Shown here one piece after another: positions 1 through 64,000 of a DNA stretch of 64,000 nt. Source of the stretch: Phoronis australis (taxonomy: Eukaryota; Animalia; Phoronida); the NCBI GenBank assembly GCA_002633005.1, contig NMRA01000885.1:6185-70184 (forward strand). Reading direction: 5' to 3'. The position numbers and the translations under genes are program-made. Positions within the stretch are counted from its first letter, which is position 1; every line of letters starts with the position of its first letter. The notes below the pieces were generated by a model. The model saw only the letters and a list, made by a program, of their open reading frames with translations, ran no database searches and had not been told where the DNA came from.

Positions 1-395
1 CCCCCCCACACACCACACTTTTTCATATACGACTTTTCGTATGCTAAAAAGGTGTGTATAAGCAGATGTTCCACCAAAAATTTTTGCTGGTGGCGTGACT
101 CATACCCAGATGTGCACAAATATGGTTTCACGAAACTTGTGAGCCACGTTCATGCGACGAAATCGAGAAGGGTTTTAAATTATCTTAAGAAAACCTCAAC
201 AGACATGTTAAGTGCCAGAAACTTACCAGGATGCATGGAAATTTCACTATTTGACTACAAAAACAAAAAATTGTCTTACACGGATGGGGGAAACCCCCCT
301 CCCGACCTCCCCTCCTCTCGGCGCCATGCGCCTCGGATTCGACCTTTGCGGGAATATTAACCCCCCCTCTTACTGAAAACGTAGATCCGCCGCTG
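1..395. mobile_element. Right part of a GC-rich MITE-like repeat; related copy at ~33698-33902
   Basis: Poly-C/G tracts. It ends TACTGAAAACGTAGATCCGCCGCTG, and the 33.9 kb copy ends TACTGAAAACTTACATCTGCGACTG. Confidence 0.4.
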
Positions 396-560
396 AGGAG
401 TACCTTGAATGGTCATTTATAACGAAGCTGGCTGCTCTACACTGTATGTTTTCTATCTTGTCAACATTGGAGCGAGTGGAGGGATCCCCCGGCATACAGA
501 GGAGGAGTATTCGAGCCCACGAAAATAGCTCACTTGCGAGTTTCCAGTTAGTCAACATGA
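396..560 (-). mobile_element. Fragment of a CR1/L2-like LINE ORF2 C-terminus
   Basis: The peptide KIENIQCRAASFVINDHSRYSS resembles the 'LE.VQRRA.RF...DY...SS' motif downstream of the RT in this LINE group. Confidence 0.55.
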
Positions 561-1499
561 CGTCACCGGAAGTAGGGTAAGACCCGCCATATTGTCCTTG
601 TTTTGCCTCGAGTCTTTGCTACACACGCTAAATCTTACCGGAGTTCTTATGGAGAATTTCATGGTTAAAACGTCAACAAAACTTAAGAGATGGTAGATGG
701 ATCGTGGAATAACTGTGGATGGACGAAGAAAATGTGAACTTGTTATGTTGTCGAAGCTGTGAACGGACCAAACTTGGAACTGGACCCGGAAGGCCTGAAT
801 GCCGCAGGCATACAAGGGGTCGATAGCCTGATGTCTCCATCAAAGTCACTCATTTCAAAATAAAATCAAATGAAACGTGCTTATGTGCACATGGACTTAT
901 AATTAACACATACCATGACTCCGGGTACAACTTAGTCAACAAATAACTTGGCTTGAATATATCTATGAAACCTCGCTGTTCGCTCGAGTTTCTCGCATCG
1001 GTCGCCGTTTTGAGGGACTTACGTGAAATCTTGCCTGTTGACGAACAAAAAGTCCAAGGGACACAAATCCTACAAATTGATCACTTGATGTCTTCCCATG
1101 CTATTTTACAAGTGTCGACCATGATTAGCAGACGACCTACATGCCGCAAACCATAATCATACGTTCAATGACTCCTGGTTCTCTATGGATACCTTTCAGT
1201 CAAGACATCCGAGTCATCCTGGCCAAAGCCAGCTTTGCAATGGTGGATTGTTGCAATACCGGCCAGGTATTCTTAAAGACCTATGAATGTACAGCCTATA
1301 GTTACGCTTGAAAACAAGCAGGAAATGGTTCGACACAAAGCAAAGATCATTTCCAAACTGCAAAACGTTCCAAGAATTCACGGTGCGTCGACACTAGGTG
1401 TTTGTACACATTTATTACAAAAACAGATACATATGCAAATGTTATACACAACGCAACACAACAAAGTACAGAATTGCAAAAAAATTCGATTGTTACTTC

Positions 1500-4400
1500 C
1501 AAGTTTTATGCATTTAAAAAGTACTAGTTAAATTTCTATTCTGGCATTTGGTCAATTCTTTGGCTTTATTCATGTTTCAAAAACACATTTCCAATTCTCC
1601 CGTTTTTTCATTAAATATCCGTGTGCTTAAAGCACTGACCTCTACATTAAAGCACACTATCAAAAATACGACATATTAAATTAGGTTTGAGGTTAGCAAA
1701 TTTCATTTTAAAAACGAAAATTTTTGTTTGTAAAAGATCCGGTTAAAAATTCTATTTAGTTCATCTTGAAGACCAAATATTATGGCGGTTTTATCTACTT
1801 CAAAATTTTCTTGCAGTGCAGTCATTAACCAGAGACGTACCCCATGCCACAAAGAGTTAATATATTCACACTTAAAGAATAAATGTTCTAACGTATCGGG
1901 AATGTATTTACAAATTGTGCAAGCATCTAAGTCAACATATCTAATCATATCTAAAAATAATTAATAGGTAAAAGTTGGAAAAGGTGCAAAAGTTACCATT
2001 CCAATACAAAAAAGCATTCACAGATGTTATACCTTTTCAATGAACGATTCATAAATACTAGGGCCGTATTCCTCCCTATATAGTCTTGGTCCACACATTA
2101 ATTGACACCGCATCTTCGTGTCCTGAAATAGTTTCCTTGTAAACTAAAAATTTCTCCAATACCAGAAGCATTCTCTCCAAAACTAGTTACATTTATCTAA
2201 TCTAGTTAACCTTCAGTCTCCATTGCACAACATTCCATCTCTAGTAAGCCCGATATCTTTTTGCAACAAATACGTTAAAAAGAATCTACTAACCCATGAA
2301 ATTTTTAAAGAATGTTACATTTCCTGACAACTATCATCTTCAATCAACCCTCTTCTATGGATTTAATGAGTATTTCTCTTTTTATTTTATCAGGTTTACC
2401 GTCCCAATTAAACTTTAAGTTTCAATGTCGGCAAAAGTAATATCATTGGGACTCGGAAGCAACGTTAGCACAAGTGCTTTTAATACTATGACCTTTCCAA
2501 AGATAACTTTCTGCGAGACCATATGTTTATCAGATACTTCATTTCTGTTATTTTTACATCGAAGTGGTATTTGGATACATTTTAAAAGTTCACGTTGAAA
2601 TTAATACCCAGAAGCTTAAAAAACATCACTCCATTTTGGTTTCCAACGCGTGCAGTGAAACACTTCTTAAGAGTATTCTCTACTTCCAGTCCACACACCA
2701 CTTTTGTCTTAGAATAGTTTATCTTCAGCCCCGACATCCCTGCACAGAACTCTAGGTTGTTCATAAATGCTGCCAGAGATCTTGGAGGTCCGTCTAATGT
2801 GAAAGTTGTGTCATCTGCGTATTGTGTTATAACGAAGTCATCGTAGTCGATTTTAATACCTTTCACTTCAGGATCATGCTTAATCAATAAAGGCAAAATT
2901 TCAGCACACAAAAAAATATAAGAGGAGAGAGTATCACCTTGTCGACATCTGTGTTCCAGTATGAAATTGTCTGACAGAAACACATTTTGTATAACACGGG
3001 CAAATGGTTTATTATGAAAAGTTCATATATATCGAATAATATAGGACTTCGAATTGAAATTATTCAGGACTTGGAAATACCAAGACCAAGGAAACACTGT
3101 CAAAATCTTTTTCAAAATCTATCAACACGAGTAATCCACGAATGTTATATTTGTGCGTAGCCTATAATCTATAATATCATAAATTAGTCTGGTGTTCTTT
3201 CCCATAAATCTTCCTTTTATAAATCTTGTTTGGGTATTTTAAATCAGCTTGTCTGGAACTTTTTTAATTCTGCTTGCAGCACGTCCCGAAGCTAGTTTAT
3301 ATACACTTTTCATTAAAGTTATTGGTCGTCATTTCAAAAACTGTTTCCGACTGTCTAGTTTTGGAATACATGCAATAATCCCAGTACGTTGAGTTTTAGT
3401 CATTTGCCCCTTTTCAAAACTACCCTCGGTGTGCCGCAATACAAAATATTTTTGATGTCTTCCCCAAAAAGCTTCAAAAATTCCATCTTAAAGCCATCAG
3501 AGCCTGGAATGTTCTCAATGTTTTTGTATATTCTGAAACTCCGGGTAATTCATCAATATTGATTTCATTTTCTAATTGGATTGCTTCCAACTCCGAACGT
3601 ACAGGTAACTGACAGTGTACGCTATTCAACGCTTATTCACTCTCAGACCTAGTAAGAGTAAAAATTTTTATAAAAAATAATTGTCTCACATAATTTTTTT
3701 TGATCCGTGATATTTTCTCCTTCTTCTGTTTCTGTAGCATATATCAACTTACTAAAAAGGCTCCTTGATTATAAATTGCAAAATCATTTTTCGGGCGTTT
3801 TCCACTTTCAATCTAATTTGCTATTGATCGGACCTTTCAAAGTTTGTCTTCTTAATTCTTGTAAATGGGTGTAAATAGTTGTTCTTTTTAGATCATCTTC
3901 AGTCGAATTTTCTTTCCTTTCCAGCCTATTAATAGCTTCTTCTAAATTACGTTCACAATTAATTCTTTTTTCTTTTTGAGTAGTCCATAGTGGTGTTACG
4001 GATTTCCATACACATGACGTCTAAGAACAACTGGTCATTAATTACGAATTGAATTTCATTGTTAGAAATTGTATCAGTCATTTGGCAACTGTAAACTGGA
4101 ACAGCACACTGCCGTTTTACCTCAGTAATTTTTCCGTTAACCTTTTTAGTATATTCCAAATGACCCAACAGGGATTTGTTGAGTTTCCAAAGGCCTTTCA
4201 TTCCCTCTAAAGATTTTTTTTTAATTCAAGAGTACACCTGAAATGATCTGATTGGTAACTATTTATTATGCTAATTTCACACAAAAAGTGAAGCAAATTT
4301 TTTGAAAGTAAGAAAAGTCCACTCTCGCCTGCTTGATTGGATTTTTGTATAACGCTTTAAATTCGGGTAGAATTCCCGAATTGGATCTACGAGGTAGCAC

Positions 4401-6120
4401 ATTTGTGTTTGCTCATTTAATTTTTCACTGGCATTTGGATTATTGCGGTGCTTTTAGTAGTGCTTGCCTTTATATTGGTGTAAAACTAGATTGAAATCCT
4501 AACATGCAATATTTTTTTCATTACCCACCTTCTCAATTTCCGGCTTAAAACGTTTTGAAAAAGTCAGGATTGTCCTCATTTGGACCATCTAAGTTTACAA
4601 ATGTAATTATTCTTCCCACCATTGTTATATCAAGTAATATACACCTGTATAATATCTGCTTTTGTCGCTTCTCCAACCGTGTATTTGATGTTCAAAATTA
4701 TTACTCAGCAATGGTTCGAATCCTCTTAAATTGCCTTTGAATGAACTGAAAAAACAGGAAAACGCCCACGCTAACTGGAATTGATCCTCCAAAGCCCTCA
4801 CAAAATAAGTATCTTGAAGAATACTTGGTGTATGACAAAGTCTTTGGCCGGAATCTCCCAAGTCCCTGACAGTTTTCAGAAAGTATCTTATTAACTTCCA
4901 TTTTTGTTGAAAATTACTTTGTGGACTACAACTCAGTGACATTAAACATTTAACGTTTTCAACTGGATTATTTTTTCGGCACGTGCTTCCAGTAAATGTT
5001 TGCAACCTGTTTATCATAAAAACATATCCAAGAGAAGAAAAACAATATACAAACAGGAGCCCTGAATGTGAGAAGACAGTCATCCTATGCAACTAAAGCC
5101 CTGAATATTTGAATGGTTACTGTGGTTACAAATGTATACCCCATGGAATGGCAAGCTGAATGAAGAACAATAGAAGCGCTCTGAATGAACGTGGCATTTG
5201 AGCGGAAACCATTGATACAGTATAACCCTGCATCCCGTTAAATAATGCTTGGACCTCACTAAAAGCAAGACTTCGCGAGGTTTCGTGAGATATTGCCGTG
5301 TATTTCAAATGAGATCATGTGACTTTGTCTAGATTTTAGCTAGATCCTAGTGTAGGTCCTAGCGTTACTGAACGCACGCCTAATATAGTTACTGCCATGG
5401 AGCAAATATACAGCACCGGCACACAGCAAAAATTAAATCAACTTAAAGCTTGTCATTGCAAGAGATAAATAGCTAAAGAAAAGAATCCCAATATGAACTA
5501 AAACGTAAAACAGATAGCTGTGTAGAGAAACTGAAACACCAAATTAATACAAAATACATTTAAAAGTAGTAGTACCAAATTACGATGAGACAAATATTCT
5601 GCTCAAATAGATTTAATACAAAAAAAATTTAACGTAGCCTAAAATATTTACCCAATTCCGCACAATCTGACGACTAACTAAACTTAAGTAACCGCACGCC
5701 GCCAACATTAGTCATCTTACTCACACCAAATGTCGTTCCAGCGTTGATTTCAGGCGTACACAATTACTAAAACCGTCCACGAACTCGTTAACTTGTTCCA
5801 TTTTTTAATTTCCTGATAAGAATTATTCCTCTTTTTGATGAAGGTATTCCCAATTCTCACATATGCCGATTAGATGTGTCCCTGTTTCACTAATCTGCGA
5901 CATTCTGCAAAAATTCCAGCTTTTATCTTTGTGAGATTTTCATTGATAAATATTTTTCGCACCGAGGCACGTCCTTGGTCCACCTGTGTAACTGAAATTC
6001 TATTCGTTTACGATAACTGATAAACTTAGGAATGATCGGACTAGGTTTACCGCTGGCATCTTTCTTAAAAGCACCCAACCTGTGGGTGCGGTCTAATTCA
6101 GTTACGGGCTTGGCAACTTA
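1500..6120 (-). mobile_element. Decayed, near full-length L1/Tx1-clade LINE
   Basis: ORF1 remnant ELDRTHRLGAFKK..PSPIIPKFISY..KIFINENLTK (~5900-6100). APE endonuclease remnants (ILQDT; GLWKLNKSLL). RT motifs RQGDTLS and QYADDTT (2582-2983). C-terminal CTICK..DTLEHLFFKC (1703-1948). Many stops and frameshifts. Confidence 0.9.
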
Positions 6121-7257
6121 CAACAATAGGCTTACCTCAAAATCCAATTGCTGCACTGCTGCGTGGTGGTTTGGTAATTGGCCAAATTATGTTGCACACC
6201 CACAAGATTAATGAGAATCATATTATTGCAGAATTAAACACAAGTTTTAGGTTGTAAAACTCACACGTATTATCCAATTTTTGATATTTTTAAAAAATCC
6301 GATCACGTGTACGTTTTGCGAACTATTCAAATACGTTTTCTACAAACTTTAAAACGAAAAATCAGAACTACTATTTTAGACCCGAACGTGTTCAGGGTTT
6401 TTTCATTGTCTAGAAAACGGTATCATCAGCAGTGCGACTAATTAACCACAACAGCATGGTGTTTTTTATTTAAACCAGCAAATTCTGTGGTGCGCAAACC
6501 GGTCGAGTTGCTCAATCCCGATTTGATAGGGTGTCAACATAAGATTTTTTTCATAATCTGTCTGTATTCATGGGGATGAATGGATGAAAAATGTTAGGAT
6601 TTATACATTTAACATCAGTTAAAACTCCTGTGTTCAAGTTTTAAACAAATGCATTCTAACCGAGGGTAATAACGATTTTTGAACTTACTAGTTTCAAGGC
6701 CTGTACTGACAATTTCAACCTGAGGTAGGAAATTATTTACTTCGCCAACTCTTTCAGACATTGTGTTGTGTTCGGGGATAGGTATTTGTATCAAAGAAAT
6801 TTTGTCCATAATTAAGCTCTGTCGTAGTCAATAAAAGTATGTTGCTTACAGTCCCGATGTTCTACCGGCCCCTTGATTAGCTGCTATTATTCAATTGAGA
6901 GCCTTCAATCGATGATTGTATGCAGACTCTAGAATCGCAGGGTAACCCATTCCGTGTAAGCAACGCCCAAGGTGTATACACGGTTAGAATCGTCGATTAG
7001 CTACATGTAAAAACAATATGGAGGATTCCTGACTACGCCATCTCTGCATATGCAGTGCATCTAGCGGTGTCATGTTCAGAGGGGCCTGCTATTTTCCCTC
7101 CAAACTTCATTGGGAATATGCAGGTCTGTTTTGCTAATGTACTTGATAAGCCAGTACTGCGGTGACTGCTCCAAACTGTCCGAGTCTTTAAACGCACAAT
7201 TTATTAATGAGCGGAGGGAACATGGTAACAAAAACTTTCGTATTAAGACGAATTATT

Positions 7258-7740
7258 CATATGCCGGATGTTTGTGCTTGCCTCTGACGTTCCACCACTC
7301 ATTAATAATTTCAGGGCTTAATGGCTGACATTTTGGTGCATTTAATTTGCATGAAGTTGGGCCTGTTCTTCAAAAGGGTAAAAATAACTTTTATAGAAAT
7401 AATGCATTATATATACAGCTTGTTCTGCTTGTCTCTGACAGATCTTCCTCCACTCATGAATAATTTTTGCATTTAAACGGTGACATTTTGGAGCGCTTAA
7501 ATTGCATGAGCTTTGGCATATGCTTCAAAACGGTAAAAGTCATAGAAGAATGCATAATATATGCAGTGTTTGTGCTTGCCTCTTACAATTGTTCCTACAC
7601 TCATTAATGATTTCTGCGCTTAAAGTGTGACATTTTGGATCCCCTAATGTACATGAGCCTAGGCATGTTCCTCAAAACAGTAACACAAAACTTTTATAAA
7701 AATGCTTTATAGACCCCGCATGTTTGTGTTTGCCTCCAGT
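7258..7740. repeat. Diverged tandem repeat, ~150-bp period, ~3 copies
   Basis: TG(T/C)TTG(C/T)CTC recurs near 7275, 7426, 7574 and 7727, with GACATTTTGG..GCATGA between copies. Confidence 0.75.
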
Positions 7741-7899
7741 TTTTTTCGTCTCATATATTTCATGTTTGACTTGATGAAATACAGCAACACTAGAAGTGCC
7801 CACTGGTCTTTTTCATATATTTATTGTAACCAACTGGCAATTAAAATACAAACGCATTTAAACATACATAAACATTTACCAGCGTTATAGTTGTACTAA

Positions 7900-8970
7900 G
7901 TTCCATTCGTTGTGATTTTCTAACGTACCATTGATTTTACTAACAGTAAATTGTATTTCTATATTCCTATAGTTTTTCAAAACTCTAGTGACATCAGTGG
8001 CAAGCAAATTTTGTTCTGCATTCTACATTGATCAGTGAATTTTTGTTATCAAAATTACAAGATTTGTATTGTTGTTACATTCGGTATTCCCAAACAAAAT
8101 GTCAAAGTCTTTTAAAAAATCTGCCGTAAGGAAATCCTCACAAACTTTCCTCCAGAACTCTCTTACACATCTGCATTCCACATACATAGTCTCTTTATGC
8201 TCAGAGCAAAATTTGCAACAGTCATTCTCTTGAACTTTAATTAACGTTAAGAACACATTTATTATTGTAATACGGCGTACTGTTTTGTACTGTACCTTAA
8301 GTATGAATGTAACGGTCACGTTTTTCTTGAAAGTTCTACACTAATCTGTAGTAAACAAATCACATCATCAGTGTACTGACCTCAGGGGTCGTGCCAATCA
8401 AACAGAACAACGAAATAAAACAATACAACTAAAAACAGAGTCAGTCTACATTCTGACGACAGTAACGTTAAAACATACGGTAATAGATAAGTTTTGGACC
8501 AATCAAAATCATCAACAGAAGAAAAGTATAAATATCTAGCTCTCGTCTGCAGGGCACTGTCCACATGCCTATTTGGGGATTCCAAAAATTTTGGCGAATG
8601 TCTTCGGAAAGTTTTAGCACCCTGTTGGTGCGCTGACGACATGCAACAGAAGAGCAAAACTTCATAGGTAATTTTTGTTTTACGCTATTCAGACTGGGAA
8701 CAGACAGCTAACCAAATTTGAGAAACTGACTTCACAAACATGTCTGGTCTAAGAACGTACCCTTTATCCAAAAATTTCTTTTTAATGATTGTAAAGTCAG
8801 AATTAGTCCATCATCATTTAGTAAATCTCTCACCGTTCTTAATCTCTTCTTATACATGCACCTCTGTTGAATAAAGTCAAGCTTTATGTTTGCTAGTGGA
8901 ACAAAACTCGTCACAAATTTCTTCCATGCCAAGGAGATATCCAGCCAAAATCTATTACCAGTAAGAATGT
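7900..8970 (-). mobile_element. Second L1/Tx1-like 3' fragment
   Basis: C-terminal zinc-knuckle region CCKFCSEHKETM..VECRCVREFW, plus upstream NRFWLDISLAW..VRDLLNDDG. Confidence 0.7.
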
Positions 8971-9801
8971 GGATAGTTCTAAATCTCACCTTCGACATGC
9001 TCGTTCCCCACAACCCTTGAGCCCTTCGACCCTCACAACCCGTGAGCCCCTCGACCCACGACCCAAAACTCTCTCGACCAAGTCTACGACAAGCTCGACA
9101 GGATGTGAACATACAACAAGCGCTGACTTTGAAGGACCGATGATTTGGCCGTGAGCTTGGCTGGCTTTTACCTGTTTTTTGCAATTAAGAGAGTATATTC
9201 GACAACTTTGAAAGCCCAAACCGAAACAAACAACGCTAAAAACGTTTCAGATGTCGTGCTCGGCAGAACCTACATGTAATCGTCTCGTCTGCTCTTCAGT
9301 GAATGGCAAGTTCAATCTTTTTTGTAGAGAGTGCAAGGAACCGACAAAACTGTAATTTCATCAGTAAATGCAGTTTGAAGAAACAAGCTGTTATTTATAA
9401 AGTAGTTCAATGTTATATGGAGTAAATTGTAAACGAGTATACAACAGAAAACAATGAAAATGTGACTGTACAGTTATGTACGTCAACGTACTCTCTCGCT
9501 AAGTTTAGTAGAACTGGGCAATTGGTAGCCACTTGTGGAATTATTTCCGTTACAACGATAGCGCAATGCGCTATTTCAGATCGAGTTCTCTGTTCTTAAT
9601 CACTAGAACAGACTCGCGTGTAGGAAAGTTACTCAGTGACGTAATAAGATTATGCATTATGTAAAAATCGCAAAAACCTCTATTGCCACAGGTCGTTTGA
9701 AGACGGGGTCATGGGTCGTGTTGTCAAGGGGTTGTGGGTCGAGGGGGCGTGAGTCGAGGGGTGTAGGGGTCGAGGGAGTGGAAGGGTTTTTAGAACTATC
9801 C
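8971..9801. mobile_element. Non-autonomous TIR element (MITE)
   Basis: 13-bp perfect TIR: GGATAGTTCTAAA at 8971 and TTTAGAACTATCC ending at 9801. Subterminal CGACCC/GGGTCG arrays. The same right end recurs at ~49680-49782. Confidence 0.75.
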
Positions 9802-10236
9802 GACAATGAGCTTCACAGGGTTAATTTGTTGCCTCTCAATTTCGGAATTAAAAGGTTGGCAATACGTTACTGAATGTTTGCGTATCATCTTGAGGTAATA
9901 AAAAGCTGCAAGTCAAATTTGTTTTACGCTTATTGCTTCTCGGTCAAACTGGCTTTGGCTGATTTCATCAATGTGGCTGAAGGTTCTTCACCATACGATT
10001 TCTTGCGACAACACCCGCCTAATTCTCAATTTCGCATTCCACAAAACGTCTCTACATGTATAAGCAAACACCTCAGCTGGAAAAGGCATTCTTCTGTGAT
10101 TGTGCATGCACAAAACTTAAGCTATGAACTACTTTTTACTTTGTCCCGTATTTCCGGTTTTCATTAATTGCAAAATAAGCCTGACACATTGTGCATATAC
10201 TGTGGATAGCAGTAATAAAATATTGTTTTTTTTCAG

Positions 10237-10414
<178 letters not shown>

Positions 10415-13400
10415 TAATTTGTTCCTTCGAAGCCGTAGTATTAATGTTCATAATTTGTAGTTCATAAATGCTGCACTCTTGTTTGTTCATGGTGCGTTGT
10501 TCGTTTTACTCATCTGCTGATTATCCAGAAAATTGTTTGGTGGATTAGGGATGTGTCGACAGAAGTCATTTTTCAGACAGATTCGACTGACACAGCTTTC
10601 TCTGTTGTCCATTTTCAGCGAGATTTTCCATGTCTGTCGATTGTTGTCAAAACGAACACAAGCAATTATTGTTGGATCTGCTGGATGCAGTCGAATTTAG
10701 GATAAATTTGATTTCCACAGCACCAATTGATAACCGGGGTCATAAGTGGAGTTGTGTTGGACTTTATGAATGTGCGTAATGTACATGTAAATACTAGGCC
10801 TTAAAATCACATCAAAGCTCTGTGATTCTTTCAACTGCGTAAGACCACCATTTACCTTCTTTTGATTAGTTACTACACTGTCAACATCATCAAACCCCAC
10901 GGTCATGTTTGTGACGTATAGTGTGCCATGTCCACCAACGCGGAAGTTTTTTTGTTCAACATGTCGTGAACACATCCACCAAAACAAGAAACTGTAGGAA
11001 CACCGCATTTATCCACCTTCACTCTTATCAGGCTTCTATTGTGAGTCAGCATGCGTGAATAATTGGCTGATAAGCCACCTCTGGAACTACTTTTGGCTGA
11101 ATGGATGACTAGGCCATAAAATGATAATTAGCCAAGACCAGTTACTATAATGCAACAAAGAATAATGTCTTGCATCACCTAGCCTTGGTGGAAAGCTGTA
11201 TACTGTATTGGCTCAAAAAAACGCTTAGAAAAATTCATTTCACGGGGAGGGGACGCTTATTGTATTGAGCCTACGGCAGTTGAAACCCGGTTTCCCAAAC
11301 GGGTAAAATCGGAAGCTAGGATTCATCAAATTTACGCTCGGTGACGTATTTGTAGCCTATGACAGCCTTTCTACAAAATTGTGGTGCATTGCTATCAACG
11401 TCCGTTGTTAAATTACGATAATTTTTCAAGTTGGCTTTATTATTTATCATGACATATCAGTTAATGCTGCCAGCTCTTTTGTAAGCGCCAAAAGTCACTT
11501 CTTATCTTATTGATGATCAAGTTGGGACCTCTTTTATAGTTGCAAGTGGTTTAAATGAAATGCTGACTTCACGGACGGAGTGCGATTTCATAGCCTCTTT
11601 AAATTTTGGATACACATTAAAGTATATCTCGGACTTTTTTCTTAAAAGTCGACGGTTTTATCACACCAAAGTTTGTAAATTATAAAAGGCATTCAAAAAT
11701 GGCAGAAAATGTTACTGGTTACGTGATCGAACACTAGGTGGAGCGCTAGTTGTTACCTACTCCATCAACGCACTCTTCACATAGAATGACTCTTAGACTC
11801 TCAATCACGGGCTTCAAATGGTGATAAAGAACATAAGGGGAAGGAATGTAATGTGAGAATTCCCCAGCACTATCACCGTGGGGAAGAGACTGTAGGAGGA
11901 GAATCAAAGTTGCTGTGCAAGCTGGATTCAACCAAATATCGCCAAATGGACAGGAATCTAACACGGCTCTGGAACCTGGTATATGTAATGCACGATCATC
12001 GGTTGACAAGACTTGTAGTTATTATTCCAACAAGTTAATATTGCCATTTTCATGTTATTGAGCATCTACTTGCCATTACATCAACATTTTTGCCTTATTT
12101 GAAACATTGCAAGTTTTTGTATGGGCTGTAGTATGCTGATGAAGTTTTTGTATTTTGAAGTTGCCATTCATAACGCTTAATAGTCGTGAGAGACCTTCCG
12201 AAGTTGGGTCAACAGAAAACCACAGTTCAACTGTCAGTCTACACCAATGTGATAAACGAGAGTAGTTCTACTTGGTGCGTCGGCTGCAGGTATGCTTATC
12301 TCTTTTATGACAAACAATGTGTGACTGGGCAAAGCGTCTTCAAAATAATGTGGATAAATTAGTGGAGTATGAGACCCCTGAGGTCCATGTCAAGTCCTCA
12401 CGACAATTCTACGTTATGCATGATGTGTGTGGGGGGGAAGTAGGAATATAAAACATTCTGATATATTGGATATTTTCATGGGAATTTTTGAATGCTCAAA
12501 TTTGTCATTTGATTTCAGGTAAGTGTGTTTGGTACTGTTTACTGCCAAATATTCATTTTGACATGTTTTTGAGAAAGGTAAAACAGTGCCTGGGGGTCAT
12601 AATGCTCAGTGTTGTTTTGTCAGACAGGTATGGGTGCAATCATGTCAGTCTTATCGGTTATATCAAATTTTGGTGTTCTCTGTAAATGGAATGTGTGCAG
12701 TCTTCGAATTGTATTTTGGATTGTTTTTCTTAACTTTTTTATTTCTAGAGCTTTGAACAATTGACGCATTCTGAACTTCATAAATTCGTTCAGTGGGTTT
12801 GGACGAAAAAAGGTTGGCACCGCTGAAAGAGGTTGAAAACAGATTTCCCGATGCCAAGGTACTGTCATTGATCAGTCTCACAATTATGAAAGAAAGTAGA
12901 GGTAATTTACGAACATTGAGTTGGAAGAAACTGCACAAGGGCTTAGTCAAAGATGCTGTCAAATATCTGCAAATTATAACGACTATAAATATTGCTAATG
13001 GGAGGCAAATTGTAATCTGAATTTCCCAGTGATTTTGCTCATGTTAGATGGGATTAAATGCTGTTACTCGTACATTGTGACCATGGTGACTGGTATGTGT
13101 TTTCTAGTACCATCTGAACAATGTTAACTTGGTGATTGGCTCTTTTTTGCTGCACAAGACAAAAGTAAGAGGATGAAATGCCGTTCCCCTGTCAGGATGA
13201 CATCTCATTCTGTTAAGAGCAAAAATGACTGGCAGTAACTGTTGGGACAGAGAATTCAAATTACAAAGTTTAATGGCTAAGCCACCTGTAAGATAACTTT
13301 CCTTTTACAATGAATATTTTCAGTCATCCAGTTGGGTCATAGTATAAGAATCAATAAATCTATTACTGGACATACGGTACGTGGAGATGGCTACGTTGCG

Positions 13401-13611
13401 TCTTCCTTTCGAGGCCACTGAGTTGTCACGTGACTTGTCTTGTGATCTGTCGTACAGTTTCCGCGGGATTCTCTTCAGCGCTCTATCTCATGTCCTAGGT
13501 AAGTGAAACCGTAGCCCCCCTTGTCTATTGAGGCTAGGATTCTCAATTCTCTCATAGATAGCTTCTTTGACCCCTCTCCGAAACCAATTTCTTCTCTATC
13601 CAGGAACTTCA

Positions 13612-13789
13612 TGTTATGTTTCTATGCTGGTTTCGGACCAAAGATGAAGATCGATACGATTGTGACTAATACATATATATTGAGAGTACATGAAACATCA
13701 ACCGGAACAGGAAGTAGGTAACAGAGCATGCCTACTATACTAGGACACTGGTAGCGACATCTTTAGTTACTACTGACCATAACGTAACA
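13612..13789 (-). repeat. Gypsy 3' LTR
   Basis: Identical to 18191-18368 and adjacent to the PPT. Confidence 0.97.
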
Positions 13790-13936
13790 TCCCCCTTGTT
13801 GACAAAAAAACTATGAAACACTATCCTAATTTTAAAACTAGGATAACTTGTCCTAACTATAAGACAATGGGTGGACTATCATTGTCTGGACAGTCAAACG
13901 GGGATTATTCTGCCCCAACGGTTTGGCTGCTCGTAA

Positions 13937-16900
13937 CTACATCTCTTGGATGAGTCGTGCTGGTCTTGTAACCGTTCGTCCGGAGAGGGTAACCACAGTG
14001 CTCGGGGTGGGTGAAATGATGGGAGGCTTAGCCGCATTATTGCCCGTTTCAGGAGCATGGTTAGGCGGTGTTGGTCGGACTTCCGACGGTGATTCGCGGG
14101 TGGTAACGGTGGGCGTTGTTTTGTCAGGCGCACTGGTTTGGGGAAGTAAGGTATCTCTGGCGTCGGGATCTGTGGCCATCTGAGCTGGTGAGGGGTCGAA
14201 TCTCATGATCGTGCCACGGCTCTGCACTTGTCGAGGTCTAAGCAGGATGCGGTTGCGGCGAAGAATGCGACCGCTTGTCTCGCATTGCACCGTATAGGAC
14301 CGTGGTTCTGGGCCTACTCAGAGGATGGTGCCAGGTGACCAAGTCTTCGTGGCGACATCTTGATAGTACACGCGCTCGTTCAGCTGCAGTTCTGTTAGTT
14401 CGCGCCTATCAGGCGAGCTCGGGTGAGGCAGGTTGTCGTCTCGCTGGAGTGGCTGTCTTTGGATGTAAGATGGTAGTTTACTTCTCAGCTTGCGGCCGAA
14501 CATAAGTTCAGCGGGGGAGGCCATCTGGGGGTTCGTGGGTGTGGTCATATATTGGAGAAAAGCTTCGTCCACGTGCTGCGTCTTCATCATCAGATTCTTG
14601 ACGGTACGAATCATGCGTTCAATGAAGCCATGTGAGCGGGGGTGGTGGGGCGACGAAGTGATATGTAAAATGTCGAACATCTTCACCGTGGCTCTGACGG
14701 GGGCTCCGATGAATTGGGGCCCGTTGTCCGTGATCAAAGTATCGGGTGGACCAAACATGGCGAAGACATGGCTGAAAATGCTCGCAACTCGCTGACTGGT
14801 AGAGGTGTTCAGCTTCTCGACGATGAAGTACTTGGAGAAATAATCAGCGACGATGAAATATTCTTGGCCGTTTAGATAAAACAGGTCAGCACTAATGGTG
14901 GAATGTTTGGTATGTCATCGGCGACAGATTCCAGAGGTTCTTTGGGTGAAGAGCTCTGATGTTTCTGGCATGTTTCGCAAGTGGATACGAGGTTTTCTAT
15001 GTCCTTCATAATGCCAGGCCAATAGACAGTTGATCGGGCTAGTTGTTGACAGCGAACAATTCCTTGGTGTCCGTAATGGAGCCTGTGTAGATAGTCTTGT
15101 TGAAGCGAGAGTGGTATGAGGACCTGAGTTCCCTTGAGGAGGAGACCATCCTCGATGGTCAGGAGATCTCTAATAGACCAAAAAGAGCGGATGTTAGCAG
15201 GTAAGTCGCGTGCCTTTGCTGGGAAACCACTGAAAACATAGTCCTTCAAGAGAGCCAGTGTTGTGTCTTCATCAGTTTCTTTTTTTAGTTCATGTAACCG
15301 TTCGGTGGAAAACTGTACAAAGTTCACACTGAGGTCAAGTGGAATTTCCTTGTGGGCATTGGCAGTAGGGAGTCGCGACAATCCGTCGGCAAGGACCATC
15401 TCGGGTCCTGGCCTGTATTTGATCCGATAGTCATATTTTTGTAAACGCAGAAGCATGCGCTGCAGTCTGGCAGGCGCCTTGTGCAGGGGCTTGGCCACAA
15501 TCATTTCCAGTGGCTTGTGGTCACTTTCTATAAGGAATGGTTGGCCAAAAAGGTATGTATGAAAACGTTCTGCGCCAAAAACACAGGCGAGTAATTCTCG
15601 CTCGATGTTAGCGTAACGACTCTCTGTGTCTGTGAGCGTCTTAGAGGCAAACGCGATGGGTCGACCATTTTGCGTCAATGCCGCGCCTAGGGCGGACTGT
15701 GATGCGTCGACCTGCACGACCGCTGGGATCTTCGGGTCAAAATAGTGTAGGTAGCTTGCTTCCTTGATGGTTTTCTTGAGATTGTCAAATGCGGTCTGCT
15801 GTTCATGTTGCCATTGGAAATCAGAGTCTTTTCGCAGTAGGGCTCTTAGAGGGGCAGAGGTTTCACTTAGATTTGGTATAAATGGAGATATGTATGTAAT
15901 CATGCCAAGGAGAGAACGAAGCTCCTGCGCGTTGGATGGTGCCTGTATGTCGTTTATTGCCTGTACCTTTGATGGGTCGGGGCGTACTCCTGTGTGGTCA
16001 TAGATTTGCCCAAAGAATTCTATTTCGTGTGCGCTGATGATGCATTTGTCCTTGTTGAAGACCATGCCTTTCTCTTTGGCTCTATTCATGAGGCGTAGAA
16101 GGTTAACGTCATGCTCGTGTTTATCCTTGCCAAAAACTGTGATATCATCGGCAATGGATATGACACCGGGTAGCCCCTGTAGGTTGTCATCCATCGCTTT
16201 CTGAAAAACGTCTTGAGAAACCACAATGCCCATGGGCAGGCGACAGTAACAGTATCTGCCGAAAGGCGTGTTGAACGTGGTAAGATATTGGCTGGGTTCG
16301 TCGAGCTGTATAGCCCAGTAACCAGACTTGAGATCGAGCTTACTGAAAACAGTCGCGCCGTTGAAGAAATGGGTGAGTTCTTCAACAGTGGGGGTGTGAT
16401 GCTGTCCACGTTTTAGGGCGCAGTTGAGATCCCGGGGGTCGAGGCAGATTCTCAGGTCCCCGCTCTTCTTTTCGACATATGTGGCACTGGACACCCAGTC
16501 TGTAGGAATGTCGACTGGTCGAATCACACCGAGGTCTTGCATGCGTTTGAGCTCTGTCCGAATCTTATCGCGTAGGTGGATCGGTGCTTTTCTTGGGGCA
16601 TGACGAACCGGCTCATGGTCCTTTTTTAAGTGTCAGCGTCTTGACCCCTGGGAATTTTCCGATACCTGTAAATTGGTCTGGGAACGCGGCGAGGAGGTCT
16701 GCAGTTGAGCTGACTTGAGTGTTAGGTTGCCTGGAGACTGATTGTTCAATTGAACAGTGGATTGTCACAAGACCCAGGAGGTTGCACATCGTGCGGCCAA
16801 ACAGGACAACACCATCAGCATCTGTAACCACAAATTCAACATCCATCCATTTGCTCTGGCCCCATTGGCATTTTAATGTGAGCTTTCCCAGATTGGTAAT

Positions 16901-18030
16901 GTTTGAGCCACCATATAAATATAGGCGGGAGGTCGACGGTGATGTCAGGATAGGTTTGCCATTCGGTGTCAAGTGGTTTGGGAACATGCGACGGTAGGTT
17001 CTGAGTGGGAGGAGGTTACCACTAGCGCCAGTATCCACCTTGCCTCTGAGGATACCTTGTTTACGGTGTTCGTGCCAAATGTTAATATCAGCAAAATCCT
17101 CTTGTTTGTCATCAGGACCGATAGAGTCGAAGACTAAGTTTTCAAAAGATATTTCGTCAGTCTCGGGTACATGAGAAGTAGCGTGGAATCGCTGAGGGTT
17201 GGGTGGTGGGTGAGCCTTGGGCCTTGTAACTGGGTTGCCTGATGAGCGACAGACATCTCCCCAGTGTCCCACCTTTCCACATCGGTGACAGGTTTGTCCC
17301 TTAGCCGGACATTGGCTGCGACATCTATGCCGCTCTTTTCCACAGTTTCCACATGTGTCGCTGGGTTTTCTATCTGTGTAGCGTTTTGCAGCGCTCTCTT
17401 CACGTGTATGTCTTTTGATTGCATGGATTTCCGTGGTAGGACGACCGATTTGTTGCAGTTGTGCTTGTGTGCATTCATACGTACGGGCGATATCAAGAGC
17501 ATGTTTCAGCCTGAGTTTCTCCGGGTCTTGTTCGAGTAGTTTCTTCTGAACTTGTTGCGAGTTTGCCCCTTGGATAATTTGGTCAAGTATTGCGTCGTCT
17601 GTAGCATCTGGGTTGCCGAAGTTGCATTTCTCCGCGTGGAGTCGAAGGCGCGTAAAGAAGTCGTCGATAGATTCGTTGCTGTCTTGTGTCATCTGTCTAA
17701 GTTGAAAACGGCAAAGACGAAAACTTGCTTTCGGCTCAAAATACTTCTCGAAGCGATCCCAAACTGTTGTCGGGTCGTCTTGCTGTTCGGGCGTGAGGGA
17801 CCAGGAATCAGGAGGGCTTTGGGGCCCAGCCATAAGAGTATATAGCTCACTTTGGTCGCTGGCGATTGGCTGGTGTACGCAGGAGTGCTGAGAACCAGGT
17901 TGCAATACCTCTTAAAATTTCGGAACGTTTTGGGTAAGTTGTCAGTTTTCCAATCAAAAGAGGGTGGTTTCACCCCAAGTAAATTGGGGTTGTGGAGCGT
18001 TGGTTGAGGGTTGTCTTCCCCGTCTGACAT
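13937..18030 (-). pseudogene. Gypsy gag-pol, frameshifted
   Basis: Gag with paired Cys/His knuckles (CGNCGK..H..C; CHRCGKVGHWGDVC), protease DTGA, RT IADD, RNase H DAS, integrase HHCC and TDNGPQF. Frame breaks near 17810, 16620, 14900 and 14320. Confidence 0.93.
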
Positions 18031-18190
18031 CGTGGCGGTGTGGCGTTGGGGTATTGTAAAGTAAATTGGAAAAAACTCACCAGTATGGCAATGTTTATTT
18101 AGGGTGAAAAAAAATTGCAAAAACCACAAGGCAGTGTTAAAATGGTGATCTCCGCGTCAGGTGTGGGTTCGTCTCACGCCGCTGCCACCA

Positions 18191-18368
18191 TGTTATGTTT
18201 CTATGCTGGTTTCGGACCAAAGATGAAGATCGATACGATTGTGACTAATACATATATATTGAGAGTACATGAAACATCAACCGGAACAGGAAGTAGGTAA
18301 CAGAGCATGCCTACTATACTAGGACACTGGTAGCGACATCTTTAGTTACTACTGACCATAACGTAACA
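18191..18368 (-). repeat. Gypsy 5' LTR
   Basis: Identical to 13612-13789 and adjacent to the PBS. Confidence 0.97.
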
Positions 18369-18953
18369 CTTCACATCTTCCATGGCGAAAGAGTGGTCAG
18401 GGGAAGCCATGTGACTAAAAACTGCAGAATCATAGCAGTCCCCATAACTGGACCTCCGATGCTGTTTGAAACGACTTTTCAGGGCTTGTTTGGTTTCCCC
18501 AATGTATGCTGCTCCACACCCTGGTTCCGAGCATAAAATGCCATACACCACATTTGATGTTTTCTCTTTGCTGGTTTTGTCTATCACATTTAACAATCGA
18601 CTCCTTATGGTGTTAACAGGTTTGAATACGACAGCAATGTCGTGCCCCCTCATATGTGATTTGATCTTGTCAGCGATCCCTGGCACAAAAGGCAATGTTA
18701 TCCTCATGTTTCCCCTATTGTCAAACTGCGTGTTCTGAGGCCTGACTCTGTCATGGTTTGCCTTGTGGAATGACCACTTCGAGTAGCCACATCTTTTCAG
18801 CACTGTTCTGTTGTGTTCTATTTCAAAATCAATGTCCTCCTCTGTGTTGGGGATTGTTCTCGCTCCATAGTCCAATAGATACATGTAGGGTGCTGAAGAG
18901 AATCCCGCGGAAACTGTGCGACAGATCACATGACAAGTTACGTGCCAACTCAG

Positions 18954-18994
18954 TGGCCTGATGAAGTCCTCTAGAGGAGGACGCAACGTAGCCA
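18954..18994 (+). ncRNA. Minimal type-I hammerhead ribozyme motif in the Penelope pseudo-LTR (GAAA->GCAA variant)
   Basis: TGGC-CTGATGA-A-GTCCTC(TAGAG)GAGGAC-GCAA-CGTA-GCCA: stems I and II pair, and a palindromic ACGT forms the helix III region. Confidence 0.7.
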
Positions 18995-19397
18995 TCTCCA
19001 CGTACCGTAAGTCCAGTAATAGATTTATCGATTCTTATACTAACTTTCCTTTTAATTCGCCTTCATTCTTAGTCACAAAGGAAGACTACTCTGACAATGA
19101 AATTGGCTTCTGCTCAGCTTTTGGGGAAATCTGGGTAATTTTGTTGGCTTGTACTGTGCTTGCACATTTGTGCTAAGCGTAAGGAGACAGGACAGTTCCC
19201 CTTGTTATGATGGCTGCGTACTGATGTGTCATGACTCATTATTTCTGTGCTCCTGTCCTCTGACCTCACTTTCACTCAGCTGTTTTGACGGGAAATTCCC
19301 CTGTTGCTCAGTGAAGGGGTGTTTTGGTTCCTTTGGTCAGAAATGTTTTCGTTTTTGAAGTATTGTGTTGAATTAAATTCTACTATACGTATTTTAG

Positions 19398-22290
19398 GTG
19401 CATGCCCAACCTGTCTCCCTGGCAAAGAAGGGTGAAAGAGATATTCTATATAACAAACCGAGTTTACCTCTCGAGCAAAGGGTCAAAAGCCAGTACTATG
19501 GTGAGTGATTTCAGTCACTGTTGCCTTTCTTGACGCAGGATTATTTCAACATTGAGATCCACATCCAGTAACAATTTAAATAAGTCAAAATCGCCACCCT
19601 CAAACATGAAGAAGCCAAGTGTTCGTCGAAGAATGTAGCTTCAGAATCGGTAAATGACTGCTTTGTCCACAGTGTAATATTGTGTAGTGTAGCCCTGGAT
19701 CATAGTTGCCAATCTCACTATGCACAGCATATGGTGAAAAATGAAGAGTCACTTACTTTTTTATTAAATTTGTTTGCAATTGGTATTAGTATACAAACTG
19801 TGTCAATTGTCTGTAAGGGTCATTTTGGGTTGGTGATTTTCTACTGACAATGCCTCGTGTTTCCTCTAACACAGCACAAGTTTATGGTTTGTTGACCAAT
19901 TTGGTAATAGCACCAAGTCAGATCTTGAACTGTTGCTGGACAATTATTTGGAGTTTTAGTTTCCTCACCCATTTCCTGATTGCCTTTTTATGTTTGATAT
20001 CTTTTCAGGTACAAGTGTTACAAGACGAGAACATAGCCATCTGGTGGTTAGTAGTCCACTTGCACAGCTGAAGACATCCAATAAGTACAGAGTGGGTCAG
20101 GCCAGTGAGCCTGGGTTCAACTAGGCATTGTCAAGATCATCGGTTCAGGACTGGTGGGTATTATAGAACATACTGCTAAGTAGCGATACAGTTTTTTGTT
20201 GCACCAAAAACTGCTAAAGGATGTTGTTCTATGAACATTACAGAAACACCAGATAAACACTGAAGCATATTGTGTAAAAATCATTTCTCCTCTTATACAC
20301 CATCTGTTGGTCATGTCATATGAGCTGTATAGTTAAGTCTATTTGTCCATGTGCAGGCGTCCTGCGTAGATGTGGAAGCTCAGGTATGCACAACCAGGTA
20401 AGAGGTTCTTACAGTTCCCATTCGACAGTTTTTTCAATTGGTAAATATTGGATATGTTACGGTTCCTCTTACAAGCGTGCCTAGAGTGAGGAATTATGGT
20501 GTATCGCTCTTTCCTGTCGCCTATAAATGGTGGTTTTGTTTACTGTAAACAATGCATTTTCCAACATTTAATCAACATGAAAAAATTGTCTATTGATAAA
20601 TGTCATTTGTTGAAGATTACAGTGAACTAACCGTCTCCAGTGCAAGAAACCTAAGTTGTAAAGACAGAGGTATTCTCTGGGCCAGGCATCTAATCTTTGT
20701 ACTAAATATAATTTTTAACAGTTGCCACTTGGAGGACTCTACACTTCTAGCTTGCACTTGATGACCCCAGCATTAACACTATGAGTTAGAGTCTGAACTC
20801 AAAATATCGCATTTGTAGCTCAAATCCAGGGCTAATCAAGTGTGAAATTAGGACTAAACACTCATTAGTCTAAATCATTCACAACATATTTGATTCCGTA
20901 TTGAAAGCAGAATGGGAAATCTAATAATTCGGAGTTCAATTTTAAGTACAAGGATTACCTACACCTAGGGCCTTGAAAGCAAACAGTAGTCTGTCGTATG
21001 ACACGGCTTCTTGACTGCGTTCTTTGCTGTTTGGCTTCTTGTCTGTGTTCTTTGCCGTTTTGATTTCCTAACAAATATTTACATGTACTTGAAGACAATT
21101 AAGCTCTAAACACAGAAGGAGATTATACGTACCCATACTTTACACAATCTGTGCCTTCTAAGAGTCCAAAGATTTGAAATCCCCTCTTCCTTGCAGTCGG
21201 TGATGGGCGTGTCTGAAGATAGACAAAAGATGTACACTACTTAGCCACTTGATAGATTCCCTTCACCTGAGACTAGCTCGCAACATAAGGAGGTCTACCG
21301 GGACCAACGTCAAGCTGCAATCCCATTAAGAAAGTTAACACAGACTCCAGACAAGGTATGTTACCGGTGTAGACTTCTGTTTGTGGTAATTGCTTCTGAC
21401 TAGAATAAAGTGTGAATACTAGTTTTGGAAATTCGTCTAACTTTGCAAAGCAGTTGGTTGATAAGTAACATTAATTAAAATCATTTGCTTAAAATGTGAA
21501 GAAATCTAGAAAATGACTGTACAATCTACAGTAGATAGCACCCAATTCCTTGATCTGAATACATGATGAAAAATCAGTCCATGTTTTTAAGAATTTATGT
21601 AAAACAAAACATTGAACGCTTGGAAATAGTAATTGCTGGAACATTGTCATCCCAGGTATCCATGACTTGATATAAATTGTAAGATCTGTTTTAGTAATTG
21701 AAATAGGGAAGTCATGGTTGAGTCGACAAACTGTTGTTTTTTGTATTTTTTATCTCATTGGCCACCATATATATGCTTCTGTACAGGTCTTTTCAGTTCT
21801 AACTGACAATAACCAAACAGACGCAATGTAGAAAATGTCCTCACACTATGAAATGGTCTATGAACTGCAAATGATGTAATTTTCTATTTCCATTTGACTG
21901 TAATTGCTTTTGGTTACACTTTTGTCAGTTAACCAATATTTTCTAAATACACAGATTCATCGGTAAGGTCCTACATATCGTTAAATTATTTTTACAAAAC
22001 TTCAGAACATAATGCTTTTGTTTATCTCTAACTTTAATTTCTTGTCTGACATCAAACTATCAGATCTCTTCATTGGTTTTGCGTAAGTACTAGGACTGTC
22101 AGTCTTCTGATGCATGCTGCGTTGAGTGCTGTGTAGGACCAATGCTGCTTACTGATGAACTAATGGAGACCATTTCTTCCACACGCATACCCACATTGAT
22201 GGCAAAACCACTGCTGCCCCCTTTTGTTTCAGCTAACCAAGATTAGCCTGAAGGGGAATTTCAGGGCCTCTGAAAACGGAGAGCTATGAG
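19398..22290 (+). pseudogene. Candidate decayed exons, possibly the CDKL5-like C-terminal tail (19398-19500, 19539-19649, 21197-21355, 22233-~22290)
   Basis: Good AG/GT boundaries and S/P/K/R-rich translations (STSSNNLNKSKSPPSNMKKPSVRRR; FDRFPSPETSSQHKEVYRDQRQAAIPLRKLTQTPDK) with stops. Assignment is by position and strand only. Confidence 0.35.
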
Positions 22291-22719
22291 GTGAGGTGTC
22301 TGCCTCTAGTAGTCAAGCTGACAACTCAATGCTTTGAAAATATGAATTGAATAAACTAGTGGCTAGTTCATTTACACTTTGACCTGAACTGTCATTTTAG
22401 TTGCTTTGTAGGTAGGCAGCTGTCAGCTTGTATGTTTCAGTCAACAGGCAGTCTTTAGTTACAGCTGACTATGTCAACTTTGTCATGAACATCTACTGTA
22501 CATTTCTGTTACCACACTTTGCGTGAGCCTGCTGTGAGGCCATTACACAAACAAACCATGACTAGTACTACTCTGGTGGTCCATCAATTTTGAAATGAAC
22601 AGCTTGGGTAACACCACACTCATCCAGTATTATTTCTTTTTATGTCTACTATAATTACTACAATTTATCTTTTTATGTCCACTATTAATACTGCCATTAT
22701 TTTGGACAGACTTTTGCAT

Positions 22720-23815
22720 CCTTGTGGGTGCAGCTAGTATGCAACCGAGACCCCATGTATTGTGTGCAGTCCTGCTGCCTAGAAGTCTGCTAGTAGAATA
22801 AGCATTGGAGCTCAGTTGTCTTTCTCAGTCTGCGAGTAAATGTTAGTTTTTCAAGTTGTCTGAACTTAGACAACAAAATCTTGGCCTTGTAATGCAATGC
22901 TCTTGTGAAAATAGTCCACATCTGGATTGCCGAAATGTGAGAATTGCCCATTCTAATGTTGACCCTACTAAATTGAAAAAGAATCTGTAGTCATGGAGAC
23001 TGTGGTATAGTGACAGTAAGGTACTGTTTGGAAATACCGGCAAAGGGAGAAATTTAAATTAGCAGTGAAGCTCACAGGGTTGAGTTGAATTATGTCCAGG
23101 TCTGCCAACTGTTGACATGTTGGTGTGTTTTTCAAAGGGGATATTATAAATCCAGGATTATGGGTGTCGGACAAAATCTGACAAACAAATGAAATTGTAT
23201 TTCCTCAAATTTCTAAACAAAGTAAATTTTATTTTATATNCTTGTGGGTGTCGTGGGATGGATAACTTTCAATTTCAGCCTATGCGTGCAGCTAGTATGC
23301 AACCGAGACCCCATGTACAGTATTGTGTGCAGTCCTGCTGCCTAGAAGTCTGCTAGTGGAATAAGCATTGTAGCTCAGTTGTCTTTCTCAGTCTGCGAGT
23401 AAATATTAGTTTTTCAAGTTGTCTGAACTTAGACAACAAAATCTTGGCCTTGTAATGCAATACTGTTGTGAAAATAGTCCACATTTGGATTGCCGAAATG
23501 TGAGAATTGCCCATTCTATTGTTGACCCTACTAAATTGAAAAAGAATCTGTAGTCATGGAGACTGTGGTATAGTGACAGTACGGTACTGTTTGGAAATAC
23601 CGGCAAAGGGAGAAATTTAAATTAGCAGTGAAGCTCACAGGGTTGAGTTGAATTATGTCAAGGTCTGCCAGCTGTTGACATGTTGGTGTGTTTTTCAAAG
23701 GGGATATTATAAATCCAGGATTATGGGTGAAAATTCTTAGTGTCGGACAAAATCTGACAAACAAATGAAATTGTATTTCCTCAAATTTCTAAACAAAGTA
23801 AATTTTATTTTATAT
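22720..23815. repeat. Near-identical direct duplication flanking the single N at 23240 (probable haplotype/assembly overlap)
   Basis: 22720-23239 is repeated at 23241-23815 with a few SNPs and indels. Confidence 0.85.
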
Positions 23816-26570
23816 AATGGGCTTTTGAAAAATATAATAACATCCTCAATTTTGGCACTTATTTTTGGCCAAAATCGATAATTTTACCATAATTTATTTT
23901 TCCCTTGTGCGGTGAGTGTGTTTAGAAAATTAATACCATTTAACCCAGACAATTTTAATTTTCATCATCTCCCGATTGTCATCACTTGTCAATATGTTGT
24001 ATTGTTGTGTGTCTGTGGATTTGAGACTGTTACCAAATTACCATACTTGTACCTACATGTAGTCAAGACCTATTCCTGGAGACTTACCTGTCAATTGTTT
24101 TAGTGTAGTAAGCATGTCTGAGAGACTCTGTCTCTAGAAATTATTTATTTCGGAATTTTAATTTAGAAATAATGCTAATATATGGTTATCACTTACTAAC
24201 ACCTTGACGTAGAACTGAACGGTTCTAGGAATCTCAGTTTACTAAATAGTAAAAACTGGTTACATTTTATCCTTAATAATCGGATTTTCCATTGAGTTAT
24301 TGTTTACTGTTTTTACTAACTACATGCTTTAAGTAGCAGAGGTAAATCCATGCAGTTCAGGTGAAAATGCTGATAAAAGAAAGTGCAAAAAATAAGTTAA
24401 ATACCCAGTTACGCTGTGCCAAAATTAACATGATGTAGTTTTTAACTACCACCAAGATTATTAATTTCCATGGGTACCGTATTTCTCCATCTATTTAGCA
24501 TGCTATCTCGGCAAAAAGGTGAAATTTTATTTTGTCAAATTTCTCAGGAAAAATAAAATATAGAAAATTTATTGTTGGCTACATAAGTACCCTGTCATAA
24601 CAAATTTGTCAATATTTCCAATATTTGTCAAAGAAGGTAATCAGTGTTTGAAAAAGAGAAAATTGACAATTTTGATGATTATTTTTGTGTGTTGATTTTA
24701 CAAGTTAACAATTAACATTGCTCAATACGTAGGTGATATTTCTTATAATGGCAGTCCTGATATAACCTCTGTATAGAGTTTCCCCCAGTCTCGGTGTCAT
24801 ACCTGCCTCTATCTGAGTGGAGCACCTTGGCATAAATGTGTATGTGCAAGTATTCAAATACAGTGCGGAATGCTGGATTAGATTATCACAGGGTTCAAAA
24901 TCTATAACAAGTTTGGAACTGTCATCATTATCATTCTCCCTTACACCCAGTCAACTTTCGATGGGCCCCAGTGACAATGGATGAGATGGGGTCCCAATTT
25001 CAATCTCCCAGGTTGTCATAATTTTCCAACAGCCCTCTTTCGGTACCCCGCACTGCGGGTTTTAGCGCCCATGTGACAACGAAATAGGATCCCTACATGT
25101 ATTTCACGTGAGGCCCTACTTGTAATTTGTAGCTTATTTAGCTGTGTAATTAGGTAAACTGGCAGTGCAGGCAGGACACTGTGTTCAAGGTGACACTGAG
25201 TTCTACTTTGGCATTGTTGACCTCTTACATATTTCTAGCTTAGTGGTACTTTTAGATGCATTTTGTGTTAGCCTCGCCTGCTAGTTGCGGCGCTCAAATA
25301 GGAATATGCTCTTCAAACACTGAGTAAATATCATCATATATACGGGAAGTTTGTTGTATGTTGAAATTTGTTAGTGCTTATTTGACTGCTAATTGCTAAC
25401 ACGTTTATATGTTGATCTTAATAAAGAACAGAAATTTGATATAAACTTTTGTCTTTTCAACTTTTAGAGTCTGAGCTCAGGTAAGCTTATTCAAATGGAT
25501 TGGTCATACGAAAGGTCCTTCAATTATCTACTTTAATTAAATTCTGCATGAAAGAGATCACATTTTGAGTTTGAACTCTACAAGATTGAAGTTACAAAAT
25601 TTTGCAAGACACCATTACGCCATTTTCATGTTAGTTGTAGACGAAAAACAATGCTACAAAAAGTTTTGTTGTTAAAGGGATGTTATCGTTTTGATGGTAG
25701 ATCGAAAACTTTTTTGGAGTTGTTGGGATTGTCGTTTTGATGTACAGAGCTTTAAAATTAAGTTCGTAGTCACGTTTTGGGATTTTATTACGGAATTTTG
25801 TTTCTCGCCTGTTTCTGTCAGACATTTGTTACAAGCGGTATTATTCAGACGTGAGATCCAGTTCAGGTTCAATTTCGCGATGACACTCATCACATTACTT
25901 TCAATGCTGTTGATGTTGCTTAAATTCAAGTAACCAGCATTTTATAGGGTTTCGAACCTCTACGAAATACTTTTATTATAGGCGTAAATTCATCTACGAA
26001 ATGGTGCTTATTTTCATAGAATCTCCCAACAAAGGGATCCCTGGTAATCATGCTTATTCACACAAAACCGTCCAGCTATTTAAATATTTGAGTGTGGAAT
26101 ACCGTCGAAGGAATCGCGATTAGCAAATCAATTATATGTATGGGAACCAGCTCACAGCTGGGATTCAATCAGTGGTCCCGCATAGACAAGGGGTCGACGA
26201 TCTGAAACTGATGGAATTTTGAAGGCCCATACAATGTACATGTATATGTAGGCCTACATGTAAAACAAAAAGGCGCAAATACTGAGAAGCCCAGGGCGTA
26301 CATGTATATAAGGAAATCGGTTAGCGAATGAACAATTTTCAATTTGAAGAGAAATGCTCTAATAAAGCTGTTGTAAGCCAGAAAACCGCTTAAATAAACA
26401 TTGTCCCGCGTCCCATTTTGACGTCTCTTGCTGACTTTCATTTTCTGAAACTTCCCGCTATGGATTGATAATCAGATAATGCAACGTGGCTCTAGTACTA
26501 TGTGAGGTCCGTGTACATTTAATTTGTGAATAACCTAAAAATTCCTAGACTAGACCCATGGTTAAACAAT
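22810..26570 (-). pseudogene. Decayed LRR-like coding block, copy 1
   Basis: Homologous to 42447-44560 and 60075-63300. Fragments LNLSNINSIESNVM, YVANNKFSIFIFLRNLTK, LSDMLTTLKQL..SRNR, KIIDFGQ. Confidence 0.5.
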
Positions 26571-28591
26571 TGAAGTGTCCGTTTTTGTCGTGATATAACA
26601 GCAACTCGGCTGAAAGGTCTTAAAAATGTCCTAAACACGGTTTACGGTTTTGTAGTTAATAAAACAAAGAAACAGGTTTTGCAAGTTTTGAGCGAAAAAC
26701 GAAGGTTTGTGGAAAGTACAGCATTTTCCGTGAAAAAATGTGATTTATTTCAAAATTGCAGTTACGTGCTAACGAACCCCTAAAACAGTGGTTTCAGGCA
26801 CAAGATATGATTCTCTCATTTCCAAGGCTTTTAAAAATATTTTGCTTGATGGGTTAACTGCTAATACTTATTTTAAAAATGTCTGGCAACGAAGGTTGAG
26901 AGTGACAACTGAGATTCTTTGTGTCACAGTGTACTCTTGCAGAAAAAATTTGGAATCACACGTAAAACTGTTGTGTTAGATAAATTGGTGTAACTGTTAA
27001 ACTTTGCCTTTTATTCATATTCCGTTATCCCCAATTCGTTCAGTTTTAAGGTAATTGTCGTTTTGGGATTATTGCTGGATGAGGATGGCTTAGCGAAGTT
27101 TTTAGGTTTGAGCAGAATTATGAAGCAATCATTTTTGTTTTTTTGTTTTTATTACAAATTGCCAATACTCACTGTTGTCCGCCAATAATTCACCGCAACC
27201 AGTTCAGGTGACTTTTTCACTTAAATACACTTAAAGTAGTGTCAATTTGTTAGTATGGGCTAGATCAACCAGTAAAGTTCTTATCTTCGATGTGAGAGTT
27301 ATGGTTTTGATTCCACGCAATTCAATGCTCGTTTCAATGAAAGATTTTCTCTCCAGTAGTGTCCCTTTCTAAATCAAACAGTCGTGTGTCAATTCTGACG
27401 TAATTTGAATGGGGCTTTTGCATTGGAAATGTTACCACCTGATCAAGAGTGCTCTCGAAAATAGAGACATTTTCCATGAATATTGCGAACGGACTACACA
27501 AACAGACCCTTGTCTTTGTGAAGAGCATGTGTATTTTCATTAACGTCACTGGAGATTTCAACTACGATAGTTTTAACCTTAAAAGGTTTAGATTTGCAAA
27601 ATGTGTTCTATTAAGTTTTTACCTGTAGCTACTTGTCTCCCAATCCTTATTATCAGACACATTGCATGTGTGGTTTTTTTATCTTTACAGGGAATTTATT
27701 TTGTTATTACTCATTGTTACCTCATGACAAGTGGCAATTTTCGCAAACCCCACTTTCCTTTTCATCTGCGGAAATTTAGCAGGGTCTATGTTCGTCACGG
27801 AAAATTACCATCCAACAAGCTAAAAATAATTTCATTTCAATTAACTACATGAAACTCATGAACATTAAATCTTTTACAGGGTCTAATTATCCAAACAAAC
27901 CTCCAAGAATAGATACCAACTTACTAAAACGGCTGGTATAACAAATTCCCAGCTGCACACCATCGTGTAAATAAATGAAAAATCCCTCGGTCCTGTTATG
28001 TCCCATTTTACAAAAGGCCCCGAATCTGAGTGGACATCCGGCTCCGTAGTTAGAATTTACATTTTGCTTCCATGCTATCTTGCGTTTGGTAAGAGATGAT
28101 GTAGCCCACATAAGATAGGGAGGGGGTTCATACATATAGTTACAGTAGACAACTGCATTTCCTTGACATTTTTCACCTGCGTCCAATAACTTGCCAGAAT
28201 CTCGAGTGGTGCAGTCCCACCGGATGGAGCACGCGTCTTCAGCCTTATTTGGCAGCTTGATTGGCCTGCAATCCACGACCATCGAAAATTCGACGCCTGT
28301 GCGTTTTTATATGTTGTCAGTTATGTGAATGTTAACATATCAGTTTGTTACTTCTTACGCAGAGGCATTTCTTAGCCTCATGTTCGCAATGTTGAAACAT
28401 TTATGCATGTGCGTAAAAACAGCAAAACGTGGAATGTTTTTGTTTTGGACACATATATTTTCTATTGAATTTTGATCACATGTTTTCTGTAAATATGTAA
28501 TTATGATTTCTGTACCTTTAAGTAACCTTTGAAAATGATGTGTAGTAATATTGAGAATAACTGCATGAGTAAACAGGTCACCAGAATTCGT

Positions 28592-31500
28592 TTAGTTACT
28601 AGATTTGAATCTGACAGGTCTTATCTTCATACTGGTTCTCTTCATAGAGTAGAGGCCTTTGTAATAGTACCAGATGACTCGTTCTCCTCCTGACTTGTGG
28701 TTACCGTGATGATACAGACCGTTCAGGTTGGAGTAATGACAAGCGTTGTACCACCACGCGCCTTTATAGTCAACAGCACAGTTTGCAAAATGGGCGTCGT
28801 TATCTCTGTCCTTGGTGGTGAAGGGTTGACCGTTTTGGTAGATTAAGGAATCACCTGGATTAGAAATATTAAGATGAATACATAATCGTGACAAGTTTTG
28901 TAGTCCTGTTGGTGATCATATTCTGTCATGAATGGGACATTATGGGAAAATTTTTGGCTGATCTGAATACCGGTGTGTCCTTTAGTGCCAATTTTAGTTT
29001 TTTACGTTGAACGTGTATCTTCGGAATTCCTTAACGGATTGTCATAAAACTTGGCAAATATGTATCCATTAGAGAGATAACGACATGTTCTCGCTTTCGA
29101 AAGGCGAATTTCGGATGTATCCAATTACCGATATGTCCCCTAGTGACAGTATTAGTTTTTCACGTTTATCTCTGTATCTTCGAAGTTCCTAAACGGATTT
29201 TCATGAAATATGGCACATAGGTGTCCATCAATGAGATGACGCTATTCTTGAGTTTTGGATAGATTCGAGGTATTTTGCGCCATCTACTTAACATTTTTTT
29301 TTCTGTTTTCAAGATTTTGTCGCCCACCCTCTATCGACCAAACCGGCCTGTGATTATGAAAATTGGCATGTATCATGTTCGTAGTGTAAAAAAACGGTTG
29401 ACGACGATTTTCCGACGGCCATTTTACTGTTTTCTAGTTTGTTTTAGGCATCTGCCCCTATATCGACGAAACAACTCTAAGGATGAAAATTAGCGTTGAT
29501 GTTTCTACTGTAAGAAGGATGCTTATGATGATTTTCGGACACTCGGACTACCGTGGTGCTTACTAGTGGCAGTGTTTTGCATATATAGCATCTGCTAAAC
29601 CCTCTGCAGGATCTTTATTAAATTTGGCAAGTGTATTTCTACGAAGTTGACACTAACAACGACAACATTTTGATGGAACCAACTACCGTGGTGCTCCCTA
29701 GTGGCAATTTTTGTTGTCAGCTGTGTCTTTGAAACTCATTGGCAGATTTTCAATAGATCTGTTTCTATTAGTAAGATGACGAAGACGCCCTCTCATTTTC
29801 GGATGGATTTGATGTATTTTGCACCACTCTGTTGCCATTTTAACAATTTTTGAGTACGTTTTTGACATCACCCTCTCAATCTACCAACCACTTGAAGAAT
29901 CATTTCTAAATTTGGAGATACTGTATGTTCCTAATAAGAACAAGTATGACATTGATTTTCGGACATGTTCAACTTATTTTCCCCTCCCCCGTCCACGGCT
30001 GTATCTCATTAGCCTTTGCAAAATGTCTTCCTGAAATTTAGCTGATTTGCTCCTAATGGAGATGGTAACTGATGACGGACAGTTTCAGACCAATCCAACT
30101 ACAGCTTTGCTCCCTACTGGAAATCTTATTTTTTACATTTGCCTCAGTCTGTAACTTCAGAGTTCCTTGATGCTTTGTCATGTACATGTAATTGGGCCAA
30201 ATTTTGTATCATGAAGACAACAGCATGTTTACTTTTGCTGATAGATTCGATATACATGTATTACGACACAAATAGAGCCATTTTTAATATTTTAGTCTGT
30301 TTTTGTCTCCTGCTTTTGTATCTGCCAAACCAAGCAGAGGATCGTTATGAAAATATTGGAAGATGTGTTCATTCTGACAAGAGCATGACTGACTTCAAAC
30401 TGGTCCAACTACTGACAGTGATGGCTTCTTTAGACACTTATTCGCATCAAAGTTTGTATCTCCTAAACCCTTGTAATATTTTTTTTTGAAATTTCGCAGT
30501 TGTATTTGCATTAGCTTGACAGCAGATGGATGGATTCAACTACTGCAGTGGTTGCAAACAGTAGCTTGTATTTATTACATTTGCCTTTGTATCTTTTGAG
30601 TTCTTTGACAGATTTCATAAAATTTGGCGAATGATTTGGAAAGACGGCGACACCTTCCCATATTTGGATGGTTTCAATATATTGTGAGCCATGTAACTGC
30701 CTTACTTGATACAAATAATCAACCCATCACTGTTTGTGGTGCATTCGTGGGCGCATTTCATTCGCCTTGCTCTATTAACCAGACAATTGTACATGTAAGG
30801 CTGATTTTGAAAATTGGCTTATATATTTTGACTGTGAAGTGGACAGATGACGATGGTGTTTGGACAGATCCAAGAACTGTGACACCTCCTAATATTTGCG
30901 TCCGTGCTTTATCTCATAAAGTCTCCGCACGATCTTTGTTAAAGTTGGCAAGGTGATAACAGATGATAACCCCTTTTGGATGGATCCGACTACTGCTGTG
31001 ACCTCTAGTGGCACTTTTATTTTTCCCATTTCTTCTTTATCTTTGGAATTCCTCGATGTATTTTCATTAAATTTGGCATATAAGTTTCTAAGCAACAATG
31101 ACACTCGTTTCCAGATGAATTACGCATGATGTACATCTTCTAGAGGCCATTCTTTTTTTTCGTTCATCTCTATATCGGCCAAACCATTCAAGAATGGTAT
31201 ATGCGTTCTTACTGGGAGGAGCATGGCTGGCAATGATTTTTGGACAATTTTGAATACTCTGTTTTTCCTTAACCTCTGCTAGATCTTTATAAAATTTGGC
31301 AAGTGCAAAATCTTCACCCATGCCGTAAAATGTCAGAAAATCATTTACACTTAAAACGATGGTCGTTTTTTCAAATATAATGATTACTTGGACTGTGAAT
31401 ATTAAAAATATAAGTAAACTGCGGGCGTCCTGGCGCTCAATGGCTTCAATGCTAGAGCTAAAATGACTGAACAAGATTTCGTTACTTTGGTAAAACAGAT

Positions 31501-34500
31501 TTTTGTAACCTTCGCTTACCTGCGTTGCCAGAATAGTTGCTGATAGCTAACTTATATTTTTCTCTCTCTGACCCAATAGAGAAATCTTCGTAGGCAGCGT
31601 ACACTGCATTATTGCTGAAGTCTTCTAATTCCACTCGTAACTTGTAGGCGTCTTGATGTGTTAACCGATTAATGTTGTCGTTGCCTGTAATATTTATTTA
31701 AACCCACTCATGTATAGGCAATTAACAATCACAAAGCTCCCTTTCGGGTGTTTGGGAATTTTCTTTCTTTCTAATTTCATTTTGAAATGTGTTTTTAAAC
31801 CATTCAAGGTTATGGTATTAGACTGAAGACTTATATGCATTTGAATCGTCCAGTGTAGGGATGAAAAAATCTTACCCAACCAAAACTCTCCATTAAGATA
31901 ACCAAATCCTGCCTTATAGTCGGACCATCCTCTATAGAAGTCAACGGACCCATCTTGACGTCTCTGGAATACCTGGTTGTATCAAGTAATTCATTGTTAA
32001 TATAACTTGCTTTAATAACCATCTTTAACGGCGGGTTATTCACACAGAAACAGGTACATGTAAATGATACAAGCATTTATATGAAGTTTCCATGTGTATG
32101 CATAGTGGTCAATCAAGTTTTTGGATGTTGTAAGTAGTTTTCATCTAGTAGATTTATCAGTTGATTATTTATAAAGGTTTGTTATAAAAAGAACACGTTA
32201 CTTTGTCCCATTCTCGGCATATTTACCGTCCAGCCTCCTCCGTTGGTCACCATGTCACAGTAAACATCCATGTTACTAAAGCCATCTTTCGGTTGAATAG
32301 CGTAAACACCACTTTGTCTAAAGCCATTGTTATACAAATCTGCACAATCTTTTCCTACAATCGGAGAAATGCGAAAACTTGTCTTCCATGTTCTTATCAA
32401 AGATTCCACCAACCATATTCCATCATTCATACATACACGCGCACACATACACGCGCACGAACGNCAATCACACATGAAGCAAAACCAATAGAAAGAGAAT
32501 GCAGTGGGAAAGGATCCTCAGAAAGGTATTGCAAAATTGCAACATTTAATTATTCAAGCTACATGTACATGTATGTTCCATTATATAAACATACACACAC
32601 GCCCACATCCGCACACGCACGCATGTAAACATACGTGAAACAAAACCAGCAGAAAAACAATGCAGTAGGAAAGAATCCTTCAGAATGGTATGACAAAATC
32701 TTTATAAGCAACATTTAGTCTTAATGCTATACACATGTAGTTATCCAAGAACCATTATTTGGATGACGTTATTAAATTTGGGAATTAAAGTAAGATTCTT
32801 GGTACAAACATAATATACATAATATTGACCAATAGTTTTAACAGTTGCTAAATCTCTTTGAAATTTGGCACCTGTTTGTTTTTCAATATTTTATTGTTTC
32901 CTCTAACAATGTTAAACTGTATCATAAAAATTAGTCATCTAATTTTCAGCCGAATATATTCATTTAATGTATTTCAGACAGCATGAAATGTAATATAGCT
33001 GATTGTATGTTACGCTGTGACTCATGCCTTGAATAATGATCAAGATTGCGGTATTTTTGAGAAAAGTGTTTAGCAATTTTTGTTCATTATTTCCAGATAT
33101 CAAGCCAGAAAATTTACAGATTAGCTGAAGAACACACTGAAGTTGTGTCACATTGGTAAGCTGAACATAATTGTTCAGAACAGAGACAAGCTGTATTTGT
33201 AGTATATTAAAGGGAAAACTATGCAAAAATTATTGACTTTGGTTATGGCGACTACAGTTGCAAAAGTATTTAAACAAATAATATTGAAAATTGTGAAGAA
33301 ATGGTAAAAGAAGGAAGATATAATGTGACATGCATGTTTTTGGTTTACAGCAGCCTCATGTTTCGGAATGAGGTCATAAAAATGTAGTTAAAGGAAATCA
33401 TTGGCCAAAAGAGAGTAAAGCTTCTCAAAGTCTGACGATTTTGGTTAGAAGACATTTATTTTTACAATGTTAAGTTTGTTGCAGGCACGCGTCCTCCATG
33501 GATAGTACCTGAGTGATCATGTTTTTAATTTCTAGTTCAGTGTTTTATTTGTGACTCACGTTACTGTGCACTTTGTCCACGGAGCTGCTGCTGGAGTGGG
33601 TAATGTTGATGTAAGGTTGACAGTCTATTACTTTAATGATTATTGTACGTGATCAAGTTAGGAATGAAAGATAATTGCTTGACTTTGTTTATAAGTGCAG
33701 AGGTGGAACTGCATGAGGGGTTCAGGGGGTTCAACCCCCCCCCCCTCGGGACAGGATCAAAAATTAAAATTTAAAAAAATGTCGCCAGGAAAACAAACTC
33801 ACTTACTAAAACCAAAAAAAATCTTACACGGAGGACTCCCCTCCCACTGCGCCCCTCAGATTCGCGCAAATCTCCCTTACTGAAAACTTACATCTGCGAC
33901 TGAAGTTTAATGTATTCGATGCTCCGTGTATGTGGCCAAATGTACACTGTAACAGTTAGAATTTAATTGTTTTATTCCACCGGTTACCAGTGACAAACGA
34001 TGACGTATTCTTGCCAGTCAGAAAATTCTCGTTTAGGAAAAAAAATTGATTGAGACAGTGGAAAATCAATTTCATTTTTTTTCAGATCAAAAGTTATGTC
34101 AAGTTTTCGAAATAACATTTCAATTTTGATTCTCAAAAATTGGCAAATTTACTAAATGCTACATATAAATACAGAGTTTTGTGTTTTTGCCAATTTGGTT
34201 TCCCAAAATCAGGAGACTCCTTTTTGAAGGATGAATATCTGAGATAGAAAGTTATTAAATCCAGAATGAAATGTTGTGAAAATATAATATTAAATGAAAT
34301 TCTATTGATTTTTTGGTCTTTTTCATTTCATTCCAACATTAGTAACAGATACACTTTCTTGCATACAGCTTGAAGTTCTTAGAAGTACGTTCGAAATCTG
34401 TGTACTGTAACCGTGAATTAAATGTAAAACATGGTGAATTCCCTCTAATTCCCTAGTTCTTCAACTGCCATCTGTATTGGTTTCGTAGTTAGTTGTGTAG

Positions 34501-37500
34501 TTCGCTACATTTTTGCAGAAGCAAAACTAGTGTTATTTATAAGTGCGAGATTGTACCCCCGCAGTATCTGTTACAAGATAATTTGTTGACAATCTAAAAT
34601 GACCTTAGCAAAAATGCTGTTGATAACGGAATAGAAATACTTTTTTACCTTATTTACGTGTAAAACTTACTTTCCAAGCAACCATTCTGTGTCCCAGTTT
34701 GTCAGTTTTTTTCATTTTGAGCGCTATCCTGTCGCTCAACTTGGATTTTAAGGCTTTATTAATAATAACGGGCTACCAGCGAGATTGCCGCCTAAAGGCT
34801 ATATGTGAAATAAAACGTCACGTGACCACATAGGTGCAGACGAAAAATCTTTTTGTCACTAATGAAAAATGGCGGAGACTACTGGAATCCGCCAATTCAA
34901 TTATATAGTTAACAAACCATTACACATAATTCCAAAGTTCCTCAAGCAGGGAGGTAAGGTGGCCGAGCAGGGAACAAGGTGAAAATCAATCACTTCATGT
35001 GGCAGTGGCCTGTTGAAAGTCTCAGCGCAATGCATCGACATTTTTATCAAAAACTTTGTCACAAAATTCAAACATGACTTTTGTTCTGTTGTAACCATTG
35101 GTAACCTTCCTGAGCGGACTGAAAAATGGTGATCAGATAGTTGAAAATTCTCGCTTTGATTTTTTCTATTGAACTTTTAGCCTCAGCATTAGACGTTAAT
35201 CGTCGGCAGTCACCGAAAACTTTGGTATGAATTCATTTGTGCTAAAAACAAGCTAATCATACTTTGTTGGAGAAGTTTTTTGTAAAAAAATTATCAGCAT
35301 ATTCAACATGACGAGATAGCCAACCCCCTTTTTCATCGCTAAGGTCACAGTTTGTGTGTATAGTAAAGTAACGAAAAGACGTAATACACCGTCCAGTCTT
35401 CAACCTGTTAACAACGATAAGACCATCGACACATTTGGTTGAGATATCCATTGTTCTATTTTAATGTTAAGCAGATACGCACCTTGCAAATGGACTCTGC
35501 GTTAAGCACTACGCCTATAAGATTAACTACATGTTGTGGGTCATCGTGTATCTCATGACTCGTGAAAGCGCGTCGTGTCGATACTACCAATCAGAAAGAC
35601 TTAATGAAAATTATTCAGGGCATACAGGAACCGAAGCTGAAAATAAGTGGCCGTCAGACTGTATAACTGAACAGATGCTGAACGCTCAATTTGCCCGTTC
35701 TTTACACAAGAAGTATCCAAAATTATCATTGGTCATATTGACAAAATACCATAACTCCACGCATACAAGCAGTGACAACTTTATAAAAAAAAAACAATGA
35801 AAAAATAACGGGTTTGTCTCTAAACCGCAAAAACCTGACGTGCCGAGCTGTGCTTTAGAAGACTTATTGATGATTAACAGTGTATTCAATATACAGAAGT
35901 AATATTCACCATTAAAATGGCCACACTTTTAAACACTAATTTTTAGCTTTCACCCGCAACCAAGGCCCCGCCTTCCATCATATTATTGGGTCCTAGAAAC
36001 GGCAAACTTGTTATTTGACAGATGCCGCAGATGAATAACGATCAGTCTCAATTTTTGTTAAGTGAACAGAGAAGCTGTTGACTAGTATGGGGTCATCTGT
36101 GAACGTAGGGCCCCAAGTGTCTACTTAATTGCCTGAATGCCACTGAAGGAATGTTGAGTTGCTCATTCACTTACCTTTCGTCTTTGTCTCATTCATCAAC
36201 ATAGCGTAGGTCAAATTCAAATAACCTGTAATATTCAACAAGCTATTATATCAATCTTAAATCAATAACAAACTACATTTGGCATCGTATGTGAGAGCTC
36301 ACAAGTGAATTAATTGCTGTAATCTCAAATTTTATTAGATGGTATGATGATCTGCGTAGGTTTTTCATCAATTAACCTTTCGCACGATTAGCTTTTTGCA
36401 CCGCAGTGTTAATCTGCCAACCAAAATGTACCTGAACTCAAATCCCCCCGGGCTCCTTTGGAAAATACAAAAGTTCTGAAAATAGTGCTCACCACTACTG
36501 ACCACCATGAGCTGACCACATACTTGTGGTGCTTATGAGAACGTTGTGACACCTGAAGATGGGTGGAGCAATGGTCGACCAAAACTCGGCAAATTGAATG
36601 TAAAGAGGCGAGAAGTTGGTGTAGGCCAATAGATTTTAAAAAGAATGACCCAACTTATTTAGTCTTTCTACTGCTCAACAAGAGTGCTGATTTTTGTTTT
36701 TGAAGGGTTTGTATTCTACAAACTGTAAGTGCTCAAATTCTTATAACACATTGTTAGCAACTGTACCATCCAAACCATTCTAACAACAAAATAAAACGTT
36801 TCTTAATTTTAATGAAATTTCAATCGTCTGCCAAATTGTGTATTGAAAGAAACAATTCACACTGTAATTTGATAGAACGATTTAAAGAAACAATTTACAT
36901 TTTTAAATTCCTATTTTCTTTGTGGTGAACACTGTGCACTTCATTGTGCGACTGGCATATAAAAAGTTACTTTTGGCAGTAAAAATTCTTCAAAGTCATT
37001 TTATCAAAGTGAATGAGAGCATCAAAACACACCAGAATGATGAGAAAATACATCCAAGCATTGAAATAGTTTTATAATTCAAATTTCATGAAGTGTTCTT
37101 ACTTTCGAGATCACTAAGCTCCGTTTTTAATATAACCTGCTGCATTTGTAGACCTTGTTGTTGGAACTTGAGGAAATCACCAGTTTCCTTTGCTTGTTGT
37201 GTGTGGTCACTAAAATCCTGCTCAAGACTGTTGTGGGCTACGTCTAGGTTGTTCAAGTCTGTATTCAACTGCTTGTAAACGCGAGACAAATATTTCAGGT
37301 GTGTAGAAGTCTTGTGGTCTTGGGCTGTCCTCTCTTCTGATAACCTGTTGAGAAATGTTTCTTGCTGTTTTATCAGAAGGCTTTGGTTTTGCTGCTTTCT
37401 TGAAAATGTGTTGATTCTTTGTTGCATTACACTGGTTCTGTTGTTAATGTTTTCCATGCAGTCTGCTTTGTATTCGTCTACTTTCATATTGCATGCTTTA

Positions 37501-38162
37501 ATCAATCGAGTTTGGTCGGTCATTGCCTTCAAAACAAGAATCTGTTTGTCGCGTATCTTTGTTTGTGAAACTCTGAAGGCATCTTGCTCACTTGTCTGGT
37601 TCCAGCTGACCTCCTTCTGCTCAGCCAGCTGTTGGGCAATATCGACTTGGGCACTCGTCAGTGATGTAAGCGCAGCCTCACACTTATTCAGCAGTTTCTC
37701 TTGTTCAGCCACTTGCTTCTGTAGGTCGTTCAGCTCAGATGCCTGATCACGTGAATGAGTCATCATCAGATTTTGACGAGCCTCGAGCAATGACTGTTTT
37801 GTCATCAGGTTTTGCTGTGATTTCACCACATGGACCCTGTGAGACAGAGAGGCAAGACCAGTCCCGTATCTCTGTTGTCTCAATTTTAAATTTTCTATTT
37901 CCTTTTCAAGGTTTATGGTCTTTGCTTCGTCTAACATTCTTAGCCATGGTAGTTCGATATCATTTGAAGGCCTGTCAACGATATTTTTAGAAGTCGACTG
38001 CTGCGTATTAGTGAAGACTGAATTCAGCACCTTCTTTAGCAAGTCCAGCTCAGTTTTGATGGCGTCCCTCTGATTACGACACTCTGAAGCTGTCAATGGC
38101 TCTTCTCCTGCTAGTACATAATGCAAAAACAGTATTGCAGTGAGACACTGCATGCAAGCCAT
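28592..38162 (-). CDS. Gene A: secreted coiled-coil + fibrinogen-related domain protein (587 aa). Exons 38162-37103, 36225-36175, 32354-32227, 31972-31876, 31684-31520, 28854-28592
   Basis: All junctions are GT-AG and phase-consistent: 1060+51+128+97+165+263 = 1764 nt, open. Signal-peptide-like [19 protein letters not shown] and a Q/L/E/K-rich heptad region. FReD motifs [54 protein letters not shown]. Confidence 0.85.
28930..31330. repeat. Diverged tandem-array repeat element in the last intron of gene A; same family at 52590-54200
   Basis: Recurrent CCCTAGTGGC, AAATTTGGCA and CGGATGGATTCGA motifs in both places. Confidence 0.75.
33566..33628 (+). pseudogene. Internally deleted remnant of the CDKL5-like activation-loop exon
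   Basis: GTGCACTTTG|TCCACGGAGCTGCTGCTGGAGTGGGTAATGTTGATG matches 54381-54390 joined to 54465-54500. The upstream flank at ~33400 matches ~52500. Confidence 0.8.
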
Positions 38163-40959
38163 TCTGCTTCTACAGTGTTCAACAAATTTAAAAAAATAAG
38201 AACGTGAGGCAGCTTTTATTCTTCCTGCAGCTTGGGTAGATATGGAAGCTAACGCTTATCCTGGTGTACATCTGGTTAGACGTAACTTCCCCATTGTTTT
38301 GAACAAAGCAGTTAACCATTACGGCTGTATGCAGGGATTTTTAATGAAGGTCGCGTACCCGGTAGTCTTACGACCTACCATTGTTAAGTTGGAAATTTGT
38401 CAACATGAAAATTGTTCAGTATTTAATAAAGATTTTAACTATATCTTCATCGTAGCAATAATTCATATAGTTACCTATGAAGATTCAAAGTGACAACCCT
38501 TTGATTTTTCAATTTTGACACACGACAACATTGCAACAAACATTCAAAATGCAATTTCTAAAGGTAATTCTTGAGATTCTGGAGTCAATAATGAAAATTT
38601 TTTGCGACTATCACAAAACCAACAGGAAAATATGTATGTACAATATTTACAAACAAATAAGAATATAAATCAAGAGTTTTTACTCACAATGTACCAGCAA
38701 CTCAAGTCCTTACACAACTTGTCCATGTCTCTGTTTATTCTAAATTATCGTTGTTCATAGTCGTGAAATCTTCATCTGTGAAAAAGCCAAAAAAATATCA
38801 AGTTCCATGTATTTTCGTTTGTTTGAAAGCCTCAGTATTGTATCAAGCCTAGGTAAGCTAGCAAAGGTTTTGACTTAAGTGCTGCCAACAATTTGCGTCT
38901 CACACATTAAGTAACTCGCACACTGATCTGACAATATTTTAGACTTTCAGAAGTTATTTACATTTGATGCTAAAGGTAACAAATGTTACAACAGATGAGG
39001 ATTATCAAAAACATGCAGTTGTAATTAATTTATGGCCTGCTTCACGACAAAATTTGTAATACATTTAAAATACATATCAGCAAATGACTTTAAACAACAA
39101 ACTAGCATCACGTGACAATGGTAGCGAAAACTTCAGATGAAATTGAAGACATCTTTAAAGACATAAAAGTTGTAACCATACCAAAAAAGAATCATCCGTC
39201 CTGAAATATCCAAGAGAGCACCTCAGTCCAAATGGTCCATTGGGTGCCATCTGTATTACTATCTGGCAAGGAGATTGACGTTTCGTCCAGGCTATTGGGT
39301 TGTCTCTCACTTGTACCATAATCTTCATTCTGTGTTTTTGAACTCTTTCTTAGTCTTCAAGTTAAGAGTCTGGCAAACCAGCCATGGGAAACATAACTCC
39401 ATTTTTGTCTGGCCCTTTGTCTGGCACGGTAACTTTAATTCGCTGTTCGGCCTCTGCATTTTCGCCACAGTTGAGGCCATTACAAACTACTCCAATAAAG
39501 AAAACTAAACGATACTGGTTGAATAAGCTGATTAAAAATCACGAGACTTGTTTAACAGAAAATTACGTATCATTCCCACCTATTCTTATTACATTGAAGA
39601 AAGTCATGGTGAAGCATAAAACGTCCAAGCCCATGCTGGTTGTCATATTTAATGTCAACACATTAGGGAATAGGAGAATATATAGAACTCGAGAAAGAAA
39701 CATCGGCTAACTTAGTTTTAACAAATTTCTTGAATTCTTCATTGCCTTCTGCTGCCATAAACAGATGTGACGTACATCTACATGTGACTTATGGAGCCTT
39801 AATTTTGATACCATGAACAATTTTCCGATTTCTTGGAAACGAATAATTCCCTTAAATGCATTATTGTCACATATAATTATGTTCACCCGTCGTAGCGTAT
39901 TCTTAATACGGTAATGGATTCAATGACTTGGTCTATGTTATGGCCCTGTGGTTAGTGGACTTTGAAGAGCTTTCCCCTATTCAATATTGGCATTTTAGTT
40001 TTGTATTTTATATAAAGGTTATGGTAAATTTTACTTTTCTTTAAGCATTTAGGTAATGAATTATTCATGTCGTCAACAGCATTTTGCAATTTTTTAGCAT
40101 TTGTATTGATGTACTAATCTTTTATAAACAGAAAACTAATTTTTGAGCAATTATTTTTGTAAAACATAGAGAATTTCTGCAAAATGTCACATTGTGAATA
40201 GTGTATGGGACCTTTGCCGTCAGAGTAGATTGACATTTTTACTGCAATCCGCGGTTTACTCAGGCCTCAAGTCAATTTGTTCTTTCAAAGCCGTAGTGGT
40301 AATATTGTACATACATGTATACCCAGCATCCCCTTTGTCCAATCGCATGTTGTTACTTTTGCTCCTCTGCTGATTATACGAAAATGGCTTGACAGATAAT
40401 GGATGCACCGACAAAATTCGCTTTACAGACAGATTCGACCACCGTAGCACGGCCACATCAGTTTACAGCAAGACTCCTTGGACTGTGGATTGTTGTCAAA
40501 ACAAACTTGACACAAGGGTTTATTGTTAGATGTGCTGGCACCAGTCAATTTAAGAATGACATTAACTCCTTAAGCACCAACTGATAGCCAATGAATCAAC
40601 AAAAGTATTTCTTGGTTGTTTCTAACACATCGGCTTGATAGGTTTTGGTGTAATTTGATGTAAGGGGTCAAATACGACTGGCAATACGTTCTTAGATGGT
40701 GTTGTTGCAAAACATGCAGTCATAACGTTATTAAATTGTTATCTCTGTGGCTTGTTTTAAGTTGACATCAAATGCACGAGGTATTGACGTGTTTGATGAT
40801 GGGACATGTCATAGTTGTTAAGTTTATTTGCTTCCAGTTTCTTGTCTTGAAATGTCCTCAAACTTTGGAAAACCCTTATCAAGAGGTAATGCGTGGAGTG
40901 ATGTTGAACCGTATGAATGTACATGTAAGTGGCATTGTAATGAAATGCTAGGTCGTAAT

Positions 40960-42045
40960 ACCACACCAAGGTGACTAGTTGATTCTTTAAGTATTTTGGG
41001 GGGAAATTTTACTCAATTATTGGGGATGCTAAGAAGAGCCGCCGCTGTCCACAACGACCTCTGGAGGTGTGCCAACCAAATTGATCAGGCTCGGTCCATT
41101 ACAGTATGGCTCATCTCGTCTCTCCTACTACTTTATTGGCGCAGCATCAGGAGCCTGCCCACTTCCCGTAGTCTTCTTGCACCACTGTTCATTCCTCTTC
41201 TTCCATATCCACTGCGACGCCCTCTCCGCTCGCTCGCTTATAACACTGATGGCCTTCTTCCTTTCCTTTCCTGTCACCCTTAATGCACGAAATGCCCTCC
41301 ATACTGACTGCCCAACAAATCCCCTGCACCCAACTTCAACTGGCCAGTACCATACTCTGCCACCCCCTACTTCGACATTCCTCGCACAACTGTTGATATT
41401 TCTCTTTCTTCCTTCCATGTGCTTCTTCTATCCGCTCTTCCCGTGGCACTGTCAGCTCCAGCAGTATTACCTCCATCGTTGCCGGTGACCACATCACGAT
41501 GTCTGGTTTCAGACTTGTCTCCGCTGTCTCACTTGGGAAGGTCATCCTTCGGTACTGATCGACGTTAGTCTTCCGCAATGTTCAGCACACCTCCTCCTCC
41601 TGTCTTTCCTTGAGTTGAACTACCCGCCAGCACAAAATTAACACACTGTGACCCCTTCAGCACTTTCTGCTCCTTTTTGCGTTCCCTCTCGAGGCTCTCC
41701 GCGATCACCTCCAACACCTGGCCATCCCTCCATGTATATTGTTCGTCTGACAACGCTGATGAGCATGATGACAGCACGTGTTCCAGGTTTTCTGGCTTCT
41801 TACATTACACACAAGTCGGATCTTCCATTAACCAACACACAGTCACGCAAATAGGATGGGCTGGCCAAAACATCATATAGAGACCTCAGCAAAAACCTCA
41901 ATCTACTCTCCTGCATTGCCCAGATCTCTTGCCACTTCAAACTCCTCTGTCTAACTCCCTGCCAATTCAGCCAACTGCCTTGCTATCTCATGCCTGCTGC
42001 TCTGTCTCTTCTTGTTTCTTGTTCCATGCTTCTCACATGCTGCTG
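40960..42045 (-). mobile_element. 3' fragment of an RLE-type non-LTR retrotransposon (HERO/NeSL-like)
   Basis: Zinc knuckle ..LEHVLSSC, then KPDIVMWS..VILLELTVP.EE.IEEAHGRKKEKY and PVEVGCRGFVGQS..AERASQWIWKKR. Frameshifted. Confidence 0.85.
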
Positions 42046-42446
42046 TACTATGATACGTCTCTGTTAACCGTGCTTCCTCGTGAATATGAGTCCGTGTCCC
42101 GGGTATATAGGTGCGTGGAACGTGTTTTGTGAGTCCGTTCCCGTGTTTGTGAATCAGTGGACGGTGTTTGCAGTCCGTGAGTCGTGTTTATGAGTCCGTT
42201 GACCGTGTAGTTTAGGTACCTTGTAGATGGAGTGCTAGTTGTTACATATTCCATCAATGCTTTCTGCACATTGAATGAATGACCGTTACTGTATAGAATT
42301 TTACCACCCTAATAGTTATTACCAGTATTGTTTGTTGTTAACAGAATCAGCCATCATGATGTGAAAACAGGATTTTGTCTTGTATTGTATGTAATCCTTT
42401 CAGCGGTCCTGTTGCCCAGATGTCTGCCTTTGAGATAAACGTCATG

Positions 42447-44560
42447 GCTCAGTTGTCTTTCTCAGTCTACCAGTAAATGATATTTTCTCACATGGTCTGA
42501 CCTTGGGATCAGACGACCATGGACATTCAATGCATTACTCTTGTAAAATAGTCCTCGTTGGTACTGCTGATCTGTGGAAATTATCCGTTCAAATGTTAAG
42601 ACTTCTAAATCAAAAAGACTAGGTAGGCATATAGACTGTGGTCATAGTAACGCTACGGTAATACTTGGAAACTCATGCAGATGGGGGAACTTAAATTACC
42701 ACTGGAGCCGACAGAGTTAAGTTGTATTATGCACAGATCTGTCAACTGTTGAAATGCTGGTATGTTCCTCAAAATTGGGACATTCTAAGTCCAGGATTAT
42801 GGGTAAAAATTCTTCAGTGTGAGAGATTCTATGACAGACAAATGGAATTTTATTTTGTCAAAATACTCAACTAAGGAATTTCTAAGTAAATTTAACATGG
42901 CATATACAGTTACCAACTGTTACCAAACGATTCATTTGGAACATTGTAATGGGCTTTTGAAAAATAGAAAACATTCTCAATTTTAGCAGTTATTTTTGCC
43001 AAAATCAATGATTTTACACAATATTTTTTCCCTTTTTGTGGTGAGTGTGTTGAGAAAATTAATATTATTTAACCCAGTCAAGTTTTTTAGTTTGAACTTC
43101 TCTTTGGCACCCCTTGATTTTGATCATTTGTCAATATGTTGTGTTGTTGTGTGTCAATGGATTTGAAATTGTTACCAAATTACCATTAGTACCAAGACCT
43201 ATTCCTGGACACTTATTTGTCATTTTTAGCGTAATAAGCATGTCTGAGGGAGGCTGTCTCTAGAAATCATTTATATTTAAATTTTATTTTTAAGGTATTG
43301 CTAATATATGGTTAACACTTACTAACAGATGACCTAGAACTGAACTGTTCTAGGAATCTCAGTTTACTAAATAGTAAAAACTGGTTACAATTTATCCTTA
43401 GTAATCGGAATTTGTACTTACAGTCGCAGTGGTAAATACATGTATTTTGTGTGAAATGCTGACAAGAGAAAGTGTAAAGAACTTCATGTTAAATACCGAG
43501 TTACACTGTGCCAAAATCGACAACATGGAGTAATTTACTAACACCAAGATTATGAACTTACAGTAATTGGGTTCCGTATTTCTTCACCTATTTATTGTGC
43601 TATATCGGAATTTTGTTTTGTCATATTTCTAAGCAAAAATAAAAATTGAGAAATTTTATTGTTGGCTATATGAGTACCCTGTCATAACACATTTTTTTCA
43701 AAATATCCAATATTTGTATCTGAAGGTAATCAGTGTTTGAAAAATAGAAAAATGACAAATTTGGTGATTACTTTTGTGTGAAATAAATGAAGAAGTACTT
43801 ATATGCACAGTAATGCCGGCAATGGTTCTCTTTGTCTAGTCTGGGAGGATAAGAATTAAGTTTAAAATCCTACACAGCACTAATTTGGTCAAACGACTGA
43901 AGTCACCAACTTCAAACTTGAATAATTCAAGTAAGAGATAATGATGAATCATTGCCCTCATTGGAATCATCCTTGAACTCCAATTGGTTCATTTCATTAC
44001 CCAATGTAATTGGGAACAGTATTCACTGTCTTAAAATGGCAAAACAGGATTCCATCCTAAATATGAACTAAAGATGGCGCTGTGTGTGGCTTTGACTGCA
44101 TTTGTACCCCGTAGGACTAGCATTTGTGCTTTTTCATTATAATTAATGTAAATAGTGGTAACATGTTTAGTATTTTGCTAACCAATCGTGTGGTCCATCT
44201 TGATCTTGTTTTGCAGTTTGTTACGATGGTAAGTCATTCATCATTTGGGAGTTGATGAATATGATGAAAGCAAAAGCACACGATACATGTATTTTTTATG
44301 GACGCTTTCCCTTTTTTCATCGTACTCTGAAGTGGTTTCCTGAACTATTTAATATACTCCTGTCCATTCAATGTGTTCAGTATATGGGTTCACAATTAAG
44401 ACTGCCCAATACGTAGGTGACATTTTTGATGGTGACAGTCCTAATATAACCTCCGTATAGAGTGTCCCCCATGACTCTGGTGTCATACCTGCCTCTATCT
44501 GCCAGCGGAGCACCTTGGCATAAATGTGCATGTACTGTATGTTGACATTCAAATACAGTG
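42447..44560 (-). pseudogene. Decayed LRR-like coding block, copy 2
   Basis: 42447-43780 matches 22810-24690, and 43840-44560 matches 60075-60800. Fragments FEVGDFSRLTKLV, LFSKLRFLEQ, LVSVNHILAIP, LNLLRNSL. Confidence 0.5.
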
Positions 44561-46017
44561 CACACCACCGTTAAAATAAATGAAAAACTTCCTTGGACCT
44601 CTTAATGTCACATTTTAGAAAGGGCTCCGAAACTAAATGGACATCGAGCTCCATAAACAGAATTTATATTTGCTTTCATACTATCTTGCATTGGTGCTGC
44701 CGGCCACTCAGGATGGGGAGAGGCTTCATAGTTTCAGTAGACAAGTGCATTTTTTCGATTTTCTTCACCTGCATCCAAAAACTTGCAGTCCCACAGCTTA
44801 CGCCGATGCTCTCATCAGACCCGAGTTAACTCAGTATGAAAAGACTTACAGAGCTGTTGTGCGCATGTGATAACATCTAGATCTTTTGTTAACTGACCAG
44901 CCCATTCTTTTTTGGTATGATAACATGCCGACCAATTATCTACCCGCCTTAATACCGACCCAATGTGAACACCGTCAAAACAAACCGTCGAACAGATAAG
45001 ATTGTCTTAATATCTTCAGTTGTGGTTGGTCGATTTTGGTGTTTGAAAGACTAAACATGATCCGCAATTGGCGAGGAATTCATTAATGTTAGTGGTTTAT
45101 GGCCAAACATTTTATGATATGACTTTTATTTTTAACAGCGCAGCCCAATCAGACTAGATATGATCTTAGCTGAGATTAGAGATAATATCAAACAAAAAAC
45201 CGCTTACCCACTAACCTTAAATGCCAGAATGAAATTTATCAGTCTTGTAACATATTGGCTACAGCAGTCATCTACCCAACTTGTTGCTGTGCTATGCAAC
45301 CGAACAAGTTGGACTCAACGAGACAACGCCGTAATGGGCTTTGAATTGTCCTCTTTAAAGTGTATTTCCTCTTTCTAGTTTTGATTTCCTATTCTTTGAT
45401 TTCCATTTTCCTGTTTTTTGCTCTTGTTGTCATTATTTTGATTTTTATGCTAAAACGTTATTTCAGTTAAGTTTTACAACACAAAATATATTTCTACCAC
45501 ACAAGCCAATATGTGGAACAATACGACACCTGGAAAAATTTCCTCTTCTTTATACATTGTCATTCCAAGCCTTCATTTCATTAACATAATCAGTTTCTTA
45601 CTTCTCACCCAGAGCTGTTTCTTAGTCTCATGTTTGCAAAATTGATAAACATGTGCGTAAAGACCTGCAAAACGCGGGATGTTTTGAACATGTGTTATTT
45701 ATTTTCTAACGAATTTCGACAACATTTTTTCCATAAATATGTAATTTTTATTTCTTTACCTTTAAAAATAGTGAACAATATTTAGCATAATTGCATGTTG
45801 AGTAAACGTGTCTGGATTACCCTCTTCAAAATGCAACATCTCTACATGTACATGTACGAAACTACTTTTACTCTTCAGTTATCAAATGCCAGTAACTGTT
45901 CATGCAAACAGGTTACCAAATATCAGGCACAAATCAATAAAAGCTGAAAGGCATGTATCGTGATATCATTTATTTTCGTATTCAAGTCAGTTACCTCTAC
46001 ACGTCACCATAATTCGT

Positions 46018-50282
<4,265 letters not shown>

Positions 50283-52589
50283 TTGATCGAGATGCAGCGT
50301 CATTGTTCTCATTCGGGTTAACACGGTGAAATGTTGTTGAATGTTCCTGTTGCAGTGCCACTGGTCTTTCGCCGAGAAGCGTTTTATAGACGGCGATCTT
50401 TTCACAAGATTATAAAAACCCTTGAAAAAGTATCCGTTATCGATCGGTATCTCTACAACCAATCGGATGCGAAGCATCCAACTCGTAACTGACGACCTAT
50501 GTACATGCAGCTAACTTCGTCTGGGGTAACGGGTGATATTTATCGTCTTTAAAGGCGAAGGCAACCTGTTTTCATGTCATTTTTAGCAAAAATAAGGTTC
50601 GTTGATTATCTCAGCCACATTTTTCACTTATTTAATGCTTTTCGTAATTTAATTAATTACTCTTTACTTTTTATAATAAAATCTGAATAATTTATTTGTG
50701 ATGCCTTAACTTTAGCTTGATATTCATAATGTCTGAGCCGAAATGGCCCCATTAAATTTAATATGTTTAATTTTTTCATTAATACAATTTTAGGAATCAG
50801 GAAAGGCTGATGCTGAAGAAGCGGCTTCTGCTGAAGTTGGAGACCTGCCGATTATTAGTAAAGGTTGGGTATGGAAAAGTTCAAAACCAGCAAGAAATTA
50901 CCCTTCTGGACAACTAAGTGAGGGGGCTAGAGAGAGACCGAAAAGTCTACTCCCAGAAGATATGTCAAAGAGAATTTATAACTTGAGGAACGAGTCCGGG
51001 AAAAAGTATTTGCCAAAGATTACTGGGTTTTACCACAACAGGTCCAATGTAATTTGTTGAGATAGGCCGCTCTCAGTAAATGTGGGGAAACTGGGACAGA
51101 GGAAGTGGAGTATGCATTGAAAGAGGCAATCTGCGATTGTCAAGGATGTAGCATTGTAAAAATTCAAAGGGAGGAGACAGTACTGTGGCTGGACCTGTAA
51201 ATACTCTGGCTGATTTGCTAAATCCATTGGTGGTATCATTATGTCAGCACAGCTGTGTAGGGAAGTAGTCTTGTGTATTTTTGCAAGCTTTGTTTGCACC
51301 AGAACTGCTGTGTGAATAGAACAAATCTAAATTTACCTGTATTGATTTTTTGCCCAGCCACCAATCATGATCCTGGGCCAGTGGATTATGTTGGTACAGC
51401 CACATTGTAATGGGTACATTATTTTTTTTGTTTAGCCACTGGATTTTTTGGTCTGATAGCATTTTTCAGTGTGGCCAACACATTTAGACGTTTGTTTCGT
51501 GATTTCTGACCAATGTACTGTTCCTTTTCCTTGAAACTGTAAAATTGATCAGAAGTTGTGTTTCCGCATTTTATTTACCATTAGAGATTTTTGTTTGTAA
51601 ATGAGTATTTATTACTGACATTTGAGCCCCTGTTGTAGTTAGGCTGGTTGTAACACTCCTTTCAGGAGGTAAAGTTTTGATTTAGACCATTTACCTTCAT
51701 AAAATTTTCTCAATTATGTTCCTGATGCAGATGGGAAGTGATTTCTGGAATTGCAGCAAATTGACAGTTTGTTATTCCTCAAGACCACGCTGTGTGCATA
51801 AAATCACACACCGTTAGACAAGCCATCTTACAGAGCCTGATCAGAATTGACTAGGAAATAAAATACCTATTTCATGATGGTAAGTTGTCTAAATCAAAAG
51901 TTGTTTTATGTGATAGTAGGCGGGTTTATGTCCACTTCAAAGGATGTTTTGTTGCAGTACTGAAAAATGTTAGCACATTAGCCCTGGTGATTGTGGTGGT
52001 TATTTTTGATAAGAACATGGATGTGGTTCCGACAGCTACCTCAAAGTTGTAAAGAAGGAGAAATTTACAATGTTGCCAGCGACATTGCAAAATCCCTTTC
52101 TCGCAGTGAGACTACATCACCTTAAATGTAATTCCCTGACTTCACTTGATGGGTTTTATGTGGTTGACTCTGTCCTCTATCAATGGGGCTATTCGGAGAA
52201 TTCTCCTCGCGGTGTCGCTGCTGTACTAGTGGTGATTGAATTGCGCATGCGTGGCTGTCTGCATGTAAACAACTGGTAAAAGATGGAATTTTTATCAAAA
52301 TACGTCGTCTCGCTAAGCCTTATTGACTTGGGTTGTTGTGATGAAAGTAGCAAAAATTATTTGTAATGAAAAATTATTGAAAACTGTGTGAACAAAAGGT
52401 GACAAAAAGACATATGGTGACTTGTTTGTTGGTTTGTAGTCACCTTTTAAGTTTGGGATTGAGGCCATAAAAATTTCAGTTAAAGACTGTTAAAGGTAAT
52501 TATTGGCTAAAAGAGGGAAAAAGTCACCACGAATAGACTCCCAAAGTCTGATGATTTTGGTGAGAAGATATTTATGTTTATGCGCGCAC

Positions 52590-54200
52590 ACATTTATATG
52601 TGGATGCAATATGCTGTCATCGGGCGTCTGTCTGGCGTCCTCTGCTCTATCTCCCAAACCCTTTGGCGTATATGTTCACGAAAGTTTGCATGTGTGTAAC
52701 TTTCTTTCGTAGATTAGTGAACTTTCGAACGGTTTCGAATACTGGCGTGACCCCTAGTGGCAATTTTAGATTTTTACGTTTACCTCTGTATCTTCAAAGG
52801 TCCTCAATGGATTTTCTTAAAATTTGGCATGTAGGCATCTATTAGTGAGATGATGCTATCCTCTCGTTTTCTGATGGATTCGAGATCTTTTGTGTCATCG
52901 AGTGGCCATTTTTACTGTTTTCAAGTCTGTTTTTTGGGCGTCGTCCCCTCTATCAACCGGAATGATTGTGAATGTTCTTACTGTGAAGAGGACAGCTGAC
53001 GATGATTTTCTGAAGACTGTGGCTATTCCTAGTGGCAGTTTTGCTTTGTTTTGCACCAATGGCTGTATCTTCTAAACACTGTGCAGGACTTTTTATTTAC
53101 TTTAGCATTATTGTATATTTACATGAAGTTGGCAATGGATGACGACGATTTTCCGACGGAGCTGAGTGCTGATGTGCCCCCTTGTGGCAGTTTTAGTTTT
53201 TTAAGTTTGCCTCTCTATCTTCAAAGGTCCTCAACAGATTTTCATGAAACTTAGCTTAGCCATCTATTATCAAGATGACGCTATCCTCCCGTTTTCGGAT
53301 GGATTCGAGGTATTTTGCGTCACCTAGTGGCCATTTTTTCTGTTTTCGAGTTTGTTTGTCGGCGTCCACCCCTCTGTCGACCAAACCACTTTAAGAATGA
53401 TAAATTGTGAAAATTGGCATATATGTTGTTATTATGAAGAGAATGGCTGAAGATGATTTTCCCACGACTTTGACCACTGTGGTGCCTCCTAGTGGCAATT
53501 TTGTTTTTTGTTCCCATGGCTGCATTTCCTAAACCCGCCGTATAATCTTCACTAAATTTAGCAAGTGTATAATGAAGGTGACAACAGATGACGACGACTT
53601 TCGTATGAATCTGACTACCGCCGTGCCCCCTGGTGGCAATTCTATTTTTTTACATTTACCTGTATCTTCAAAGGTCCTTAACGGATTTTCATTGGTAAGA
53701 TGATGCTATACTTCCGTATTCGGATGGATTCAAGATATTTTGCACCACCTGGTTGGCATTTTTGGTGTTTTTAAGTCTTTTTTTGGCGTTGGCCCCTCTA
53801 TCAACCAAACCACTCTAAGGATGTTTTTAAAAATTAGATTGTGTTCTCAGTGTGAAGAGAATGGTTGACAACGACAACTTTGACTGCTGTGGTGAATCCT
53901 AGTGGCAGTTTTGTTTTGTTTCGCGTTCATAGCTGTATCTCCTAAATCCACTCCAGTATCTTTATTAAATTTAGAAAGTATGAAGTTAACACAAGATGTC
54001 GACTTTCAGAAAGAACCGATGAACGCTGTGTCACCTAGTGGCAATTTCATTCTTTTCGGTTTTCCTTTGTTTCTGTCAATTTTTTTGACAGATAAATTTA
54101 CCATACCTTTTTATTAATATAGAAATGATGGCATGTTCTCGTATTTGGATGGATTCGACGTATTTTGTGCTATCTTGTGGTCATTTTTTGATACAAATTA
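52590..54200. repeat. Tandem-array repeat element inserted relative to the paralogous 33.4 kb region
   Basis: Same motifs as 28930-31330. Its flanks are nearly contiguous in the gene A intron. Confidence 0.75.
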
Positions 54201-54393
54201 GCAACCCCATAAACACACCATTTGTGGTGCAAATTCGTGGGCACATTTCAGCGCTCCGGGTTGCACTTGTTACAATTGAAGTCTGTTGCAGGCATAGTTA
54301 CTCCATGCTAATAGTGAATAATTGACGTGTATTTTTGTGAATCTGCTTTTAGGATTTCTATATCTGTGACTGATGCTTGTGTGCACTTTGCAG

Positions 54394-54484
54394 GATTTGC
54401 CCGTTCCATATCGGGGATCGGCAGCGGTAACTACACTGACTACGTGGCCACCAGGTGGTACAGGTCCACGGAGCTGTTGCTTGG
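54394..54484 (+). pseudogene. CDKL5: CDKL5-like activation-loop exon (91 bp), isolated
   Basis: Bounded by ttgcAG and GTgggt. Translates [31 protein letters not shown], with SPE->STE. Its phase-2 end fits the phase of the exon at 10237. Confidence 0.85.
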
Positions 54485-55672
54485 GTGGGTAACATTGATG
54501 CAAGATTGACAGTCTAACAGTTCAAAGATTCTTGTATGTGGTACTAGTCAGTAATGTGAGACAACTGCGTGACTGTGTTTAACGTAAAATGCAATCCATG
54601 CTCGGTGTATGTGACCAAATATAAATAAACTTTAAGAAAAATACACTGTTGGAAACTATTTTTTATTCCACTCGTTTCCAATGACTCATATCGATGCTAG
54701 TCCTTATTTCGCTCTTGAACAATTGTGCTAGAACATTTTCTTGCAGTGTAGGGCATAGATGGCGCATTGTACTAGCATTTTGTCATGTCAGTATAACAAA
54801 ACATGACACCGTTATAATCTCTTAAGCATTTTTTACCAAATATCTTACAATTCGTGACAAATTGCTGCCCAAATTAGTTCATACCAGTAAGTATCCAATG
54901 AACTTCTTGCACAATTACCAACTGCTATATTTCCTTCTTGTCTCTTGTTAAATGGTCGCAAGTATCAAGACTCTGATCTGAGGAGGCTTGTTAATTACCA
55001 ACGCCAGAAATTTGTAACATGCACTACTGCGCATGCGCTAAATCTTGCCAGCAGCCCTCCATAAGAGCAGGCTATAATCAGGAATTTATAAGCGAGGGGA
55101 GATAACTGCACAATTTGCCGATAGCCTGTCGCATAGAGTGTATGTTAAGACTTGTTACTGCCAAATATCAGCGTCATTGGTGAAAAATTTTCCACGTCTC
55201 TTGAAGTTTGAAGTTTGTTCCATTCAGGCCTATGTTAACGATCGTCCGGAAGCCCATATCTGAGCGCATAGCTCATTTTGAAGTCAAGTTTGTGGCTGAA
55301 TTCATTTTGCCATCGGATTTGCCGATAGCGGAGGTGATTACCAGGAGTACTCAGAGGTTGCTGGTTCAAATTTCATGCTGTTTTTTGAAAAATTTTCCAC
55401 GTCTCTTGTGTTCAGAAAATGGATCCACGTACAGTGCTGTGAGATTAAATGTTGCCGATCGCGCCGGCTGTCTTGCAATGGAATTTGCACTGAAGCTGTT
55501 CAAAGATTTGTACTTTGCTTTAACTTGAATTTATAATCAAAGAAATCTTTTCAACTGGACTATTGTATCATTAAGTTGAATGTAATAATCTTATAAACTG
55601 AAATTGATATACTGCTAACAGCCAATTATGAAAACAGTTGTTGCCAATGGACACCAAAGAACCATTATAAGC

Positions 55673-56448
55673 TTATTTCCACGTTATTTCTACTCTTAAC
55701 TGATGACCCCTGTCCCACACATAAAGCACTTTATCCATGGGGTCATAATGAGCGTGTGCTGCATAGCCATATTCATTACTGTAACTTATACCTGGGTTGG
55801 TGACAATGTTGTTGTCACATGTGTCAAACACATGCGAGATGGAGCTGCTTTCATAACGATAGCTGTCGGTCACGTAAAGTTTGCCGCAGACCATAAATGC
55901 ATTGCCCTTTGACGTTTTTGTGATGGGAATTTGCCAGGTTTTGTCAACGGCGAATGTCAGTGGGTCAACCCTGCCCAAGACGAAGTTACAATTTTGGTCT
56001 ACGTTTGCCCAAACAATATAAACCCCTGATTCATCGAATTCAATGTCAATATCAGAAAATCCGCGCCACTGGTAAGAGCATTTATTTCTAAAGGCCACGT
56101 TAGTGCCGAAGTTTGACAATTTAATCAATTTGTATGGCTTGCTCAAGTTTGCCAAGTCATACACAAGTACCAGTGATGCATTTGTCTGTGCGCAGAACAG
56201 TTTTCCACCAATCATCTGGGCTTGAGCGCCATCGCAACCTGTTGGCAAGCGGTAAGACTTGACATTTTGGTTGTTTGTGAAGTCTGCCTCTGAAGGATAT
56301 AGGTTTAGAGTTCTTGCATTATCGTAACCATCCATGCTGTAGAACGCTCCTGTTTTTGATAGTTGGTCCCTTCCAAATGTACCTTGAGTAGAGCCTCTTT
56401 GGGAGAGAACCTGTCCCTTCTTGAACCCCAGTATGTCTCTGCATTTGG
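55673..56448 (-). CDS. Olfactomedin-domain terminal exon of gene C (776 nt, open)
   Basis: Phase-1 acceptor ttcacAG|CC. Motifs YQWRGFSDIDIEFDESGVYIVW, DPLTF.V.KTW, GNAFMVCGKLYV, YDPMDKVLYVWDRGHQL. Confidence 0.92.
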
Positions 56449-57769
56449 CTGTGAATGCAATTAGTTATGCGTGACTACTCCACATTCAGCAACTGATGGG
56501 CAGATTATGTTAAATATTATCAACTGTACAAAGTATAGTCTGTGAAAATGCCTTTGTTTAGGTGAAATTATTTTGATTGAAACGGTGGAAAATAAATTGC
56601 AATCTGTGTTCTTCGGGTAAAAACTTGTCTCAAGTCTTAGACATTAAATGTCACAAAAATTACCACAGTTCCAAAGGCTATACATGACTACACTTATCTG
56701 TACAAAGTGTGTGAAGTTTTGCGTTTCATGACCGCGTTTTGTCGTTCAGCAACTTTTCCAGACGTGAGGGGTTCTGAACGTGCGATAACATCTGGCTCTT
56801 TTGTTAACTGCCCAGCACATGTTTTGTGCCGTATGACAACAAGCAGGCCAATTATCTCCCAGGCTTCAAACGGTTACCGAAACCTGGCAGAATGGATTGT
56901 CTTAACTTCTGTAAGTTGTAGTTGGACAATTTTGGTGATTCAAAAACTATAAATATGATCACCGTTTGACAAGGAATTCAGAAATGCTGTTTGTTTATAT
57001 TCAAATATGTTACAACTTATCTTTCATTTTTAGCAGAACAGACCAGTTAGGCTACATACCATATGATCGGTGATTAGAGTAATTATCGAACAAAAGAGAG
57101 CTGGCCCTCTAACCACAAATGCGAAAAAGAAGTTAATCAGTGGTGTAAAATATTGGCTACAGGGGTTATCTCCCCAACTTGTTGTTGGGCTATAGAATCG
57201 AACTAGTTGGGAGCAACGGGAAAACGACGTAATGTTTCAGGATTTTTACTAGGACACCTAACAAAATCTTAGGATGCATTGGTGACCTGCTTGTCGCCAA
57301 ATTGAGCCCTGGCATTTTTGGAGAAGCATTAAAATGCTTTCTAAAGATGATAACATTGCAGCTCCAGCATATCTCTTATAAGATATTTTGTTTTAATTTT
57401 CTAAAACGACTTTAGCAAAAATGATATTGACAAGGAAATGCTAACAATTCTTTTTGACTCACTTGCTTGTAAAATCTATCTTCCAGGGAACCAATCAGGA
57501 TTCAAGTTCTGTCGCTTATTTTTATAATGGGCAATATCCTGTCATGGATTTCATTGTTTTAGTCCTAACTACTGCAAACTTGTTATTTGCCAGGTGGCGC
57601 AAACGAATAATGAGTCTTGGTTTTTGTTACACGAATAGAGAACAGAGAAGCAGTTGACTAGCATGGGGTCATTCCTGAACTTAGGGCCCCACGTGTCTAC
57701 CTAAGTGCCTGGATGTCAGATGGTATCATTAACTCTACCGTAGGAATTTCGAGTTGTCCATTCACTTAC

Positions 57770-57835
57770 CATTAGTTTCTTTGTTCTTACTTACAGTCTC
57801 ATTCATCAACATGGCATAGGTCAAATTCAGGTGAC
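57770..57835 (-). CDS. Phase 1-1 linker exon of gene C, paralog of gene A exon 36225-36175
   Basis: [22 protein letters not shown] versus [17 protein letters not shown]. tacAG/GTaagt boundaries, and the flanking introns are homologous. Confidence 0.85.
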
Positions 57836-57959
57836 CTGTAATTAAATTAAACGAGCTGTTACAATTTGCTTAACACTGACATCAACAAACTTTGTCTCAG
57901 TCATCTTTTTTGAAAGTCTAGTTTTGAAAGGAGTAGTGTACAAATTTATCTGTGCTGGA

Positions 57960-59022
57960 TGTCTGCACAACTGAAATATCTGTCTCGTGTTTACAAGCAA
58001 ATGAATACAGACTTGAACAACCTAGACGCAACCCACAACAAACTGGAACAGGATTTTGCTAACCACACACAAAAAGCAAAGGAAACTGATGACTTCCTCA
58101 AGTCCCAACAACAAGGCTTACAAATGCAGCAGGCAATATTAATAACGGAGCTTAATGACCTTGAAAGTAAGATACTTCATGAAATTTTAATTCGATTTCA
58201 ATGCTTGGATGTCTTTTCTCATATATTATTTTGAAGTGCAGAGATGACTACATTAATGTGAAAAAACTTAGAAAATCTTACTGCCAAAAGTAGCTATTTT
58301 CTGATACTGTAGCAACCATACAATGAAAATAAGACAATGTGTTAATTACGAAGAGAATGGAAATTTAAACCTGTCCTATAAAATTTATCTCATCTGTTTC
58401 TTTAAATCATGCCATCAAATTACTGTAATCCTATAAATTCTTTAGTTAAGGACATAATTTGGCAGTCGATTGTAATTTCATAATGTCAAATAGCTGGGCT
58501 ACTTCAAAGTTAAGAAACAGTTTCTTTGTTGTTACCATGGTTGGAATGGATGGTACCAATTGTAATCAAAAATGTTTTACAAGAATGTGAGCACTTGCAG
58601 TTTGTGGAATCCAAATCCTTCAAAATCAAAACCCAGCAATTTTGTCAAGCAGTAGGAAGTCTAAATAACAATGAATCCCCATTATAATGGTCTATAACAA
58701 CTTCTCGCCTATTTACATTGGCAAGACATTTCAGTCGGCTATTTTTGCGGTCATCCTCAAATGTCACAACATTCTTAGGAGGACCACGGGTATGTCAGGT
58801 ACACTGACTTGTGGTGGTCAGTAGTGGTGAGCACATATTTCAGACTTTTCCCCAGGAGCGAGGACTAACTCAGGTACTTTGCCTTTGCCAGTCTTGCACT
58901 CTAACAAAATTAGTGTAAAATTTAGCTGATCGTGTAAATGGTCCATTGATGAAAAAATTATGTGGATCACGTTGTCCAACAACATCTGAGGTTATCTACA
59001 GCAGCTGCAGTAAATTCACTTT
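57960..59022 (+). pseudogene. Inverted fragment: 3' end of the coiled-coil stalk exon plus its downstream intron
   Basis: [39 protein letters not shown]|GTAAG on the plus strand matches gene A 37310-37103. The following sequence matches the reverse complement of ~36300-37100. Confidence 0.9.
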
Positions 59023-59046
59023 GACATGTTTCGGTGTCATTTATTC

Positions 59047-59697
59047 TGTAACAGGAGTGCCCTGAACATGATTATGTAAGTAAGATATATGCGCCCTCTA
59101 GTGGTCAAGTTGTGTATTACGTATGGAATTTTCCTATGATGTTGAGTCCTTTGGACATGGCCAAATATGGTCAGAGCCTAGGAGCTATGGGCCTCGCCCT
59201 TCAGATCGTGTCTGATTGGTTGAAATTGTGTACTTAAGCTTTGTCTCTGTCAGACACGAGGAGTCCAGTCGCAGAGTTCAAGAAGCAAACATTTACACCT
59301 TCACTCACACCAAATTGCAACTGTTTGTGCAGCTTTCGGGCTCCTCCCGAACTTGGTTGCCAATAGTTTAGCCCCAGCAATTCTCGGGCTCCTCCCGAGC
59401 TTGATTGCATCTCACTTTTCGGATCTGAATAACCAAATTGCCCTGTTCTTGCACACACAACTATTAATCAGCGACTGGCTTGCCCGTGTATCAGAATGAC
59501 TGTATAAATCACAACGCTGCGATACTAAATCATTATTGGAACAACTGGATTGCTTGTAAGTGTGAAATATTGTAGTTAAATATTCTTACAATAAACCTAT
59601 GTATTATTCACCAACTTTTAGTTTTCAATATCACCCTCAGTCCGCACCGGGCTCGTAAAATCGGGGCGCATTGGTCGTAGATACCGCCCCCGTTACT
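59047..59697 (+). mobile_element. Solo LTR (651 bp)
   Basis: TGTAAC...GTTAC(T) ends. TSD TATTC at 59042-59046 and 59698-59702. TATA-like TATAAA at ~59503 and AATAAA at ~59590. Confidence 0.8.
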
Positions 59698-60074
59698 TAT
59701 TCAAACACCATCACCAGAAGAGAGAATACAGTGGCCACCTAGCTAGGCCCAGCAACAAGTGATGAAGCACAGAATGATAGTCAGTTACAGGGAGTGACAA
59801 TAAACCAGACCAACAATGACAACCTGTTGTGTGCCAGTTGCCTTGAGATTGTGCTTCCCCCTGCTGGTGTGGACAGCCTCACAATTTTAAGCTCCTTTGT
59901 TGTTTCTGCCTGGTCTATTATTGCAAAGTCATTGAAAGAGCACTGCTGATAACAATGATTGGAGCTCTGTTGATGAATATTTACTTGTGAACTTCTGTCC
60001 GAATTTACGGTATGTTCCCTGGTCCTGTTATTTTTAAATGGCGAACAGTTTCGTCAACATAAGTGGAGCCAGTG

Positions 60075-63000
60075 GCTAGTCTGGGAGGACAAGAGTTTAG
60101 TTTAAAATCGGACACAGCACTAATTTGGTCAAACCACTGAAGTCACCAACTTCCAACTTGAATAATTCAAGTAAGGGATAATAATAAATCATTGCCCGCG
60201 TTGGAATCATCCTTGAACTCCATTTGGTTCATTTCATTACCCAATGTAATTGGTAACAGTATTCACTGTCTTAAAAAAGCAAAACAGGATTCCATCCTAA
60301 ATATGGACCTAAGATGGCGCTGCATGTGGCCTTGATCATGATAGCGTTTGTACTCCGTAGGACTAGCATTTGTGCTTTTTCATTATAATTAATGTAAAAT
60401 ATTGGTAACATGTTTAGTATTTTGCTAACCAATCGTGTGGTCCATCTTGATCTTGTTTTGCAGTTTGTTACGATGGTAAGTCATTATTCATTTGGGAGTT
60501 GATGAATATGATGAAAGTAAAATCACACGATATTTTTATGGACGCTTTCCCTTTTTTCATGGTACTCTAAAGTGGTTTTCTGAGCTATTTAATATACTCC
60601 TGTCCATTTAATGTGTTAATTAATTATATGGGTTAGCAATTAAGACAGCTCAATACCTAGGTGATATTTTTGATGGTGACAGTCTTAATGTAACCTCTGT
60701 AAAGAGTGTCCACCAGACTCGGGTGTCATACCTGCCTCTATCTGCGAGCTAGTGGAGCACCTTGGCATAAATGTGCATGTATGTTGACATTCAAATACAG
60801 TGCGGAGTGCTGGATTAGATTTTCACACGGTCCACAAGCTATAACAAGTTTGGGGTCTGTCATCATTATCATTACCCCCTTCCTCCCAGTCAACTTTCGA
60901 TGGGCCCCTGTGACCGGATGAGATGGTCCCCCAATTTTTACTCTCCCAAATTGTCAATTGTCCAACTGCTCTCCCTCCATCACCATCGGTTGATGTGCCC
61001 CTGTGACAACGAGACAGGTCCCTATTTCACTTGAGGCCCTACTTGTAAGCTGTAGCTTATAGAGCTGCGCCAAATTGGTAAACTGACAGTGCAGGCAGGA
61101 CTCTGTGTTTAAGGCGACACTGAGCTCTACTTTGGCATTGTTCACCTCTTACAGATAGCTAACCTAATTTTACTTTTAGATACATTTTGTTTCAGCTTCG
61201 CCTTCTAGTTGCGGCGCTCGGCTAGGATCATCTTCTTCAAACCTGACTAAATATCATTGATACGGGAAGTTATTTCTATGGTGAAAGTTGTTAGTGCTTG
61301 ATTGACTGCTCAGTGCTAACAGGGTTTATATGTTGATCTTAATAAATAACAGAAATTTGATTGAAACTTCTGTCTTTTTCAACTTTTAGAGCACCTGTGG
61401 ACGATCGGCAGTCTCGCATGGGCGCAGTGTTGTGGGTTTTTTGTTCTAACGTAAACGTGATTCGTAGTTCACATTCAAACTAACCACTGGAATGAGTGGC
61501 TTTCTCAGTAGAAATACAATATATGTGTACGCCCGTCTGAGTTCAGGCCAGACGTAACAGTTTAATAAAATGGATTGGTCTTACCACAGGGTGTCTTCAG
61601 GACTACTTTAATTCTGCATGAAAGTGCTCACGTTTTGAGTTTGAGCTCTACAAGAGTGAAGTTACAAGTTTTGCAACACACCATTAAGCCATTTTCATGT
61701 TTTATTGAGGTTTGTGTAGTAGATGAAAAAGAATGCTACACGAAGTTTTGTTTGTTAAAGGGATGTTATCCGAGTCGTTTTGGAGGTCGATCAAAAAATT
61801 ATTTTTGGAGTTGTTGTTTTGATGATATTAAGTTTGACCAGATCTGTAAAATTAAATTCGTAGTATTTTAGTGATTATATTACGGATCTTTGTTTTTCAC
61901 CTGTGTCTGTCAGAAAAGTGTTGTAATCGGTAATGTTCGGATATACAGACATGGGATCCAGTTCAGGTTCGATTCCGCGATGGCACTCATCAGGTTACTT
62001 TCTTTGTCGTTGATGTCACTTAAGATATAAAAATTTTACAGGGTTTCAAAACTTCGACACAGTTTTGTTATCGGCGGAAAATCGTCTACGATATGGCGGT
62101 GATTTTCGTAGAATCTCCCAACAAATGGACCCCTTGTAATCTTGCTTATTCACACAAAGCCGTCCAACTATTTGAACGTCTGAGTTTGGAATAACATCGA
62201 AGGACTAGCGATTAACAAAGTAATTGTATGTATGGGAACCAGCTTACAGCCGAGTTTCAATCAGTGGTCGATGCATAGGAAAAGGGTCTCACTATTTCAT
62301 GTCTCCCGATCTGAAACTGATTTAATTCTAAAGGCCCGTACATGTAAAATGCGCAAATACTGAGAAGTCCAGGGTGTACACGGTAGGCAATCGGATCATA
62401 GCAAATGCGCAATTTTTAATTTGAAAGGCAGTGTTCTTAAAAAGTTGCCAGAAAAATGCTTAAATAAACATGTCCCACTTCCCATTTTTGGCGTCTCTTG
62501 CTGACTTTCATTTTCTGAAACTCCCCGCTATGGATCGATAATCAGATAATGAAACGTGGCTCTAGTATTGNACAAGTGTTGTAATCGGTAATGTTCGGAT
62601 ATACAGACATGGGATCCAGTTCAGGTTCGATTCCGCGATGGCACTCATCAGGTTACTTTCTTTGTCGTTGATGTCACTTAAGATATAAAAATTTTACAGG
62701 GTTTCAAAACTTCGACACAGTTTAGTATCGGCGGAAAATCGTCTACGATATGGCGGTGATTTTCGTAGAATCTCCCATCAAAAGGACCCCTTGTAATCTT
62801 GCTTATTCACACAAAGCCGTCCAACTAGTTGAACATTTGAGTTTGGAATACCATCGAAGGACTAGCGATTAACAAAGTAATTGTATGTATGGGAACCAGC
62901 TTACAGCCGAGTTTCAATCAGTGCTCGATGCATAGGAAAAGGGTCTCACTATTTCATGTCTCCCGATCTGAAACTGATTTAATTCTAAAGGCCCGTACAT

Positions 63001-63300
63001 GTAAAATGCGCAAATACTGAGAAGTCCAGGGCGTACAGTAGGCAATCGGATCATAGCAAATGCGCAATTTTTAATTTGAAAGGCAGTGTTCTTAGAAAGT
63101 TGCCAGAAAAATGCTTAAATAAACATGTCCCACTTCCCATTTTTTACTTCTCTTGCTGACTTTCATTTTCTGAAACTCCCCGCTATGGATCGATAATCAG
63201 ATAATGAAACGTGGCTCTAGTATTGTGTGAGGTCCGTGTACATTAATTCAGAGAATTTTCTGAATAACATAAAAATCCTTAGACTAGACCCATGCGTAAA
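60075..63300 (-). pseudogene. Decayed LRR-like coding block, copy 3
   Basis: ELFKLEVGDFSGLTKL at ~60121-60168. Homologous to 43840-44560 and 24720-26570. Confidence 0.5.
61912..63225. repeat. Near-identical direct duplication flanking the single N at 62571 (probable haplotype/assembly overlap)
   Basis: ~61915-62570 is repeated at 62572-63225 with a few differences. Confidence 0.85.
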
Positions 63301-63499
63301 CATGTGAGGAATCCGTTTTTGTACGAAAATTCCCAGTAGACTGAAAAAAAGTCCTTGTTGGCATATTAGTGGTAATGAGTTCAACATAGGATCTTGTACT
63401 GATATAGCAACAAATCAATGTCGCGCCCTCGGCCTCATTCCATCGACATCATGACCTTTTCATGTGTTAGTTTTTTATGAAAACTCGCGTAAAACACAG

Positions 63500-63890
63500 T
63501 CAAATATTTGTTTTCATTCAAAAACAAACATGAACTTTGAGCTACTTCGAAAATAGATGTCTGCGACAAATCTCCTGAAAAAATGGTCAGATAGAATAGC
63601 AAATGAAGAGATTTGGTGGAAAACTCAACATGAGAGTATAGCGCTAGAGACTCATTGCAAATAAATCGGCGAAAATGGAAGTGGGTTGGAATACCCTCAG
63701 CATCACAAAGCAGGCTCTGTCCTGAAATCCACAGGGAAGTCGAGTCGAACATGGAGACCAGTTCAGACCTGGAAGAGGACAATGGAAGCAGAACTTCTTG
63801 AAACTGGATACAACACACAGATGGCGATGGCGCTGAGTCAAAAATACCCTATTCACCACGGGTGGTAAGGGTTTTAAGTCAAGTAAGCTA
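63500..63890 (+). mobile_element. RTE-like LINE 3' fragment
   Basis: LQINRRKWKWVG..RPVQTWKRTMEAEL, followed by a TAAGTCAAGTAAG tail. Confidence 0.65.
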
Positions 63891-64000
63891 ACTCACGTTA
63901 CCTCATCCAAGTTTCCGGTAATCATGCAAATATACACACTGGGCCCTCAATCCCTCAAATTTGGGGCCCAATATCGGCCCTATTCCCCTCTCAATCATAT

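Follow-up and report, generated by a model that had tools for sequence, protein, structure and literature searches.

Gene A, in the 64,000-nt stretch of Phoronis australis DNA that is here called the window, probably is a chimera, in which the predicted signal peptide, stalk and linker of an olfactomedin gene would be joined to the four FReD exons of a neighbouring gene. Domain shuffling is usually inferred from its end products; the intron between the two parts of gene A keeps a fossil of the lost neighbourhood, and the presence in it of a decayed kinase exon that marks lineages, together with parent-type genes that are still expressed, makes the route and the direction of the head swap testable.

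Gene A and the sister unit

Gene A consists of six exons with 587 codons (Table 1). The frame is open throughout, as claimed in the sequence-only reading, the phases match across the join, and the five introns, of phases 1, 1, 0, 1 and 1, all have GT-AG ends. The most hydrophobic 13-mer of exon 1 begins at residue 6 (mean 2.12), in line with a predicted signal peptide. No Pfam family matched this exon, and a single-chain model of the stalk contains four long helices (mean pLDDT 64.6, pTM 0.26). Searches for stalk relatives gave nothing useful among 3951 candidates and no relative among 180 pattern matches in metagenome contigs; another search produced one protein of 1439 aa (E 2.8e-7), which looks like generic coiled-coil similarity, and the look-alikes in a structure atlas are generic coiled coils with scores of 0.86 or less. 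The last FReD exon matches the Pfam family Fibrinogen_C (PF00147, E 1.3e-24, 87.7 bits vs cut-off 22). If so built, the protein would be secreted, oligomerise through its coiled coil and present FReD heads.

The sister unit contains genes B and C. Gene B matches PAN_1 (E 1.4e-5) and Fibrinogen_C (E 1.5e-28) in Pfam. The best relative of its last exon is a brachiopod FReD (65%); 5 of 18 candidates matched this exon, none of them listed with the PAN family, a set too thin for polarity. The OLF exon of gene C matches PF02191 (E 1.7e-49, 169 bits vs cut-off 23.9), with noelin as the best PDB match (E 1.4e-35); its only relative among 740 longer candidates is a 754-aa protein at 35%, likewise too thin for polarity, and none of 40 pattern matches is a relative. 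Gene C had been named as a parent of gene A. As an intact parent in the window it is rejected: the end of its stalk is inverted, the counterpart of A 36320-37307 (stalk end and intron 1) lying at 58994-57962, and stalk residues 1-285 are absent from the window. A plain assembly error at 58994 is rejected as the source of the inversion, as an X2 contig with 0 differences spans this point (X2 is possibly the source sample); the 57962 end is unbridged among the contig pieces listed.

Table 1. Positions of the features discussed in the text
Feature	Position	Strand	Basis
First exon of gene A (353 codons, phase-1 donor), coding for a predicted signal peptide and a long helical stalk	37103..38162	-	open frame
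Linker exon of gene A (51 nt, phase 1-1), a homolog of the one joined to OLF in paralogs	36175..36225	-	AG/GT ends
Gene A FReD exons, 32354-32227, 31972-31876, 31684-31520, 28854-28592	28592..32354	-	open, in phase
Gene A intron 2, relic of a sister-unit stretch with OLF, kinase and PAN exons	32355..36174	-	seven collinear blocks
Block 1	A 33230-33464 = 52320-52580	same strand	blastn
Block 2	A 33459-33575 = 54267-54390	same strand	blastn
Block 3	A 33575-33691 = 54464-54581	same strand	blastn
Block 4	A 33894-33994 = 54573-54685	same strand	blastn
Block 5	A 34021-34173 = 56544-56692	same strand	blastn
Block 6	A 34508-34733 = 57313-57543	same strand	blastn
Block 7	A 35990-36281 = 57562-57894	same strand	blastn
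OLF scar, opposite 1.85 kb (54697-56543) holding the whole OLF exon in the sister unit	34002..34021	.	flanking alignments
A-only sequence, including a repeat of 160 nt (72% identity), where B has its PAN-bearing 3.35 kb	32392..33229	.	alignment and shuffles
A's truncated copy of the CDKL5-like exon, reading STE and lacking the acceptor and ~71 nt	33576..33597	+	alignment to 54394-54484
CDKL5-like activation-loop exon remnant, 91 nt, STE instead of SPE	54394..54484	+	AG/GT ends
Gene B (336 aa): a first exon (50312-49961) for a predicted signal peptide and PAN, followed by four FReD exons	46018..50312	-	open frame, Pfam
Terminal exon of gene C, with OLF (257 codons plus stop; phase-1 acceptor)	55673..56448	-	Pfam OLF
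Linker exon of gene C (66 nt, phase 1-1)	57770..57835	-	splice ends, phases, RNA joints
Inverted fragment, last 68 codons of gene C stalk and most of intron 1	57962..58994	+	blastn

A fossil neighbourhood in intron 2

The 3820-nt intron had been described as collinear with the 8836-nt interval 48934-57769, and this holds: seven blocks match in blastn (E 1.5e-5 to 6e-43), all on the same strand and in the same order. Each block outscores all of its 40 shuffles (scores of 75-199 vs shuffle maxima of 36-49), and in the same test all three inter-block stretches fail to do so. The blocks make up 1176 nt (31%) of the intron, with identity of 73-84% over aligned columns, and the linkers of genes A and C are identical at 35 of their first 40 nt. 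Common repeats are rejected as the nature of the blocks, the X2 depth being 83-209 in six block-bearing bins and 642 in the one with block 5 (56544-56692), vs 2,500-210,000 in repeats.

The kinase remnant at 54394-54484 has human CDKL5 as its best PDB match (E 9.3e-5, the first of 8 hits), and scanning the window for kinase motifs in six frames brought up no further kinase exon. Both copies of the remnant read STE, in agreement with the earlier claim of a shared SPE-to-STE change; the copy in gene A is truncated to the last ~20 nt of the exon, with ~74 nt, including the acceptor, lost. The kinase exon provides another deletion of known direction in gene A.

The OLF terminal exon and the PAN first exon had been reported missing from the intron of gene A, and neither left a remnant there (best tblastn E 1.7 for OLF and 0.094 for PAN, and no DNA match for either). 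At the OLF gap, A 34002-34021 faces 54696-56544, and direct repeats at the two ends of the 1.85-kb segment reach 6 nt at most; a transposon origin of this segment is rejected, there being no terminal or target repeats above that length. The only AATAAA/ATTAAA within 1.07 kb past the OLF stop, at 54667, has a counterpart at A 33976, a weak sign given the 12 such hexamers in A's intron. The PAN gap (A 32392-33229 vs 48970-52319) is a replacement and not a clean deletion, as the 838 nt of A and the 3.35 kb of B are not homologous (score 47; maximum of 60 shuffles 56). Retained DNA separates the two gaps, so that there were at least two events, and a single deletion making gene A is rejected.

We infer the direction and the order of events as follows. 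The ancestral block would have contained a three-exon stalk-linker-OLF gene, a CDKL5-like exon on the opposite strand, and then a FReD gene that began with a first exon of its own. After a tandem duplication of the block, the kinase exon in the copy would have decayed, with SPE changing to STE before the two copies in the window split. Two separate events would then have removed from the left copy the 1.85 kb that held the OLF terminal exon, and the first exon of the FReD gene; the right copy would have kept OLF and a FReD gene and lost its stalk. In the left copy the linker would now splice to the FReD exons next door, and, since phase 1 is shared by the donor of the linker and the acceptor of FReD, this join is in frame without new splice sites.

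Polarity and competing explanations

The polarity of the OLF difference comes from a third locus. A single DNA contig of 1881 nt carries a kinase exon and an OLF exon, 523 nt apart, at a depth of 80.8, like that of single-locus contigs (73-87); it differs from the window at 25 of 140 nt in the kinase exon and 111 of 686 in the OLF exon. At position 54468, contigs totalling a depth of 196 of 244.8 read C (SPE), and only 48.8 is left, so that the 1881-nt contig cannot carry the letter of the window. RNA at this position also reads C (11 of 11 reads in X6, 36 of 36 in X8, and an X5 contig), and the OLF differences listed for the 1881-nt contig are found again in X5, in a contig of 979 nt, and in X6 and X8 reads. 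SPE in other DNA contigs and in RNA suggests that STE is derived and common to A and C, with OLF present at the SPE locus as well as in C. A single nucleotide groups A with C, and the depth of the window's letter there is about 60% of the single-locus depth, so that this position may be heterozygous; the three loci (A, C and the third) are nearly equidistant (82-87%), and all polarity comparisons are taken from loci and reads of one species. The third locus may lie outside the working CDKL5 gene.

RNA of paralogs also joins the linker to OLF in frame (joints 56447-57796, 6 reads in X6, and 56449-57772, 5 reads in X8). The exon plan of stalk, linker and OLF, of 1060, 63-72 and 776 nt with phases 1 and 1, is similar to that of MYOC. 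Given this splicing from the same linker exon, and an SPE locus with an OLF exon, A most likely lost OLF, and its stalk and linker are most likely of olfactomedin origin. The earlier proposal that the loss of two exons fused the neighbours is thus supported for OLF; for PAN it is weakened by the replacement at the gap and by a short-stalk FReD paralog.

This paralog is strongly expressed (joint 32354-37705 in 48, 22 and 1 reads). In FReD exons 1-3, the majority reads match B at 11 of the 14 listed differences from A, so that genes joining a stalk to FReD may date back to the split of A and B; the last FReD exon, where the majority RNA letter is that of B at only 2 of 6 listed sites, is left out of this count because it cannot be tied to the short-stalk paralog. 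As an expressed short stalk is spliced to FReD, PAN may be a gain in B and not a loss in A, and it is about equally probable that the first exon lost upstream of FReD was PAN or a short stalk.

The same observations bear on an explanation without fusion of two genes, which we regard as unlikely: in one ancestral two-tailed gene the linker was spliced to OLF or, skipping OLF, to FReD; A fixed the FReD isoform by losing OLF, and the sister kept OLF while its FReD gained a PAN first exon. The OLF and FReD acceptors are indeed both of phase 1. Of the three FReD relatives seen, two begin with a stalk, namely A and the short-stalk paralog; the PAN gap looks like a replacement; and segmental duplications are known to be rich in read-through fusions (PMC6764479). 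The short-stalk paralog, however, joins FReD without the linker of gene A, through a different 30-nt loose end at 32354 (agreement 1.0; 116 and 99 reads), and, as a weaker point, a linker-to-FReD joint from the OLF-bearing locus is not among the 24 of 955 loose ends listed, which come from 54260-59200 only.

It is more improbable still that gene A is not a working fusion, and that recent losses orphaned its two halves and left an open frame by phase compatibility. The junction 36175/32354 is absent among the 15 of 70 joints listed. The X5 contigs cover the stalk in pieces, have zero depth on the linker of gene A and on 37103-37304, and cover intron sequence 33044-33353 at a depth similar to that of the stalk. 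About 9-11 reads lie on the linker in X6-X8, and these may be paralogous, because only 16, 1 and 12 reads in X6-X8 are 99% alike. In simulations that bear on selection, the frame outlasted neutrality over at least a quarter of A's branch in 0 of 2000 runs, over a tenth in 3.3%, and over a twentieth in 18%, the last figure leaving room for recent orphaning. Such orphaning does not sit well with the five GT-AG introns out of five, with coding indels relative to B or C that are, in all cases seen, multiples of three, or with the co-occurrence in run X5 of near-identical RNA contigs on exon 1 (0-1 differences) and a spliced FReD contig ~98% alike to gene A. The dN/dS comparison of both parts that had been suggested earlier speaks for selection, with a value of 0.31 between A and C at the end of the stalk and the same value between A and B in FReD; these pairwise values are not assignable to the time after the fusion.

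The least probable is the reverse order, which the sequence-only reading had left possible, with A as the unchanged form of an ancestral stalk-linker-FReD gene that was elsewhere split by OLF and PAN exon insertions: the near-equidistance of the three loci permits A outside, and coiled coil plus FReD is common in spiralians (PMC9835746, PMC8878817), but this order requires A to have branched before C and the SPE locus, contrary to the shared STE, and an in-phase OLF exon with its acceptor to have arrived without repeat ends or a duplicated target, and it faces a stalk/linker/OLF exon plan that resembles MYOC, other deletions in A, and, for OLF in particular, the SPE locus beside an OLF exon and the linker-to-OLF RNA.

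The preferred fusion of neighbours may be one case of several. It is possible, if doubtful, that one stalk family repeatedly swaps OLF and FReD heads, with A and the short-stalk paralog as independent fusions, enabled by phase-1 head exons and by genes lying side by side in CDKL5 introns. If so, invertebrate "angiopoietin-like"/FreDC2 proteins would be partly convergent, on stalks borrowed from olfactomedin genes, and the array would hold every intermediate.

Relation to known proteins and fusions

Angiopoietins and angiopoietin-like proteins, which bind Tie receptors or lipases, are similar to gene A in overall architecture and size. The earlier label "angiopoietin-like" is apt for this architecture and not for kinship: the last FReD exon scores 79-81 bits against FIBCD1, tenascin-R, tachylectin-5A and ficolin-2, vs 61-68 for angiopoietin-1/2 and 76.8 for ANGPTL6, and the stalk finds no such relative. 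The resemblance appears to be one of convergent architecture rather than shown orthology, and invertebrate proteins that combine a coiled coil with a fibrinogen domain need not be kin of angiopoietins.

The S1 pocket of FIBCD1 is built of Tyr405, His415, Tyr431, Trp/Tyr443 and Cys401-Cys414 (PMC3908420). In the alignment, gene A keeps Tyr405, His415 and both cysteines, has Gly for Tyr431 and a gap for Trp443, and so lacks the complete acetyl-binding pocket of FReD lectins (FIBCD1, ficolins, tachylectin-5A). The product would probably serve in recognition or adhesion, with a ligand pocket that has changed.

The donor gene type, with a coiled coil, a short linker exon and a single OLF exon, is that of myocilin and noelin (MYOC exons are 604, 126 and 782 nt, with OLF in one exon; PMC6264709); it differs in the longer stalk and in an OLF sequence closer to noelin than to myocilin. 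Spiralian FreDC2 proteins have a signal peptide, a coiled coil and one C-terminal fibrinogen domain (PMC9835746 and PMC8878817); gene A has the fibrinogen domain and would share the other two through its predicted signal peptide and helical stalk, whereas this stalk, of ~350 aa, has no homolog found and is traced to an olfactomedin gene. No report of an OLF-to-FReD swap was found in a full-text search of the open-licence literature; the architecture (FreDC2) and the process, Sdic-like duplication and deletion, are both already known.

In transcription-derived fusions within segmental duplications, adjacent same-strand genes are fused by splicing in duplicated DNA, much as is proposed for gene A; there, however, the parents are intact and the fusion is an isoform (McCartney et al. 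2019, PMC6764479), whereas in gene A the intervening exons are gone from the DNA and fusion would be obligatory. Another parallel is Drosophila Sdic, for which AnnX and Cdic were duplicated and deletions then fused one copy of each (PMC3395120): as is proposed for gene A, neighbours were duplicated as a block, one copy was fused by deletions, and parent-type genes persist. The coding region of Sdic comes from Cdic alone; gene A, in contrast, would take coding exons from both parents, and they would be joined by splice sites that were already there, on either side of a fossil intron, rather than at a coding breakpoint. Both parental gene types are present here as well, stalk-linker-OLF in RNA and in a DNA contig, and FReD in gene B and in the short-stalk paralog.

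Gene A and its sister unit

Gene A, in which an olfactomedin-type stalk and linker would be joined to fibrinogen-domain (FReD) exons, is probably a chimera. Its coding exons (Table) are open for 587 codons with no internal stop, as the sequence-only reading had held, and its introns are GT-AG, in phases 1, 1, 0, 1 and 1. Exon 1 has a hydrophobic start, is predicted with modest model confidence to form long helices, and matched no Pfam family; the last exon is Fibrinogen_C in Pfam. The FReD exons measure 128, 97, 165 and 263 nt in gene A, versus 128, 97, 165 and 269 nt in gene B.

Coordinates and content of the features discussed
Feature	Position	Strand	Content
Gene A	38162-37103, 36225-36175, 32354-32227, 31972-31876, 31684-31520, 28854-28592	minus	six coding exons
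Gene B			PAN exon and four FReD exons; 336 aa
Gene C			linker exon, 66 nt; OLF exon, 776 nt
Gene C stalk end and first intron	58994-57962	inverted	corresponds to 36320-37307 of gene A
OLF gap, intron 2 of gene A	34002-34021		19 nt opposite 1.85 kb with OLF exon; clean gap
PAN gap, intron 2 of gene A	32392-33229		838 nt opposite 3.35 kb with PAN exon; sequences unrelated
Kinase remnant, sister unit	54394-54484	plus	complete 91-nt exon; best solved relative CDKL5
Array unit 1	~22.7-39 kb
Array unit 2	42.4-59 kb
Third unit, downstream flank	60073-63322		from 60 kb, running off window end; matches 24.7-26.6 kb and 43.8-44.6 kb
LTR retrotransposon	13610-18368		two 180-nt LTRs, 100% identical
Retroelement fragments	41100-41900, 18342-19034, 1700-4300
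Internally repeated element family	28930-31260		last intron of gene A
Same family	52636-54250		sister unit, from kinase remnant to gene B

The collinearity of intron 2 with 48934-57769 held up: seven blocks, in the same order and on the same strand, cover 31% of the intron, and all seven outscore 40 shuffles each, as three tested stretches between blocks do not. The breakpoint mapping that had been proposed gave two gaps with DNA kept between them, so that at least two events are needed. As had been claimed, gene A is without the OLF and PAN exons, no trace of either being found in its intron 2. The PAN gap, where unrelated sequences face each other in the two units, is a replacement.

The same kinase remnant with the same STE codon is indeed read in both window copies; that of gene A keeps approximately the last 20 nt and has lost 74 nt, including the acceptor. 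The copy next to gene C retains acceptor, length and donor. Among the RNA reads over it, run X6 has one with a single further difference, and those of run X8 have five differences or more; there may be two different expressed sources, or the exon may be a duplicate that a CDKL5 transcript still includes. Within intron 2, 33044-33353 is represented by two near-identical contigs of RNA run X5 (depth 14 and 21) and by almost no reads in X6-X8; the stretch may represent a cryptic exon, the end of a transcript or repeat sequence.

Gene C had been named as one parent. The derivation of stalk and linker from an OLF gene is supported, but gene C in this window is a broken copy, with its stalk end inverted and stalk residues 1-285 not found in the window. 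One X5 stalk contig ends at 37305, at most 2 nt from 37307, the counterpart of this inversion breakpoint; the end is probably a branch point of the contig graph. Five X8 reads show a linker-to-OLF splice close to gene C's own linker (57770-56448), and its letters occur in a minority of X6 and X8 OLF reads (e.g., 4 of 54 at 55754 in X6); an expressed, perhaps uninverted, allele may exist in other animals.

Proposed route, selection and predicted product

The OLF acceptor, the FReD acceptor and the linker donor are all in phase 1. If the OLF terminal exon is lost together with the first exon of the neighbouring gene, FReD would offer the next strong acceptor, and the join would be in frame. Read-through splicing, described for human duplications (PMC6764479), could predate the exon loss. 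A single ancestral gene, its linker spliced to either OLF or FReD exons, also draws on this common phase; we regard it as unlikely.

X5 stalk contigs of 148-194 nt differ from gene A at 0, 0-1 and 1 positions. Another X5 contig is spliced across the last intron of gene A and, over 520 nt, shows 10 differences plus one gap of 3 nt. X5 gave no coverage of the linker or of 37103-37304, and junction 36175/32354 was absent from the best 15 of 70 joints. The proposed comparison of the two parts gave a pairwise dN/dS of 0.31 for the stalk end and 0.31 for FReD. Simulations used the substitution and frameshift rates of the intron blocks, in which 1311 aligned nt contain 33 frameshifting gaps. An open frame survived in 0 of 2000 runs with at least a quarter of gene A's branch neutral, in 3.3% with a tenth and in 18% with a twentieth. 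Gene A is thus under selection as a fusion, or the exons were lost very recently. That its halves are orphaned and it is not a working fusion, a reading to which the junction's absence from the best 15 joints lends something, is improbable.

The product of the chimera is predicted to be a secreted, stalk-mediated oligomer displaying FReD heads. Compared with the acetyl pocket of FIBCD1, the cysteines, Tyr405 and His415 are kept; Tyr431 and Trp443 are not, which makes canonical N-acetyl binding doubtful. The predicted architecture is FreDC2; the angiopoietin-like label survives only as a similarity of layout. In secretion, oligomerization through the stalk and display of FReD heads, the product would resemble the FreDC2 proteins of spiralians, for which a role as ficolin analogues has been proposed (PMC9835746, PMC8878817). 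The proposed route matches that of Sdic (PMC3395120), but in gene A both parents would contribute coding exons. A search of the full main text of openly licensed papers found no description of a head swap from OLF to FReD.

Direction of change at the two gaps

Runs were mapped onto 54260-59200 at 80%; the differences and joints used are those with the best support, 40 of 608 and 15 of 56, respectively. A further locus is represented by an 1881-nt DNA contig of single-locus depth. On it, the kinase exon region, with 25 differences in 140 nt, lies 523 nt from an OLF exon, with 111 in 686; the spacing in gene C is 1025 nt and consists in part of high-copy repeat sequence. At 54468, the site that distinguishes STE from SPE, the letter C is read at depth 196 of 244.8; the remainder, 48.8, is below the contig's 80.8, hence this locus has SPE, as do 11/11 and 36/36 RNA reads and an X5 contig. 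The OLF differences listed for it turn up again in RNA, both in reads and in a contig of 979 nt. Linker-to-OLF joints occur at 56447-57796 (6 reads, X6) and 56449-57772 (5 reads, X8); their linkers, shorter than gene C's by 3 nt and longer by 6 nt, respectively, are thus in frame. In expressed paralogs, therefore, it is OLF that the linker and stalk serve. A similar exon plan is found in MYOC, with exons of 604/126/782 nt and OLF in a single exon (PMC6264709, PMC4206993).

STE is the derived state common to genes A and C, a grouping made by one nucleotide at which low depth leads to suspected heterozygosity; the pairwise identities differ little (86.8% for the stalk of A and C, 84-87% for OLF between gene C and the SPE locus), and DNA run X2 may be the source sample of the window sequence. 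The 1881-nt contig may lie within the working CDKL5. Since OLF is found in both gene C and the SPE locus, its single loss in gene A is the simplest reading, and this half of the proposed two-neighbour fusion by exon loss is supported; for PAN, loss in gene A is one of two readings.

Four RNA runs mapped onto 27500-41000 at 90% yielded mostly paralog and repeat reads (90-95% alike in 1761/1956, 1561/1755 and 1606/1782). The FReD acceptor at 32354 is joined to stalk position 37705 in 48, 22 and 1 reads. A single 30-nt sequence, seen in 116 and 99 reads with agreement 1.0, forms the loose end at this acceptor; it differs from both gene A's linker and the PAN exon end and, read by hand, is open and in phase 1 where it meets FReD. 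A second stalk-FReD gene is therefore expressed, with a short stalk and without the A-type linker. Because majority RNA letters agree with gene B at 11 of 14 listed gene A differences in FReD exons 1-3 (best 40 of 312 rows), this paralog is not plainly a daughter of gene A. In the ancestor, the gene downstream could have had either of two forms: PAN-FReD, PAN being lost in gene A, or short-stalk-FReD, its short-stalk exon being lost in gene A and PAN standing in its place in gene B; under either, the long stalk and linker of gene A derive from the OLF gene. Addition of OLF and PAN exons to an ancestral stalk-linker-FReD gene, against which stands OLF at two loci, is the least probable reading of all.

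Array and repeats

The window is animal DNA in which repeats accompany spliced genes. Among named proteins, the best relative of a FReD exon comes from a brachiopod (65%), so that a marine invertebrate may be guessed as the source. Self-comparison reveals a tandem array that extends beyond the window; the short-stalk paralog could lie in the outside part, as could the SPE locus. The LTR retrotransposon is young, and we take it, from gag/pol-like frames between the LTRs, to be of Ty3/gypsy type; other open frames presumably include decayed non-LTR retroelement and GIY-YIG-like fragments. The internally repeated element family is covered by many RNA reads, on the strand opposite to gene A.
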